From Actinomycetes bacterium (GTDB lineage: Bacteria; Actinomycetota; Acidimicrobiia; Acidimicrobiales; RAAP-2), in NCBI GenBank assembly GCA_021809995.1, contig JAJZJT010000001.1, positions 721-64,720 of the forward strand: 64,000 nucleotides of DNA, read 5' to 3'. The notes under the pieces were generated by a model. That model searched no databases. It worked only from the letters and a program-made list of their open reading frames with translations, and was not told where the DNA came from. Every line of letters begins with the position of its first letter. The stretch's first letter is position 1. Of this stretch, positions 1 to 64,000 are shown piece after piece. The position numbers and the translations under genes were made by a program.

Positions 1-1
1 C

Positions 2-628
2 AAGGTCCCCGCCGCGATGTCCCGAGGCCTCGTCGCCCATGGCGTGCCGGCCGCCACGGCCGCCCAGCTCTCCCACCTCCCTCCGCTCGGCTACCTGTTC
101 GCCTCCTTCCTGGGCTACAACCCGTTGGCGAAGCTCCTCGGCCCGAAGGTCCTCTCCCACCTGCCGGCCCACCAGGCCGCCCAGATCACCAGCCGGTCGT
201 TCTTCCCCCAGCTGATCGGCGGCCCGTTCAAGCACGGCCTCGTGCTGATCTTGAGCTTCGCCGTGGCGATGAGCCTCATCGCCGCGGTCGCCTCGGCGCT
301 GCGGGGCAAGAAGTTCGTGCACGAGGAGGCCGGTTCGACGATCGACCATGGACCGCGGTTCGTGCGCGCAGCTGACGCCGCCACGTCGGCCGCCGGTGCC
401 GCCGGGAACGGCGCTCTCGAGAACGGCCAGCGAAGAGCGGCGCAGCCAGAGCGGGGGTTCGTAGCCTCTGAGCGGGGAATCGTCACCTCTGCTGGCGAAG
501 GCGAACGCACGGTCGGGCGGGCGGGCGAGGATGGGCCAATAGCTGGGAACGGCGCAACGAACGGTGCGGGAGAGGCTTCCCGGATGGACACGGCCAGCCC
601 TCCCGGCGAGGAACGCACTGAGCGATGA
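2..628 (+). CDS. C-terminal part of a DHA2 (EmrB/QacA-type) MFS transporter; 5' end lies outside the window
   Basis: The frame is open from base 2. Terminal hydrophobic helices (PPLGYLFASFLGYNP, GLVLILSFAVAMSLIAAVASAL) are followed by a Gly/Ala-rich tail. It resembles the C-termini of the other DHA2 genes in this window. Confidence 0.55.
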   Translation, partial: KVPAAMSRGLVAHGVPAATAAQLSHLPPLGYLFASFLGYNPLAKLLGPKVLSHLPAHQAAQITSRSFFPQLIGGPFKHGLVLILSFAVAMSLIAAVASALRGKKFVHEEAGSTIDHGPRFVRAADAATSAAGAAGNGALENGQRRAAQPERGFVASERGIVTSAGEGERTVGRAGEDGPIAGNGATNGAGEASRMDTASPPGEERTER

Positions 629-665
629 ACGCTGCCGCGGGCGGCGGTGACGTGGGCTTGGGTGG

Positions 666-1598
666 GTGTCGCAGGTGACCGTGGCCTTCGCCCTCTCGGG
701 AGGGGGGAATCTCGGGGCCATGCAGGCGGGGGCGATGCGGGCACTGCTCGACGCGGGTGTCGAGCCTGACCTGCTCGTCGGCTCATCTGTCGGGGCGCTC
801 AATGCCGCCTTCTATGCCACGCATCCTGGGATCAGCGGCGCCCGAGCGCTCGAAGCTGCCTGGGTCGGGCTGTCACGCCGAGCCGTGTTCCGCTTCGAGC
901 CGGGTGTCGTACTGGCCGGATTTCTCGGTCTGCGTGATCACTTGGTGACCACGAGACGTTTCCGCCACCTCGTCCGACGCTGGCTGGAGATCGAGCGGAT
1001 CGAAGAGGCCGCCGTGCCGTTCGCCGCGGTCGCCACCGACGCGCTGAGCGGGGAGGCGGTGGTCCTCGACCACGGAGACGTGGTCGGCGCCTTGGCCGCC
1101 TCCAGCGCCATTCCGGGGTTGTTCCCGCCGGTCCGCCACGAAGGCCGGTGGCTCCTCGACGGGAGCCTGGCGGCCGGTTGCCCGGTGACCGAGGCCCTCG
1201 ATCTCGGAGCACGCACGGTCTACGTCCTGTCGACCGCCACCGCCGCTCGGGTCCGGCCGCCGCGCGGCGCGGTCGCGATCGCCATGAACAGCGTTTCCCT
1301 AGTGGCGGCGAGGCTGCACCGCCAGCAACTGGCAGCAGCCCAGCATCGGGCCACGGCACTGGGCGGCGCGATCTGGGTCGTGCCTTCCCCCGAGCCCGAG
1401 GCCCCCTCGCCCTTCGACTTCCGCCATGGCCAGGCCCTGGCAGCAGCGGCATACCGCCACACGCGAGCGTGGCTGGAGGTGTCCGATCGGGTCACAGGAC
1501 CCGCTCTCGAGGCTGAGCTCGACGGCGTCCCGACGGGGGCGGACCTCGCCGCTGAGGCGGGCGGGGAGGAGATGGCCAGTCAGGGAGGGTCCGCATGA
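666..1598 (+). CDS. patatin-like phospholipase
   Basis: Oxyanion motif SGGGNLGA, nucleophile elbow GSSVG (GxSxG) and catalytic Asp motif LLDGSL. The start could also be the GTG at 675. Confidence 0.85.
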   Translation: MSQVTVAFALSGGGNLGAMQAGAMRALLDAGVEPDLLVGSSVGALNAAFYATHPGISGARALEAAWVGLSRRAVFRFEPGVVLAGFLGLRDHLVTTRRFRHLVRRWLEIERIEEAAVPFAAVATDALSGEAVVLDHGDVVGALAASSAIPGLFPPVRHEGRWLLDGSLAAGCPVTEALDLGARTVYVLSTATAARVRPPRGAVAIAMNSVSLVAARLHRQQLAAAQHRATALGGAIWVVPSPEPEAPSPFDFRHGQALAAAAYRHTRAWLEVSDRVTGPALEAELDGVPTGADLAAEAGGEEMASQGGSA

Positions 1599-1653
1599 TC
1601 GGGGTCCGCCGTCCTATGCCCTCGCCCAAAGAGGTGGAAAGGAGAACCAGCCT

Positions 1654-2508
1654 ATGCAGCTCAGCACCGAGTGGGTCGACTACGACAGCGCGCGGGGGCC
1701 GACCAGCGCCTACCTGGCCCGGCCGGCGCCAGTCGCCGGGCCGACGCCTGGCGTGGTGGTCGTCCAAGAGGTATGGGGGGTCGACGGCCATATCCGAGAC
1801 GTCACCGAGCGTTTCGCCACCGCAGGGTATGTGGCCCTCGCCCCGGAGCTGTACTCGACCGGCGGCGGGCGGCCCGAGGCGCTTGGCGCCGAGCGGGTGG
1901 AGGAAGCGAAGGCTTTCTTGAACAGCCTGCCGCCCGATCGGTGGATGGCCGTGCTCGGCGACGAGGCGCAGCGTGCCGAAGCTCTCGGCCAGCTGCCGGC
2001 TGGCCGTGGCGGCCAAGTCGGCGAGACGCTCGGGACGCTCTTCGGCGGTGCGACCGAGGTCGGACACCACCTGCCCGTCTTGCAGGCTGCAGTCTCCTAC
2101 CTGCACACACACCCTGCCTGTGGCGGGCGGGCGGTCGGGTCGGTCGGGTTCTGCATGGGCGGGGGCCTTTCTGCCCAGCTCGCCTGCAACGAGCCGACGC
2201 TGTCTGCCGCTGTCGTCTACTACGGGTCCTCTCCCCCGGCCGAGCAGGTGACGGGCACCCGCTGTCCGCTGCGTGGCTTCTACGGCCAGGACGACCCGGC
2301 GATCGTGGCCGGGCTGCCGGCGTTTCACGAGGCGCTGGATGCGGCGGGCGTCGACCACGAGCTACGCGTCTATCCCGACACGCCGCACGCCTTCTTCAAC
2401 GACACCCGGCCGAGCTACCGGCCCGAGGCCGCCCGCGACGCCTGGGCGCGAACCCTCGCCTGCTTCGCCGCGGCGCTGGGGCCGGTCAGCTCGGCGGAGG
2501 TGGCATGA
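1654..2508 (+). CDS. dienelactone hydrolase family protein
   Basis: ATG at 1654 is preceded by GAAAGGAG. Contains GFCMGG (Cys nucleophile elbow) and DTPHAF (His), typical of the DLH family. The longer ORF-track start at 1426 is an Arg-rich shadow extension. Confidence 0.85.
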   Translation: MQLSTEWVDYDSARGPTSAYLARPAPVAGPTPGVVVVQEVWGVDGHIRDVTERFATAGYVALAPELYSTGGGRPEALGAERVEEAKAFLNSLPPDRWMAVLGDEAQRAEALGQLPAGRGGQVGETLGTLFGGATEVGHHLPVLQAAVSYLHTHPACGGRAVGSVGFCMGGGLSAQLACNEPTLSAAVVYYGSSPPAEQVTGTRCPLRGFYGQDDPAIVAGLPAFHEALDAAGVDHELRVYPDTPHAFFNDTRPSYRPEAARDAWARTLACFAAALGPVSSAEVA

Positions 2509-3188
2509 TGGGCCGCTCGGCACGCGACGAGGCCGGTCGGCGCGCCCGACGGCGTGTGCGCCTGGGGTGTTCCGAGCCGGCCGCTTACTCGAGCGACGTC
2601 GGCCTGCTGGTCCTGCGTGCAGGGGTCGGCGCCACGCTGTTCGCCCACGGTGCCCAGAAGCTGTTCGGCTGGTTCGGCGGCCACGGGCTGGAGGCGACCG
2701 GCGCCGGGTTCGAGCGGATGGGTTTTCGGCCGGGATACCCGAGCGCGCTGGCCGCCGGGCTGGGCGAGGCAGGCGGCGGTCTTCTGCTCGCGACGGGCCT
2801 CGCGACGGGCCTGGGTGCTGCGGCGGCCGCCGCCACCATGGCGGTCGCTGCCAGCACCCACGTCCCGAACGGCTTCTTCAACCAGAACCGGGGCCTCGAG
2901 TTCCCGCTGTCGCTCGGTATCGCCGCGTTCGGCCTTTCCCTGACGGGTCCGGGTAGGTACTCACTCGATCGCCTGCTCGGCTGGGAACCAACTTCACCTC
3001 GCCTCCGGGCGGTGCCGCTCCTCGCTGCCGCCTCCCTCATCGCCAAGCGCCAGCGGGCGCTGCGCAGCGGGCGCCCTGCCGGTGTGGTCGACCCGCACCG
3101 GCCGTCGGCGCCGGACGGCTCCCACGGGCAGCCGGGAAGTGCTCTGGCTGGCGACCCCGGTGCGCCGAGGAGGCCTGGGAATGCGTAG
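2505..3188 (+). CDS. DoxX family membrane protein
   Basis: ATGA overlap with the upstream stop (2505-2508). Contains AHGAQKLFGWFGG and a four-TM pattern typical of DoxX. The C-terminal ~60 aa are low complexity. Confidence 0.75.
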   Translation: MMGRSARDEAGRRARRRVRLGCSEPAAYSSDVGLLVLRAGVGATLFAHGAQKLFGWFGGHGLEATGAGFERMGFRPGYPSALAAGLGEAGGGLLLATGLATGLGAAAAAATMAVAASTHVPNGFFNQNRGLEFPLSLGIAAFGLSLTGPGRYSLDRLLGWEPTSPRLRAVPLLAAASLIAKRQRALRSGRPAGVVDPHRPSAPDGSHGQPGSALAGDPGAPRRPGNA

Positions 3189-3288
3189 GAGGCTTGGCAT
3201 GCCGTGTCACGTTCCGCCGGAGCTGTTCGCCGTGTGGCGTATGACCCGCGCCGGCGTGTGCGGTCCCACGGTCGAGGCGAAGAGGTTG

Positions 3289-3308
3289 GCTGAACTCAAC
3301 GGTTCAGC
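3289..3308. terminator. stem-loop (7-bp stem GCTGAAC/GTTCAGC, 6-nt loop)
   Basis: Perfect inverted repeat in the DoxX/MFS intergenic region. There is no T-tract, which is usual in high-GC actinobacteria. Confidence 0.3.
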
Positions 3309-3495
3309 ACGGCCGCTCGATCAGGGTGTTGATGGCCCCCTCGAGCCCGAGCGCCAGCCGGGTCAACAGCCCTCCTCGCAGGGCTCCCAGCGGACGGCCG
3401 TCCCTGCTGTCGCCCGTTCGCTGTGGCCGCGACATGTGGTCGGCATGTCGCCGAGCGCCGAGTAGGGCACGGCGAGTCGTCGGAGCAGCCCGTCT

Positions 3496-5522
3496 GTGGG
3501 CAGCAGCCTGGTGCTCAGCCAACGCCGGGTGTTGGTCATCATCGGCGGGCTGCTTCTTGGGATGTTGCTGGCGGCGCTCGACCAGACCATCGTCGCGACC
3601 GCGCTGCCCACCATCGCCGGCGACCTGCACGGCCTGTCACACCTGTCTTGGGTGGTGACCGGGTACATCCTCGCCTCGACCGCTTCGACGCCGCTGTGGG
3701 GCAAGCTCGGCGACCAGTACGGCCGCAAGGCGTTCTTCCAGGCCGCGATCGTCATCTTCCTCGTCGGCTCGGTCCTGTCGGGTCTCAGCTCGTCGATGGT
3801 CGAGCTGATCGCCTTCCGGGCGCTGCAGGGCATCGGTGGCGGAGGGCTCATGATCGGCGCGCAGGCCATCATCGGCGACGTCGTCTCGCCGAGGGAACGC
3901 GGCCGGTACCAGGGGATCTTTGGTGCGGTCTTCGGCATGGCGAGCGTGCTCGGCCCACTCATCGGTGGCTTCTTCGTCACCAACCTGTCCTGGCGGTGGG
4001 TCTTCTACATCAACCTGCCCGTCGGCGCTGTCGCCCTCGTGGTCACCGCCGTCGTCCTGCCGAGCGCCCTGAGCCGGGTCCACCACGTGATCGACTACCT
4101 CGGCACCGTCCTCCTGGCGGGGGCGGCCACCTGCCTGGTGCTGCTCACGACCCTCGGCGGGACTACCTACCAATGGGGCTCGGCGCCGATCGTGGGCTTG
4201 GCCGTCGGCGCTGCGCTCCTCGTCGCGGCGTTCGTGCTCGTCGAGCGCCGGGCGGCCGAGCCGGTGCTGCCGCTGCGGCTCTTCGCCAACACGATCTTCT
4301 CGGCCACCGGAGCCATCGGGTTCATCGTGGGCTTCGCCATGTTCGGGGCCATCACCTACCTTCCCCAGTACTTGCAAGTGGTGCGGGGCGCGAGCCCCAC
4401 CGGCTCGGGTCTCGAGCTCCTCCCGCTCATGGCGGGGCTGCTCATCACCCGCTGGGGTCGGGGCTGCTCATCACCCGCTGGGGCCGCTACAAGATCTTCC
4501 CGGTCGTGGGCACCGCCGTCATGGCGGTCGGTATGTACCTGCTGTCGCTGGTGGGGGTGGCCACCTCGACCGCCCGCAGCTCGATCTACATGTTCGTCCT
4601 CGGGGTCGGCATCGGCGGGGTGATGCAGGTGCTCGTCATCGCCGTCCAAAACGCCGTCGCCTACGAGGACCTCGGCGTCGCCACGGCTGGCGCGACCTTC
4701 TTCCGCTCGATTGGCGGGTCGTTCGGCACGGCGGTGTTCGGGGCGATCTTTGCCAACACGCTGACAGGCAACCTTCGCCACTACCTTGCCGGCGCCGCGC
4801 TGCCCCATGGTTTCAGCGCCTCGGCCGGCGCCAGCCCGGCCGCCCTCGCCAAGCTGCCCCGGTCCGTGCACTCCGGCTTTGTCCACGCCTACGCGGCGTC
4901 GCTGCACACGGTGTTCCTGGTCGCCGTCCCCATCGCTGCGGTGGCGTTCGCCGTCACCTGGCTGCTCAAGGAGGTCCCGCTTCGCCAGACGAGCCAGGTG
5001 CCCAACCCGGCTGACACGCTGGCTCCCACCGCCATGCCGGCCCAGCGAAGCTCCGCTGAGGAGATAGGGCGGGCGCTCAGCGTCCTCATGAGCCGCGAAG
5101 CCCGCACCCGCATCTACGAGCATCTGGCGGCCCGCGCCGGGCTCGACCTCGATCCCCGGTGCTGCTGGATGCTGCTCCGGTTGGAGGACCACCCCGACGA
5201 GGACCTGGCGGGGCTGGCCCGCCGGCTCCGCGTTCCCGAAGAGGCGATGGCCTTGCTCATCGACGGTCTCGTCGAACGTGGCTACGTCGAGGCGGTCACC
5301 GCGCCCGGGGTGGAGTGCTGTGTCCAAGACGGCGACGCGACACCACCGAGGGGCTGGCTCCGCCTCACCGGACAGGGGCAAAGCGCCGTTGCCACCTTGA
5401 TCTCGGCGCGCCGTGACGGCCTGGCCGAGATGGTCCGGGAGTGGGCTCCCGAGCGCCACAGCGAGCTGGCGGAGCTTCTCACCCGTCTGGCGAGGCAGCT
5501 GACCGAGGAACCTGCGCCGTGA
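3496..5522 (+). pseudogene. DHA2 MFS transporter with a C-terminal MarR-like wHTH domain, frameshifted by a 26-bp tandem duplication
   Basis: Frame 1 (3496-4623) and frame 3 (to 5522) both read LLITRWG at the junction. Removing 26 nt restores one 666-codon ORF. N-terminal motif [17 protein letters not shown]. The C-terminal ~150 aa resemble MarR (LAGLARRLRVPEEAMALLIDGLVERGYV). Confidence 0.8.
4434..4485 (+). repeat. 26-bp direct tandem duplication (25/26 identical)
   Basis: GGGGCTGCTCATCACCCGCTGGGGTC (4434-4459) is immediately followed by GGGGCTGCTCATCACCCGCTGGGGCC (4460-4485). Confidence 0.95.
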
Positions 5523-5626
5523 AGGTGAACCGTGGGACGCGTCCCCGCAGGTGTCGCTCCAAGGATCTCGATGCTCCGCGGCCGTCCCCCGCGGGTCGTC
5601 AAGGCTTCAGCGAGCGAACCGGTGGC

Positions 5627-7411
5627 TCACCCCATCGTCTCCTCACCTGGGGCGGATGGATCGCCGACGAAGCCTAGGGGACCGACGACGTGGACGTCGC
5701 AGGGGGCGTGGCGGACTAGTTGGGCGCTGGCGCTGGCGTCGAGCAGCCCGGCGAAGCCGCCGTGGCGAGGGGCGCCGACGACGACCATCCGGGCCCTGCG
5801 GTGCTCGGCGAAGGTGGCAATGCGCCGCCCGACGTCGCCGTGGTCGCCGACGACGCGAAGAAGATGCCCGGCAGCTGTCACGCCCAAAGCGGCCAGCTGC
5901 TCCACGTGCTCGGTGACGGCCGCTGAGGCGGCATCGGGGCTCTCGGCGTCGACGGCGTCTTCCACGGCTACGTCGGTTTCGGCGACGTGGAGGATGTCGA
6001 CCGGTGCGCCGAGTGCGACGGCCAGCTCGGCGCCGGCCGCACACACGTCGTTGGCGGTCGGCGCACCGTCGACCGCAATCAGGATCGGACGAGCCGGCCC
6101 CGGCTCACTCGACGACATCGGCGTCGCAGCGTCGAGCCGTAGCGTGGCTGTGGGTCTGGCAGGTGCGGGCGCCGCCTCGGCCGCCGAGGGGACTGCGAGC
6201 TTGGAGGCTGGCGGGGCTTGGTCTTGCTCAGCGCCTTCGGCGGCGGCGATGAGGGAATGGCCCCTGGTGAGCACGACGATGCCCAAGACGACCGCGACGG
6301 CGCCGAGGTAGAAGGGGACGTGGATGTTGAAGTGGGCGGCGAGCTTGGCCGCCACGTACGGGGCGAGGCCGCCGCCGATGAAGCGGACGAAGCCGTAGGA
6401 GGCCGACGCGATCGGCCGCTCGACCGGTGCCACCAGCATGACGGCTTGGGTGGTGAGGGTGTTGTTGAGCCCGACGAAGGCGCCTGAGACGATCACCGCC
6501 ACGATCAGGGTGGTCTTGGAGGTGGTGAAGGCGGCGATGACGACCAGGTCGGCGGCGAGCAGGGCCAGGTTGACGTACAGGGTACGTGGCGTGCCGAAGC
6601 GGCGTTGGAGGCGGGGTGCGACGAAGACGGCGAAGATCCCGACCAGCATTCCCCAGCCAGTGAAGGTGTAGCCGAGCTGGTGGATCCCCAGATGCATGGG
6701 GAACGGGGTGTAGGCGAGCAAGGTGAAGAATCCCCAGTTGTAGCAGAGGGCGGTCACGCTCATGATGGCGAGCCCCCGGTGGCGCAACGCGGTGATCGGC
6801 TCTCTGATCGACGTCCGTTTGGCCGGCCTCGGGGTGCGGTCGACCAGCACCAGGGTTGCGATCAACGAGATCGACATGAGCACCGTCACCCCGAAGAACG
6901 GCCCCCGCCAGGAGATGCCCCCCAGCTCGCCGCCGACGAGCGGTCCGAGGCCGATGCCGACCCCGAGGGCGGTCTCGTACAAGACGATGGCACCGGCGAA
7001 CCCGCCGCTGGCCGAGGCGACGATCACCGCCAGCGAGGTGGCGATGAACAAGGCGTTGCCGATCCCCCACCCGGCCCGCATCTCGACGATCCCGTTGATG
7101 CTGTGCGACGAGCCGGCGAGGGCGCTGAAGACCACGATGAGCACCAGCCCCGCGACCAGGGTGTGTTTCGCGCCGATACGGCTGGAGACCCAGCCGGTGA
7201 CGAGCATCGCCACCGCGGTGATCACGAGGTAGCTGGTGAAGAGCAGCTCGACGCTGCTCGGACTGGCTTTGAGGTCCTTGGCCAGCGCCGGCAGGATCGG
7301 GTCGACCAACCCGATCCCCATGAACGACACGACGCAGGCGAACGCCACCGCCCACACCGCCTTGGGCTGGCGGAACGGGCTGGCTGCTCCGGCGTGCCCG
7401 TCGTTCACCAC
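5627..7411 (-). CDS. MFS transporter fused to a C-terminal universal stress protein (USP) domain
   Basis: The N-terminal ~400 aa form a 12-TM MFS. The C-terminal ~150 aa (ILIAVDG...VDILHV...VVGAPRHGGFAGLLDASASAQLVRHAPCDVHVV) match the USP fold motifs. The GTG start overlaps the marR stop (GTGGTGA). Confidence 0.8.
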   Translation of the reverse strand: MVNDGHAGAASPFRQPKAVWAVAFACVVSFMGIGLVDPILPALAKDLKASPSSVELLFTSYLVITAVAMLVTGWVSSRIGAKHTLVAGLVLIVVFSALAGSSHSINGIVEMRAGWGIGNALFIATSLAVIVASASGGFAGAIVLYETALGVGIGLGPLVGGELGGISWRGPFFGVTVLMSISLIATLVLVDRTPRPAKRTSIREPITALRHRGLAIMSVTALCYNWGFFTLLAYTPFPMHLGIHQLGYTFTGWGMLVGIFAVFVAPRLQRRFGTPRTLYVNLALLAADLVVIAAFTTSKTTLIVAVIVSGAFVGLNNTLTTQAVMLVAPVERPIASASYGFVRFIGGGLAPYVAAKLAAHFNIHVPFYLGAVAVVLGIVVLTRGHSLIAAAEGAEQDQAPPASKLAVPSAAEAAPAPARPTATLRLDAATPMSSSEPGPARPILIAVDGAPTANDVCAAGAELAVALGAPVDILHVAETDVAVEDAVDAESPDAASAAVTEHVEQLAALGVTAAGHLLRVVGDHGDVGRRIATFAEHRRARMVVVGAPRHGGFAGLLDASASAQLVRHAPCDVHVVGPLGFVGDPSAPGEETMG

Positions 7412-7896
7412 TGAGCGCCCCCCGGCGTGGGAGTGAGCCGGCTGGCGGCGTCGGTGTCGCGGTATTCGAGAGCGGCCACGGCGAGCAACGCCGGCAGCGC
7501 GTCCCGCAGTGCCCTCGCCTGGGCGGCGGGGAGATCGTCGATGAGCCGGACGAGCCCGGCGGCACCGGCCTGGCGGCGCTCGTGCACGTAGCGCTCACCG
7601 GCACCGGTGAGGGCGACCAGCACGCCGCGGCCGTCGCTGGGATCCGGCCGTCGCTCGGCGAGGCCGTCGTGCTCGAGCTTGGTCACCAGCGACGTCATCG
7701 ATGGCTGGGTGACACCCTCGAGGGCGGCGAGGCGGGTGAGGCGCTGGGGACCGTGGCGTTCGAGCGCGTACAGGGTTGCCGCGGCGGTGAGGCTGACGTC
7801 GCGCGGCATGCGCCGGACGACCGACGCGGCGAGCGAGTACAAGGCGACCGCGACGTCGTTGTGGCGTGCGACGACCTTCGATCCCTGGTGGCTCAC
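7405..7896 (-). CDS. MarR family transcriptional regulator
   Basis: wHTH core LTRLAALEGVTQPSMTSLVTKLEHDGLAERRPDPSDGRGVLVALT. It lies first in an operon with the MFS-USP gene. Confidence 0.85.
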   Translation of the reverse strand: MSHQGSKVVARHNDVAVALYSLAASVVRRMPRDVSLTAAATLYALERHGPQRLTRLAALEGVTQPSMTSLVTKLEHDGLAERRPDPSDGRGVLVALTGAGERYVHERRQAGAAGLVRLIDDLPAAQARALRDALPALLAVAALEYRDTDAASRLTPTPGGAQW

Positions 7897-7953
7897 GGCG
7901 AAAGACTATACTCGCATCTATATAGACGGGTCGAAGGATCGGTAGGTGGCACC

Positions 7954-8625
7954 GTGGGAGCACGAAAGCCGGTGGTGACCATCTCCGCCGCCTATGGGGC
8001 GGGCGGGGGCTTGGTCGGCCCACGGGTCGCCGAGCGGCTCGGCGTCACGTTCTGGGACCGGGCCATCCCCACCTCGGTCGCGGCGGAGCTCGCCGAGCGT
8101 CCTGAAGAGGTGCTCGCCGTCGAGGACGACCTGGGTCGGGGGTTCAGCCACTGGATCTCGTTCTTCGCTCCGGCGGGGGCAGCCTGGACGGGGATACCCC
8201 TACCCGACGCCGAAGGGCGCTACGACGAGGCGTCGTACAAAGAGCACATCGCCTTGGTGTTGCGGCGCGAGGCGGAACGTGGCGCGGTGATCCTCGGCCG
8301 TGGGGCGGCGATCGTGCTGGCAGAACATCCCGGGGCGCTGCACGTCCGCCTCGACGGCCCGGTCGAACGGCGTATCGCCCAGGTGATGGACCTGGGGGGC
8401 TTGGACGAGCGCAGCGCCCGGCGGGCCCAGCATCAAACCGACATTGCCCGGCATCGCTACGTCCACCGCCTCTATCACGCCGATGTCGCCGACCACCGCC
8501 GGTACCACCTGTGGATCGATGCCACCGCTGTCCCCCTGGCCACCTGTGTCGACATCATCGTGAGCGCCGTCCAAGGACGAGACCAGCTCCGCCAGCTCGG
8601 AGCCGACGACCATGGCCGCGCCTGA
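7954..8625 (+). CDS. cytidylate kinase-like family (P-loop NTP kinase-like) protein
   Basis: GTG at 7954 lies downstream of an AT-rich promoter-like stretch. Contains VVTISAAYGAGGG (degenerate P-loop) and HVRLDGPVERRI, typical of the cytidylate-kinase-like family. The upstream part of the ORF-track frame overlaps marR antisense. Confidence 0.55.
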   Translation: MGARKPVVTISAAYGAGGGLVGPRVAERLGVTFWDRAIPTSVAAELAERPEEVLAVEDDLGRGFSHWISFFAPAGAAWTGIPLPDAEGRYDEASYKEHIALVLRREAERGAVILGRGAAIVLAEHPGALHVRLDGPVERRIAQVMDLGGLDERSARRAQHQTDIARHRYVHRLYHADVADHRRYHLWIDATAVPLATCVDIIVSAVQGRDQLRQLGADDHGRA

Positions 8626-8715
8626 TCGCTCCGAGCGACACCGGGGGCGGGGCCAACATCATGTGACCGGTTGCCGCAGGCGCGGTGCCGAGGCGTGCTC
8701 GGCGGTCGGTGGCTG

Positions 8716-9741
8716 GTGAGCGGGGACGATTGGACGGCTCCGGGCGTCTACGAGGTAGGCCCCGATGTGTTCCGGGTGCCGTTGCCGCTTCCCACCGATG
8801 GGCTGCGGGCGGTCAACATCTATGTCATCGTCGACGCGGGCCGTCTGGTGTGCATCGATTCGGGCTGGGCCGTGCCCGACGCCCGGGCGGTCCTCGACGC
8901 TGCGTTGGCATCGCTGGACTCAAGCGTCGCCGACATCGACCGGTTCCTCGTCACCCACGCCCATCGTGACCACTACACGATGGCGGTCTCCCTGCGCCGT
9001 TCAGAGGGCATAGCCGTCAGTCTCGGTGCCGGTGAGCGCCCGTCGCTCGAGGCGATCGCCGATCCCGGCCGGAGCCCCTTCGAGGACCGGCTGGGCGCGC
9101 TTCGCCGCTACGGGGCGCCCCACCTCGCCGACCTGGCCGCCACCGAGATGGTGAGCGGCCACGACGCGCAGCGCTCCGAGTGGGAGCCTCCCGACGGCTG
9201 GCTCGACGAAGGCGACATCGTGTTCGAGTCGGGCCGGCGCCTCGGGGTGGTCGAGACCCCCGGCCACACCCGCGGTCATGTGGTGTTCAGGGATCCCGCC
9301 AACCGGCTGTTGTTCGCCGGGGACCACGTGCTGCCGACCATCACCCCCTCCATCGGCTTCGAACCCGTGGCATCGGACGACCCGCTCGGCGACTTCCTGG
9401 GGTCACTGGCCCGGGTCCGGCGCCTCCCCGACGCCGTGCTGCTCCCCGCCCACGGTCCCGTGGCGCCGAGCGTGCACGCCCGGATCGACCAGCTCGTCGA
9501 CCACCACGGCAGGCGGCTCGATCAGACCCTCGCCGCGCTCGTAGCCGGGGCCACCAGCGTGTTCGAGGTGGCAGGCCGGCTGCGCTGGACCCGTCGGGAG
9601 CGCACGCTCGCCGAGCTCGACCTGTTCAACCAGATGCTGGCGGTCACCGAGACCGCCGCCCACCTACGCTTGCTGGTCGCCCAGGGGCGGGTCGCTCGGA
9701 TCCTCGACGACGGGATCTACCGGTACCGTTCGCTGCCCTGA
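8716..9741 (+). CDS. MBL-fold metallo-hydrolase
   Basis: HxHxDH motif (THAHRDH), then GHTRGH and AGDHVLPTITP. It is a paralogue of 29360-30550. The start is uncertain (TTG at 8671 or GTG at 8716). Confidence 0.8.
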   Translation: MSGDDWTAPGVYEVGPDVFRVPLPLPTDGLRAVNIYVIVDAGRLVCIDSGWAVPDARAVLDAALASLDSSVADIDRFLVTHAHRDHYTMAVSLRRSEGIAVSLGAGERPSLEAIADPGRSPFEDRLGALRRYGAPHLADLAATEMVSGHDAQRSEWEPPDGWLDEGDIVFESGRRLGVVETPGHTRGHVVFRDPANRLLFAGDHVLPTITPSIGFEPVASDDPLGDFLGSLARVRRLPDAVLLPAHGPVAPSVHARIDQLVDHHGRRLDQTLAALVAGATSVFEVAGRLRWTRRERTLAELDLFNQMLAVTETAAHLRLLVAQGRVARILDDGIYRYRSLP

Positions 9742-9749
9742 CGATCTAC

Positions 9750-9772
9750 GCCGACCGGCATCGCCGGTCGGC
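9750..9772 (+). terminator. perfect 10-bp stem / 3-nt loop hairpin 9 nt after the MBL stop
   Basis: GCCGACCGGC-ATC-GCCGGTCGGC. Confidence 0.45.
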
Positions 9773-9923
9773 GACGCACCGAGCACGTAGGGGCTTCCAT
9801 CCGATCGGCGTAGGGGAGCCTGGTGCCCGGCGTGTGAGCGCCCGCTCGCCCGGAGCGGAGCCGAGGCGGAACGAGGTGGCTGTCGTCAGCGGCGGGGCCA
9901 TGGTTCGATGAGGCCGGACGGGG

Positions 9924-10592
9924 TCATGGCCGTTGCGCTCGGTCGCCGAAGCCGTGCACGAAGCGGTCGAAGGCGGTGTCGAGGACGTCGGCGAGCGTGT
10001 CGCGAGGCGTGTCGGCGAAGCGGTCGATGACGGTGGTCATCAGCCCGATCAACGCCCCGGCAGCAAGGTCGGCAACGACCGGGTCGCGCTGGACGGTGAG
10101 GCGAGCACGAAGGCTGTCGGCCACCATGTCGGTGTAGGTGTTGCACCGGGCCAGCCACCGGGCGCGCAGCACCGGGGTGCGCCGAACCACCGCGTACAGG
10201 TCGACGGTCCCGTCATCGAGCGCCTTGGTGAGGCTGTCGTGGCCGGCTGCTCGCAGGCTGTCGAAAAGCGCCTCGCCCGGCGGGCGGGCGCCGAGGGCGG
10301 CGGCGAACCCGGCGATGCGTTGCTCGAGGATGTCGTCGATGACCTCCTCCTTGGCGCCCAGGTAGCGAAAGAAGGTGCGAACGGAGATCCCCGCGGCGCG
10401 GGCGATCTCCTCGACGGTGGTGGCTTCGTAGCCCCGTTCAACGAAGAGCCGTGCGGCGGCTTGAGCGAGCTCGCGCCGGCTCTGCGCGATCCGCCGGACG
10501 GTGATCGACACCGGCTCGGGCTCCACTGCGCGCGTGGCGCCCACCTGGTTCGCCGTGGCCGGGGGCACCTGCAGGGTCGAAGAAGCGTCCAC
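9924..10592 (-). CDS. TetR family transcriptional regulator
   Basis: N-terminal HTH AAARLFVERGYEATTVEEIARAAGISVRTFFRYL. It is divergent from the MFS gene at 10785. Confidence 0.85.
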   Translation of the reverse strand: MDASSTLQVPPATANQVGATRAVEPEPVSITVRRIAQSRRELAQAAARLFVERGYEATTVEEIARAAGISVRTFFRYLGAKEEVIDDILEQRIAGFAAALGARPPGEALFDSLRAAGHDSLTKALDDGTVDLYAVVRRTPVLRARWLARCNTYTDMVADSLRARLTVQRDPVVADLAAGALIGLMTTVIDRFADTPRDTLADVLDTAFDRFVHGFGDRAQRP

Positions 10593-10705
10593 AGGTTCTC
10601 AGCGCCGCCCGCCGCGCGGCGAGGCCGGTGCCATCGGATGCTTGCCACGTTCGAGACCAAGAACCAGAAGTCTGACACATCGTGTGGGTCTGGCATGTCG
10701 TGCCA

Positions 10706-10715
10706 TATGGCCATA
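10706..10715. promoter_or_regulatory. 10-bp perfect palindrome TATGGCCATA in the TetR/MFS divergent region (candidate operator)
   Basis: AT-rich island at 10660-10730 between divergent genes. The nearby GGCATGTCGTGCC is also palindromic. Confidence 0.25.
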
Positions 10716-10784
10716 ATATGCCAACGACGTGCGCCGTGCACCCGTCTACGGCTGGCGGCACGTGCGGCATCGAAAGGATCGGGA

Positions 10785-12569
10785 ATGACCGACCAGCCCA
10801 ATCGACGAAGCGACGGCGGGTCTCCCACGGCGGGGCTCGGCGCGTGGCGCCAAAACCGGGGGCACCGAGGGGCAGCTGGCCGGGGCCATCCGGGATGGAC
10901 GCTGGTGGCGATCGCCTTCGGCGTGGTCATGGTCGGGGTTGACGCCACTGTGGTGGCTGTCGCCAACCCCTACATCGCCCGCTCGTTGCACGGGTCGCTG
11001 AGCGACCTGCAGTGGATCACCAACGCCTATCTGCTGGTGCTGGCGGTGCTGCTCATCCCGATGGGGATGCTCGGAGACCGCTTCGGGCGGCGTCGCCTGT
11101 TCCTGATCGGCGTGGTGGGTTTCGCTCTGTCCTCGCTCGCCGTGGGGGAGATCGGCTCGGTCGCCGGCGTCATCGCCTTCCGGGCTGTCCAAGGGATCTT
11201 CGGCGCCATCATCTTGCCCAACACCCTGGCGATCTTGCGCAACACCTTCCCACCCGAGAAACTCAACCAGGCGATCGGCATCTGGGGTGGCTCCTCGGCC
11301 ATCTCGATCGCGGCGGGCCCGATCGTCGGCGGTCTGCTCGTCGAGCACGTCTCGTGGGAGTCGGTGTTCTACATCAACGTGCCCATCGGTGCGCTCGGCC
11401 TGATCGTCGGGCTCCTCGCCCTGGCAGAGAGCCGCGACCGCCACCCCCGGGCGCTGGACGCCGCAGGGCTCCTCGTGCTGGCGAGTGGGCTGTTCTGCAT
11501 GGTGTTCGCCCTCATCAAGGCCGAGACGTGGGGCTGGGGCGACGCGAAGACCATCGGGCTGTTGGCCGGAGGGGTCGCCCTCCTCGTGGTGCTGGGCTTC
11601 GTCGAACGACGCGTCCACGCGCCGCTGCTCCCCCCGGCGCTGTTCACGAGACGATCCCTGACCCTCGGCACGACGGCGGTCACCTTGGCGTTCTTCGCCA
11701 TGTACGGGGTGCTGTTCTTCGTGACCCTCTACCTGGAGAACGTCCACGGCTACGACCCGGTGGCCGCCGGGGTGCGCCTGCTTCCCCTCACCGCCATCTT
11801 CGCCGTGGCCGCGCCGCTCGGTGCGCTGATGAACGATCGCCTCGGCCCACGCTTCGCCATCCCCTTCGGCATGGTGTCGATGACCATCGCGCTGGTGCTG
11901 CTGCTCTGGCTGCACCCAGACTCCGGTTACATCCGCCTGTGGCCGTCGTTCGTCCTGCTCGGCCTCGGAGTCGGGGTGGTCATCGTGGCGGCCTCCGACG
12001 CCATCGTCGCCAGCGCCCCGCCCGCCGAGGCAGGCATCGCCGGGGGCATCCAGGCGACGGGCCTCCAGCTCGGCGGTGTCCTCGGCACGAGTGTGCTCGG
12101 CTCGATCCTCGCCAGCCGGGTCGCATCGACGCTCGTCGCAAAGCTCGGGGCAGCCGGAGTGCCCGCACCTGTTGCCCGCCGGTTCCTCGCCGCCAAGCAG
12201 CTCGTCGCCCAAGGCCTCGCCCCGCACGTGCCCGGGGCTCCAGCACCGTTGCAGGCAGCAGTCACTGGAGCCAGTCACGGGGCCTTCATGTCCGGGCTGC
12301 ACCTCGCCCTGGCGGTCGCCGCCGCGGTCTGCCTCGTCACCGCCGCGCTCGGCGTGTTCGTCGACCGCCCCAAACCCGAGATCGAAGCTCCGGCCGACGA
12401 GGGATCCGTACTGGGAGGCTCTCCTCCCAGTACGGCCGGCCGGGTGAAGCCGACGACGATGTCTCCGCCGCCGATGCTGACCCACGGTGGTGGGGAAGAG
12501 TCCGACTCGGGCGCCGGTGTTCGGGGGGCGTCGACGATGACCGCTTGGCCGCCTTGGGTGCCGACGTAG
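10785..12569 (+). CDS. DHA2 (EmrB/QacA-type) MFS drug-efflux transporter
   Basis: ATG at 10785. Contains VDATVVAVANPYIARSL, MLGDRFGRRRLF and a 14-TM pattern. The last ~55 codons run through a hairpin and overlap an antisense gene remnant, so the true 3' end is uncertain. Confidence 0.8.
   Translation: MTDQPNRRSDGGSPTAGLGAWRQNRGHRGAAGRGHPGWTLVAIAFGVVMVGVDATVVAVANPYIARSLHGSLSDLQWITNAYLLVLAVLLIPMGMLGDRFGRRRLFLIGVVGFALSSLAVGEIGSVAGVIAFRAVQGIFGAIILPNTLAILRNTFPPEKLNQAIGIWGGSSAISIAAGPIVGGLLVEHVSWESVFYINVPIGALGLIVGLLALAESRDRHPRALDAAGLLVLASGLFCMVFALIKAETWGWGDAKTIGLLAGGVALLVVLGFVERRVHAPLLPPALFTRRSLTLGTTAVTLAFFAMYGVLFFVTLYLENVHGYDPVAAGVRLLPLTAIFAVAAPLGALMNDRLGPRFAIPFGMVSMTIALVLLLWLHPDSGYIRLWPSFVLLGLGVGVVIVAASDAIVASAPPAEAGIAGGIQATGLQLGGVLGTSVLGSILASRVASTLVAKLGAAGVPAPVARRFLAAKQLVAQGLAPHVPGAPAPLQAAVTGASHGAFMSGLHLALAVAAAVCLVTAALGVFVDRPKPEIEAPADEGSVLGGSPPSTAGRVKPTTMSPPPMLTHGGGEESDSGAGVRGASTMTAWPPWVPT
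12406..12435. terminator. perfect 13-bp stem / 4-nt loop hairpin
   Basis: CCGTACTGGGAGG-CTCT-CCTCCCAGTACGG. It sits where the MFS hydrophobic core ends and where the antisense P60-like remnant ends. Confidence 0.4.
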
Positions 12570-12640
12570 TTCCCGATGTGCGATCCGTCCTGCGGGCCGC
12601 CGCCCAAGAAGACGGGGTCGCCGCGTGCGAGAGGGCCGGT
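12437..12640 (-). pseudogene. C-terminal remnant of an NlpC/P60-family peptidase
   Basis: The minus-strand frame reads ARGDPVFLGGGPQDGSHIGNYVGTQGGQAVIVDAP, the P60 His-containing block. An in-frame TGA lies at 12641-12643. The Cys-containing N-terminal half is absent. Confidence 0.35.
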
Positions 12641-12730
12641 TCAAGCGGTCAGTGCAACGAGGGCATCGTGGTAGTGGCGGCGGGCGTGGGCCCAGCCGCG
12701 CAACGGCCTCGGGCGGCGATGATGACGGTT

Positions 12731-14050
12731 AGGGCCCCCCGCAGAATTATCTGGTTGTAGTTCTCTTGCGAGGTCGCGACTTCAGCCGCTCTCCGTTGCA
12801 GGTGTAGTTCCACTCGCCGTGGAAACGGTGAGCTTCGCGTGGCACAGCGGCGAGCTCAGCGTCGGTGACTTTGGTGCCTGTCGGGTAGGTGCCTTGGTCC
12901 CGCTCCGCCCGCACTGTCAGCCCGCTGCGGGTGGTGGTGGCAGAGATCAGCTCCACGACGACCTCGTGGCTGGTGAGTGGACGGCCGCGCCAGTTCATCG
13001 AGATGTGGCTGAAGAGGCGATGCTCGATGCGGTTCCACTTGGACGTGCCAGGTGGGAAGTGACAGACGGTGATCGCCAGTCCGGTCCGCTGCGCGAGCGC
13101 CCCCAGCTCACGTTTCCACAGCCGGCTGCGGTAGCCGTTGGAACCACCGGCGTCTGCGGTGATCAGGAGTCGTGTGGCGTTGGGGTACGCGGCCGAGCCC
13201 ACCTTGTCCCACCACCGCCCGATGCTCGCCACCGCGAGCTCGGCGGTGTCCCCGTCAGAGCCGACGGTCACGAACCCGGCGTCCGCAGCCAGGTCGAACA
13301 CTCCGTAGGGGACCGCCTTGCCGAGCTTGGGGTCGGGGAAGTCATGCACGTCCACCCTGGTCGGCTCGCCGGTGTGCTGGTACTCACGGCCCTTGTTGGC
13401 GAGGTTGCCGAGCACCTCCTTCTTCTTCGAGTCGACGCTGATCACCGGCTGACCCGCCGCCAGGTGCGCCTCGACCTGCCCGTTGAGATACCGGAACTGG
13501 GCGTCACGGTCAGGGTGCTGGGCGCCCTCGTTCTCCTTCGCCGGCGCCTGCAAGCTGTAGCCCATCTCCACCAACAGCCGTCCCACCGTGTCCGCGGACA
13601 CCACATGGCCCATCTCCCGCAACGCCCCGGCCAGGTGCTCGGTCGACTTCGTCGTCCAGCGCAGCGGGCACATCGGATCCCCGCTGGTCTCAGGGTCCAC
13701 CAGCGAGTCGAGATCTGCCAGCAACGTCGGGTCCTTGTCGACCAGGCGCGGGCGGCCGCCGCCGGGTGCTCGAACCCGGTCGCTCACCTTCATCCCCTCA
13801 TCGACCTGTGCGACCGCCCCCTGCACCGTCGAACGGCTCATCCCAGTCGCCTCGGCCACCGCCACGATCCCGCCCCGACCCAACGCCCGAGCCACCGAAC
13901 CTGCCAGGACCCGCCGCTGACGCTCATCGAGATGAGGGTTCACCCGCCCAAAAAACGTGGCGAGACCCCCGTCGCCCACCACGAACTCGCGCACACCCAA
14001 CCGTACTCCACCACACTCGATACCGCGCGGATAGTTCTACGGGGCGCCCT
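12731..14050 (-). mobile_element. ISAzo13-family insertion sequence (about 1.32 kb)
   Basis: Imperfect terminal inverted repeats: AGGGCCCCCCGCAGAATTATCTGG (12731-12754) versus the reverse complement of 14027-14050, AGGGCGCCCCGTAGAACTATCCGC (19/24). It encloses a single transposase ORF. No clear target duplication. Confidence 0.7.
12747..14000 (-). CDS. ISAzo13-family DDE transposase
   Basis: Signature blocks ISVDSKKKE, ITADAGGSNG, HFPPGTSKWNRIEHRLFS and HGEWNYT. The stop codon lies inside the left TIR. Confidence 0.85.
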   Translation of the reverse strand: MGVREFVVGDGGLATFFGRVNPHLDERQRRVLAGSVARALGRGGIVAVAEATGMSRSTVQGAVAQVDEGMKVSDRVRAPGGGRPRLVDKDPTLLADLDSLVDPETSGDPMCPLRWTTKSTEHLAGALREMGHVVSADTVGRLLVEMGYSLQAPAKENEGAQHPDRDAQFRYLNGQVEAHLAAGQPVISVDSKKKEVLGNLANKGREYQHTGEPTRVDVHDFPDPKLGKAVPYGVFDLAADAGFVTVGSDGDTAELAVASIGRWWDKVGSAAYPNATRLLITADAGGSNGYRSRLWKRELGALAQRTGLAITVCHFPPGTSKWNRIEHRLFSHISMNWRGRPLTSHEVVVELISATTTRSGLTVRAERDQGTYPTGTKVTDAELAAVPREAHRFHGEWNYTCNGERLKSRPRKRTTTR

Positions 14051-14102
14051 TACTGTCGCAACATCCCTGGATGCCGGTCCCCGAGGCGGGTTGCGGCGGA
14101 CG

Positions 14103-14726
14103 TCAGGATCCGGTGGCCAGCACCGGCAGCACGGCGAACTCGAGGAAGCCGTCGAGGTCGCCCGTGGGCGGCGCCAGGATCAGTGAGATGGTGATCCGGA
14201 CCAGGAATTCCGCCAGCACGACGGGATCGCAGCGGCACACGAGCCCGGCATCCATGGCCCACTCGAGGACCGGGACCGCCATGCTCGAGACCCGTGCGAT
14301 CAGATCGGGGAGCTCGCGGGACACGAAGGGGCCGATCAGCTCCGGCTCGTCGGTCAGGACCTTCGCCAGGACCGGGTGGCCCCGAGCGAATCGGATGGTG
14401 CGGGCCATCAGGGCCATCACGGCATCGGGCCCCGAGGCGCTGGCCAGCGAGTCGGACAGGCCGGCCAGCAACCGGTGCAGCTCGCGGGCCAGCAGCAGGC
14501 GCGCGATCTGATCGACGGTGCCGACCTGCCGGTAGACGGTGGCGCGGCTGGTGCCGACAGCCCGGGCGATGTCGGGCACGCCCGTCCGGCCGATCCCGTG
14601 GCGGGCGAAGCAAGTGGCTGCCGCATCCAGGTAGGGATCGAGCTCCGGGGGCGGTACCGGCGGTAACCCACCGTCGAGGCTCGGCATCGGCAGGAGCTTC
14701 GCTGGCCCGTCTTGCGCAGTCGTCAC
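14103..14726 (-). CDS. TetR family transcriptional regulator
   Basis: GTG at 14726 is preceded by GGAGGAAGG. HTH AAATCFARHGIGRTGVPDIARAVGTSRATVYRQ. The longer ORF-track frame upstream is an Arg/Pro shadow. Confidence 0.8.
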   Translation of the reverse strand: MTTAQDGPAKLLPMPSLDGGLPPVPPPELDPYLDAAATCFARHGIGRTGVPDIARAVGTSRATVYRQVGTVDQIARLLLARELHRLLAGLSDSLASASGPDAVMALMARTIRFARGHPVLAKVLTDEPELIGPFVSRELPDLIARVSSMAVPVLEWAMDAGLVCRCDPVVLAEFLVRITISLILAPPTGDLDGFLEFAVLPVLATGS

Positions 14727-15085
14727 AGGACCTTCCTCCGTCGATCCGCCCCCACGATACAACGGGGCGGGCGGGGACACCGAACGGGTACGGCGCGCCG
14801 ACGGTGTCACACGGGCCCTGGAGCGGCCGAACCGCGCGGCATGCCGGGTCGCGCCACCGACGGCGCCTGCTCCACGACCGGTTGCTGCGGCGCCAGCGGA
14901 CGCCCACGGTCCACGAGGACCGGCCCGCCGGACGCAACGACACGTTCTACCGCGTCGTCGGCACCCTCCCTGCCGGCACGTCAGCTGGCACGTCGCCACA
15001 TATGGCGGCGACGTGCACCTGAACCTGCGACAGGCACGAGCGCCGCTTGGACGCCGTCGTCCTCTCCGGCCGCGACCAAGCGGAC

Positions 15086-16614
<1,529 letters not shown>

Positions 16615-16618
<4 letters not shown>

Positions 16619-17484
16619 GCCACGCCCGCCATGCGGTCCTTGAGCGAGCCGTCGGTGCCAAACAGCTGCTCGCGCCAGGCGGCCAGCAGCTCCACGGCGT
16701 CGTGGTCATCGGGGTGGAAACCCTCCCGGGCGTACTCGCGGATGGCCCGCCACACCTTCCGGCTAATGACCGGCGACCGGAGGAAGCGAACGACGCTGGG
16801 GATGAGGCGCAGCGGGTTGTAGGCCGCCGGGTCGCCGGCCAGCGACACGAGGACGGCCACGGTGATCCCCCCGATGAACCCGATGTTCATGCCGGTCATC
16901 ACCCGCCGCCGCATCCGCTCGCTTCCTCCGACGGCGCGGTACACGTCGAAGGCCACGGCCTTGTGCTCCGCTTCCTCCAGGGCATGCCAGAGGAAGAGGT
17001 CGAGCACCCTCTGGTCGCCGAACAGGTGTCGGAAGCCGTCCTCGGCCAGCAACAGCTCGGCCAAGGTGGCCGTGTAGTGCTCGGCTGCCGCTGTCGCCGC
17101 CAGGTTGACCTTGGGGGAGAGGACTTTGTCGGCCAAGGCCAGCCCGCGCTCGGTCAGTCGCTCGATGAGCCGTGTCGGGTAGCCGAGCTCCGACAGCCTG
17201 CGGTTGAAGGCGCGGTGCTCACGCCCGTGCACGGCTTCCTGACCGATGAAGCCGTTGACGGGGTGCTCAAGGGAGCTGCCCTTCACCTGGTCGCGGAACC
17301 GGCGAACGGAGCGGACGAAGTAGTCCTCGCCATCGGGGAACACGGCGGACAGGCAGGCGGCGACATGGCTGGCCACGATGTCGCCGTCGTAGGCGAAGTG
17401 CCGAGGCACCGACGCCAACGACGTATCGAACGACATCCGGCGTACCCGGATGTCAGGCGGAGTTGGCGTGGACGGAGTGGGCAT
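16615..17484 (-). CDS. predicted metal-dependent hydrolase (PF10118-like)
   Basis: GQEAVHGREH and ALEEAEHKAVAFDVY His/Glu motifs. ATG at 17484 is preceded by AAGGGGG. Translationally coupled to the BVMO. Confidence 0.6.
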
Positions 17485-17578
17485 CGGACCCCCTTGCTCC
17501 CGGGCCGACCGGGATGGAAGCAACGCTATGACATAACTGTACTATTGGCGCACGAGGGAGCTCAAGCCGGCGGGTTGG

Positions 17579-19123
17579 TCAGACGTGCGACTGCTGCCCC
17601 GCCCAGTACCGGTCGCGCAGCACTCGCTTGTAGAGCTTTCCGGTGGGGAGCCTCGGCAACTCGTCAAGGAATTCGAAGCGCCTTGGGCACTTGAAGTGGG
17701 CGATCCGCGCCCTGGTGTAGCGGTGGAGCTCGGCCTCGAGCTCGGGGCCGGGTTCCACCCCTTGCGCCGGTTGGACCACGGCGAGGACCGACTCGCCCAT
17801 CTCGTCGTCGGGCATGCCGATGACGGCCACGTCGGCCACCTTGGGGTGCAGTGCCAGGCAGTCCTCGACCTCCTGCGGGTAGATGTTGACCCCGCCGGAG
17901 ATGATCATGAATGCTTTGCGGTCGGTGAGGAACAGCCACCCTTCGTCATCGAGGTAGCCCACGTCTCCCAGGGTGGTCCATCCGTGACCGCCGGGGTCCT
18001 TGACGCTGGCCGTCTTCTCCGGGTCGTTGTGGTACTCGTACTCGGGACCGCCGCCGAAGTAGATCGTGCCCGCCTCTCCCGGCGGGAGCTCGTTGCCCTC
18101 GTCGTCGAGGATGTGGACCTCGCCGATGAGCGGGCGGCCCACGGTGCCAGGGCGCTCGAGCCACTGGTGCGGGTCGACGAGGCAGAAGCCGTTGAGCTCG
18201 GTCCCGGCGTAGTACTCCCACAGGACCGGGCCCCACCACTCCATCATCCGCTGCTTCACCTCCACCGGGCACGGGGCGGCGGCGTGGACGGCCACCCTCA
18301 TCGACGACACGTCGTGGGCGAGGCGCTCGGCGTCGGGCAGCTTGAGCATGCGGACGAACATGGTCGGGACCCACTGGGAGTGGGTGGCCCGGTGCTGCTC
18401 GACGAGCCGCAAGGCCTGCAGCGGGTCGAAGCGTTCCATGACGATCACCGTGCCCCCGAGGGACTGCACGCCGAGGGTGAAGCCGAGCGGCGCCGAGTGG
18501 TAGAGCGGCGCCGGCGACAGGTAGACGCTGTCGCGGTCCATGGAGAAGACGCCGCCGAGGAGGGCGCCGATGAGCATGCCCTCGCCGATCGACTTGCCCG
18601 ACAGCGGCCGCTCGATGCCCTTCGGCCGTCCGGTGGTGCCCGACGAGTACAGCATCATCTCCCCGGCGGGCTCCTCGTCGAGCGGCGCCGACGACATGGC
18701 CGCCACGGCGTCCACGTAGGGCTCGAACCGCCGGTCCGCCTCGCCGATGAGCAGCGGGAGCGACACGTCCGGGGTCTGCTGCAATGCCTCTGCCGCGGCG
18801 TCCGCCCTGGCCGACGTGGTGACCAGGGAACGTGCCCCGGAGTCGGCGATGATGTAGGCGACCTCGTCGGGCGCCAGGTAGCTGTTGATGGTGGTGACGT
18901 ACAGGCCCGAGCGCAGCGCCGCCCACATGACCTCGAAGAACCGGGCCTGGTTCTCGCTGAAGATGGCGACATGGTCGCCCGGTGACAGCCCGTGGGCCTG
19001 CCACAGCCGCGCCAGCTGGATCGAGCGGCGATCGAGCTCGGCGTAGGTGACGACCTCACCGGTGCCGCCCATGACGACAGCCGGCTTGTCGGGCGTGGTG
19101 ACGGCGTGGGCCCCGGGGTACAC
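17579..19123 (-). CDS. acyl-CoA synthetase (AMP-forming, FadD-like)
   Basis: AMP-binding motif YSSGTTGRPKG, plus C-terminal GKLYKRVLRD. Confidence 0.85.
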   Translation of the reverse strand: MYPGAHAVTTPDKPAVVMGGTGEVVTYAELDRRSIQLARLWQAHGLSPGDHVAIFSENQARFFEVMWAALRSGLYVTTINSYLAPDEVAYIIADSGARSLVTTSARADAAAEALQQTPDVSLPLLIGEADRRFEPYVDAVAAMSSAPLDEEPAGEMMLYSSGTTGRPKGIERPLSGKSIGEGMLIGALLGGVFSMDRDSVYLSPAPLYHSAPLGFTLGVQSLGGTVIVMERFDPLQALRLVEQHRATHSQWVPTMFVRMLKLPDAERLAHDVSSMRVAVHAAAPCPVEVKQRMMEWWGPVLWEYYAGTELNGFCLVDPHQWLERPGTVGRPLIGEVHILDDEGNELPPGEAGTIYFGGGPEYEYHNDPEKTASVKDPGGHGWTTLGDVGYLDDEGWLFLTDRKAFMIISGGVNIYPQEVEDCLALHPKVADVAVIGMPDDEMGESVLAVVQPAQGVEPGPELEAELHRYTRARIAHFKCPRRFEFLDELPRLPTGKLYKRVLRDRYWAGQQSHV

Positions 19124-19139
19124 GGCGCTCCCCGGCCGC

Positions 19140-19547
19140 TCAGCCGGCTGCCGGCGTGAACATCGGCAACCGACGGCCGTCCGACAGCGCCACCGACCAG
19201 TCGACGGAGACCCGCTGCCCGCAGTGCACCTGCTCCGGTGGCACCCCGACGACGTTCGTGGTCATGCGGATGCCCTCCTCTAGGTCCACCAGGGCGATCA
19301 CGTACGGCGTCTCGTCTGCCATGGCGGGGTTACCCGGGCGCCGCATGACGTTGAAGGCGTACACGCTGCCCACCCCCGACAGCGGCCGCCACTCCAGGTC
19401 CTCGCCCAGGCAGCCCGGGCAGGCGTGGCGCGGGTACCACACGAAGCGCTCGCACACCGGGCAGCGCTGGGCCACCAGCTGCCGGCGGCGGGTGGCCGAC
19501 CAGAAGGGCTCGGCCACCGTCGTGACCGGAGGCTCGATACGGGGCAT
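19140..19547 (-). CDS. DUF35 OB-fold / Zn-ribbon protein
   Basis: CPVC...CPGC zinc ribbon followed by an OB-fold segment. Directly downstream of a thiolase-like gene (8-nt gap). Confidence 0.8.
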   Translation of the reverse strand: MPRIEPPVTTVAEPFWSATRRRQLVAQRCPVCERFVWYPRHACPGCLGEDLEWRPLSGVGSVYAFNVMRRPGNPAMADETPYVIALVDLEEGIRMTTNVVGVPPEQVHCGQRVSVDWSVALSDGRRLPMFTPAAG

Positions 19548-19555
19548 GGGAGCTC

Positions 19556-20743
19556 CTACAGGGTGGACTCGGTTCCGAGCACCAGGGTGGAGGTGCACGA
19601 CAGGACACCGCCGCAGCCGTTGGCCACCGCCACCTCGGCCCCGTCGACCTGGCGGTCCCCCGCCTCGCCGCGCAACTGCCGCACCGCCTCGACGAGCAGG
19701 AACATGCCGTACATGCCGGGGTGGGTGTAGCAGAGACCGCCGCCGTTGGTGTTGGTGGGGAGCGCGCCACCGGGCCCGAGGCGGCCGTCGGCCACGAAGG
19801 CGCCGCCGTCGCCCTTGGCGCAGAAGCCGAGGTCCTCGAGGGTCAAGAGCGCGGTGATGGTGAAGCTGTCGTAGAGCTCGACGACGTCGACGTCGGCCGG
19901 GGTGATGCCCGCGGCACGCATGGCCTGCGGTCCCGAGACCGCGACGGCGGTGGTCGTCAGGTCGCCCATCTGGCTGATCGACATGCCATGGGTGTAGGCG
20001 GTCCCCGTGCCCAGCACGAACACCGGCGGCTTCGCCAGGTCTCGGGCCCGGTCCGCTGCCGTCATCACGATCGCCCCGGCACCGTCGGTCACCAGGCAGC
20101 AGTCCAGCTTGTGCAGCGGTTCGGCCACCACCGGCGAGGCGAGGACGTCCGCCACTCCGATCGGGTCCTGGTAATAGGCGTCGGGGTTCTTCTGGGCCCA
20201 CTGCCGGAACGACACGGCGATCTGGGCCAGCTGCTCGCTGGTGGTGCCGTACTCGTGCATGTGCCGCCTGGCCGCCAGGCTGTAGCTGCTGGCCGGAAGG
20301 CCCATGCCGTAGGGGACGTCCCACTGCCTCAGGGGGGACTCCTTGCCGAGCGACGGGCCGCCGCCGGCGAACGGGTTCGCGCCGCTGCGCGGTGTCGCTG
20401 CGTACACGCTGACGGCGACGTCGCACAGCCCAGCGGCGATGGCCGCCGCCGCGTGCTCGACGTGGACCTCGAAGCTCGACCCGCCGGTCATGGTCGAGTC
20501 GGTGAACCTGCCTCGGACGCCCAGCCGCTCGGCCAGGTCCAGCGAAGCCATCATCCCGTTGGTGGACATGACGCAGTCGACGTCGCCGATGCCGAGACCC
20601 GCGTCGTCGAGGGCTGCTCGCACCATGTCCACCTCGAGCTCGGCCTCGCTCCGACCGAGCTGCCCGGTGGACGACACCCGGTCGACGGCACCGACGATGG
20701 CGGCACTCCCTCGCCGCTGGCCGGCTCGCTGCTGGCTGGTCAC
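19556..20743 (-). CDS. thiolase-like protein (SCP-x / Ltp-type, non-canonical thiolase or aldolase)
   Basis: GTG at 20743 is preceded by GGAGGG. Thiolase fold blocks (AIVGAV, GGLCYTHPGMYG). Paired with DUF35. Confidence 0.8.
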   Translation of the reverse strand: MTSQQRAGQRRGSAAIVGAVDRVSSTGQLGRSEAELEVDMVRAALDDAGLGIGDVDCVMSTNGMMASLDLAERLGVRGRFTDSTMTGGSSFEVHVEHAAAAIAAGLCDVAVSVYAATPRSGANPFAGGGPSLGKESPLRQWDVPYGMGLPASSYSLAARRHMHEYGTTSEQLAQIAVSFRQWAQKNPDAYYQDPIGVADVLASPVVAEPLHKLDCCLVTDGAGAIVMTAADRARDLAKPPVFVLGTGTAYTHGMSISQMGDLTTTAVAVSGPQAMRAAGITPADVDVVELYDSFTITALLTLEDLGFCAKGDGGAFVADGRLGPGGALPTNTNGGGLCYTHPGMYGMFLLVEAVRQLRGEAGDRQVDGAEVAVANGCGGVLSCTSTLVLGTESTL

Positions 20744-20910
20744 CGCCCACCCTCCGTTCGATCGGCGTTCGGCTGTCCGTCGGGACCCCTGAACGCAACA
20801 TAGCACGTCCTTTGTCTCGCATCGCCGGAACCGCAGGTCCGACGGGGGACCGGCCGGGACGTCGCGGCGGGCGGCCGTCCTCGGTGCCGGTCCCGGTCAG
20901 GCGACAATGG

Positions 20911-21795
20911 TCAGGCGACGACGGCGCGGCCCTGGTCGATGACCACGTCTCCCCCCGAACGTTCGGTCCGGAAGAGGCATTCGTCACCGTCGACCCAGAT
21001 CCGCACGGTCAGCTCGTCGCCGGGAAACACCGGCTTGGAGAAGCGTCCTTCCATGGACCGCAACCGGGCAGGGTCTCCGCCGCACAGGGCGTGCAGCAGC
21101 GCCCGCCCGGTGAAACCGTAGGTGCACAGCCCATGCAGGATCGGGCGATCGAACCCGCCGAGCGCGGCGAAGGACGGGTCGGCGTGCAGCGGGTTGAGGT
21201 CGCCGGACAGCCGGTAGAGGAGTGCCTGCTGTGGAAGCGTCCGGTAGCGGACCTCGTGATCGGCAGGGTGCTCGGGCGGCACGTTGCGCGGCCCCGACGG
21301 CCCCCGGTCACCACCCCAGCCGCCCTCGCCGCGCAGGAAGATCGACGAGGTCGTCTGCCAGCGGAGGGCGTCGGTGACGGGGTCGACGGCCGTGCCCTCG
21401 ATGGCCACCACCGCCCCCGACCCCTTGTCGTAGATTCCGACGATCTTGGAGGTGAGCCGGGCACGGCCATCGGACGGGATCGGGCCTGCCAGCGCCACCC
21501 TCTGTTCTCCGTGCACCAGCATGGCCATGTTCACCGGGCCCAGCTTGCCGAGCAGGCTGGCCTGCGAGGCCATGGGATGGGCACCGTCGTGCTGGCGCGC
21601 CCGCTCGCCGCCGCCGGCCACCACGGCGAAGGTGGGCAGCACCTGCTGCGGCGCGCTCGCCGTGTCGTGGGTGGCGAACTGCAGCTCGTCGGTCCCGCAT
21701 CCCACACCCAGGGCATAGATGACGCAGTCCCACCGCGTCCACGAGATCTCGGTGGGCTCCGACTCCGCCCCCAGTGCCCCTGGGTCGATCGGCAT
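20911..21795 (-). CDS. MaoC-like double hot-dog (R)-specific enoyl-CoA hydratase/dehydratase
   Basis: ATG at 21795 is preceded by GGGAGGA. Hydratase motif YRLSGDLNPLHADP in the C-terminal hot-dog, with a degenerate N-terminal hot-dog. Confidence 0.8.
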   Translation of the reverse strand: MPIDPGALGAESEPTEISWTRWDCVIYALGVGCGTDELQFATHDTASAPQQVLPTFAVVAGGGERARQHDGAHPMASQASLLGKLGPVNMAMLVHGEQRVALAGPIPSDGRARLTSKIVGIYDKGSGAVVAIEGTAVDPVTDALRWQTTSSIFLRGEGGWGGDRGPSGPRNVPPEHPADHEVRYRTLPQQALLYRLSGDLNPLHADPSFAALGGFDRPILHGLCTYGFTGRALLHALCGGDPARLRSMEGRFSKPVFPGDELTVRIWVDGDECLFRTERSGGDVVIDQGRAVVA

Positions 21796-21849
21796 GGGTG
21801 TCCTCCCTCGTCGCTGTGACGTCTCGTCCGGTCGGCGCGGCCTCGTCAC

Positions 21850-23307
21850 CTATGCCACTGTTGGCGAGAACCCGGCCGGCAGGCTCACGGTCTTCACTTC
21901 GAGATAGGGCGCAAGGCCCTCGGGTCCCAGCTCGCGGCCCAGGCCCGACTGCTTGTACCCACCGAAGGGGGAGCCCGGGTCCATACCGAGGCCATTCACG
22001 TGGAAGGTCCCGGTGCGCACCCGCTTGGCCACGTCGAGGCCGCGCTCGGGGTCGCCGGCCCACACCGCCCCCGACAGCCCGTAGGGCGAATCGTTGGCGA
22101 TGGCCACCGCGTCGTCCTCGTCGTCGTAGGTGATCACCGACAGGACCGGCCCGAAGATCTCCTCCTGGGCGATGCGCATCGAGTTGTCCACACCGTCGAA
22201 GATCGTCGGCGCCACGTAGTAGCCAGTCGGCGGCTCGGCCGGACGCCCACCGCCGATGACGATCTTCGCGCCCTCGTCCTGGCCCACACGGATGTACTCC
22301 TCCACCCGTGCACGCTGACGCGCCGACACCAGCGGACCCATGGTCGTCACCGGGTCCATGGGGTCCCCCACGGCCATGGCACCCACCACCTCGCAGAGCC
22401 GGTCGACGACCTCGTCGTGACGCCGCCGCGACACCAGCAGCCGTGTCTGCGCCACACAGGTCTGGCCGGAGTTGATGAAGGCGGCGTTGGCCATCATGGG
22501 CACGGCCACGTCCAGCGCCGCGTCGTCGAGCACGATGCAGGCCGACTTGCCGCCGAGCTCGAGCGTCACCCGGGCGATCCGCTGGCTGCACAGTGCCATC
22601 ATGCGCCTGCCGACGTCGGTGCTGCCGGTGAAGCTCACCTTGTCCACACCGCGGTGGGCCACCAGCTGCTCCCCCACGTCGCGCGTGGTGGGGAGGAGGT
22701 TGAAGACGCCAGCGGGCAGCCCGGCCTCCTCCACGGCCTGCGCCAGCAGGAAGGCGTTGATCGGCGACTCCGACGACGGCTTGAGCACGACCGTGCAACC
22801 GGCCAGGAGCGCTGGGGCCAGCTTGGAAGCGGTGAGGTATAGCGGGTAGTTCCACGGGACCACAAGGGCGGCGACGCCAACGGGCTCCCGGCGCACAAGG
22901 CTGGCGCCCATCAGGCCCTGCCTGACCTCCTCGAAGCCGAAGGAGGCGACGTGGTCCGCGTAGTAACGCATGAACATGACGGGTGCGCCGGCCTGGACGA
23001 GGCGCGACAGGCTGATGGGGGTGCCGACCTCCTCGGACACCGCCGTGGCGATGGCCTCGCTGCGTTCCTGGAGCGCGTCGCACAGGCGCCCGAGGGCGGC
23101 GGCCCGCTCTGCCGGGGCCATCTGCGGCCACGGCCCCTCATCGAAGGCCCGGCGCGCCGCGGCCACGGCCCGCTCCATGTCGCCGGCCGACCCCAGCGGC
23201 ACGCGGCCGATGGTGGCTTGCCGGGCCGGGGACTCGACCTCCAGCACGGCGTTGCCGTCGGGCTTGGCCCACTCTCCGTCAATGAACAGTCGGTCGAATG
23301 CGTACAT
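21850..23307 (-). CDS. aldehyde dehydrogenase
   Basis: ATG at 23307 is preceded by GGAGGTGG. Contains ELGGKS and the catalytic Cys block FINSGQTCVA. Confidence 0.85.
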   Translation of the reverse strand: MYAFDRLFIDGEWAKPDGNAVLEVESPARQATIGRVPLGSAGDMERAVAAARRAFDEGPWPQMAPAERAAALGRLCDALQERSEAIATAVSEEVGTPISLSRLVQAGAPVMFMRYYADHVASFGFEEVRQGLMGASLVRREPVGVAALVVPWNYPLYLTASKLAPALLAGCTVVLKPSSESPINAFLLAQAVEEAGLPAGVFNLLPTTRDVGEQLVAHRGVDKVSFTGSTDVGRRMMALCSQRIARVTLELGGKSACIVLDDAALDVAVPMMANAAFINSGQTCVAQTRLLVSRRRHDEVVDRLCEVVGAMAVGDPMDPVTTMGPLVSARQRARVEEYIRVGQDEGAKIVIGGGRPAEPPTGYYVAPTIFDGVDNSMRIAQEEIFGPVLSVITYDDEDDAVAIANDSPYGLSGAVWAGDPERGLDVAKRVRTGTFHVNGLGMDPGSPFGGYKQSGLGRELGPEGLAPYLEVKTVSLPAGFSPTVA

Positions 23308-23391
23308 CTCTGCTGCCACCTCCAACATCGTCCGGGGGATCCATCGCTTGGTCACGCAGCCGTCATCGTTCACGCAGTCGTCGTCATCGGC

Positions 23392-24642
23392 TCAGCGCTC
23401 CGATCGCGCCGGCACCGTGTTCTGCGGCAGCGCTCGGAACGGGGTGTCGGGCGGCGGCCCGGGTTCCCTGGGCAGACCGAGCACCCGCTCGCCCACCACG
23501 TTCCGTTGGACCTGGTCGGTGCCGCCGAAGATCGAGGGGGCCGGCGAGAACAGGATGAGCTCCTGCCACATCCCCCCGCCCGGCGTGTCGGGCCCGGTGA
23601 CGGTGGCGTGCATGCCGAGGATGCGGGCGGCCACGTCGCGGGCCAGGCGGACGACATCGCTGTTGCGCAGCTTGGCCACGTTCCCCTCGCCGCCCGTCGC
23701 CGCCTGGCCGGACTTCATCCGCGCCAGATGCCATTCCGTAATCTCCACCAGGCCGTAGAGGCGGGCCAGGTCCTGGCGCACCGTGGCATCAGCCAGGCGG
23801 GCCCGTTGGCGCGCCAGATCGACCAGGGCCCTGACGCGCTGCCGGCTCACCATGCTCTCGTCGATGACTGGCCGGGCCTGCCCGAACGATCCGGCGGGGC
23901 GATCGAGATGGCCGGCCACCGTGCCGGGCACCGCCGCGCTCGGGGCGGCCACCGTCGCGCCGCCGATGCCCATGCGTTCCACCATCAGCGTCGTGCTCGC
24001 CACCCGCCATCCGTCGCCGACCTGGCCGATGACGTTGGCGTGGGGCACGCGGGCGCCTTCGATGAAGACCTCGTTGAAGATGGCTCGGCCCGTCATCTCG
24101 CGCAGCGGGCGCACCTCCACGCCCGGCTGGCGGACTGGGAAGGCGAAGTAGGTGATGCCGCGGTGCTTGGAAGCGTCGGGATCGGTGCGGGCGATGAGGA
24201 TGCCGTAGTCCGCGTATTGACCCGTCGAGGTCCACACCTTCTGGCCCGTCACCACCCATTCGTCCCCGTCGCGTTCGGCTCTCGTCAGCAGTCCGGCCAG
24301 GTCGGACCCAGCCCCCGGCTCGGAGAAGAGCTGGCACCACCCATGGCTGCCGTCGAGGATCCTCGGGACCAGTGTCTCCACCAGCTCGGTGGAACCATGG
24401 GCCAACAGCGTCGGAACCGCCAGCATCATCCCGATGCCGCTGGGCGGCCCCAGTGCCCCTCGGCGGGTCATGGCGCGAACCAGCTCCACCGTCTGCTGCC
24501 GGTCCCACTGCCTTCCGTAGGGCGGGGCCAGCATGGGAGCCGAAAGGCGCGCCTCGGCCAGGCGTTGCCACCAGGCGCGGACGGCGAGATCGGGGTCCCA
24601 ATTGGCGTCGAGCCACTGGTCGACGTCGAGCTCCGTGGTCAT
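23392..24642 (-). CDS. acyl-CoA dehydrogenase
   Basis: ATG at 24642 is preceded by GGAGGA. ACAD blocks WCQLFSEPGAGSDLAG and GGTDQVQRNVVGERVLGLP. Confidence 0.85.
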   Translation of the reverse strand: MTTELDVDQWLDANWDPDLAVRAWWQRLAEARLSAPMLAPPYGRQWDRQQTVELVRAMTRRGALGPPSGIGMMLAVPTLLAHGSTELVETLVPRILDGSHGWCQLFSEPGAGSDLAGLLTRAERDGDEWVVTGQKVWTSTGQYADYGILIARTDPDASKHRGITYFAFPVRQPGVEVRPLREMTGRAIFNEVFIEGARVPHANVIGQVGDGWRVASTTLMVERMGIGGATVAAPSAAVPGTVAGHLDRPAGSFGQARPVIDESMVSRQRVRALVDLARQRARLADATVRQDLARLYGLVEITEWHLARMKSGQAATGGEGNVAKLRNSDVVRLARDVAARILGMHATVTGPDTPGGGMWQELILFSPAPSIFGGTDQVQRNVVGERVLGLPREPGPPPDTPFRALPQNTVPARSER

Positions 24643-24685
24643 AAGGTCCTCCACCGCGCGGCCCTCCTCGTGGCTGCTCCGGCCC

Positions 24686-25864
24686 TCACCGGCGCTGCAG
24701 GATGTGGATGACACACACCGAACCCGCTCCCATCATGTGGGCCAGGCCCGTGCGCGCCCTCTCGACCTGCCGGCCAGCGGCCTGCCCGCGCAGCTGCGTC
24801 GTGACGTCCCAGATCTGGGCCAGGCCCGTCGGCCCCACGGGGTGCCCGCGCCCGATGAGGCCGCCGTCCGTCGAGAACGGGATGCGGCCGCCGATCTGGG
24901 TGGCGCCCTCGGCCACCAACTTGTCGCCCTCGCCGTCACCGCAGATGTCGAGCAGCTCGTAGTAGAGCAGCTCCTCGACGGGGAAGGCATCGTGCACGTG
25001 CACCAGGTCGAGGTCGTCCGGCCCCACCCCGGCATCGTCGTAGGCGGCCCGGGCGGTGGACCTCGTCAGCTCGGGCGGTCCCACCACGGCACCGAGGAAG
25101 ACATGGCCCTCCGTGTAGCGCTCGGACTGCAGCTGACTGGTCAGCACGCGGACCATGGGGCTGCCGGTGCGGCGCTCGACCTCCTCGGCCATCGCCCGGT
25201 CGGCGACGATCGCACATGCGGCGCCGCCCCCCACTGCCGCTGCCATCATCGACGTGTGAGGGTAGGCGATCATCGAGGAGCCCAGCACCTCTTCGACCGT
25301 CACCTCGTGGTCCGCCCGGCGCTGCGCGAACGGGTTGTGCCGGGCGTGGTTCCAGTTCTTGGCGGCGATGCGGGCGTAGGTGTCCACCGTCGTCCCCGCG
25401 TCGTGCATCCGCCGGACCGCCCACATGGCGAAGAAGGCCGCTGGTAGCAATACGCCCTCCACCGAGGGCCGCATCAAGGACGACACCAGGCGCGACGCGC
25501 TCCCGCCGCTGGCCATGGCCCGGGGGCTCGGGTCGAACCCCAGGGCCATGGCACAGCGGCAATGGCCCCCGGCCACCGACAGCACCGCCTCGCGGAAGGC
25601 CGAGGACCCGGTCGCCGAGGCGTTCTCAACGTGCGTGATGGGCACGCCCGTGAGGCCGAGGTCCTTGGCCAGGCTCACCCCCGTCAACATGCCGGCCGAC
25701 GCGTAGCCGTTGTACAGCGATCCGACGGCGTCGAAGCCGATGCCGGCGTCGGCCATGGCGGCGATCGCCGCCTCGTAGGCCATGTCGCCCACCGGGACCG
25801 GTTCTCCGGAGATGCGGTGCATGCCCACGCCGATCACGTAGACCTCGCCTTCGAGCCTCGTCAT
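24686..25864 (-). CDS. thiolase-like protein (SCP-x / Ltp-type)
   Basis: Thiolase fold with ENASATGSSAF. ATGA overlap with the upstream DUF35 gene (25861-25864). Confidence 0.85.
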   Translation of the reverse strand: MTRLEGEVYVIGVGMHRISGEPVPVGDMAYEAAIAAMADAGIGFDAVGSLYNGYASAGMLTGVSLAKDLGLTGVPITHVENASATGSSAFREAVLSVAGGHCRCAMALGFDPSPRAMASGGSASRLVSSLMRPSVEGVLLPAAFFAMWAVRRMHDAGTTVDTYARIAAKNWNHARHNPFAQRRADHEVTVEEVLGSSMIAYPHTSMMAAAVGGGAACAIVADRAMAEEVERRTGSPMVRVLTSQLQSERYTEGHVFLGAVVGPPELTRSTARAAYDDAGVGPDDLDLVHVHDAFPVEELLYYELLDICGDGEGDKLVAEGATQIGGRIPFSTDGGLIGRGHPVGPTGLAQIWDVTTQLRGQAAGRQVERARTGLAHMMGAGSVCVIHILQRR

Positions 25865-26286
25865 CCTTCTCCCTGGTCACGGGCCCGGAAGCCGTACGTG
25901 CACAACTCGTTGCCCGCTTCGTCGGTCGACACGGGCACCAGGTCGAGGACCATGGGCATGCCGATCCGCCAGTCCCGCCGACCGCCGATCAGCCGTGTCT
26001 GCACCCGCACGCCCTCGGGCAGGTCCACTTGGCCGACGCCATGGGGCGCCAGGGACCCGCGGAAGGTGCCGTAGCGCACGTTCTCTATCCAGGTCCACGA
26101 GTAGAGGACGCCTTCGTCCGACAGCAGGACCTCCTCGACCGGCCCGAACGTGATCGGGCAACGCTTGCGATGGGGGAAGAACCAGGTCCGCGCCTGGGAG
26201 CTGTAGGAACCGATCAGGCGCGGTCGCGGGCGCTGCGCGTCCGGCATGACGAAGTAGCCCTCCTCGACCGGAAGTCGTCCATCCAT
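25861..26286 (-). CDS. DUF35 OB-fold protein
   Basis: OB-fold DUF35 pattern (LLSDEGVLYSWTWI...GVGQVDLPEGVRV). The Zn ribbon is degenerate. Coupled to the thiolase-like gene. Confidence 0.75.
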   Translation of the reverse strand: MDGRLPVEEGYFVMPDAQRPRPRLIGSYSSQARTWFFPHRKRCPITFGPVEEVLLSDEGVLYSWTWIENVRYGTFRGSLAPHGVGQVDLPEGVRVQTRLIGGRRDWRIGMPMVLDLVPVSTDEAGNELCTYGFRARDQGEG

Positions 26287-26299
26287 GATCGGACCCCCC

Positions 26300-27415
26300 T
26301 CACATGCCGATGCGCTGCGCCAGCAGCTCCCGGTGGTAGGCCGGGTCGCCGAGCAGCAGCTCCGAGCTCTTGGCCCGCTTGAAGTACAGGTGGGCGTCGT
26401 GCTCCCAGGTGAAGCCGATACCCCCGTGGATCTGGATGTTCTCGGCGGCGGCGTGGAAGTAGGCCTCGGAGCAGTACGACTTGGCCAGGCTGGCCACCAC
26501 CGGCAGCTCGTCGGAGTCCTCGGCCGCTGCCCAGGCGGCGTAGTACGCCGCCGACTTGGCCGACTCCACCTCGAGCAGCATGTCGGCGCACTTGTGCTTG
26601 ATGGCCTGAAAGGAGCCGATCGGCCGACCGAACTGGATCCGGGTCTTCGCGTAGTCGACCGACATGTCCAGGCACCGTTGGGCCCCGCCCACCTGCTCGG
26701 CGGCCAGGGCCACGGCGGCCAGGTCGAGCATGCGGCCGAGGACGGGGCCGGCGGCGCCGTCCTCGCCCACCAGCCGGGCCGGCGTGGACGAGAACTCGAG
26801 ACGGGCCTGCTTGCGGGTCTGGTCCATGGTCGGCAGCGAGGTCCTGGTCAGGCCGGACGCCTCGCCCTCCACGGCGAACAGGCTGACCCCGGCAGCCGTC
26901 CGGGCCGCCACCAGCACCAGGTCGGCGTGGTGGCCGTCGAGGACGAACATCTTGTGCCCGTCGAGGGTCCAGCCGTCCCCCGAGGGGGCGGCGGCCAGGG
27001 TGACGCCGTCGAGATCCCATCGGCCGCTGTCCTCGGTCAGCGCCACGGTGGCGATCGTCTCACCGGCGGCGATGCCGGGCAGCAGGTCGGCCTTGGCCGC
27101 CTCGTCCCCGCAGGCCAGCAGGGCGGTGGTGGCCAGCGCCACCGTGGGGAACAGCGGGCCGCCGAGCAGCGCGCCACCGGTCTCCTCGAGCACGACGGCC
27201 AGCTCCACGAACGTGAACCCCGCCCCCCCGTAGGACTCGGGCACGATCAACGACTGCAGCCCCAGCTGGTTGCCCATCTGGTCCCACACCGCCGGGTCGA
27301 AGCCCTCCTCGGTCTCCATGAGCCGGCGAACCTCGGTCATGGGCGACCGGTCCTCCAGGAACCGGCGGACCGACCGCCTCAGCTCCTCCTGCTCCTCGCT
27401 GAAGGCGAAGTTCAT
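26300..27415 (-). CDS. acyl-CoA dehydrogenase
   Basis: ATG at 27415 (MNFAFSEEQEELR). C-terminal ACAD block IHGGIGFTWEHD. Confidence 0.85.
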   Translation of the reverse strand: MNFAFSEEQEELRRSVRRFLEDRSPMTEVRRLMETEEGFDPAVWDQMGNQLGLQSLIVPESYGGAGFTFVELAVVLEETGGALLGGPLFPTVALATTALLACGDEAAKADLLPGIAAGETIATVALTEDSGRWDLDGVTLAAAPSGDGWTLDGHKMFVLDGHHADLVLVAARTAAGVSLFAVEGEASGLTRTSLPTMDQTRKQARLEFSSTPARLVGEDGAAGPVLGRMLDLAAVALAAEQVGGAQRCLDMSVDYAKTRIQFGRPIGSFQAIKHKCADMLLEVESAKSAAYYAAWAAAEDSDELPVVASLAKSYCSEAYFHAAAENIQIHGGIGFTWEHDAHLYFKRAKSSELLLGDPAYHRELLAQRIGM

Positions 27416-27572
27416 GGCGTTGCCTCTCCCCACCCCGAAACGGGGCACCTCACTAGACGAAACATGGATCTCGTCTCTGTCTTAGCTGCGACGGGGACGT
27501 TTTAGCAGAGTTCGCCTGCCGTCGCCCATCGTGCGAGCCACAGGCGGAGGTACGGGCGCCGGCGGGCATGGA

Positions 27573-27623
27573 GGGCTGGGCTCGAAGGGCTGGGCTCGAA
27601 GGGCTGGGCTCGAAGGGCTGGGC
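27573..27623. repeat. 14-bp tandem repeat GGGCTGGGCTCGAA x3.6
   Basis: Three perfect units (27573, 27587, 27601) plus a partial fourth. Confidence 0.95.
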
Positions 27624-27673
27624 GCCATCGTGCTTGTCGGCGAGGCCCGGGTGGAACATCATCCTGACAGCGT

Positions 27674-27720
27674 CCGCCACACGGATCCGCCACACGGATC
27701 CACCACACCCATCCGTCACA
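27674..27720. repeat. 13-bp tandem repeat CCGCCACACGGAT x3.5
   Basis: Units at 27674 and 27687 are perfect. The unit at 27700 is diverged (CCACCACACCCAT), followed by a partial unit. Confidence 0.9.
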
Positions 27721-27740
27721 GCGCGCCTGCCGCGAGGACT

Positions 27741-27800
27741 TCGCCACGGCGACACGTCGCCACGGCGATCTGTCGCCACCACCGGGGCGTCGCCCAACGC
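27741..27800. repeat. 16/17-bp tandem repeat TCGCCACGGCGANNNG x3-4
   Basis: Units start at 27741, 27757, 27773 and 27790 and become progressively more diverged. Confidence 0.8.
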
Positions 27801-27840
27801 GCCCCGGGTCCGTCAAGGCTCGCGCCGCCTGTCGCGAGCA

Positions 27841-28575
27841 GGTGACGAACGCGTCGGCATCCCTCGGCCGACCGACCTGTCCCGCTTGCTCGAGATCGCC
27901 CTGGTCCTGGTCCGAAACGGGCTGGTCACCGCGGGGAGTCGATCGGTGGCATTGGCTCGCCGACCCCACCGTCAGACGCCGCGCACGCTGGCCGTGGCCC
28001 TGCGCCGGGCCTTTTCCGAGCTGGGTCCCACCTACGTCACGTTCGGACAGCTGAGCGTCTCCACACCCGACTTGTTCCCGCCGTTCCTGGCCGCCGGACT
28101 GCGCCGGCTCCTCGACGGCGTGCCTCCCGAGCAACCGGGGGTCGTGCGCCGGGTGATCGAACGCGAACTGGGGCGAGGCATCCACGAGCTGTTCGCCTCG
28201 TTCGACGACGCGCCAGCGGCGGCGGCCTCGGTCGCCCAGGTGCACCAGGCGGTGTTGCACGGCGGGACGGTGGTGGCGGTCGAGGTCCGCCGGCCCGACC
28301 TTCGGCGGCGCGTCGAGCAGGACCTCCGCCTGTGGCCCTGGTGGCGGAGCATGCCGGTGCCGTCGGCCACGTCATCAGTCCCGTCGCCGTCGTGGACCAC
28401 CTGGCCGCCACCGTCCGCTGGCCCGGATGATCCTCGACCGCGCTGCCCGAGACCGTCGACGGGTGTTCATCGGGCCGGACGTGCAGCTGGTCAAGGTCCT
28501 GGCCCAGCCACCGCCCGGCGTCTTCCAGAACGCCATCGGCCTCGGCGCCTGGCTCGGCACCCGCGTGGGCAACTG
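27841..28575 (+). pseudogene. ABC1/UbiB/AarF atypical-kinase gene, N-terminal third only, with at least 2 frameshifts
   Basis: Contains LRRAFSELGPTYVTFGQLSVSTPDLFPP...ASFDDAPAAAASVAQVHQAVL...VAVEVRRPDL...DLRL. It continues in another frame (LVAEHAGAVGHVISPVAVVDHLAATVR) after a 1-nt insertion near 28333, then shifts again. The kinase core is absent. No clear start codon. Confidence 0.55.
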
Positions 28576-28582
28576 AGGGCCT

Positions 28583-28683
28583 CTACGACCGCGCCGGCTC
28601 ACCCTCGAGGTGCGACTGCAGACGCTGCGCATCGTCGTTGAGCTCCTCCACCATCTCGAGGACGAGCCGGCCCGACGGCTTGA
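28583..28683 (-). pseudogene. nitronate monooxygenase (NMO-like FMN enzyme) fragment 3 of 3: C-terminal tail
   Basis: The minus strand reads IKPSGRLVLEMVEELNDDAQRLQSHLEGEPARS-stop. Confidence 0.4.
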
Positions 28684-28958
28684 TCGCGTTCGGCGCCCTC
28701 GGGCCGCCGCCCGGTCACCTCATCGAGCGGGCCCATGGTGCTGGCGTCGCGGTGACCGCCCTGGCCGGGACCGGCGCGCACGCACGGCACCACGCCCGGG
28801 CTGGCGCCGACCTCGTCGTGGTCCAGGGGACCGAGGCGGGTGGGCACACGGGCCTAGTCGCCACCATGGTGCTGGTCGCCGAGGTAGTCGATGCAGCGGC
28901 ACCCACCCCGGTGCTGGCGGCCGGTGGCGTCGCCTCGGGGCGCCAGCTTGCCCATCCG
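28680..28958 (+). pseudogene. NMO-like fragment 2 of 3: central FMN-binding segment, on the opposite strand
   Basis: The plus strand reads LIAFGALGPPPGHLIERAHGAGVAVTALAGTGAHARHHARAGADLVVVQGTEAGGHTGLVATMVLVAEVVDAAAPTPVLAAGGVASGRQLA. Confidence 0.6.
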
Positions 28959-28959
28959 A

Positions 28960-29376
28960 TGGGAACGCCACGTCCAGCAGCGAGGTCATGCTCGCCAGAT
29001 CGATCCGCATGCCGGCGAGCTCGCCAGTCCCGTCCTCGTGTGGCGCCGACGGCACGCCGTACTGGCCGAGGAGGTCGTCGAGCCACTGCCGGTGGGCTTC
29101 GGGGACCAGCTCCCGCAGGCCGCCCGGATCGAGCCCGCCCTGGTCGGCGCCGACGTACTTCTCGGGGATCAACAGGTCGACGCCGTATGGGCGCCCGTCG
29201 GTCGCATCCTCGATCCAGGCCAAGTCCGTGTCGAGATGCTCCGGGTTGTGGGCCACGGCACCGAGCACGCCCATACCGCCGGCCTTGGAGACGGCAGCGA
29301 CGACGTCCCGGCAGTGGCTGAACCCCAGGATGGGGAACTCGAACGCGCAACCCTCCTGTTCAGTTGGCCGGTCCAC
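28960..29376 (-). pseudogene. NMO-like fragment 1 of 3: N-terminal segment
   Basis: The minus strand reads FEFPILGFSHCRDVVAAVSKAGGMGVLGAVAHNPEHLDTDLAWIEDATDGRPYGVDLLIPEKY... The candidate GTG start at 29376 overlaps the MBL gene 3' end. Confidence 0.6.
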
Positions 29377-30550
29377 TGCGGCCGCCGGGCACGGCACCCT
29401 CGGGGAGCGCGTAGACCAGCGCCCCGTCCTGCCTCCGGACGACAGCCGCTCCGTCGTGTCGCAGGTGCTCGAGGTGCGCGAACACTTCGCTCTCGGCCAG
29501 CAGCCCGCCCCGTCCGGCGCCGAAGAGGCTCCTGGTGAACACCTCGACGGTCGCCGGGCCCTCCGAGGCGGCGATCTCGCGCAGACGGCCGAGCCGGCGC
29601 TGGTGGTGCCGGACGATCTGGTCCGTCCGGCCAGCAAGGTCGGCGAACGGGTGCCCGTGGGCGGGGAGCACCAGGTCGACGTCGAAGCGGGTGACCCGGT
29701 CAAGGGCGTCGAGATACTGCCGCAGCGGATCCGGGCCGCACCCGATCCCCGACACATGCGGCGTGATGGTGGGGAGCACGTGGTCGCCGGCAATCATCAG
29801 CCGGTGCTCGGGGTCGTAGAGGCACACGTGGTCGGCGGTGTGGCCCGGCGTGTGCACGACGAACCAGTCGCGGTCCGCCAGCCGGAGCTGGTCACCGTCG
29901 GTCAGAGCCCGGCCGAGGGGCGGCGGCTCGAGGTAGCGACGACCCATCCGCCACGCCAGCTGCAGCAGCGGCCCGCGCAGGGACCGGGGGAGCTGTGGTG
30001 GGGACATGGCATTGTCCGCGGCCCGCCAGGGAACGCTGAGGCGACCGGGACCGTGCACCACCGCTTCGGTCGTGACGGTGCCCAAGGAGACGGTGCCCAA
30101 GGAGCTGTCGTCGACCGACACCACGTCCGGACCGCTGTGGACCACCCACGGGACGGCGAAGCCGCCGAAGGCGACCACGGCAGCACCCGACTCGGCAGCC
30201 AGGCGTCCGGCACCGCCGAAGTGGTCGGGGTGGGAGTGGGTGACGACCACCGTGTGCACGTCGGCCGGGCGGTAGCCGGCCCGTCGCAGCGCGCGCACCA
30301 CGGACCGCCACGCGCCCCGGCCCGGCATGCCCGGATCGACGACGGCGAGGCCGGCCCGGTCGACGAGCCCGTACATGTTGACGTGGCCCAGACCGGTGAA
30401 GTGCAGCGGCAACTGCATGCGCAAGACGCCCGGGGCGACGTCGATGACGTCCTCGCTGGCCGGCTCCTGCTCCTGCTTGCCGAACCGTTCTCCCCCACTG
30501 CCCGGACCGCCCTCGCCCTCGGCGCTCCACCGTGCTCGATCCAGCATCAT
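29360..30550 (-). CDS. MBL-fold metallo-hydrolase (paralogue of 8716-9741)
   Basis: Contains THSHPDHFGG, GHTADH and AGDHVLPTITP. The start is uncertain (ATGATG at 30545-30550, or upstream ATGs up to 30652). Confidence 0.75.
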   Translation of the reverse strand: MMLDRARWSAEGEGGPGSGGERFGKQEQEPASEDVIDVAPGVLRMQLPLHFTGLGHVNMYGLVDRAGLAVVDPGMPGRGAWRSVVRALRRAGYRPADVHTVVVTHSHPDHFGGAGRLAAESGAAVVAFGGFAVPWVVHSGPDVVSVDDSSLGTVSLGTVTTEAVVHGPGRLSVPWRAADNAMSPPQLPRSLRGPLLQLAWRMGRRYLEPPPLGRALTDGDQLRLADRDWFVVHTPGHTADHVCLYDPEHRLMIAGDHVLPTITPHVSGIGCGPDPLRQYLDALDRVTRFDVDLVLPAHGHPFADLAGRTDQIVRHHQRRLGRLREIAASEGPATVEVFTRSLFGAGRGGLLAESEVFAHLEHLRHDGAAVVRRQDGALVYALPEGAVPGGRSGPAN

Positions 30551-30878
30551 ACATATACCGTACTCTGTATCTCGCACGGCGTCGGCAGGGCGGAACTCCA
30601 TCCGGTCCGGCCAGCCCCTTCGGGCCCGCAGCCCTCGCTGCTTCCCGGTCAAGGGGTGATCCGGGCGCTCCAGGCCCGGACGCTCGGCGACGAGGACGAG
30701 GTCACTGGCCGGTAGCCCGACATTGTGTTAAAGGGCTATCCGTCTGAGTACAGTGGCCGCAAGATCTAGGGGTTCACGAGGCACCCCCAGCGGGTTGCTT
30801 TCTTCTCCAGGGTCGTTGCGGTCGAGGTCCTGCCAAGGACTCGGCAGCAACACGCTTGAGGTTGTCCCGGTCGTCGAT

Positions 30879-30949
30879 TGCGGTAGGGACCGCCCTTGCG
30901 GGCGGCCCCCCGCACAGATCCGAGCGTGCGGGACTACCGCACTCGGCTC
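30879..30949 (-). ncRNA. group II intron domains V and VI
   Basis: DV (30917-30949) is GAGCCGAGUGCGGUAGUCCCGCACGCUCGGAUC, with an AGC triad, a 9-bp lower helix, an AC bulge and a 4-bp upper helix. DVI (30879-30914) has a GCAA tetraloop and a bulged A at 30884, 7 nt before the 3' end. Confidence 0.7.
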
Positions 30950-32421
30950 CCACCTCGGGTGTTGGCGGCGAAGCGCACCTCAGGGTATGGGTGCAGGACT
31001 TTGGCGGGCGGGAGCCACCGCTTCTCCAGGCGGTCCATCCGAGCCCAGTTGAGTCGGGTTCGCTGACTCCGGCGCCGAAGCGCCTTGAACCAGTGCCGGA
31101 CCACTTGCAGCCGGAACGCCATCACTGCGGAGATGTTGCCGGGAACGGCGTAGTAGGCGAAATGACCACGCACCACGCTTGCCAGCCACATCCCTTGGAC
31201 CGGAATCGGCTCATGCCGGCGGCGCTTCAGGAGGACTTTGATCTCCTTCAGCTTTGCCCTCATGCGCTTCGAGATGGTGATGCGCTTGAGGAAGAAACGT
31301 CCGTCACGGGTCTTCGCACAGATGTGTGTGAACCCGAGGTAGTCGAACGTCTCCGGCCTCCCCAACCGACGCTCCGCACGACGCTCGGCGGCAAAGCGGC
31401 CGAACTGGATGAGGCGCGTCTTGTCGGGGTGCAGCTCCAGCCCGAACGTCGCGAATCGCTTGCGAAGGTCGTGAAGGAACCGCAGTGCATCACCTCTGTG
31501 CTCGAACCCGACGACGAAGTCGTCGGCGAACCGCACGAGCATGACCTCGCCGTCCGCCGTCTTCCTCCACCGTCGTGCCCACCGGTCGAAGACGTAGTGG
31601 AGGTAGACGTTGGCGAGCAACGGGGAAGCCGATGCCCCCTGGGGCGCTCCCCTCTCGCTCGCCGTCCACTTCCCGCCCTCGATGACGCCTGCGCTCAGCC
31701 ACTTCTCGATGAGACGCAGGACCCGCTCATCTGCAATCCGATGCTCGAGGAACCTTCTCAACCACGTCCGGTCAAGCTGACCGAAAAAGTCGCGAATGTC
31801 CGCATCGAGTATCCAGTTCACCTTCTTCCGCTTGATCCCAACCGCCAGCGCATCGAGCGCATCGTGGGGCTTGCGCCCCGGCCGGAACCCGTAGGAGAAG
31901 CCGCAGAAGTCCTCCTCGTAAATGGCGTTCAGCACCTCGACGACGGCCCGTTGGACAATCTTGTCCTCCAAGGCAGCGATGCCGAGTGGCCGCTGCCTGC
32001 CGTCCGCCTTGGGGATGTACACCCTCCGGGAGGGCTTCGCTCGGTAAGCACCGCTGTGCACCCTGGTGAGCAAGTCCTCCAGATTGGCTCGGAGGTCCTC
32101 GCCATAGGCGTCCCACGTCACCTGGTCCACTCCGGGTGATGCCTTCGGGTTGATCGCCACGTAGGCGGCCCAGAGGCGGGAGAGGTCGACGTGGTGCAAC
32201 AGCGCCGTGAACCGTGCGTCCTTGTCCTTCCGTGCTACTTCTCGCACACGGTCCAACCCGCTTGGCACGCCTTGCCCGGCTCTGTGTCCGGGACGTGTCA
32301 GGTCGTCCGTGTTCCCCTCGGTCAGGCCCCTTCCCTCCACCACCTCCGCAGCCGGTCGCCCGGCGTTGTTCGGCGACTTCGCAGGTAGTACGGGCCTGTC
32401 TGACTTCCCAGGATCGTGCAT
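30934..32421 (-). CDS. group II intron reverse transcriptase/maturase (IEP)
   Basis: RT blocks RRVYIPKADGRQRPLGI, GAPQGASASPLLANVYL and LVRFADDFVVGF (an FADD variant of YADD), plus an X/maturase domain (FDYLGFTH, GHFAYYAVPGN). No HNH/En domain. Confidence 0.9.
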   Translation of the reverse strand: MHDPGKSDRPVLPAKSPNNAGRPAAEVVEGRGLTEGNTDDLTRPGHRAGQGVPSGLDRVREVARKDKDARFTALLHHVDLSRLWAAYVAINPKASPGVDQVTWDAYGEDLRANLEDLLTRVHSGAYRAKPSRRVYIPKADGRQRPLGIAALEDKIVQRAVVEVLNAIYEEDFCGFSYGFRPGRKPHDALDALAVGIKRKKVNWILDADIRDFFGQLDRTWLRRFLEHRIADERVLRLIEKWLSAGVIEGGKWTASERGAPQGASASPLLANVYLHYVFDRWARRWRKTADGEVMLVRFADDFVVGFEHRGDALRFLHDLRKRFATFGLELHPDKTRLIQFGRFAAERRAERRLGRPETFDYLGFTHICAKTRDGRFFLKRITISKRMRAKLKEIKVLLKRRRHEPIPVQGMWLASVVRGHFAYYAVPGNISAVMAFRLQVVRHWFKALRRRSQRTRLNWARMDRLEKRWLPPAKVLHPYPEVRFAANTRGGSRVR

Positions 32422-32882
32422 CTCAGGCGTGCGGCCTCGGCCTTCCCTGAGCGGCCCGCCCGCTGTTCACACAGGCGGACAATCCTGGGACCTCCCGGTT
32501 CTCGCGCATGAAGATTCCGTACATGCCATGGTTCTCCGACCGCGCGGGGCCCGACTGCGACTCGCGATAGCGCCACAGCCGGTGTTGCCTTCCGCCATTC
32601 CAACGGCGTGGGCGCCCCGGACTCACCTCATTTCGCGGCTCAATAGCCCGGCCTGCACGTGCCCCTGTCAACGCTTCGCCTGCGCCCTTGCGGGTGCCGA
32701 CGCATGACTCGGGGTCATCGTGGGTCGCTACTCCTTCGATGTAGAGCGCTTTCATCTCCTTCTTCATGCCGGTTTATCCCGGCGCACTGGAAGTTGAGGT
32801 GGCGGTCCCCCGCCTGGTGCCTGCCTGAGTGGTAGGTGTCGGGCGTCCGCCAAGACGACCCACAGACAAGGGGACCACCACG

Positions 32883-34180
32883 ATGAAGGACTACCAGACG
32901 ATCGAGACCGACGCGGCGATCCCGCTGCCGGAGAGCGTGCGCCTGGCGATGGAGGACATCGCCGGGGTGATGCGAGAGGGGCTGCTGGCGATGGCCGTGT
33001 CGGCTGGGTTGGGGGTGATGACGGCGTTGATGGAGGAGTCGGTGACCGCGGTGGCCGGCCCGAAGGGCAAGCACCTGCCCGGTCGGCGAGCGGTGCGCCA
33101 TGGCAGCGAGGACGGCTCGGTCACCCTCGGGGGACGGCGGGTCCCGGTGCGCCGTCCGAGGGTCCGGGCCGCCGATGGCTCCGGTGAGCTGCCCGTTGCG
33201 GCGTATGAGCTGTTCTCCTCCACCGATCTGCTCGGTCAGATGGCGTTGGAGCGGATGCTGGCCAAGCTGTCATGCCGCCGCTACCCGGCCGGGCTGGAGC
33301 CGGTCGGCGCCGAGGTGACCGGCCGGGCCCGGTCGACCTCGAAGTCGGCGGTCTCCCGCCGCTTCGTCAAGGCGACCGAGACCGCCCTGGCCGAGCTTTT
33401 GGGCCGGGACCTGTCGGGGTTGGACCTGGTGGCGTTGATGGTCGACGGGGTCCACTTCGGCGACCATCTCTGCGTGGTCGCTCTGGGGATCGGCGTCGAC
33501 GGCGTCAAGCACCCCCTCGCCGTGGTCGAGGGGGCGACGGAGAACACCACCACGGTCACCGACCTGCTGGTCGGTCTACGCGACCGGGGCCTGGACGTTA
33601 CCCGGCCGATCCTGGTCGTGATCGACGGGGCGAAAGCGCTGCGCTCGGCCGTCGACACGGTGTTCGACACCCCCATCGTGGCTCGCTGCCAGCTCCACAA
33701 GATCCTAAACGTCCAAGCCAAGCTCCCCGACCGGATGGCCGCCACCGTCGGGACGAAGATGCGCGGCGCCTACAAGCTGGCCAACGCGTTGGAGGCCGAG
33801 GCGATCCTGGCCGAGCTCGCCCGCCAGCTCGACCGGTCCCATCCCGGCGCGGCGGGCTCCCTGCGGGAGGGCCTGGCCGAGACTCTCACGGTGATGCGCC
33901 TCGGGGTGCCCCCGACCCTGGCCCGGACGTTGCGTTCGACCAACGCAATCGAGTCGATGATCGAAATCTGCCGGGACCACTCCACCAACGTCAAGAACTG
34001 GCGGGACGGGACCATGGCCCTGCGCTGGTGCGCCGCCGGCATGGCAGAGGCCGCCAAGCAGTTCCGCCGAGTCAACGGACATCTCCACCTCCCCGCCCTC
34101 CGCGCCGCCCTCGAGGCCGAAGCGGCCCGACGCCGCACAACCGAGTCACACCCCCCGGCTACGATCAGAACGTGGCCTGA
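32883..34180 (+). CDS. IS256-family (mutator-type) transposase, probable late frameshift
   Basis: ATG at 32883. Blocks LMVDGVHF, VVIDGAKAL, RSTNAIES and FRRVNGHLHLPAL. The main frame has no stop before 34673, outside the IS. An alternative frame from about 34125 ends VTPPGYDQNVA-stop at 34180, which looks to me like a typical family C-terminus. Confidence 0.75.
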
Positions 34181-34379
34181 ACCAGCCACCGACCGTCACC
34201 GAAGTTCCACGGAACTCGGGACATCCTCGAGTCCTCCCCGGCGACCGGCGCTACTCCTTCCACAAGATGTAGAGCGTACTGTACTCAGACGGATAGCCCT
34301 TTTGTGTTATGATCGTCTCATTATCTCGCACAGCGGCGGGGGAACGGGCCGTCGCGACCGAACACCGGTGGGTTGCCGG

Positions 34380-34616
34380 CTAGGCTCCCCCGGCATTCAA
34401 GTGGTGTCGGGCGCCACCGACCGGGTGAGAAGGGCGCGGCACGACGACCATCGTCGTGGCCGGCGCCCAGGGCTTCTGGCACACCATCGTGACGTCAGCC
34501 TCCACGACCTGCGAGAAGGACGGGTCGACGGTGACGTCGCCGACGTTCACCGACGGCGAGCTCGTGTCGGCCAGCAGCACCACCGCCTCCGACCACATCA
34601 CGCTGGACGCCACCAC
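34380..34616 (-). CDS. hypothetical small protein (last ORF of the DUF455 cluster)
   Basis: GTG GTG start 25 nt after the upstream stop. No recognised motif; it has only a vague resemblance to DUF59. Coding status is uncertain. Confidence 0.3.
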   Translation of the reverse strand: MVASSVMWSEAVVLLADTSSPSVNVGDVTVDPSFSQVVEADVTMVCQKPWAPATTMVVVPRPSHPVGGARHHLNAGGA

Positions 34617-34641
34617 GGTGCGGATCGAGCAGCGCCTGAGC

Positions 34642-34938
34642 TCAGACGGCGCGTCGGCGGTGCAGCGACATGATGGCGTCGAGGGCCTGAGCCTTGACCG
34701 CCGTCTCGCCGATGACTGCCAGGATGGGAGCCCCGGCCAGCTCTACGCTGTGCTGGTGCTCCAAGTACCGCCGCACCTCGCTGAGCACCTCGGGCACCGA
34801 TCCGCCTCGGAATTCGAAGTCGCCACCCAAGCGCAGCACGTCCGCCAGCGCCCCGTAGCCGCGCTGGCGCAGCCGTTGCTCGATGGCCAGCATCTCGGCC
34901 ACGGACTCGTCGTCGTAGGTACCAGCCGCGTCGGTCAC
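34642..34938 (-). CDS. hypothetical 98-aa protein, translationally coupled
   Basis: GTG at 34938 overlaps the upstream TGA (GTGA at 34935-34938). Balanced, non-shadow composition (SVAEMLAIEQRLRQRGYGALADVLRLGGDFEFRGG...). Confidence 0.5.
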   Translation of the reverse strand: MTDAAGTYDDESVAEMLAIEQRLRQRGYGALADVLRLGGDFEFRGGSVPEVLSEVRRYLEHQHSVELAGAPILAVIGETAVKAQALDAIMSLHRRRAV

Positions 34939-35714
34939 CCGGCGACCACACCCCCCGCCGACGCGGCCGATGCCGCCTGGCGCCGCTGCCGCAGGGCGGC
35001 ACCCAGCACGGCGCGGGGGGGCATGCCGATGCGGGGCCGGCCGCCCAGCGTCTCCTCGCCCGCCACACCGCCCGCCTTGACCAGCAGCACGTCGAGGTGG
35101 GTCTGCCACTTCCCCGCCCTGGTCCGGAGCTTGGCCGTGCGGGCAAGGTCCTGGACCATCATCTCTCCGCAGATGAGCTGCTCGATGTCGTCGTCGATCA
35201 TGAACTTCAGGATCCGCACCGTGGGTGCGTCGACGATATCTGACGTGACGCGCTGGTGGTAGCTGTACACGGCCAGCAGGTGCGGAACGAGGACCCGGTA
35301 GATGCCCACCAGCTTCTCGATGGTGGCGTCGGCGGCCTCCGGGCTGGTGAGCTCGTCCATGAATTCGATGAACGCGTCATTGGGCGGTTCGGCCCGGGCC
35401 TCGTCCTTCTCGCGCAGCTCGGGCAGCCGCTGCCGCCACAGATCGGCATGCCAGGCGTGCTGGTAGCAGTGCGGACCCAGCATCGCCTTCACGTCGAGCT
35501 CGGGGATGGTCGCCACCCAGCCACCGATGGCGGCCGACAGGTGCTGCTCGGCCCACTTGTAGTGCACGATGCGCTGCACCGACTCCTCGACCGTCCACTC
35601 CCCCATCAGGCGCCGGCGGTCCCAGTAGGGGAAGGGCTGAGCCAGGCGGCCCGGTCCGTACCCCCGGACCGGGCCACCCCCGTTGGCGTGTGCATCGCTC
35701 CGGCTGGCGGTCAC
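34935..35714 (-). CDS. helical ferritin-like / haem-oxygenase-like partner protein (unknown family)
   Basis: GTG at 35714 overlaps the upstream TGA (GTGA at 35711-35714) and is preceded by AAGGGGCGGAG. Contains HYKWAEQHL and YQHAWHADLW helices. Confidence 0.6.
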   Translation of the reverse strand: MTASRSDAHANGGGPVRGYGPGRLAQPFPYWDRRRLMGEWTVEESVQRIVHYKWAEQHLSAAIGGWVATIPELDVKAMLGPHCYQHAWHADLWRQRLPELREKDEARAEPPNDAFIEFMDELTSPEAADATIEKLVGIYRVLVPHLLAVYSYHQRVTSDIVDAPTVRILKFMIDDDIEQLICGEMMVQDLARTAKLRTRAGKWQTHLDVLLVKAGGVAGEETLGGRPRIGMPPRAVLGAALRQRRQAASAASAGGVVAG

Positions 35715-36589
35715 CTCCGCCCCTTGACCTTGGGAGCGGCGCCGGCCACATCGGCGATGTCCTGGTCGGTGAAACCCGCGAGCTTTCGGAACTCGATGGC
35801 GAGCGGCAGGAACTGCTCGGTGTTCGCCCCGTCGTAGGCACCGCGCAGACCCCCGAGGCTGAACGCCCGGTCCACCTTGCGCTGGAAGTTCACGATCTTG
35901 GCACGCCGCTCGGGGTCGTCCGCGGTCAGCGCCTTCGACCACACCTGGCCGAAGCGCACATGGGTGACCTCGTCGGCCGACACGTAGTCGACGGACTTCC
36001 AGATGGTGTCGTCGTCCGCGGACCGGCCGAAGCGAATGGTGTCGTTGAACACGTCGAGAGCCAAGCCCTCGAGGCACCGGTTCACCCCGACCACCCGCTC
36101 GGCCGGGTCATCCGAGCAGCCGAACTCGAAGAGGAACAAGTTTTCGGCGAACTCACCGATGTCACACCCGACGTGATCGAGCAGGGCGGAGTAGGTCTCG
36201 ACGTGCCGGGTCTCGTCCCAGCATTGCCTGGCCATGTCGAACTGGAACTTCCAGGGCAGCTCGTCGTCGTCCGTGAAGTCCCAGGCGCTGCGGCCCGCCG
36301 CCTCGAGGGCCTGCATCTCACCCATGAAGATGCCGTGCATCTGCGACTTGATGAAGACCGGGGCGTCGTCCTCCTCCGGGCGGACGCGGCGGAAGATGTT
36401 GGGTCCGCCGCCACCGGCCGACTGCTGCTCCAGCGTCTGGCGCATCTCGTCGTTGCCGAGGAGCATCAGCATCGTCTCCTCGACCTGTTCGACAGTGACC
36501 TCCTCGGCCATCAGGAAGTCGAGCGGTACGGGCGTGCGCCGGAACCGCTCGTCGCGGGCGAGGTCATCGGTGGTCATCAGTTTCTTCAC
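35711..36589 (-). CDS. DUF455-type ferritin-like diiron-carboxylate protein
   Basis: E...ExxH...E...ExxH ligand pattern: MGEMQALE, CWDETRHVE, RCLEGLALD and SADEVTHVRFG. The overall layout matches my memory of DUF455 (PF04305). Confidence 0.7.
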   Translation of the reverse strand: MKKLMTTDDLARDERFRRTPVPLDFLMAEEVTVEQVEETMLMLLGNDEMRQTLEQQSAGGGGPNIFRRVRPEEDDAPVFIKSQMHGIFMGEMQALEAAGRSAWDFTDDDELPWKFQFDMARQCWDETRHVETYSALLDHVGCDIGEFAENLFLFEFGCSDDPAERVVGVNRCLEGLALDVFNDTIRFGRSADDDTIWKSVDYVSADEVTHVRFGQVWSKALTADDPERRAKIVNFQRKVDRAFSLGGLRGAYDGANTEQFLPLAIEFRKLAGFTDQDIADVAGAAPKVKGRR

Positions 36590-36631
36590 GTGTCCTCCTG
36601 TACGGTGCGCCAGATAGTCTGCACGGGTACG

Positions 36632-36973
36632 TCAGGTGCTCCCCGGCGTCACCGGATGGTGCTGTGACATGTCCGGTTGGTCCGGCTCCTGTTGCCACGC
36701 CGCGAAGAGGAACGGGCGGTTCGACCCCCGGACGCCGGTCGCCCGGGGGTCGTCCATGGGCACGATCGCGCCCACCGGGCACGGGTCGAGACAGCGTCGG
36801 CAGCCCGGGCACTTGGCCCCGTCGACCACGTACTCCAAGTCGTTGGCCATGAACACGGCATCGTAGGGACAGACGCGCTCGCACATCCCGCACTCGATAC
36901 ACCCGTCGACGATGACGTACGGGGCGCCGCGCCTGCGGGTCATCCGGCGTTCCACACTACGCATGATACTCAT
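36632..36973 (-). CDS. 2x[4Fe-4S] bacterial-type ferredoxin with a C-terminal extension
   Basis: Two CxxCxxCxxxCP motifs: CIECGMCERVCP and CPGCRRCLDPCP. Confidence 0.8.
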   Translation of the reverse strand: MSIMRSVERRMTRRRGAPYVIVDGCIECGMCERVCPYDAVFMANDLEYVVDGAKCPGCRRCLDPCPVGAIVPMDDPRATGVRGSNRPFLFAAWQQEPDQPDMSQHHPVTPGST

Positions 36974-36994
36974 CTAGTCAGATGTTTCAATTGT

Positions 36995-37016
36995 GGTACC
37001 GTGGCGGCCCGGTAAC
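36995..37016. promoter_or_regulatory. imperfect inverted repeat GGTACCG-N8-CGGTAAC in the 53-bp ferredoxin/TetR divergent region (candidate operator)
   Basis: 6/7 palindromic arms. This is the only intergenic DNA between the divergent genes. Confidence 0.25.
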
Positions 37017-37026
37017 ATGACGGGCA

Positions 37027-37728
37027 GTGATGCAGCTCCGTTGGGGCGAAGAAGTCCCGTCCGACGCCGAGGCGGCACGAGCACGTCTGGTCAATGCGGC
37101 CGAGGAGTGCTTCAGGCGCTACGGTGTGGCCAAGACCACGGTCGACGACGTTGCCGCGGCAGCAAAGGTCTCCCGTGCGACGGTCTACCGGTACTTCGGG
37201 GACCGCGACAAGCTCGTCCTCGGTGTGGTTCTCCGCGATGCCCGGCGTTTCCTGAACCGTTTGGGCACCGCCATCGAGCGCCAGGACACGTTCGAGCGGG
37301 CCGTCGTCCAGGGCGTGCTCTCCACCGTCGATGCCGCGCGTGCCGACGAGAGCCTGGGGCTGCTGTTCGCGCCCGACACGATCGGCATCACCACCTCCAT
37401 CGTCGGCGCGTCCGAAGCACTGTTCGATCTGGCCTCCGACTTCATGCGCCCCCTCCTGCGTGACGCTCAGCGTCAGGGGCTCATGCGGACCGACGTGCAG
37501 CTCGACGAGGCCGCCGAGTGGATCCTGCGCACGATCATCTCCCTGTTGACCGTCGAGGGGCCCCGGCGCCGGAGCCCGGCACAGCAGCGCCGCTTCGTGT
37601 CGACCTTCCTGGTGTCCGCGCTGGTACCTGCCGCATCCTCCGACGCATCTGTCTCGCTCCAGAGCGACAGGGCGCCGCGGTCACGCCCTGCTCGGCGACC
37701 CAGGTCGGCTCGGTCCACCAACGCCTGA
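37027..37728 (+). CDS. TetR family transcriptional regulator (paralogue of 43524-44201)
   Basis: HTH NAAEECFRRYGVAKTTVDDVAAAAKVSRATVYRYF. Confidence 0.85.
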   Translation: MMQLRWGEEVPSDAEAARARLVNAAEECFRRYGVAKTTVDDVAAAAKVSRATVYRYFGDRDKLVLGVVLRDARRFLNRLGTAIERQDTFERAVVQGVLSTVDAARADESLGLLFAPDTIGITTSIVGASEALFDLASDFMRPLLRDAQRQGLMRTDVQLDEAAEWILRTIISLLTVEGPRRRSPAQQRRFVSTFLVSALVPAASSDASVSLQSDRAPRSRPARRPRSARSTNA

Positions 37729-37757
37729 AGCCGTTCGCTGCAGCGGTCAGCCTGCAC

Positions 37758-39020
37758 TCAAGCGGAGACGGACACCACCAGCTCTGTCAGGCCCCGCAGC
37801 ACGAAGGTCGGACGCCACTGGGGAGGCCCGCCTTGGAGCTCGATCCGGCGGCACCGCTGCAACAGCCGCTCGAAGACGACCGCACCCTCCATCCGGGCCA
37901 AGCCGGCACCCAGGCAATGGTGGATGCCCATGCCGAAGCTCAGGGGGGCGTTGTCAATCCTCCCCACGTTGAAGGACTCGGCCTCGGCGAAGCGCGCGGG
38001 GTCGCGGTTGGCCGACCCTTGCAGCACCACCACGGTGTCGCCCCGCACCAGGCGTTCGCCGGCCACCTCGGTGTCCTCGAGCGCCATGCGCATGTTGAGC
38101 TGGACCGGGCTGTCCCACCGCAGCAGTTCCTCCACCGCACCTACGCTCAACGACGGGTCCCGGCGCCAGCGCCGCAGCTGGTCGGGGTGCTGCAACAGGG
38201 CGAGCAGACCGTTGCCGATCAGGTTGGTGGTCGTCTCGAACCCGGCGGCGAAGAGGAGGACGGCCGTCGCCACCACTTCGTCGTCATCGAGGGCGTCCCC
38301 GCGGTCCCGGGCTTCCGCCAGCGCCGACAGCAGGTCGGCGGCGGGGCGGCGGCGGCGTTCGGCCAGCAGCTCGAAGAAGTATGCTCGCATCTCCTCCATC
38401 GCCCCGACAGCGGCGCGCAGCGAGTTCGTGTCGATGACCGGATCGAGCGCGGCCACGCTCGCCCGGACCAGCGGTTGGAACGTGGCACGGTCGGCGGCCG
38501 GCACACCCAGCAGCTCGCCGATGACGGTGACCGGCAGGGGGAAGGCGAGGACGGCCATCACGTCGGCCTCGCCGGCATCGAGCAGGTCGTCGATGAACCC
38601 GTCCACCATGGCCAGGACCGCCGGGCGAAGCGCGTTGACCCGCTGCGGGGTGAAGGCGCGGCTGGCCAGTTGCCGAAGGCGGGTGTGATCCGGCGGGTCG
38701 GCGAAGAGCATGTTGTCTCCCTGCCCGCCGACGAACCGCTGGCGAAGCTCCGGGTCGGCGTCGGCGCCGACACCGGCGAACGGCAGGACGGCGGCTTCCC
38801 CCGAGGCCCGCAGGGCGGTGCCGCGGCCCAGGCGGGGATGCCGGAGCGCCACCAGGCAGTCGTCGTACTGTGACAGCACGAGCGGGCCGAAGCCGGTCCG
38901 CAACACTGGGGCCCGCTCGCGCAGGAAGCGGTAGCACGGGTACGGGTCGGCCCGCCCCTCGGGGGTGAGCAGCAACCGGAGCAGCTCGTCGTCCGCTTGG
39001 GGATCTGCCGTGGCGGTCAT
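37758..39020 (-). CDS. cytochrome P450
   Basis: ATG at 39020 is preceded by AGGAGGAG. EXXR (VEELLRWDSP) and haem loop FGMGIHHCLGAGLA. Confidence 0.9.
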   Translation of the reverse strand: MTATADPQADDELLRLLLTPEGRADPYPCYRFLRERAPVLRTGFGPLVLSQYDDCLVALRHPRLGRGTALRASGEAAVLPFAGVGADADPELRQRFVGGQGDNMLFADPPDHTRLRQLASRAFTPQRVNALRPAVLAMVDGFIDDLLDAGEADVMAVLAFPLPVTVIGELLGVPAADRATFQPLVRASVAALDPVIDTNSLRAAVGAMEEMRAYFFELLAERRRRPAADLLSALAEARDRGDALDDDEVVATAVLLFAAGFETTTNLIGNGLLALLQHPDQLRRWRRDPSLSVGAVEELLRWDSPVQLNMRMALEDTEVAGERLVRGDTVVVLQGSANRDPARFAEAESFNVGRIDNAPLSFGMGIHHCLGAGLARMEGAVVFERLLQRCRRIELQGGPPQWRPTFVLRGLTELVVSVSA

Positions 39021-39177
39021 CGGAATCTCCTCCTGCCGAGGATGCGACAATAGCACAGTTTCGTCGTACGTCGGCACGGTGGTACGGTGTCGTCTGGCTG
39101 CCGGCACCGACGGGGATGCTGCCCATCCCTGCAGGAGGGTCATCGGCCCGCCTGGCCGACGACAGCCCCGCCCAGGA

Positions 39178-40344
39178 TCAGCGGGCCGGGCGTCTGTGCG
39201 TCTCGGACCACGACATTCCCGCCTCGACGTCGACGTCGTGGGGGAGGCCGAGGACCCGTTCGGCCACGATGTTCCGCTGGACCTCGCCGGTGCCGCCTCC
39301 GATGGTCAGGGCTGGAGCGAACAGGTACCCGTGCGACCACGCGCCTGCCTCGGTGCCGAGCGGCCCGGTGCCGCCGAGCATCCCGGCAGGCCCAGCGAGA
39401 TCCTTGGCCAGCCCCATGATGTGCTGGCCGTGCTCGTCGGCCCGGATCTTGCGGACCGAGGCCTCGGGCCCCGGGCGCTCTCCGCGGACACGGGCGGTCA
39501 CCGTCCGCAACCGAATGAGGCGCAGCAGCTCCGACTCGATGAACAGCGAAGCCAGGCGCTGGCGGAGCAATGGGTCGGTCACGCCCCCGGCGGCACGGAC
39601 CAGGTCGAGCAGGTCCATGGCATCGGGACCGTTGCCCCACAGCGCCCCGCCCGAGGACAGCGACACCCGCTCGTTGCCGAGCGTCACCTTGGCCAGGTCC
39701 CACCCCTCGTTCTCCGCTCCCACCCGGTTGGCCACCGGAATCCGTACGTCGGTCAGGAACACCTCGTTGAACATCGCCGTGCCCGTCATCTCGACGATGG
39801 GCCGGACCTCGATCCCCGGCGTGCCCATGGGGCAGATGAAGTAGGAGACGCCCTTGTGCTTGGGCGCCTGCGGGTCGGTACGAGCCAGGAGGATGCCGTA
39901 GGCGGCGAACTGGGCCAGCGAGGTCCAGACCTTCTGCCCGTTGACGACGTACTCGTCGCCGTCTCGCGCGGCTCGCGTGGCGAGGTTGGCCAAGTCCGAG
40001 CCGGCCCCCGGCTCGGAGAAGAGCTGGCACCAAAGCTCCTCGCCGGCCAGCAGAGGAAGCAGGTGGCGCTGCTTCTGCTCGTCGGTGCCGGCGTGCACGA
40101 TCGTCGGGCCGGCCCAACCAATGCCGATGGGGTTCATCGGCGGCCGCACACCGCCCCGGCGCAGCTCCTCGTCGATCAGCAATTGATGGATGGGGTCGGC
40201 GTCCACCCCCCAAGGTCGAGGCCAGTGGGGCGCCACGTAACCGGCCTCCGCCAGCTGGCGCCCGCTGGGAGCTGGGTTCTGGCGGAGCCAATCCCTGACG
40301 GCGATGCGTCGCGGGTCCTCGTCTCCGGGTAGTTCGAAATCCAT
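39178..40344 (-). CDS. acyl-CoA dehydrogenase (FadE-like)
   Basis: WCQLFSEPGAGSDLANL and GGTGEVQRNIVAERVLGLP blocks. Confidence 0.85.
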   Translation of the reverse strand: MDFELPGDEDPRRIAVRDWLRQNPAPSGRQLAEAGYVAPHWPRPWGVDADPIHQLLIDEELRRGGVRPPMNPIGIGWAGPTIVHAGTDEQKQRHLLPLLAGEELWCQLFSEPGAGSDLANLATRAARDGDEYVVNGQKVWTSLAQFAAYGILLARTDPQAPKHKGVSYFICPMGTPGIEVRPIVEMTGTAMFNEVFLTDVRIPVANRVGAENEGWDLAKVTLGNERVSLSSGGALWGNGPDAMDLLDLVRAAGGVTDPLLRQRLASLFIESELLRLIRLRTVTARVRGERPGPEASVRKIRADEHGQHIMGLAKDLAGPAGMLGGTGPLGTEAGAWSHGYLFAPALTIGGGTGEVQRNIVAERVLGLPHDVDVEAGMSWSETHRRPAR

Positions 40345-40520
40345 GGCGTCATCCCTCCGCGTCCCGATCGGCGCGGGCTGATGCTACACACAACACGAAT
40401 CGTCCCATTGACGCGACCGGATGCTAACGTCGGCGCCACCGCGAGTAGGGACGGCGAGCGGCACCGGTCGCCGGACGCGTGACCCGGACGCTGGCAACAC
40501 GACGATGAAGGAGCACGCCA

Positions 40521-42137
40521 GTGAGCGGATGGAACTTCGCCGAAGTGTGGGAAGCGGTGGCCGACACGCTCCCCGACGCCGGCGCACTGACCCATGGGGC
40601 CGTGCACCGCAGGTGGGTGGATTTGGACCGCCGGGCCGACGGAGTTGCCCGCTGGCTCCTCGACCTTGGCTCCCAGGAGCAGGACAAAGTCGCCCAGTAC
40701 CTCTACAACTGCCCAGAGTACCTGGAGTCGATGTTCGGAGCGTACAAGGCCGGCATGGTGCCCGTGAACACCAACTACCGCTACCAGGACGACGAGCTGG
40801 CCTACCTCTGGGACAATGCCGACGTCGTGGCCGTCGTGTTCCACGGCATCTTCACCGACCGGGTGCAGCGGCTGCGGCTCGGGCGCCGGGTTCCCAAGGT
40901 CCGGGGCTGGCTGTGCGTGGACGACGGATCCGGTCCCTGCCCGGCCTGGGCGACGCCGTACGAGGAGGTGGCCATGTCGGCGCCAGGCCGCCAACGCGCC
41001 CCGTGGGGGCGTGACGGCGACCATCTGTACATGCTCTACACCGGGGGCACCACCGGCATGCCCAAGGGCGTGATGTGGCGTCAGGACGACCTGATCATGA
41101 TGCTGGCCGCCCAGCTGGGCGGCGGGTTCACCGGCGTCCCGGACTACGACGCCTTCCGGGCGTCGCGGGTGGCGCCCGGGCCGGTGACCCTGCCGGCGTG
41201 CCCCCTCATGCACGGCACCGGCGCGCTCGTGGCCATGTCCTCGTTGGCCCAGGGCGGGCACGTCGTGACCCTCCCCGCGCGTCATTTCGACGCAGAGGAG
41301 CTCCTCGACACGGTCGAGCGCCTCAAGGTCAACATCATTGCCATCGTGGGAGACGCGTTCGCCAAGCCGATCCTGCTCGCCCTCGACGCGCAACCCGGGC
41401 GCTGGGACATCTCCTCCATCCTGGCCATGACCTCGTCCGGGGTCATGTGGAGCGAGAAGACCAAGCGAGGGTTGCTGGCGCACCATCCCGGCATGCTGCT
41501 CGTCGACGCCTTTTCGTCGTCCGAGGCGCTCGGCATGGGCTCCTCGGTGTCCGGCGGCGATGCCGCCGCCCCGACGGCGGTGTTCACCCTTGGGCCGGAC
41601 GCCGTGGTGGTCACCGACGATGACCGGTTGGTCGAACCGGGGTCGGGGGAGATCGGCATGGTCGGCGTGGGCGGCCGGGTCCCACTCGGCTACTACAAGG
41701 ACGAGGAGAGGAGTGCCCGGACGTTCCGGCAGATCGGGGACCGGCGGTACTCGGTCCCCGGGGACTTCGCCACGGTGGACGCCGACGGCACCATCCGGCT
41801 TCTGGGCCGCGGCTCGGTCTGCATCAACACCGGTGGGGAGAAGGTATTCCCCGAAGAGGTCGAGGAGGTACTCAAGACCCATCCCATGGTCGGGGACGCC
41901 GTGGTCCTCGGCGTCCCCGACGAGGCGTGGGGCGAAGCGGTGACCGCGTTGGTCCAGGCAGCAGGCGCCGGCCTCACCGAGGACGGCCTGCTCGCCCACG
42001 CCAGGGAACGGCTGGCCCACTACAAGGTGCCGAAGCAGGTTCTGCTGGTCGAGAGTGTCGGCCGGGCAGCGAACGGAAAGATCGACTACGCGGCGTGTCG
42101 CGAGCGGGCCATGGCCCAGCGGCGCCCGGCCCGATGA
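40521..42137 (+). CDS. acyl-CoA synthetase (AMP-forming)
   Basis: GTG at 40521 is preceded by GAAGGAG. AMP-binding motif YTGGTTGMPKGV. Confidence 0.85.
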   Translation: MSGWNFAEVWEAVADTLPDAGALTHGAVHRRWVDLDRRADGVARWLLDLGSQEQDKVAQYLYNCPEYLESMFGAYKAGMVPVNTNYRYQDDELAYLWDNADVVAVVFHGIFTDRVQRLRLGRRVPKVRGWLCVDDGSGPCPAWATPYEEVAMSAPGRQRAPWGRDGDHLYMLYTGGTTGMPKGVMWRQDDLIMMLAAQLGGGFTGVPDYDAFRASRVAPGPVTLPACPLMHGTGALVAMSSLAQGGHVVTLPARHFDAEELLDTVERLKVNIIAIVGDAFAKPILLALDAQPGRWDISSILAMTSSGVMWSEKTKRGLLAHHPGMLLVDAFSSSEALGMGSSVSGGDAAAPTAVFTLGPDAVVVTDDDRLVEPGSGEIGMVGVGGRVPLGYYKDEERSARTFRQIGDRRYSVPGDFATVDADGTIRLLGRGSVCINTGGEKVFPEEVEEVLKTHPMVGDAVVLGVPDEAWGEAVTALVQAAGAGLTEDGLLAHARERLAHYKVPKQVLLVESVGRAANGKIDYAACRERAMAQRRPAR

Positions 42138-42158
42138 GGAGCGCCGTTCCTGGAGGGG

Positions 42159-42400
42159 TCAGGAGCGGGGCTCCGGGTGCTTGGCCACCAGCACCAGCTC
42201 GCGAGGCAGCCGTACGTCGTACCGGGTACCGATGCGGACGATGTCGACCAGCACCTGCCCGCAGGAGAACCTCGGAGAGCGGCTTGCCGAGGACCGGCTC
42301 GACGATGTCGGCGACCGTCTGCTCGAATGCGGCGGGCTTCAGGACGGCTCCCACAACTCGTAGATGGCCTTGGCCACCTCGACGAAGTCGCGGTGACATC
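42159..42400 (-). pseudogene. orphan C-terminal fragment of an ABC1/UbiB-type kinase, frameshifted
   Basis: The minus strand reads LKPAAFEQTVADIVEPVLGKPLSEV, then after a frameshift GQVLVDIVRIGTRYDVRLPRELVLVAK, ending at the stop at 42159-42161. This is the post-kinase helical region of the family. Confidence 0.45.
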
Positions 42401-42542
42401 TTGCGTATACTGTCTCGATGATCGCGTCCCCTGACAACACTGGCTGGCGCGGCGGCCACGGTCGTGCGTACCTCGAGCCCCCCGGGGTCCGACCGCCAGG
42501 CGTGGTGGAGCGGGCGACGTCCGAGCGCCGGCTGGTCGTGGC

Positions 42543-43472
42543 ATGGTGATGCCGACAGCCGACACCGCAGGTGAGGCGCGGACGAGGCCCGGCTCGGCGC
42601 CGGCGTGGTTCGTCCGCGCCCTGTCCGATCGACCGCGGGCCGGCCGGCTGACGGTGGCTGGCGCCGGAGTCGCCCACGCCGTGTGGGGGCAGTGCGGGCA
42701 GCCCGGGCTGGTGCTGGTGCACGGCGGCGGGGCCAACCGAGCCTGGTGGGACCACATCGCACCCTGGTTCGCCGACACGCACCGGGTGATCGCCGTCGAT
42801 CTTTCGGGGCACGGCGACAGCGACCACCGTCCTGTCTACCGCATGGACACGTGGGTGGACGAGGTGTGGGCAACTGCACAGGCCGCCGGCGCCGGACCGA
42901 GACCGGTGCTCGTGGGGCACAGCCTGGGCGGGTTCGTGGCCGTGGCCACCGCCGCGCGCCACGGGCGAGACGTGGGGGGCGTCATCGTCGTCGACTCTCC
43001 CATGACGGCGCCGGACCACGAGCTCTCGTCGTCTGCCCTGCGGGTCGGCGGGCGAACGGGGACCGCCTACAGCAGCCTTGAGGAGATCGTTGCCCGCTTC
43101 CGCACGATCCCTCCCCAGGCGGTCTACCTCGACTACATCGTCGCCCACGTGGCCCGGCGTTCCGTCCGCCGTTTCGAGGACGGCTGGCGGTGGAAGTACG
43201 ACAGCCGGGTCTTCACCCAGTTCGCGGGGGGCATGCGGGCGTCGGCGCTGCCGCTGCTGGCCGATGTGCGATGCCGGTTCGCCCTGCTCGCCGCCGAGCA
43301 CGGACTGGTGACCCCGCGGATCGGTTCCGCCATATGCGACACGCTCGGGCGCTCGACGCCGGTCGTCTGGCTCCCGGACGCCGGCCACCATCCGATGCTC
43401 GACCAACCGCTGGCCCTGGTCAGCGCTGTTCGGGCCGTGCTCGCCGGCTGGGGCTCCTCCATCCCGCTCTGA
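42543..43472 (+). CDS. alpha/beta hydrolase
   Basis: LVLVHGGG, nucleophile elbow GHSLGG and C-terminal DAGHHPM. Confidence 0.85.
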   Translation: MVMPTADTAGEARTRPGSAPAWFVRALSDRPRAGRLTVAGAGVAHAVWGQCGQPGLVLVHGGGANRAWWDHIAPWFADTHRVIAVDLSGHGDSDHRPVYRMDTWVDEVWATAQAAGAGPRPVLVGHSLGGFVAVATAARHGRDVGGVIVVDSPMTAPDHELSSSALRVGGRTGTAYSSLEEIVARFRTIPPQAVYLDYIVAHVARRSVRRFEDGWRWKYDSRVFTQFAGGMRASALPLLADVRCRFALLAAEHGLVTPRIGSAICDTLGRSTPVVWLPDAGHHPMLDQPLALVSAVRAVLAGWGSSIPL

Positions 43473-43523
43473 CATCGCCAGGTCCCCGTGCCGGCGCAGG
43501 GAGGCCCGGGGCAGCAGGATGCA

Positions 43524-44201
43524 TCAGCGATCGCGAGCCGAGGCGACCGGCCGACCACCGCGGCGGTGACCGGCCGGCGCCGACCCGGCTGTCGAACGCT
43601 CCACCAGGGCCGGAACCAGGAACGTGGCCAGCAGGCGCTGCTTGTCGGAGACGCCCCGGCGAACAGGACCCGTCACCGCGAGCAGCGACAGCACGGTTCG
43701 CAGGATCCACTCGGCAGCCTCTTCGACGTCGACGCCGGAGCGCAGCACGCCGTCGTCTCTGGCTGCTTGGAGCAGGGGGCGAAGGAACTCGGTGACCAGC
43801 GCGAACAGGGCATCCGAGGCGCCGGCGATGGCGGCGGTGATGCCCGACGCCTCGGGGGCGAACAGGCGCGCCAGGTTGTCGTCCGCCTCGACGGCGTCGA
43901 CCGTGTAGAGCACGCCGCGGATGAGGGCCTGTTCGAAGCTGGGCTCGGCGTCGATCACGGCCTGGAGCCGCCGGAGGAACCGCTGGGCGTCCCGTAGCAG
44001 GACGCCCAGCACCACGGCGTCGCGATCAGGGAAGTACCGGTAGACCGTGGCGCGCGACACGTGGGCGGCAGCGGCCACGTCCTCCACCGTGGTCTTCGCC
44101 ACACCCCGCCGCCGAAAACACCCCTCGGCTGCGTCCAGGAGCCGGGCTCGGGCCGCTTCCGTGTCCTTCGGGGCGTCGGACCCCCAGCGCATCTCGGGCA
44201 C
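43524..44201 (-). CDS. TetR family transcriptional regulator, divergent from the mce operon
   Basis: HTH DAAEGCFRRRGVAKTTVEDVAAAAHVSRATVYRYF. Collinear with 37027-37728 without gaps. Confidence 0.85.
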   Translation of the reverse strand: MPEMRWGSDAPKDTEAARARLLDAAEGCFRRRGVAKTTVEDVAAAAHVSRATVYRYFPDRDAVVLGVLLRDAQRFLRRLQAVIDAEPSFEQALIRGVLYTVDAVEADDNLARLFAPEASGITAAIAGASDALFALVTEFLRPLLQAARDDGVLRSGVDVEEAAEWILRTVLSLLAVTGPVRRGVSDKQRLLATFLVPALVERSTAGSAPAGHRRGGRPVASARDR

Positions 44202-44602
44202 GGCACGATGGTACCGGACGGCGGTCGGCGGCCCTGCCCGACCCCGACCAGCGCCACCGCGGTCCCCGGCGGTTGCGCCGCAGCGACCCCTCCACTGCCC
44301 TGACGAACGGTTGGCTGGCAGTTGGCTGCCTGGCCGTCGGGATCGTCATACGGTACACAATCAGTTTTCCATTTTTGTCTAGTTCCGGCCGCAAGGACGG
44401 GCATCCGACGGCGTTCACCACCAAGCACGCGGGCGGCGGACGTCCGTTACAACAACAGATCGAGGGGGAGTCGAGTCGCCATGCCCGATGGTGACAGGGC
44501 CAGCGTCGCGGTGCGCCTGACGATGGCGGCGGCCGAGGGGACCGTCGGGACCGCCTCCACGGCGGCCTCCGACGCCGCCGTGAGGAGGGAGGGCCGTCCC
44601 CG

Positions 44603-45496
44603 ATGACCGCGCCGGTCCGCCCGACGCAGGCGGCACGCGAGGGCTCGGCAGGCACCGTGGCCGTCGGCCAGCGGCCGCCGACCCCCCGGTGGGACTCGGT
44701 GCTCGAGCGCTACGGCCAGCGACTCGGGGGGGGCATCGACAGCTTCGGCGCGGTGTCGGCCATGGTGCTCGACTCGATCGTGGCCACGGGCCGAAGCCTG
44801 GTGCGCGGGCAGTTTCCATGGCGTGAGTTCATGGACCAGGCATGGATGATGGTCTCGGTGTCGCTGTTACCGACCATCCTCATTTCCGTGCCGTTCGGCA
44901 CCATCATCGTGCTCGAGGTCGGCGGGCTGGCCCACCAGATCGGCTCCACGTCGGTCGTCGGTTCGGTGGACGCCATCTTCGCCGTCCGCGAGGTGGCCCC
45001 GGTCGTCACCGCGCTCATCCTCTCGGGGGCAGCCGGCTCGGCCATCTGCTCCGACCTCGGGTCACGGACCATCCGCGACGAGATCGCCGCCATGGAGGTC
45101 ATGGGCATCAACCCGCTGCAGCGACTGGTGGCGCCGCGGCTGGTGGCCGGGCTGATCGTGGCGATGTTGCTGAACGGCATCGTGGCCTTCGCCGGCATCG
45201 TCGCCGCCTACGCCACCGCCGTCTACGTGCTGCACGGGGCGGCCGGCTCCTACCTGAACGCCTTCAGCGCCTTCTCCCAGGCATCCGACATCATCGAGTC
45301 CACCCTGAAGGCTGCCATCTTCGGGTTGCTGGGCGCCGTCTTGGCCTGCTACAAGGGCCTCACCACCCAAAAAGGGGCCGTGGGCGTGGGGCGGGCCGTC
45401 AACCAGGCCGTGGTGATCAACGGGATCGCCCTGTTCTTCATCAACCTGGTGCTCACCGAGGTCTTCCTCATCCTGGTGCCGGTGAAGGTCCCGTGA
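44603..45496 (+). CDS. yrbEA: Mce-system permease YrbE-A (MlaE family)
   Basis: MlaE/YrbE blocks IRDEIAAMEVMGINPLQRLVAPR and a multi-TM pattern. Confidence 0.85.
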   Translation: MTAPVRPTQAAREGSAGTVAVGQRPPTPRWDSVLERYGQRLGGGIDSFGAVSAMVLDSIVATGRSLVRGQFPWREFMDQAWMMVSVSLLPTILISVPFGTIIVLEVGGLAHQIGSTSVVGSVDAIFAVREVAPVVTALILSGAAGSAICSDLGSRTIRDEIAAMEVMGINPLQRLVAPRLVAGLIVAMLLNGIVAFAGIVAAYATAVYVLHGAAGSYLNAFSAFSQASDIIESTLKAAIFGLLGAVLACYKGLTTQKGAVGVGRAVNQAVVINGIALFFINLVLTEVFLILVPVKVP

Positions 45497-46344
45497 CCGC
45501 CCGCCCCGCCGTCCTGGCGCGCCCGGTCGAGGCCTGGGACCGTGGCGTCGACCGCCTGGTCTGGCTGGGAGCACTGGCCCTCTTCGTGGGCAAGGTGCTG
45601 GCCTCGGTCCCCGTCGTGCTCACCAGGCGGCGAGGCGAGGTGACGGCACTCGTCAACGAGATCACCTTCGGCCAGGGCCTGCTGGCCATCGCCTCGAGCA
45701 CGGTGCTGGTGGTCTTCCTGCTGTCCGCCTTCGTGGGCATCCAGATCGGCCTAGAGGGCTACCAAGGGCTGCAGATCGTCGGGCTGACCGCCCTGTCGGG
45801 GCTCATCTCGGCCTACGGGGACACCCGCGAGATCGTGCCGCTGATCACCGCCTTTGGCCTGGCCGCCCAGATCGGGTGCAAGTTCACCGCCGAGCTGGGC
45901 GCCATGCGCATCAGCGAGGAGGTCGACGCCCTCGAGGTGATGGCGGTCCCGGGCCTCCCCTACCTCGTCACCACCCGGGTGCTGGCCGCCATGGTGGCGG
46001 TCATCCCCCTCTACCTGCTGGCGCTGGCCGGCTCCTACATCGCCACCCAGTTCAGCGTGGCCTTGATCGCCCACCAGGGCACCGGCACATACCTGCACTA
46101 CTTCCACGCCTACCTGAACCTCGGAGACCTCGTCGACTCCCTGCTCAAGGTCGTCATCTTCGCCATCGCCATCGTCATCGTCCACACCTACTACGGGTTC
46201 ACCACCTCCGGTGGCCCGGAGAACGTCGGCCTGGCCACCGGCCGCGCCATCCGGACGAGCATCGTCATGCTGGCCGTCCTGGACCTGCTGCTGACCATGC
46301 TTTTCTACGGACTGTCCCCCAACGCCATCAGGTTCACCGGGTGA
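45493..46344 (+). CDS. yrbEB: Mce-system permease YrbE-B (MlaE family)
   Basis: GTGA overlap with yrbEA. Contains ISEEVDALEVMAVPGLPYLVTTR. Confidence 0.85.
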   Translation: MTARPAVLARPVEAWDRGVDRLVWLGALALFVGKVLASVPVVLTRRRGEVTALVNEITFGQGLLAIASSTVLVVFLLSAFVGIQIGLEGYQGLQIVGLTALSGLISAYGDTREIVPLITAFGLAAQIGCKFTAELGAMRISEEVDALEVMAVPGLPYLVTTRVLAAMVAVIPLYLLALAGSYIATQFSVALIAHQGTGTYLHYFHAYLNLGDLVDSLLKVVIFAIAIVIVHTYYGFTTSGGPENVGLATGRAIRTSIVMLAVLDLLLTMLFYGLSPNAIRFTG

Positions 46345-46351
46345 GCCAACC

Positions 46352-47860
46352 GTGACCACCCTGCGCAACCCCGCCCCGGCACACGGCGCCGAGCACGCCA
46401 TCGTCACCCAGCACGCCGTCGGCGCCGAGGCCGCCCTGCGGGCCCGCGCCGCCCGCAGGGCCCGGGCGGCCATGGCCGGCCTCGGAGTCGGGCTGGTGGC
46501 CTTCCTGGTGGCGGTGGTGTCCGTCATCCTGGTCTCGTTCTCCGGCGATCTCGGCAACTTCGTCCAGGTGTCGGCGCTCATCCCGCCGGGGGAGCCGGTC
46601 GCCCTCGGCGACGAGGTGTCCTACCTGCAGGTCCAGGTGGGCACGGTGGCGACGACCGGCCACCTGGCGCCGGGCGGGGCGACCGAGGTCAGCCTCCACC
46701 TGCAGCCGGCCCTGGTCCGCTCCATTCCCGCCGACGTGGTGGCCCAGGTGCAGCCGAGCTCGCTGTTCGGGACCACCGAGGTCGTGCTGTCGGCGCCGGC
46801 ACCGTCGAAGGCCTCGCTGGCCGCCAGCACGGTCATCCCGGCGGCCGGCACCTCCCGCGGATCGCTGCAGGGCACCCTGGCAGCGCTGGACAGGGTGCTC
46901 ACCGGGCTGCACCCGGCGCTGATCGACGAGACCCTCGGGGCGCTCACCCAGGCGTTCCAGGGCCAGGGGCCCGCCGCCCGCGGCTTCGTCGGCCAGCTCG
47001 ACACCTACGTGGCGCAGATGCTGCCCCTGCTCCCTGCCGTCGAGTCCGACGTCGGGCTGCTGTCGCCGGTCCTGAGCGGCCTCAGCCAGGCTGCTCCCGG
47101 ACTGTTGCAGACAGCCACCGACACCAGCACCATCGCCACCACCGTCACGTCGGAGTCCCGGTCGCTGCTCGGTCTGCTGCAGGGCGCCACGGGCGTCGCC
47201 AACGGTGCCGCCAACCTGCTCGCCGCCGTCCAAGGGTCGCTGCAGGGGTTCGCCGCCAACCTGCTCCCCCTGCTCGGCACCGTCGACGCCAACCCGACCG
47301 TGGTCGCCCAGGTCCTGTCGGCCGGCGTCCATTGGGCCACTGCCTGGGCACAAGCCGAGACCGCCGGCCCGTGGGTCACCCTCGACGCCGACTACTCGAC
47401 GGCCGACATCTTGCTGTTCATCGCCTCGGCCTTGGACGTGCTGCCTCCGGCGGAGAACCGTGCGCTGGTCGAGGCTGGCAACGAGGACCACATCGCCCTG
47501 CCGCCGAACGTGCCCGAGGCGTACTACACCTCGGCCCAGTGCCCGACCTACGGACCCGAGCGGGGACCGAACTGCTCCGCCGCCACCGCGGCAGCGGCCG
47601 TCCCCGCGCCGTTGCCCAGCCCAGCCGAGCAGGCGGCCGCCGACCAGCTGGCGGCCGCCCTGCAGGCGTCGTCGAAGCCGAGCGGGCAGTCCCGGGGAAC
47701 CTCGGGCTCGTCGGGCCCGTCGGGAACCTCGGGGTCGACCGGGTCGTCGGGAACGTCGGGGTCGTCGGGAACCTCGGGGTCGACCGGCCTCCTCGGGGCC
47801 TTGCTCGACCCCATCCTGCGGAGCCTGATGCCATCACCCGCCGGAGGTGCGGGGTCGTGA
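46352..47860 (+). CDS. mceA: MCE-family substrate-binding protein A, with a Ser/Gly/Thr-rich C-terminal tail
   Basis: N-terminal TM followed by an MlaD/MCE domain (VALGDEVSYLQVQVGTV) and a long helical region. Tail SGSSGPSGTSGSTGSSGTSGSSGTSGSTG. Confidence 0.8.
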   Translation: MTTLRNPAPAHGAEHAIVTQHAVGAEAALRARAARRARAAMAGLGVGLVAFLVAVVSVILVSFSGDLGNFVQVSALIPPGEPVALGDEVSYLQVQVGTVATTGHLAPGGATEVSLHLQPALVRSIPADVVAQVQPSSLFGTTEVVLSAPAPSKASLAASTVIPAAGTSRGSLQGTLAALDRVLTGLHPALIDETLGALTQAFQGQGPAARGFVGQLDTYVAQMLPLLPAVESDVGLLSPVLSGLSQAAPGLLQTATDTSTIATTVTSESRSLLGLLQGATGVANGAANLLAAVQGSLQGFAANLLPLLGTVDANPTVVAQVLSAGVHWATAWAQAETAGPWVTLDADYSTADILLFIASALDVLPPAENRALVEAGNEDHIALPPNVPEAYYTSAQCPTYGPERGPNCSAATAAAAVPAPLPSPAEQAAADQLAAALQASSKPSGQSRGTSGSSGPSGTSGSTGSSGTSGSSGTSGSTGLLGALLDPILRSLMPSPAGGAGS

Positions 47861-49077
47861 GCCCGGCCGCCCCCCGCGACGTGCCCGCCCAGATCGCCGA
47901 CAGCCTGTGGGCTCGCCTGTGGCGGTTTCGCGGGCGATGGTCGGGACGCCGGCAAGCTGGCGGCGGACGGGTGCTCATCAAGCTGGCCGCCTTCGTCGCC
48001 CTGTCCGTCCTCCTCACCACCGTGGTGGTGGCCAGCCTCCTCAACTTCGACACCCGCTCGACCGTCACGTACCGCGCCCTGTTCACCGACGACTCCACCA
48101 TCCAGGCCGGGGACCAGGTGATGGTGGCGGGGGTCGAGGTCGGCCGGATCACCGGCGTCCGCCTGGTGGGCACCAGGGCCCTGGTGTCGTTCGCCCTCGA
48201 CCATCCCGAGCACGTCACCAGCGACACGCGGGCAGCCATCGCGTTCCAGAACCTCTTCGGCAATCGCTACCTGGCGCTCAGCGACACCACCGTGGGCCGC
48301 CCGCTGCCGCCCGGGGCCACCATCCCTGCCTCGCGCACGACGCCGGCACTCAACCTCACCGCCCTGTTCAACGGCTTTCAGCCGCTCTACCAGGCGCTCA
48401 CCCCGTCGCAGATCAACCAGCTCACCGCCAACATCGTCTCCACCTTCCAGGGCGAGGGCGGCACCATCGGCAACCTGGTGGACGAGACGGCGCAACTCAC
48501 CGCCAACCTGGCCCAGCGGGGCCAGGTCATCGACTCGGTGGTGACCAACTTGAGCGCCCTGGCCCAGCTGGTGGCGACCCACGACGCCCAGCTGGCGCAG
48601 CTCATCGACAACTTCGACGCCCTGGCATCCGACATCGGCGGGGAGAGCCAGCTGGTCAGCTCGTCGCTGGCGTCGGCCGCCTCCGCCACCAGTTCACTGT
48701 CATCCCTGGTCGGCGCCGTGCAGCCGTCCTTCGAGCACAGCGTCACCGGCCTCACCGCCGTGACCGGCACCCTCGCGCACGACCAGGGGGCGCTCGACGC
48801 GCTCGTCGCCGCCCTGCCTGGGCTGAGCGGCGCCCTCGCCCGGGTCGGTCAAAACGGCACGTTCTTCAAGATCTACCTCTGCGAGGACACCGTCTCGGGC
48901 GTGAGCGGCTACGGCTACCAGGGCCCCGGCGGCACGGGCCTGTACCTCGGCCCCGTCGACAGCGTGCTGGGCATCCCCGTCAACGACGTCCCCCTGCTGT
49001 ACGTGGCCCTCAAACCGGGGTACATCGGGGGCACACCCGCCGAGACCACCCATACCCGGAATTGCACCCCCACATGA
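47857..49077 (+). CDS. mceB: MCE-family protein B
   Basis: GTGA overlap. MCE domain (IQAGDQVMVAGVEVGRITGV...FQNLFGNRYLAL). Confidence 0.8.
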   Translation: MSPAAPRDVPAQIADSLWARLWRFRGRWSGRRQAGGGRVLIKLAAFVALSVLLTTVVVASLLNFDTRSTVTYRALFTDDSTIQAGDQVMVAGVEVGRITGVRLVGTRALVSFALDHPEHVTSDTRAAIAFQNLFGNRYLALSDTTVGRPLPPGATIPASRTTPALNLTALFNGFQPLYQALTPSQINQLTANIVSTFQGEGGTIGNLVDETAQLTANLAQRGQVIDSVVTNLSALAQLVATHDAQLAQLIDNFDALASDIGGESQLVSSSLASAASATSSLSSLVGAVQPSFEHSVTGLTAVTGTLAHDQGALDALVAALPGLSGALARVGQNGTFFKIYLCEDTVSGVSGYGYQGPGGTGLYLGPVDSVLGIPVNDVPLLYVALKPGYIGGTPAETTHTRNCTPT

Positions 49078-50096
49078 AGAACTTCAGCGAACGCAGCCCG
49101 AAACGGGTAGCCCTGGGCACGGCGGTGGCCCTGCTGGCGGTGGCCGCCGTCACTTTCTCCGCCAACCGGCTGCCCGTACTGTCCTCGCCCCACGACACGT
49201 ACCATGCCCAGCTGGCCAACGCCGACCAGCTGGCAGCGGGCGACATGGTGACGGTGGCAGGCGTCAAGGTCGGGGCGGTCACCGGGCTCCACCTCGACGG
49301 GAGCTCCGTCAGGCTCGACTTCGAGGTGAACCCCGGGGTCCACCTGGGACGCAGCACCACGCTCGCGGTCGAAACCCTGTCGCTGCTCGGCCAGGAGTAC
49401 GTGCAGCTCGCCCCCCAGGGCCCGGGGCACATGGCCCCGGGATCGACCATCCCCCTGGCACGCACCACCGTCACCCGCACCCTGCTCAACAGCGTGACCC
49501 AGCTCGGCAGCGAAACGGGCCACATCGACGAAGCCCAGCTCCAACGAGCCCTGGCCGTCGCCGACCAGGCAGCCTCCTCGGTCAGCCCTGGTGCCCTGTC
49601 GGCCGTGGTGGCGGGGGTCGGACAGCTGTCCACCATCGTCACCGACAACCAGGACCAGCTGGCCAAGCTGGTGCAGGCCACCGACCAAGTGGCCGGCACC
49701 CTGAGCGGCAACGACGCCCAGCTGGTGCAGCTCGTCGACCAGAGCCGCACCGTCCTCGGCGTCGTCCGCCAGCGCCAGACCGCTATCGACCAGTTGCTGG
49801 CCGCCACCCAGGCCCTGTCCACGGAGCTGAGCACCATCATCACCAGCAAGCACGCCGACCTGGCCGCCCTGCTGGCCAACCTCCGCTCGGTGAGCGCCAA
49901 CCTGGCCCACGAGTCGTCGACGCTGGCGTCGACCCTGCCGCTGCTGTCGGCCTTCAGCACCTTCACGGCCAACGCGGCCGGCAACGGCCCGTTCGTCGAC
50001 GTGGTGGCGCCGACCATCCTGCTCTCCGACGGCGTCACCGCCGCCTGCGGTGCGCAGGGCGGACCCAACCCCCTCACCGGGTGCAACCTGCCATGA
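49074..50096 (+). CDS. mceC: MCE-family protein C
   Basis: ATGA overlap. MCE domain (LAAGDMVTVAGVKVGAVTGL...SLLGQEYVQL). Confidence 0.8.
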   Translation: MKNFSERSPKRVALGTAVALLAVAAVTFSANRLPVLSSPHDTYHAQLANADQLAAGDMVTVAGVKVGAVTGLHLDGSSVRLDFEVNPGVHLGRSTTLAVETLSLLGQEYVQLAPQGPGHMAPGSTIPLARTTVTRTLLNSVTQLGSETGHIDEAQLQRALAVADQAASSVSPGALSAVVAGVGQLSTIVTDNQDQLAKLVQATDQVAGTLSGNDAQLVQLVDQSRTVLGVVRQRQTAIDQLLAATQALSTELSTIITSKHADLAALLANLRSVSANLAHESSTLASTLPLLSAFSTFTANAAGNGPFVDVVAPTILLSDGVTAACGAQGGPNPLTGCNLP

Positions 50097-51295
50097 ACCG
50101 CCTGCGCACCGTGCTGGCGGCCGGCGCCGCCGTGGTCGTCGTCGTGGCCGTGGTGGTCGCCCTCACCGCGGACGGCACCCCCACCCGACCGGTCAGCGCC
50201 CTCTTCAGCCAGACCCCCGCCCTCTACCCCGGCAACCAGGTGCAGGTCCTCGGCATGCCGGTGGGGACCGTCACCGCCGTCGACCCCCGGCCCGATGGGG
50301 TGCTCGTCAAGATGCAGGTCGACGACAACGTCACCCTGCCCGCCGACGCCCAAGCCTACCTCCAGGCGCCGCAGGTGGTCAACGACCGCTCCGTGCAGCT
50401 GTCCGCCTACCGCGGCGGGCCGGTCATGGCCGTCGGCGCGGTGATCCCCCCGTCGCGCACCCACGTCCCCCTGGCGGTCGACCAGGTGCTCGCCAACCTC
50501 GACAGCCTGTTCAACGCGCTCGGCCCCACCGCCAGCAGCTCCGACGGCGTCCTGACGACGCTGGTGGCGACGCTCAACCGGGACCTGGCCGGCCTCGGCC
50601 CCGCCATCCACGCCACCATCACCTCGGCGGGCGCCGCCGCCGGTGGCCTGGCCGCCGACAGCCCCGGCCTGGCCGGCACCCTGGCCCAGCTGCGCCCCTT
50701 CGTCACCGCTGCCGCCGCCGACAGCCGCGAGTACCAGGCTTTCAGCGCCAACCTGGCCGCCGCCGCCGTCGAGCTCAACAGCCAGCGCAGCGCCCTGGCC
50801 GGCACCCTCGGCGACCTGCAGCAGACCCTGGGGCAGCTGACCACCTTCGTGCAGGCCAACCAGGCCAACCTCGGCAGCTCCCTCGACAACCTCGACACCG
50901 CCACCTCGGCCGTGGCCGCCAAGGAGCAGGACCTGGCCTCCATCCTGCGGGTGGCTCCCCTGGCACTGCAGAACCTCGACAACGCCATCGTGAAGACCCC
51001 CACCGCCGTCGATCCCCAGGTCCCGTTCCTGCAGACCCGCGTGGACTTCGTCCACGGCACCCGCACCTACAACAACGACCTGTGCGGCGCCACGGCGCTC
51101 GCCCGCGCCTACCACTTCGGCGACCTGATGGCCGGCAACGTCGTGGCCCAGCTGCTCGGGCCCGGCAACAATCCCAGCACATCCATGAACCTGCCGTGCT
51201 TCTTCGACCAGGCCGCCCAGAACGTCGGGGAGCCGCCAGGCTCCCCCAGCATCGACCTGAGCCTGGCCGGCATGCTGACCGCCGGAGGGAAGTGA
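50093..51295 (+). CDS. mceD: MCE-family protein D
   Basis: ATGA overlap. MCE domain (LYPGNQVQVLGMPVGTVTAV...VVNDRSVQLS). Confidence 0.8.
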   Translation: MNRLRTVLAAGAAVVVVVAVVVALTADGTPTRPVSALFSQTPALYPGNQVQVLGMPVGTVTAVDPRPDGVLVKMQVDDNVTLPADAQAYLQAPQVVNDRSVQLSAYRGGPVMAVGAVIPPSRTHVPLAVDQVLANLDSLFNALGPTASSSDGVLTTLVATLNRDLAGLGPAIHATITSAGAAAGGLAADSPGLAGTLAQLRPFVTAAAADSREYQAFSANLAAAAVELNSQRSALAGTLGDLQQTLGQLTTFVQANQANLGSSLDNLDTATSAVAAKEQDLASILRVAPLALQNLDNAIVKTPTAVDPQVPFLQTRVDFVHGTRTYNNDLCGATALARAYHFGDLMAGNVVAQLLGPGNNPSTSMNLPCFFDQAAQNVGEPPGSPSIDLSLAGMLTAGGK

Positions 51296-52476
51296 TGGCA
51301 GCCCGCCGCACCCGGGCCCGCAGGCACTGGCCGGCCGCCGCCGCTGCCGGCCTGGCGCTGGCCCTTTCGAGCTGCGGCATCAACCTGCAGAGCCTGCCGC
51401 TGCTCGGCGTGTCGACAGCGGGCACCTACCCGGTCCGCGCCGTGTTCAGCAACGCCCTCAACCTCGACGTCGGCGCTCCCGTCCGCCTCAGCGACGTCAC
51501 CGTGGGGACGGTGCGCGCCGTCGCAGTCCACGGCGGCGACGCCCTCGTCACCATGGCCATCCACCGCCACGTCCGCCTGCCCGCCGACACCACCGCCACC
51601 ACCCAATTCGTGACCCCGCTCGGCAGCGAGTACGTCCAGCTGGGCTCCCTCGCCGGTGCGGGCACCACGTCGGCTTCCCTGGCACCGGGCGCCACCATCG
51701 GCCCCCGCCGCACCAACGCCGCCCCCAACGTCCAAGACACCCTGGCGGCAGCCGGCACCCTGCTCTTCGGCGGCGGGCTCGGGCAGGTCGAGACCCTCAC
51801 CAACGAGCTCAACCAGGTCCTCGGGGGCAACCAGCCCCAGGTCCGCCAGCTGCTGGCGGAGCTCGACACCGCCATCGGCTCCCTCGCCGCCAACGACGGC
51901 CACATCGACCAGGCCCTGAGCGCGCTGGCCCAGCTGAGCGGCCAGCTCGACCAGGGGCGCACCGCCATCACCCAGGCCCTGGCCACCCTGCCCGGCGCCG
52001 CCGCCACCGTCGCCGGCGACAACACCCAGCTGGCCGGCCTGCTCCAGGGCGTCAACACCCTCGCCCCCCAGGTCGTCACCCTGGCCCAACGAAGCGGCAG
52101 CCTGCTCACCCAAGACTCCCAACAGCTGGCCCCGGCGGTGGACCAGCTGGTGTCGGTGGACGGGCAACTGGGCAGCGACCTGTCGGTGCTGCAGCGGTTC
52201 GCCACCCTGACCACCCGAGCCATCCCGGGCGACTACCTGCAAGGCCAGCTCAACATCCTCCTCGTCAACCAGCCCCTGCACCTGCAGCTCCCGGCCGTTT
52301 CGCCGCTGCTGCAGGCCGGTGTGGTCGGCCTCGTCACCGACGCCCTGCAGGGCGCCCTGGGCACGCTGCCGACGGACCGATCGACGCCACCGCCGGCAGG
52401 CGCCAACGCCGGCTCCACGTCTCGCGACCTGCTGCCGTCCCCTGTGGTCGCCCTGCTCGCCGCGGGCCTGCCATGA
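51295..52476 (+). CDS. mceE: MCE-family lipoprotein E
   Basis: TGATG junction. Lipobox LALALSSCG. MCE domain (LDVGAPVRLSDVTVGTVRAV...PLGSEYVQL). Confidence 0.8.
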   Translation: MAARRTRARRHWPAAAAAGLALALSSCGINLQSLPLLGVSTAGTYPVRAVFSNALNLDVGAPVRLSDVTVGTVRAVAVHGGDALVTMAIHRHVRLPADTTATTQFVTPLGSEYVQLGSLAGAGTTSASLAPGATIGPRRTNAAPNVQDTLAAAGTLLFGGGLGQVETLTNELNQVLGGNQPQVRQLLAELDTAIGSLAANDGHIDQALSALAQLSGQLDQGRTAITQALATLPGAAATVAGDNTQLAGLLQGVNTLAPQVVTLAQRSGSLLTQDSQQLAPAVDQLVSVDGQLGSDLSVLQRFATLTTRAIPGDYLQGQLNILLVNQPLHLQLPAVSPLLQAGVVGLVTDALQGALGTLPTDRSTPPPAGANAGSTSRDLLPSPVVALLAAGLP

Positions 52477-53555
52477 CCCGCGCCGTCGCCGCCCGCCTCG
52501 GCATCCTGGCCGCCATCGTGGTGGCCGGGCTGGCCTACCTCTACTTCGACGTCCTGCAGTACCACCTGGTGGCGCAGCCGTACACCGTGACTGTGGCCAT
52601 GCCCCGGGCCGGGGGGCTCTACCAGGGCGGCTACGTCGCCTACCGCGGCGTCGACGTCGGCCGGGTGGTCTCCTTCGCCATCGACGGCGACCACGTCGAC
52701 ACCCGGCTCTCCATCGACCCCGGGGTGCGCATCCCCCGCGACTGCACCGTGACCGTCCACGACCTGTCCGCTCTCGGCGAGGAGTACGTCGACTTCGTGC
52801 CACGCCGAGCCGGCGCCCCCTACCTGCGATCCGGCAGCCACCTGGCCATCACGTCGGCAGCCGAGCCCATCGACGCAGCCACCCTCCTCGGCGACGCCAC
52901 CCGCTTCGCGTCCTCCGTCGACACCGGGCAGGTCGACAGCCTGCTGGCCACCGTGGACCAGGCGGTGGCAGGAACCGGCAGCTCCCTGCACCAGGTGCTC
53001 ACGGCCAGCCGCACCCTGGTCGCCGCCCTGCAACAGGTCCAGCCCCAGACGGCAACGGACATCGTCGGCGGCAACGTCCTGCTGCAGACCGGCCTGTCGA
53101 CCAATTCCGACCTGCAGACCTATGCCGCCAACCTGGCGCAGCTGACCGCCCGGCTGCAGCAGTCGAACCCCGACATCGAGGCGCTCTTCGCCAACGGGCA
53201 GGCCGCCACCGGCCAGCTGCAAGCACTGATCGCCGCCGACAGCGGGCCCATCGAGCGCCTCACGACCACCGGTGATAGCGCCACGTCCGTGCTCAGCGGG
53301 AACATCCCCGCCGTCCAGGCCCTGCTGTCGATCTTCCCCCGCTTCGCCAACGACGCCGGCTCCCTGTACTACGACGGGGCGCTCCACGGCGACTTCGTGC
53401 TGAACCCCGGGTTCCCGGTCTGCACCTACGGCAGCGCACCGCTGCCGCTCCCCACGGCGCCCGCCAGCCCGGTGAGCACCGACGCCACCTGTCCTACCAG
53501 CGCCCCCGACCTGCTGCAACGGGGCGCTGCCAATGCACCGGGGCCGCAACCATGA
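52473..53555 (+). CDS. mceF: MCE-family protein F
   Basis: ATGA overlap. MCE domain (LYQGGYVAYRGVDVGRVVSF...ALGEEYVDF). Confidence 0.8.
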   Translation: MTRAVAARLGILAAIVVAGLAYLYFDVLQYHLVAQPYTVTVAMPRAGGLYQGGYVAYRGVDVGRVVSFAIDGDHVDTRLSIDPGVRIPRDCTVTVHDLSALGEEYVDFVPRRAGAPYLRSGSHLAITSAAEPIDAATLLGDATRFASSVDTGQVDSLLATVDQAVAGTGSSLHQVLTASRTLVAALQQVQPQTATDIVGGNVLLQTGLSTNSDLQTYAANLAQLTARLQQSNPDIEALFANGQAATGQLQALIAADSGPIERLTTTGDSATSVLSGNIPAVQALLSIFPRFANDAGSLYYDGALHGDFVLNPGFPVCTYGSAPLPLPTAPASPVSTDATCPTSAPDLLQRGAANAPGPQP

Positions 53556-54550
53556 CCAGACCCGACACCGGGCCGGCAACGCCCAACGGCAGCACCGCCG
53601 CCGACCAGCCCCGGCCGTCCCCGCAGCCGTCCGAACCGCACGCGGTCCCCGGACCGGCCGACCCCGCCGTCGCCGAGCTCCTCGGGCGGATCGTGGACCT
53701 GCTCGAGCACCGGCCGGGCCCTGCCCCCACCCGGGTGGCGGCTCCCGCGGACCCTGCAGCCAGCGTCCCCGACGACCCTGCAGCGCAGGCCTCCGCCGAC
53801 CTTGCAGCCACGTCACCCGCACGACCCGGCCCGACCCTGGTCGGCGGCCAGGCCCCAGGCCAGTCCGGTCGCCGGCAATCCAGCGGCCGGGTCAGGCGCG
53901 CCAGCCGCCCCGCCCAGACGGCAGCCGATCCCGAGGCCCAGCCGCCCGGCAGTGACACCGGTACCCAGGACGACGACGACGGCGACGGCGGCGTGGCCAT
54001 CGGACCCGGCACCGGCGAACCGCCCGGCGCCGCCGACGGCAAGATCGGCCGCCGGCGCCGCCAGATCCGGCTACGCTTCCTGTCCCCAGCCAGGGTCGCC
54101 GCCAGCGTCACCATCGTGGTCCTGGCTGCCGCCACCGGCTGGCTGGGATGGGACCGCTCCCAGTCCGACGCGCTCAACGCCGCCCGGAGCCAAGCCATCG
54201 CGGCCGCCAGTGCCGTGGCCACGAAGATGGCAACCTATTCCTACACGTCGCTGGCCCCGGCGTTCGCCGCCGTCGAGCACGATTCCACCAAGGCCTTCGC
54301 CGCCACCTACAAGAAGCAGAGCGCCTCGCTGTCAGGTGTCCTGGGCCAGTACAAGGCCACCTCGCACGGCAAGGTAACGGTGGCCGCCGCCGAGCACGTC
54401 TCGGCGTCGCGGGTGCAGGTGCTCGTCATCGTGGACCAGACCATCGCCAACTCCGCCAGCAGCACCCCGTCGACGCAGGCCAACGGCTTGTTGCTCACGA
54501 TGGTGCACCAGGGCGGACGCTGGTTGCTGGCCAACGTCGCCGTGCGGTAG
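53552..54550 (+). CDS. Mce-associated membrane protein (Mas/Mam-like) with a long Pro/Ala-rich N-terminus
   Basis: ATGA overlap. A single TM (VTIVVLAAATGWLGW) is followed by a conserved C-terminal domain (MATYSYTSL...VLVIVDQT...GGRWLLANV). Confidence 0.75.
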   Translation: MTRPDTGPATPNGSTAADQPRPSPQPSEPHAVPGPADPAVAELLGRIVDLLEHRPGPAPTRVAAPADPAASVPDDPAAQASADLAATSPARPGPTLVGGQAPGQSGRRQSSGRVRRASRPAQTAADPEAQPPGSDTGTQDDDDGDGGVAIGPGTGEPPGAADGKIGRRRRQIRLRFLSPARVAASVTIVVLAAATGWLGWDRSQSDALNAARSQAIAAASAVATKMATYSYTSLAPAFAAVEHDSTKAFAATYKKQSASLSGVLGQYKATSHGKVTVAAAEHVSASRVQVLVIVDQTIANSASSTPSTQANGLLLTMVHQGGRWLLANVAVR

Positions 54551-54704
54551 CCGCCGGGGAGCACACCAGCGGGGAACGCCGGCCCCGGGCCGTGGCACGG
54601 TCAGGCCGAGCCTGTGGTGCACCGCGTCGTCGACACGGCAGGTCAACGGCCTGCTTCCGACGATGCCTCACCAGGGAGGGCGGGTGGCTGCTCGCCGGGG
54701 CACC

Positions 54705-55853
54705 CTACTGGTAGCGGATGACCCCACGGATGTTGGTGCCGTTGCGCATGTCCTCGTACCCCTCGTTCACCTGGTCGAGCGTGTACGTCGTGGTGACCAG
54801 CTCGTCGAGCTTCAGCCGGCTCTCCATGTACAGGCGCAGCAGCCGGGGGATGTCCCGGCGGGGGTTGGCGTTGCCGAAGATGCAGCCCACCAGCTCCTTG
54901 CGCTGCATGGCCAGATCGAAGAGGTTGAGGTCGACCTGTCCTTGCGAGATCGGCGCCACGGCCGTGACGACGGCCCGGCCCCCCTTGGCCACGAGTGACA
55001 GCATGGGCCCGATGAGCGCTCTGTCGGCCACGCCAGCCGTCAGGATGGCGCGTTCGGCATTCGCTCCCCATGTCAGCTCCCCCACCAGCGCCTGGGCTTC
55101 AGCCATGGAGGCTGCGACGTGGGTGGCACCGAACGTAGCGGCGCGTTCGCGCTTGGAGGCGACGGGGTCGACCCCGACGACGAAGCGGGCGCCGGCGAAC
55201 GCGGCGCCCTGCACGGCGTTCATGCCGACCCCTCCGAGCCCGATGACCACGACCGTGTCACCGGGCTCCACCGCCGCCGCGTTGACGGCGGAACCCCATC
55301 CGGTGGTGACGCCGCAGCCGACGAGGGCGGCCCGCTCCAGCGGGATGTCGTCGGTGATCTTGATGCAGCTGGCCTCGTTCACCACGGTGTAGGGCGCAAA
55401 GGTGCCCAGACAGCACATGAGCCCGAGGTCGCGCCCGTCCTTGGCGTGGTGGCGGGCGGTCATGTCCGATACCTGACGCCCGGCCAGCAGGAAGGCGCCT
55501 AGGTCACAGAGGTGCTGGCGGCCGCGTGCGCACGACGGGCACCGTCCGCAGGCCGGAATGAAGCTGAGGACGACGTGGTCGCCCACCGACAGCGAGATAA
55601 CGCCGGGCCCGACCTCGATGACCTCGCCGGCGCCCTCGTGCCCCCCGACCATGGGGAACTGCTCGATGCCGAGCAGGCGGGCCGTGTCGGGGTCGAGGAC
55701 CATGTCACCGGTCACCAAGTGTTCGTCGGAGTGGCAAAGGCCCGACGCTGCCAGCGCCACCTTCACTTCCCCGGAGCGCGGGTCGTCGAGATCGATGTCC
55801 TCGACGCTCCACTGCGCCCCTGGCTCCCAAAGGATCGCGGCACGGCTCTTCAC
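54705..55853 (-). CDS. zinc-dependent alcohol dehydrogenase
   Basis: GTG at 55853 is preceded by GGAGGA. Contains [16 protein letters not shown] and the Rossmann motif GLGGVG. Confidence 0.85.
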
Positions 55854-55961
55854 GTCATCCTCCGATCTGCTGTCGGATAGTGGCCGGCCCCCCGACCTCG
55901 GGACGCTGCCCTGGAACACCGCAGACATGCGCCTGGGCGCGTCGCCGCCACTGCCCAGCCG

Positions 55962-57248
55962 TCATGCCGACGGCCGGATCGGGACGCAGCGCGGGCCTCG
56001 CACCTGGCCGCCGGTCCACGTGACGGCATCGGGGTCGGCCAGCTCGAACGGTGGCACCCGCTCGAGGAAGGTCTGCACCGCCACCCGGATCTCCATCCGG
56101 GCCAGGTTGGAGCCCAGGCATCGGTGGATGCCCGACCCGAAGGCGAAGTGCCGGTTGCGGGCCCGGTCGATGACGAACCGCTCAGCGTCCTCGAACTGCG
56201 CTGGGTCGTGGTTGCCCGCCGGGAACGCCATCAGGACCTTGTCGCCCTTCTTCATCGGGCATCCCTTGAACTCGACGTCATCGGTGACGATCCGGGCCAT
56301 GGTGACGGGGCTGTAGACCCGCAGGAATTCCTCGACGGCCATCGGCAGCACGGACGGATCCTGGCGGAGGCGCCGCTGGTCATCCGGATGGGTGGCCAGG
56401 TGCCAAAGGCTCGATCCGATAGCGCTCCACGTCGTGTCGATCCCGGCGATGAGCAGCAGGAAGCAGGTCCCGAGCAGGTGCTGGTCGCTCATGGGCTCGT
56501 CCGTCTCCGCCTCGATCAGCATGGTGATCAGATCGCGGGGCCGGGTGCCGCGCTCCATGGCCCGGCGTTCCGCCACCCGCTCGGAGAAATAAACGGTCAT
56601 CTCCATGATGGCGTCGAGCGCGTCGCCGACGAAGGCCAGGCCCTGGAAGCCCTGTTGCAGCGTGCGCACCACCCAGCCCGTGAACATCTCCTCGTCCTCG
56701 ACCGGGATGCCCAACATGTGCGCGATCACGCGGACCGGGATGTGCCGTGCGTAGTCCGCCGCGGCGTCTCCGCTACCATCGGAGAAGTGGTCGGCGATGA
56801 GCTCCTCCGCCAGGCCGCGGGTGACCTCGCTCATGGCCTCGACGGCTGAGGGGCCGAACGCTGGGAGCAGCAGGCGGCGCGCCCAGGTGTGCACCGGCGG
56901 GTCCGAGCTGATCGGCGGCACCGGCAGCAGATCGTTGATGGGCACGTCGAATGGCGACACGACAATCGGATCGTGGGACGAGAAGTGCTCGATATCGTGG
57001 GCGATGGCGGCGATGTCATCGTAGAGCACGGGCAGCCACGAGCGTTGGCGGCGCTCTGTGAACGCGATCGGGCAACGGCCGCGCTGTTCGGCCCACCGGA
57101 CCGTCGGATCGGTGACGTACGGCGGCTCGGCGAGGTCGAAGTCCGACGCCCAGTCGCTGACGGGGCCGAAATCGGCGGCGCGGTCCAGCCTAATGAACGA
57201 GGCGAACGGGTTCGCTCTGTCGACCTGCGACGGCACGATGTCGGTCAT
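55962..57248 (-). CDS. cytochrome P450
   Basis: ATG at 57248 is preceded by GGAGG. EXXR ([10 protein letters not shown]) and haem loop [14 protein letters not shown]. Confidence 0.9.
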
Positions 57249-57408
57249 GTGAGAACCTCCGGATGGAGACGGATACGGCGGATGGAGAGGACTGGGCCGC
57301 CATGGCGGCCACCGGCCCGTGCGCACCTACGCACCGACCGCTGCCCGTCGGCTCGGCGGTCAGCGTGCATCTCTTCCCATGCTACCAAACGAGACGGCGA
57401 TACACAAT

Positions 57409-57433
57409 CTGCGCTTTTGTATCATCTCTGTCC
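57409..57433. promoter_or_regulatory. inverted repeat GATACA-N13-TGTATC upstream of the P450 gene (candidate operator)
   Basis: Perfect 6-bp arms in an AT-rich island. It contains TACACAATCTG, which recurs (10/11) at 44354-44364 upstream of the mce operon. Confidence 0.25.
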
Positions 57434-57464
57434 GGTGGGAAGACTGCACGGCCGCCACGTGGTG

Positions 57465-57662
57465 TCAGTCGTCGGTCAGGCTTATGGCGTACTCGGGGCA
57501 ATTGTCCACGGCGAGCCGCGCTGCTCTTTCTTCACCCGGGGGCACCATGCCGTCGCCTGCTGGCGAGGACATTCCGAAGTCGTCGATCTCGAACAAGCCA
57601 GGTGCGACCACGGTGCACCGGTTGTGTCCCTGGCATCGTGAGCTGTCTACGTGCAAGCGCAT
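57465..57662 (-). CDS. small single-cluster ferredoxin (CxxHxxC...CP type, P450 redox partner class)
   Basis: CQGHNRC ... CP motif. 65 aa counted from the ATG at 57662. Confidence 0.75.
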   Translation of the reverse strand: MRLHVDSSRCQGHNRCTVVAPGLFEIDDFGMSSPAGDGMVPPGEERAARLAVDNCPEYAISLTDD

Positions 57663-57920
57663 GGCGCGGAGCATACCCGATGATGGCCGTCGGGTGATAC
57701 ACGGCACCTATTGCGTATCCTGTGTTTGGAGTGGTCCTGGATCGTAACCATTCGGGTGCGGCTCTCCTGGAGTGACGATCCAGATGGAGCTTCTCCTGGT
57801 CAACGGCACAGCCCGGCGCTGACCGCCGCCTGAGTACCTTGAGATCTCCCACCTTTCGCCTGGGACGAGGGAGAATCTGCGTGTGAGTCACTCGCGGATT
57901 AGAGGTCTACGCTATGTCTC

Positions 57921-58214
57921 GTGCCGGCCAAGGCCAAGCGGGCAATGCCCGAGACGATTCGGGGAACGGTGGTCACCCAGCGCCGTCGGTGCGGCAAGGC
58001 GAACTGCCGGTGCGCGAACGAAGGACCGCTGCACGTGTCAGTGGTGCTCAGCTACTCCGAGCACAGCCGGACGCGTGTCGTGATGCTGCCCCCAGACGAG
58101 GTCGAGGCGGTGAGAGCGGCGACCGAGCGCTACCGGGCGGCGAAGAAGCGCCTCGAGGAGGAGGCGAACACCGGACTGGCACAGCTGATAGCCCGGCTCG
58201 GCCGGGCTCGCTGA
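57921..58214 (+). CDS. small basic Cys-motif protein, DUF6788-like
   Basis: CGKANCRCA motif followed by a helical tail. As I recall, this family is commonly linked to mobile-element genes. Confidence 0.5.
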   Translation: MPAKAKRAMPETIRGTVVTQRRRCGKANCRCANEGPLHVSVVLSYSEHSRTRVVMLPPDEVEAVRAATERYRAAKKRLEEEANTGLAQLIARLGRAR

Positions 58215-58669
58215 GCGGGGGATCATCGGGCACCTTCAGCCGCGCGGATGCGATCTACGGCTCCCTCGTCGGCTTCCTCTCCGGCGAGGAGGCCGGGGCG
58301 CTTACCCACGACGAGCTCGAGACCACCTCGACCGACAGCAGCGTTCCCGGCTGAGGCGGTCCCAGCCGTGGCGGGAACGAGACGGCCTCGACGGTCGCGC
58401 AAGCGCTGCGGGGCGCCGAGCACCGGCCACGGTGCGACTCGCGAGACCCGATCAGGCGTGCCGAGCGCCCGATCCCAGCTCGTCGTCGGCGAAGGCAAGC
58501 CGGAGGGCACAGCCCGCCGGTGAGCCCCAGGTGATGTCCTTCGAGGACGCCGCGCCGTCGTAGGCCACCGCGATCGGGCGGCGCGTGCCTCGCTGGGACA
58601 CCATGGGTAGGTGTACGGACCCGCCTACCCGGAAGGGCCGCTCGACGACCGGCAGCGGCGCGGCGAGGT

Positions 58670-59389
58670 GTGCGCGCCGGACGGCGAGCGGGACGTGGTC
58701 CGCGGGTCTCGGCGGTGAGCGGCTCCGATCCGTTCTCCAGGCGTGAGGTCGAGGCCGCGATGCGCCGAAGCGTGCTCGCCAGCTTGCCGGTCCCGCTTCG
58801 CGACCGGGTGCTCTCCGGCGCGGTGCGCAGCGAGGTGTCCAAGGGCCACCTGCTCGAGGGGCCACCGCTGGCGCTGGTGGTCGCCGGGCTGGTGCGGGTG
58901 TCGCTGGCGGGGGTGGACGGCCGGCGCTTCGCGGTCACCTACCTGCGCCAGGGCGACCTGGCCGGCCTGGCCCGCCTGACCGGGCGGCGCTACCCGCTGC
59001 TGTTCGACACGATCACCGACTGCCGGCTGCTCCGCTTCGACCCCGGGGTCGTGGACGACCTGCGGCGAGGTCACCCCGAGGTCGGCGTGGCGGTGGCGGG
59101 CCAGCTCAACCGCCACATCGATGACATCTTGTACGAGACGGCCCTGGGCGTGTTCGGCCATGTCCGCCAGCGGGTGCTCCGCCACCTCCTCGCGCTCGCC
59201 GTGGTGCGCCCCGGCGCCCCGGCCAGCTGCGAGATCACCCACCAGCAGCTCGCCGACGCGGTCGGGGCTGTTCGAGAGACCGTGTCGAGGGTCATCGGCG
59301 CGCTGAAGGCCGAGGGGTTGCTCACCGGCGACCACGGCGTGCTGGTGATCCCCGACCCCGAGAAGCTGCGCCAAGAGACCATCCGCTGA
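58670..59389 (+). CDS. Crp/Fnr family transcriptional regulator
   Basis: N-terminal cNMP-binding-like beta-roll. C-terminal HTH ITHQQLADAVGAVRETVSRVIGALKAEGLL. The start is uncertain (58670, 58715 or 58760). Confidence 0.8.
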   Translation: MRAGRRAGRGPRVSAVSGSDPFSRREVEAAMRRSVLASLPVPLRDRVLSGAVRSEVSKGHLLEGPPLALVVAGLVRVSLAGVDGRRFAVTYLRQGDLAGLARLTGRRYPLLFDTITDCRLLRFDPGVVDDLRRGHPEVGVAVAGQLNRHIDDILYETALGVFGHVRQRVLRHLLALAVVRPGAPASCEITHQQLADAVGAVRETVSRVIGALKAEGLLTGDHGVLVIPDPEKLRQETIR

Positions 59390-59419
59390 CCACGGCCAGC
59401 GGGTCGCCGCGGATCGGAC

Positions 59420-59456
59420 CGTGACGGCCGTCACAGGCTGAATGACGGGGGTCACT
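59420..59456. promoter_or_regulatory. two CRP/FNR-type boxes (GTGA-N6-TCAC) spaced 21 bp centre to centre
   Basis: cGTGACGGCCGTCACa (59420-59435; the core is a perfect 14-bp palindrome) and ATGACGGGGGTCAC (59442-59455). They start 31 bp after the crp-like stop. Confidence 0.45.
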
Positions 59457-60155
59457 GACGAGTCCAATGGCGTCATGCATGCTGAGTTGATCCGTGTAAT
59501 GGTCCGCTCCGTCTCCCCCGCACGTGCCGCCCGAAGGGGTGCGCACGCCGCAGAGGGCCAGAGGGCGCCGGCGAGCAGTGCTCGCCGGCGCTCCCTGGCG
59601 CGGCGTGCCCGGCGCTGGGCCGCGGTGGCCGCTGGGGGCGCCACGCTTGCCGTCGTGCTCGCCGCCTGCGGCGGCAGTGGCGGGTCATCCTCCACCGCCA
59701 CCACGACCCGAGCGAAGCCAACCAGGTCCACCTCGTCGTCGACAACCAACCCCGCGGCGGCAGCGGTGCTCGTCGCCTACCGCGCCGGGTGGAAGGCCTT
59801 CGAGCAGGCGCTTGCCGCCGCCAACCCCGAGGACCCGGCGCTGGCGGCGACGATGGTCAACCCGGTGCTGCAGGGGGTGAAGGCGAGCCTGCTGGCCGAC
59901 CAGCGCCAAGGGATGGTCGGCCGGGGGACCTTTACCTTGCACCCGAAGCTCGTGGCGCTGTCGGCTTCGACGGCCACGGTCGTGGACTGCGCCTACAGCA
60001 CGTCGGTGCTCGTGTACGCGAAGACCGGCAAGCCGGTGCCGCCGGTCACCCCGCCGGAGAACGACGGGGTGCGTGCCACGCTCGTGCTCGCTGGTGGCAC
60101 GTGGAAGGTCGCCAAGCAGACGGTGACGGACGGGAAATGCGCGCCCGGTTCGTGA
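59442..60155 (+). CDS. lipoprotein with an NTF2/SnoaL-like C-terminal region
   Basis: Arg-rich n-region plus lipobox LAVVLAACGG, followed by a Ser/Thr linker. The start is uncertain (59442, 59475 or 59499); later starts would place the CRP boxes in the promoter. Confidence 0.6.
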   Translation: MTGVTDESNGVMHAELIRVMVRSVSPARAARRGAHAAEGQRAPASSARRRSLARRARRWAAVAAGGATLAVVLAACGGSGGSSSTATTTRAKPTRSTSSSTTNPAAAAVLVAYRAGWKAFEQALAAANPEDPALAATMVNPVLQGVKASLLADQRQGMVGRGTFTLHPKLVALSASTATVVDCAYSTSVLVYAKTGKPVPPVTPPENDGVRATLVLAGGTWKVAKQTVTDGKCAPGS

Positions 60156-61030
60156 TGGCTGCAGCCCTCACGGTCTCGCTGGGCGCGATGACCGTCGCTG
60201 CAGGTCGCGCCGAGGCAGCCGACACCGGCGGTGAGTACACCTCGGCGGGTGCGCAGGCGTCGGGCGGACAGCTGAGCGTGCAGGCGGGTGTCACGACCTG
60301 GACGCCGCCGTCGGGGTCGCATTGGGCCCAGGCCGCAAAGCCGGATCCGCCACCAGGCAAGCCGAACCCGAACCAGCCCTACGGCTGCTCCTACGGCGCC
60401 GGGGGTCCGTCGGCGACCGCGTCGCTCGGGGTGGGCGGCCCCCAGCCGGGCCAGTGGGTGTTCCCGGTGTGCGCCGGGCCGGGGGTGATCGACCCGATGC
60501 CGCCGTTCTGGGTGACCGGCGCCAAGCCGGTCACGGTCGCGGTCCAGGTGGCACCGGTGGTGGTGGCCGAGCAGGCGGCCAAGACGCTCGCTCTTTCTTC
60601 GCCGGTGATCGAGATGGCGCCGCCCGAGCCCCACCCCCAGCTGGTGAACGTGGCGACGTGGCTGTGGCTGAACCCTGCCGCCTGGCACCCGGTGCGCGCC
60701 TCGGCGAGGGCGGGGCCGGTGACGACGACGGCGGTGGCGACGCCGACCAAGGTCGTCTGGGACATGGGCGACGGCCAGCAGGTGACCTGCGCCGGGCCGG
60801 GCACGCCCTATGACCCCTCGGCCCCCGACGCCACGACGACCTGCTCGTACAGGTGGTCCGCGGTCGGCACCTACACCGTGTCGGCGACCATCTACTGGGC
60901 GGTGACCTGGAACGCCACGGGGGCGGCGGGCGGCGGCAGCCTCGGCGCCGAGGCCGGCCCGGCCGCGGCGGTCAACGTCCAGGTGGTCCAGTCCGAGGCG
61001 ATCAACACCCCGAGCAGCGGAGGTCATTGA
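60137..61030 (+). CDS. secreted hypothetical protein (signal peptide, conserved Cys pairs, Trp-rich C-terminal beta domain)
   Basis: Signal peptide MRARFVMAAALTVSLGAMTVAAGRAEA. C-terminal VATWLWL...VVWDMGDG...CSYRW...YTVSATIYWAVTWNA. Confidence 0.6.
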   Translation: MRARFVMAAALTVSLGAMTVAAGRAEAADTGGEYTSAGAQASGGQLSVQAGVTTWTPPSGSHWAQAAKPDPPPGKPNPNQPYGCSYGAGGPSATASLGVGGPQPGQWVFPVCAGPGVIDPMPPFWVTGAKPVTVAVQVAPVVVAEQAAKTLALSSPVIEMAPPEPHPQLVNVATWLWLNPAAWHPVRASARAGPVTTTAVATPTKVVWDMGDGQQVTCAGPGTPYDPSAPDATTTCSYRWSAVGTYTVSATIYWAVTWNATGAAGGGSLGAEAGPAAAVNVQVVQSEAINTPSSGGH

Positions 61031-61044
61031 GAAAGGAACCGCCG

Positions 61045-61725
61045 ATGGCGCTGACTGCGACACGACCCTCGATCGACGGCGGCCCGCCCGCCGGGTCCCG
61101 CAATGGGACGACGCCGGGCCGGCACGGTGGCCGGCGTCGCCAGGTGCCCCTCGTCGTGGTGGGGGTGCTGCTGGTGGCCGGGTGCGCGCTCGGGTTCGCC
61201 GATGTGTCGGTGGGCGTGGCCGCCCACGAGGAGGTGCTTGTCGTCGCCCGCCCGCTCGCGGCCGGTGAGGTCCTCCGAGCGGCCGACCTGCGGGCGGCGC
61301 GGGTCTCGACCGGGGCCGGCATCGGGGTGGTCCCGGTCGGGGCGGAGCGAAGCATGGTGGGCCGGCCGGTGGCGCTGGCGCTCGTGGCCGGGGCGCTGCT
61401 CGCCCCAGGCGACATCGGCTCGGGCGCGGCGGTGGGCGCCGACGCGGACGTGGTGGCGGTCGCGCTCAAGGCGGGGCTGTTCCCCCCGGGTCTCGCCCCC
61501 GGCGACCGGGTGCAGGTCGTGCCGGTGGTGACCGCCTCGTCGAGCACCCAGGTGGCATCGGGGAGCCCGGTCGACGCGGTGGTGGTCGGTGTCCAGGCGG
61601 CTCCTGTCGCCTCGGGCGGGGCAACGGTGTTCTCCGTGCAGGTGCCCACGGCCGAGGCGGACGGGGTGGCGTCGCTCGCCGCGGCGGGCGAGGCGAGCCT
61701 GGTCCAGCTCGGGGCGGGGAGCTGA
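61045..61725 (+). CDS. cpaB: Flp pilus assembly protein CpaB/RcpC-like (SAF domain)
   Basis: N-terminal TM followed by a SAF-like segment (VLVVARPLAAGEVLRAADL). Positioned before the tadZ/cpaF genes. Confidence 0.65.
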   Translation: MALTATRPSIDGGPPAGSRNGTTPGRHGGRRRQVPLVVVGVLLVAGCALGFADVSVGVAAHEEVLVVARPLAAGEVLRAADLRAARVSTGAGIGVVPVGAERSMVGRPVALALVAGALLAPGDIGSGAAVGADADVVAVALKAGLFPPGLAPGDRVQVVPVVTASSSTQVASGSPVDAVVVGVQAAPVASGGATVFSVQVPTAEADGVASLAAAGEASLVQLGAGS

Positions 61726-61727
61726 CC

Positions 61728-62606
61728 GTGGCGGTGTTCGTCTTGGCCTCGGTGCGCTCGTGCGCCACGACGACCTCGGCGGTGGCGCTGGCCGCCACCT
61801 GGCCGGCGCCACGCCGGGTGCTGGTGGTCGAGCTCGACCCGGCGGGCGGCACGTTCGCCGCCGCGTTGGGGTGGCCGGCGCAACCGAGCCTGGTGTCGCT
61901 CGGCGCCGCGGCCCGCCACCGGAGCGACCCCGAGGCGGTCTGGGCACACTGCCGGTCGTTGCCCGGCGGGGCGTCGGTGCTCACCGCACCGCCGTCTGGC
62001 ACCCAGGTGCGCTCCGCGACGGCGACCCTGGCTGGTCTCTTGGGACGCCTCGGTGAGCTCGACGCCGACGTGATCATCGACGTGGGGCGCCTCGACGCCG
62101 GGCTCTGTTCGCCGCTGCTCGGCCTGCCCGGCCCAGCGGGCACGAGGCGGGTGGCGCTGACGAGCCGGCCGAGGCTGGCGGATCTCAACGCGCTCGTCTG
62201 TGTCCTCGAACAGCGCTCCGACGAGGGCAGCCCGCTCTTTGCCGGACGGCTCGGGCTGGTGCTGGTGGGCGACGGCCCCTACGCCGACGCGGAGGTCGCC
62301 GAGGCAATGGGGGTCGAGGTGCTCGGGCGCCTGCCGTGGGACCCGGAGGCAGCCGAGCTGCTCGGCGTGGTGTCGGCGTCGGACCGCCGGCTTCGCCTCT
62401 CGCCGCTCGTGCGTGCGGCGCGCAGCCTGGCCGAGACGCTCGCTCCCGAGCCCACCTTGGTGCCGGCTGCGGTCGCGGAGGCGCCGAGCTTCGCTGCCCG
62501 GCTGCGGGTGCGTCTCGGCCGCCCGGAGCGCGCCCCGCTGGCGGTGCCGCCCGCCGCCGGGGTGGCCACCAACGGCAGTGTCCCCGGCGGAGGCCCGGGC
62601 CGGTGA
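61728..62606 (+). CDS. tadZ: TadZ/CpaE-like ParA-fold protein with a degenerate Walker A
   Basis: ParA/MinD-like layout (VLVVELDPAGG, DVIIDVGRLD), but the P-loop position reads SVRSCATTTS with no GKT/S. Confidence 0.6.
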   Translation: MAVFVLASVRSCATTTSAVALAATWPAPRRVLVVELDPAGGTFAAALGWPAQPSLVSLGAAARHRSDPEAVWAHCRSLPGGASVLTAPPSGTQVRSATATLAGLLGRLGELDADVIIDVGRLDAGLCSPLLGLPGPAGTRRVALTSRPRLADLNALVCVLEQRSDEGSPLFAGRLGLVLVGDGPYADAEVAEAMGVEVLGRLPWDPEAAELLGVVSASDRRLRLSPLVRAARSLAETLAPEPTLVPAAVAEAPSFAARLRVRLGRPERAPLAVPPAAGVATNGSVPGGGPGR

Positions 62607-63976
62607 CCGCCGAGCACGTGGCGCCCAACGGCGTCTTGGCCGACGGGGCGACGGCCTCCGGGCCAGTCCCGGAGCCGTCGCTGGTGGAAGGGCTTCGCGC
62701 CGAAGTGCTGGCCGCGCTCGGCGAGACGACCCGGGTCCGCCAGGCCGGCGGGCAGGCGCCGCTTCCCCCGGCCGACGAGCAGGCCCTCGGACGCCAGCTC
62801 ATCGCCGAGGCCCTGGAGCGCCGGGCCCGCCAGGCGCTCGCCGGAGGCGGGTCGGTCCTCCCTGAGAAAAACGAGGAGCGCCTCGCCCGGGCGGTCTTCG
62901 ACGCCTTGTTCCGTCTGAACCGCCTGCAGGCGCTCTTGGACGACCCGGCGATCGAGAACATCAACGCGAACGGCTGCGACGTCGTCTGGGTCCGCTACGC
63001 CGACGGCCGCCGGGAGCAGGTCGCCCCGATCGCCGCCTCAGACGCCGAGCTCGAAGAGATGCTGCGCACCGCGGCGGCCCGGACGGGGATCGGCGAGCGG
63101 CGCTTCGACCGCGGCTCGCCACGCCTGTCCCTGCAGCTGCCCGACGGGTCGCGGCTGTTCGCGGTGATGGCCGTCGCGGCCCGCCCGTGCCTCTCGGTGC
63201 GCCGCCATCGCTACCTGCGCGTCAGCCTCGACGACCTGATAGGCGCCGGCACGCTCGACGTGGCGCTGCGCGAGCTGCTGCGGGCGCTCATGTTAGCCAA
63301 GAAGTCCTGCATCATCTGCGGGGGCACCGCGGCGGGCAAGACCACGCTCTTGCGGGCGATGGCGGCCGACATCTCACCCGCGGAGCGTCTCATCACCATC
63401 GAGGACTCGCTCGAGCTGGGTCTGGAGCGCTACCCCGACCTGCACCCCGACTGCGTCGCCTTGGAAGCCAGAGAGCCGAACCTCGAAGGCCAGGGCGGGG
63501 TGAGTCTGGCCGAGCTGGTGCGCTGGGCGCTTCGCATGAGCCCGGACCGGGTGATCGTCGGCGAGGCCCGAGGCGAGGAGGTCCTGGCGCTTCTGAACGC
63601 GATGAGCCAGGGGAGCGACGGGTCGATGGCCACCCTGCACGCCTCCTCGTCGAAGGGGGCGTTCTCCAAGCTCGCTACCTACGCCATCCAGGCCCCCGAA
63701 CGCCTCCCGTTGGAGGCGACCAACCTCCTCGTCGCCAACGCCGTGCACTTCGTCGTCCACCTCGCCCGCCGTGGCGAACGAAGGGTGGTGTCCTCTATCC
63801 GGGAGGTGACCGGCGCAGAAGGCCCGCTCGTGGCCTCCAATGAGGTGTTCCGCCCCGACGCCTCGGGGCGGGCGGTGCCCGCCTCGCCGCTTCGCTCCGA
63901 CACGCTGGAGGAGCTGGTCGCGGTCGGCTTCGACCCGGGCCTCTTGGAGCGCCCCGGCGGCTGGTGGGAGCGGTGA
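62603..63976 (+). CDS. cpaF: CpaF/TadA secretion ATPase (VirB11-like)
   Basis: GTGA overlap. Walker A GGTAAGKTTLL, Walker B RVIVGEARG and His box GSMATLHA. Confidence 0.85.
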   Translation: MTAEHVAPNGVLADGATASGPVPEPSLVEGLRAEVLAALGETTRVRQAGGQAPLPPADEQALGRQLIAEALERRARQALAGGGSVLPEKNEERLARAVFDALFRLNRLQALLDDPAIENINANGCDVVWVRYADGRREQVAPIAASDAELEEMLRTAAARTGIGERRFDRGSPRLSLQLPDGSRLFAVMAVAARPCLSVRRHRYLRVSLDDLIGAGTLDVALRELLRALMLAKKSCIICGGTAAGKTTLLRAMAADISPAERLITIEDSLELGLERYPDLHPDCVALEAREPNLEGQGGVSLAELVRWALRMSPDRVIVGEARGEEVLALLNAMSQGSDGSMATLHASSSKGAFSKLATYAIQAPERLPLEATNLLVANAVHFVVHLARRGERRVVSSIREVTGAEGPLVASNEVFRPDASGRAVPASPLRSDTLEELVAVGFDPGLLERPGGWWER

Positions 63977-64000
63977 GCGCCCTCGCCGCACTGCTCGGCG
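63973..64000 (+). CDS. start of the next Tad gene (probably a TadB-like membrane protein), truncated by the window end
   Basis: GTGA overlap with the cpaF stop. Only 9 hydrophobic codons (VSALAALLG) are visible. Confidence 0.25.

Follow-up and report, generated by a model that had tools for sequence, protein, structure and literature searches.

The 64,000-nucleotide stretch of DNA analysed (the window) contains four genuine genes, coding for a ferredoxin, a DUF455 protein, a 259-aa partner and a 98-aa orphan protein, which form a conserved operon of Acidimicrobiia. A TetR-family gene diverges from the operon, and a composite mobile element bounds it on the other side. The features of the region are:

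30730..34302, no strand assigned: composite IS256-family element with a group II intron, bounding the operon (inverted repeats and transposase)
34380..34616, minus strand: 78-aa ORF, doubtful or strain-specific, outside the conserved module
34642..34938, minus strand: 98-aa orphan protein, putative gamma or effector subunit; GTG start overlapping the partner stop (GTGA)
34935..35714, minus strand: helical partner of 259 aa, a diverged DUF455 paralogue lacking a canonical diiron site, putative structural beta subunit; GTG start overlapping the DUF455 stop (GTGA)
35711..36589, minus strand: DUF455 ferritin-like protein of 292 aa (PF04305), putative catalytic diiron (alpha) subunit
36632..36955, minus strand: 2x[4Fe-4S] ferredoxin, first gene of the operon
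36963..36990, minus strand: promoter-like site TTGAAA-16 nt-TATCAT, in the TetR/ferredoxin divergent intergenic region, upstream of the ferredoxin gene
37027..37728, plus strand: divergent TetR-family regulator, probable operon repressor (TetR_N, E 4.9e-14)

Operon layout, promoter and boundaries

The order ferredoxin, DUF455, partner, 98-aa protein is found in the complete related loci of at least 14 other Acidimicrobiia genomes, with no shuffling seen, and the DUF455 and partner genes are joined by an ATGA or GTGA stop-start overlap in about three quarters of these loci. In the window, the GTGA overlaps noted earlier at both junctions (35711-35714 and 34935-34938) are directly visible. Judged from the sequence alone, the cluster has the features of an operon: one strand, a constant order, stop/start overlaps and a single upstream promoter.

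The first-pass annotation had described a cluster of five ORFs. Four of them are kept together in relatives; the 78-aa ORF is missing from all of these, and is no longer counted as a member of the operon. No homologue of it was found in about 90 related loci, including those of relatives with 83-87% partner identity, it matched no family, and its exact sequence is absent from a collection of 15 billion proteins, a 72-aa version being called only in Logan assemblies of the same strain. The ORF has a coding-like composition (GC1/2/3 = 0.67/0.51/0.91) and, given the GC3 of 0.91, could be either a gene private to this strain or a remnant. The 98-aa ORF, in contrast, is real, since a homologue (49-65% identity) directly follows the partner gene in every related locus of the same organization (type A). 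The family is small, with only 23 clusters among 5.8 billion, and has no Pfam model. The 98-aa protein gave no significant Pfam or PDB match, PaaB and MmoB included; PaaB was not matched by any of 26 relatives of the protein at E <= 10, and the PaaB structure 3EGR is absent from its PDB profile matches at the same threshold.

The ferredoxin is a short protein (about 100 aa) of the 8Fe type, carrying the motifs CIECGMCERVCP and CPGCRRCLDPCP. Its matches to Fer4_7 (E 3.4e-13), Fer4_9 and Fer4_21 all exceed the cut-offs, in line with the original description of a minus-strand 2x[4Fe-4S] protein with two CxxCxxCxxxCP motifs; the gene ends at 36632. No complete type A locus lacks the gene, which is always the first of the module and often overlaps the DUF455 start. 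Clostridial-type 8Fe ferredoxins are unusual donors among known soluble diiron oxygenases.

When promoter and start codon were aligned with those of relatives, the ferredoxin start was placed at GTG 36955 as the likely position (107 aa), with ATG 36943 as an alternative (103 aa, the form deposited as NCBI MDA8274011.1). The ATG at 36973 (113 aa), initially taken as the start, is disfavoured because the -10 element of the sole promoter-like site is located downstream of it, and relatives point to one of the two other codons. The TetR gene is divergent as reported, but the 53-bp gap assigned to the intergenic region is wrong as a consequence of the wrong start. The site at 36963..36990 is the only sigma-70-like one in the interval 34200-37200, where 0.2 would be expected, and relatives share a conserved TTGCGACA-N15-TGTAGTAT element located 7 nt ahead of the ferredoxin start, which leaves a short leader.

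On the opposite side, inverted repeats of 43 nt, 81% complementary (30730-30772 and 34260-34302), enclose a plus-strand transposase gene spanning approximately 32880 to 34120 (Transposase_mut, E 1.9e-25). The combination of a Mutator-type transposase and terminal inverted repeats identifies the element as a member of the IS256 family. A group II intron resides on the minus strand between the left repeat and the transposase gene (Rfam RF02005 at 32530-32752, minus strand, 192 bits; reverse transcriptase ORF at 30934-32421, minus strand). The element ends at 34302, 77 nt from the 78-aa ORF, practically the distance given before. The idea that it had severed the cluster from MBL-hydrolase and NMO genes did not hold, as the insertion is intergenic and neither gene lies downstream of the module in any relative; in the loci L001 and L002 an NMO gene is found on the other side of the module. 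Nor is the NMO gene of the window an intact one following on the same strand: it consists of two fragments in inverted orientation, and is a broken pseudogene.

The DUF455 protein and its partner

Of the five ORFs, the ferredoxin and the DUF455 protein were recognised in profile searches against Pfam and NCBIfam; the partner, the 98-aa and the 78-aa proteins matched no family. The 292-aa protein is a true member of DUF455 (PF04305, E 2.3e-20, residues 84-253, 73.6 bits against a gathering cut-off of 34.3), a family of single-gene ferritin-like proteins of bacteria and eukaryotes, from which it differs in being accompanied by a degenerate paralogue, a 98-aa protein and a dedicated ferredoxin. 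This partnership is not mentioned in the papers citing DUF455 that were examined, and, as the first-pass annotation had stated, none of these assigns a function to the family.

The full set of predicted metal ligands (E91, E126xxH129, E174, E207xxH210) is intact, and the six positions are invariant in 14/14 diverse sequences, which include type A, type B and fused forms and reach down to about 40% identity. In the AlphaFold2 (AF2) model each motif lies on one of four long helices (76-105, 113-139, 162-190 and 194-221). The top Foldseek matches of the model in the PDB are all ferritin-like (aldehyde-deformylating oxygenase or ADO, bacterioferritin, sMMOH, R2lox), with weak scores (E ~1e-2, TM 0.4-0.7), and the models themselves are of medium confidence (pLDDT 72 for DUF455, 77 for the partner). 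Both the ligand pattern and the predicted four-helix bundle place the protein in the ferritin-like diiron carboxylate class.

The partner corresponds in its 259-aa form to NCBI MDA8274013.1. The full length is supported by an invariant N-terminal motif (F28, W31, D32, R33, R34) located upstream of the shorter start used by JGI. The protein had been called all-helical, and its AF2 model is indeed a bundle of helices, similar to those of the T4mo beta subunit, TenA, CADD and ADO. No match to any known family was found in Pfam, NCBIfam or PDB sequences. The family has no Pfam model, yet is a large one: word-based searches gave 2244 matches, at least 1448 representatives or clusters are distinguished at 50% identity, and species-representative genomes contain no fewer than 567 loci.

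Sequence comparison indicates that the partner is a diverged DUF455 paralogue, a result new here. The two proteins align in register by hhalign over 134 columns (probability 52%, E 1.4e-4), and a DUF455 HMM matches partner domains, again in register, with iE values from 9e-7 to 3e-4. The Pfam DUF455 model weakly matches the partner domain of one relative (E 0.008), and the partner of the window not at all. The positions equivalent to the ligands are E56 (20/21), H86 (H/Q/D/C/L), H89 (mostly H), V143 (V/I/L/K/E), and D175 and E178, both variable. As the canonical positions are degenerate, the partner was classified as a degenerate paralogue, and not as an active DUF455 enzyme. Natural single-chain partner::DUF455 fusions were found among relatives, which makes an alpha/beta pair of the PaaA/PaaC kind likely; by this analogy, the partner probably pairs with the DUF455 protein as its structural subunit. 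The partner domain of one fused relative (P0362) has a sub-threshold match to Phenol_Hydrox (E 1.2e-4, 22.2 vs. 24.4 bits).

Gene neighbourhood and proposed function

Nine distinct related loci have a TetR orthologue (48-58% identity) no more than about 2 kb from the module, at variable positions (L001/L002, counted as one locus since their module coordinates are identical, L005, L006, L009, L010, L011, L016, L017 and L021). The P450, ACAD and AMP-ligase genes listed as neighbours are present in the window, and the lipid or acyl-CoA context is conserved next to the type A modules of relatives. The genes flanking the module differ between genomes, and include CoA ligases, ACADs, DUF35/thiolase pairs, ADH/ALDH, hydrolases, TetR regulators and LIV or Mce transporters. 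Among 79 ORFs beside type A modules, the commonest families are LIV-type ABC (6), AMP-binding and TetR (5 each), Thiolase_C_1 and ACAD (4 each), followed by 4HBT and OB_ChsH2 (3 each), Aldedh and SDR (2 each). A Zn-ADH or an alpha/beta-hydrolase gene comes directly after the module in several loci. No reductase was found within about 10 kb of the module, either in the window or in annotated relatives.

With roughly even chances, the operon is under TetR control and its four genes specify a soluble, heteromeric diiron enzyme that depends on the ferredoxin and activates O2. A diiron oxygenase of this composition, not described before, is a credible product of the operon; the oxygenase activity is what we infer. 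The DUF455 protein (alpha) would bind two irons through its six ligands, and the partner (beta) would be a non-catalytic scaffold for it, as PaaC is for PaaA. The 98-aa protein may be a third subunit, specific to the family, with a bridging or an effector role, and the 8Fe ferredoxin would pass single electrons from a reductase encoded elsewhere. The reduced diiron site would then activate O2, and hydroxylate or epoxidise a hydrophobic substrate derived from lipids. One candidate is a free alkyl compound, the alcohol product of which would be handed to the adjacent ADH, ALDH and CoA ligase; an acyl-CoA resistant to plain beta-oxidation is equally possible. The product would be processed further by ACAD, hydratase, SDR and DUF35-thiolase enzymes encoded nearby. 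Against this reading count the lack of a reductase gene in the cluster, the unusual type of donor, the medium-confidence models with their weak fold scores, the varying neighbours of the module and the ferredoxin-free relatives described below. The ligand of the dedicated TetR could reveal the substrate.

A wider reading is more tentative. Type A modules may be the first recognisable members of an independent, DUF455-based lineage of soluble multicomponent diiron monooxygenases. Its alpha/beta pair would stem from a duplication followed by loss of ligands, the gamma subunit would likewise be its own, and the donor would be an 8Fe ferredoxin; the oxygenation carried out, undescribed so far, would open a lipid, isoprenoid, steroid or alicyclic substrate to the beta-oxidation of Acidimicrobiia. 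If so, this would be the first reaction for DUF455, a family widespread in bacteria and eukaryotes, and the operon offers a minimal four-protein system for its study. Soil, freshwater, marine and wastewater habitats harbour abundant Acidimicrobiia, most of them uncultured, and little is known of how these bacteria break down lipids and hydrocarbons.

Known diiron systems and alternative readings

The first-pass annotation had seen in the cluster the logic of the Paa and bacterial multicomponent monooxygenase (BMM) systems, without their sequences. No Paa or BMM family was matched by the window proteins, and the layout of electron donor, catalytic, structural and small subunits is supported by paralogy, fusions and conserved overlaps and order. 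PaaA, PaaC and PaaB are the documented precedent for catalytic, structural and bridging subunits, PaaA and PaaC sharing one fold at 17% identity and the small PaaB-type bridging subunit being about 95 aa long (PMC4498308). By analogy of the genes alone, the operon would likewise combine a catalytic ferritin-like diiron subunit, a similar non-catalytic paralogue and a small subunit. Genes for CoA ligase, thioesterase, thiolase, hydratase and ALDH surround both systems, and actinobacterial paa clusters are also under TetR-type regulators. Unlike PaaABC(D)E, the operon has a free 8Fe ferredoxin in place of the FNR/[2Fe-2S] reductase PaaE, and no PaaD; none of its ORFs matched the PaaA_PaaC or PaaB families in Pfam or NCBIfam at E <= 0.1. 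The alpha/beta duplication seems to have arisen inside the DUF455 family, hence independently of PaaA/PaaC. If the pair did evolve independently of both PaaA/PaaC and the BMM alpha/beta subunits, it would be a further convergent case of an active plus a crippled paralogue among diiron oxygenases.

BMMs (sMMO, toluene-4-monooxygenase, phenol hydroxylase) similarly feature an alpha, a degenerate beta and a small subunit with a separate ferredoxin. The partner model weakly superposes on T4mo beta (TM ~0.55), and the fold matches of the DUF455 model include sMMOH. The subunits of the operon are about half as large, however, and BMM ferredoxins are of the Rieske or plant type, not 2x[4Fe-4S]; Phenol_Hydrox, MmoB/DmpM, Rieske or plant-type ferredoxin and FNR reductase were absent from the window proteins in profile searches. 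BoxAB (benzoyl-CoA epoxidase) is also a diiron oxygenase fed via 2x[4Fe-4S] clusters, but the operon encodes neither a BoxB-like protein nor an FAD/NADPH reductase domain, and the ferredoxin matches BoxA (E 2e-11, 43.5 bits against a cut-off of 459) through a generic Fe-S domain only. Box clusters have the CoA-ligase, ALDH and LIV-type ABC context seen beside type A modules.

The best-surviving alternative, itself unlikely, starts from the relatives that lack a ferredoxin. These are type B loci (partner, DUF455 and a 188-aa gene, the latter directly following the partner in a few loci with no DUF455 between) and fused forms, which are far commoner than type A and occupy syntenic, housekeeping-like sites next to genes for sigma-70, ABM, ABC1/UbiB-like kinase, NAD synthase, EF-P and aaRS. 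The ancestral role of the pair may thus not be catabolic. Like Coq7 or MiaE, the enzyme would hydroxylate or desaturate a molecule of the cell itself, be it a cofactor, a quinone, a lipid or RNA, and type A would be a ferredoxin-equipped version whose catabolic placement is incidental; an ABC1 kinase gene does adjoin type A in L001/L002, and a fragment of it remains in the window. Yet type A is a separate clade (partner identity 65-87% vs. about 50%) with its own ferredoxin, 98-aa subunit and TetR, lies repeatedly amid acyl-CoA catabolic genes in differing arrangements, and is present in two copies in one MAG (L013, L016), as is typical of catabolic paralogues.

Next in order, and on the unlikely side too, is a diiron enzyme other than a hydroxylase or epoxidase: an ADO-like deformylase, desaturase or oxidase acting on fatty aldehydes or acyl chains. 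Ferredoxin-dependent cyanobacterial ADOs, small soluble ferritin-like diiron enzymes working on lipid-derived substrates, are the best fold matches of the DUF455 model (TM 0.45-0.62; 4kvq, TM 0.50/0.62), and aldehyde dehydrogenase and Zn-ADH genes adjoin the module in several loci. Identity is only 15-21% and Foldseek E ~1e-2, however, and a shared fold does not reveal which reaction a small ferritin-like enzyme catalyses; no ADO match was found in Pfam or PDB sequences, and ADO is monomeric, acting without beta and gamma subunits.

It is improbable that the pair is a redox or iron-handling system, a peroxidase or ferroxidase like rubrerythrin or bacterioferritin, which receives electrons from the ferredoxin and has no organic substrate. 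Both models do have bacterioferritins, Dps and YciF-type proteins among their fold matches, and fused relatives show weak matches to Pfam Ferritin, but proteins of about 290 and 260 aa with extra helices contrast with cage subunits of 160 aa, and an enzyme better accounts for the asymmetry of active and degenerate paralogues, the TetR control and the acyl-CoA context. Least probable is a chance assembly in which the ferredoxin serves the P450, whose gene adjoins that of TetR both in the window and in L010, and the other three genes are unrelated passengers: most type A loci have no P450, the ferredoxin gene never leaves the head of the module, and actinobacterial P450s are usually paired with 3Fe-4S ferredoxins, not with the 8Fe type found here.

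Operon layout, start sites and promoter

The window DNA is high in GC, derives from an Acidimicrobiia-type MAG, and is identical to JGI Ga0373184_0000126 and NCBI JAPTVA010000017.1. Judged by its sequence and that of related loci, the locus is a real, conserved and as yet uncharacterised predicted operon of four genes, all four ORFs having the codon-position GC of coding sequence:

Ferredoxin: ends at 36632, minus strand; two CxxCxxCxxxCP motifs, Fer4_7 E 3.4e-13
DUF455 protein (putative alpha subunit), 292 aa: 35711-36589, minus strand; PF04305 E 2.3e-20, 73.6 bits (gathering score 34.3)
Partner (putative beta subunit), helical, 259 aa: 34935-35714, minus strand
98-aa ORF (putative gamma subunit): 34642-34938, minus strand

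Both GTGA stop/start overlaps reported in the first-pass annotation are present in the sequence. The five-ORF unit proposed there is reduced to four: the four minus-strand ORFs are confirmed and conserved, while the 78-aa ORF (34380-34616) falls outside the unit, having no family in Pfam or NCBIfam and no homologue by tblastn/tblastx in about 90 related loci, including relatives with a partner 83-87% identical to that of the window. Its exact sequence was not found in a collection of 15 billion proteins, and a 72-aa version is called only in Logan assemblies of the same strain. The GC3 is 0.91, and the sequence leaves open whether the ORF is a strain-specific gene or a remnant; tblastx/tblastn comparison with the hydrolase, ADH and thiolase genes found downstream in relatives, of which it might be a relic, gave nothing.

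The ferredoxin start earlier placed at ATG 36973 is unsupported, the promoter -10 element lying downstream of that codon. The sole promoter-like site within 34200-37200 is TTGAAA-16-TATCAT (36990-36963). An element TTGCGACA-N15-TGTAGTAT (extended -10) is strikingly conserved upstream of the ferredoxin in related loci (L001, L005, L007-L013, L016, L017, L021, L088-L090), and ends 7 nt before the start codon, which implies near-leaderless transcripts. The window copy is more diverged than those of the relatives. By register with these, the window ferredoxin would start either at GTG 36955 (107 aa) or at ATG 36943 (103 aa); NCBI and JGI both call the 103-aa form. The conserved promoter has ACA...TGT dyad character, and the dyad could overlap a TetR operator (the divergent TetR gene is at 37027-37728, plus strand); only a trivial 9-nt GC palindrome is present in the intergenic region, and no operator was defined.

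Two architectures and their gene neighbourhoods

The partner family includes 2244 word-based matches and 1448 representatives (50% identity, E <= 1e-3). At least 567 partner loci reside in species-representative genomes, the best 80 of these being all from Acidimicrobiia or Actinomycetota MAGs. Two architectures were defined by mapping the window proteins onto related loci. Type A has the order ferredoxin, DUF455 protein, partner, 98-aa protein, unshuffled in at least 14 complete loci, with partners 65-87% identical to that of the window. Where the DUF455 and partner genes meet, about three quarters of the complete type A loci have an ATGA or GTGA overlap; between partner and 98-aa gene the junction sequence is GTGA or TGATG. 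Nine distinct type A loci, the near-identical L001 and L002 taken as one, have a TetR orthologue (48-58% identity) no more than about 2 kb away, in varying position. In one MAG, MAG52 (JBHIXO01), two type A modules are present, each on its own contig (L013, L016), which suggests paralogous modules with different substrates. In locus L011 the DUF455 frame (9126-9992) has a premature stop at 9365 and the ferredoxin match is broken into two HSPs, a sign of gene decay or of misassembly.

Type B, the majority form, has the order partner, DUF455 protein, 188-aa protein, without ferredoxin or 98-aa gene (L022-L084, e.g. L003:8001-10465), and its partners are about 50% identical to that of the window. 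The 188-aa gene was found in 58 loci, sometimes followed by a 130-aa gene; neither protein has a Pfam family. In L023, L024, L051, L059, L068, L071, L076 and L080, no DUF455 gene is detectable between the partner and the 188-aa gene that comes after it.

The context of type A was monitored in 79 ORFs located within about 5.5 kb of ten modules. Acyl-CoA catabolic families recur among them, in line with the lipid-oxidation setting first suggested by the window alone.

Commonest families among the 79 ORFs neighbouring type A modules (number of ORFs)
LIV-type ABC transporter parts: 5-6
AMP-binding ligase: 5
TetR: 5
Thiolase_C_1: 4
ACAD: 4
4HBT thioesterase: 3
ChsH2/DUF35 OB: 3
ALDH: 2
NMO: 2
SDR: 2

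Immediately after the module comes an alpha/beta-hydrolase gene in L001/L002 and L085, and in L085 an ALDH gene stands immediately before the module; in L088 and L089 the next genes are a Zn-ADH and, after it, a CoA ligase. Mce/MlaE genes are near the module in the window contig and in L086. In contrast, sigma-70, ABM, ABC1 kinase, alpha/beta-hydrolase and NAD synthase families dominate among 101 type B neighbours, and ligase, ACAD and thiolase families are absent from the 25 most frequent families. The contrast indicates that the catabolic context is specific to type A. Type B is embedded in a syntenic block whose other genes encode a primary-like sigma factor, ABM monooxygenase, ABC1 kinase and NAD synthase. 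Genes in which partner and DUF455 protein are fused neighbour EF-P, aaRS, PfkB and DeoC genes, a housekeeping context which is uninformative and unconnected to lipid catabolism. The fused gene at L091:8001-9332 sits between PfkB-family and DeoC-family genes, with EF-P and tRNA-synthetase genes further upstream. That the module encodes a housekeeping modification enzyme is, in view of the type A context, unlikely.

The putative diiron subunit and its degenerate partner

The assignment to DUF455 holds, the alpha protein being a true family member by PF04305 score. Had the diiron ligands failed to align with the family, the oxygenase reading would have fallen; they align. No variation occurs at E91, E126, H129, E174, E207 or H210 when type A, type B and fused relatives (C-terminal halves) are aligned, nor at H85, Q122, D125 or D206. 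In the AF2 model (pLDDT 71.7) each of four long helices carries one ligand motif. A PDB sequence search found nothing significant. The best PDB fold matches, all ferritin-like yet weak (E ~1e-2, TM 0.4-0.7), are to aldehyde-deformylating oxygenases, followed by bacterioferritins, sMMOH and R2lox. ADO-like or desaturase chemistry, for all that ADOs head these matches, is a shade less probable than a housekeeping role, and a rubrerythrin- or ferritin-like redox protein, to which the bacterioferritin matches might point, is quite improbable. A merely coincidental linkage with P450 is scarcely credible. As had been noted, DUF455 is not known to have an established reaction: no functional study was found in the literature searched for DUF455, PF04305, IPR007402 or COG2833.

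The partner is, by profile comparisons, a degenerate DUF455 paralogue, which is a new result. Profiles of the two families align in register over 134-141 columns, with a probability of 32% for 20 sequences each, and of 52% (E 1.4e-4) for 77 versus 70 sequences. A DUF455 HMM built from the loci matches partner domains of relatives in the same register throughout (conditional E 9e-7 in P0362, 2e-5 in P0312, 3e-5 in P0296, 8e-5 in P0318), and the reciprocal search with a partner HMM matches DUF455 domains weakly. Pfam gives sub-threshold DUF455, Phenol_Hydrox and DUF892 matches in partner domains of relatives, no family in the window partner (Pfam and NCBIfam), and a PDB sequence search with the latter found nothing significant. 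For the partner, AF2 gives a helical bundle (pLDDT 76.7), whose best, weak, fold matches are TenA, the toluene-4-monooxygenase beta subunit, CADD, ADO and PaaAC. Conservation is lost at the positions equivalent to the ligands: most sequences retain E56 and H89, H86 is variable (H/Q/D/C/L), V/I/L/K stand in place of the third-helix Glu (E in one relative), and the fourth-helix ExxH is absent.

In natural single-chain proteins of 409-460 aa (P0318, P0349, P0362, P0380, P0382) an N-terminal partner domain is fused to a C-terminal DUF455 domain, the C-terminal halves matching Pfam DUF455 at 1e-9 to 8e-31. Taken with the conserved adjacency and the gene overlaps, these fusions speak for a physical alpha/beta pair. 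The motif GYGPxRHAQPFPYWDRRRL, N-terminal to the Met chosen by JGI, is conserved (F28, W31, D32, R33 and R34 are invariant); the 259-aa start, also called by NCBI, is therefore right, and the 223-aa JGI call too short.

The 98-aa family is narrow (23 clusters among 5.8 billion) and well conserved (22 invariant columns). Neither a Pfam and NCBIfam scan of the protein nor a PDB search with the family profile gave a significant match; 26 relatives gave only scattered chance matches (SesA, Smr) in Pfam at E <= 10, PaaB and MmoB/DmpM being absent even at this threshold. Kinship with the type B 188-aa or 130-aa genes was ruled out (blastp E 3.3). Its place in the gene order is what suggests a bridging or effector subunit.

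In the Paa epoxidase, PaaA is catalytic, PaaC is a structural paralogue at 17% identity, and PaaB is bridging (PMC4498308). The subunit logic of the window module is the same as in PaaABCE, and as in BMMs. Every sequence-membership test for the two families fails, hence the module is outside both, resembling them in logic and not in sequence, as the first-pass annotation had it. Its central reading, a candidate ferredoxin-dependent diiron oxygenase, is sound, and paralogy, fusions, promoter and the differing contexts of type A and type B now give it a better foundation. A TetR-repressed, short-leader transcript would yield ferredoxin and then alpha, beta and gamma subunits in coupled stoichiometry. 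The ferredoxin, itself reduced by a reductase encoded elsewhere, would reduce the alpha diiron site, and O2 activation would lead to hydroxylation or epoxidation of a hydrophobic substrate. Degradation would be finished by ADH, ALDH and ligase, or by hydrolase, DUF35-thiolase, ACAD and hydratase. The substrate may be either a free alkyl compound (alkane-hydroxylase logic) or an acyl-CoA (Paa/Box logic).

Mobile element, gene wreckage and other window genes

Downstream of the operon the window contains:

Composite IS256-family element: 30730-34302; 43-nt imperfect inverted repeats at 30730-30772 and 34260-34302
Group II intron: RF02005, 192 bits, 32530-32752; RT ORF 30934-32421, 495 aa, minus strand

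The repeats also enclose a Mutator-type transposase. The intron looks complete, and is inserted between the left repeat and the transposase gene. Short-read assemblies of the window strain all break at this element. It is intergenic and truncates no gene: the 78-aa ORF stops 77 nt short of one repeat, and MBL begins about 180 nt beyond the other. The idea that the element cut the operon off from MBL and NMO genes finds no support either, since no relative has MBL or NMO downstream of the module. Nor is the NMO gene intact: it is broken into two pieces of opposite orientation, residues 2-140 at 29370-28963 (minus) and residues 145-235, inverted, at 28677-28952 (plus), the rest missing.

Further homologues of operon neighbours lie elsewhere in the window: a second TetR gene (43602-44195, 61% identical to that of the operon), a second P450 (56040-56906, 38%), a second ACAD (23464-24624, 41%), an AMP-ligase (17582-19123, 66% identical to the ligase flanking the L002 module), a Zn-ADH (54711-55844, 41% identical to that following the L089 module) and an alpha/beta-hydrolase (42708-43214, 33% identical to that following the L085 module).

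The 596-614-aa 'transposase' ORF of JGI (32829-34673, plus strand) is over-extended, the Pfam match stopping near residue 413. Its Arg-rich tail passes the IS end, crosses the 78-aa ORF in antisense and enters the 98-aa gene, an open-frame artefact of high GC. Beside the NMO pieces is a truncated piece of an ABC1/UbiB-like kinase (aa 21-172), in a stretch of gene wreckage (27868-29370) where neither JGI nor NCBI calls genes. In L001/L002 the module is flanked by intact NMO and ABC1 genes.
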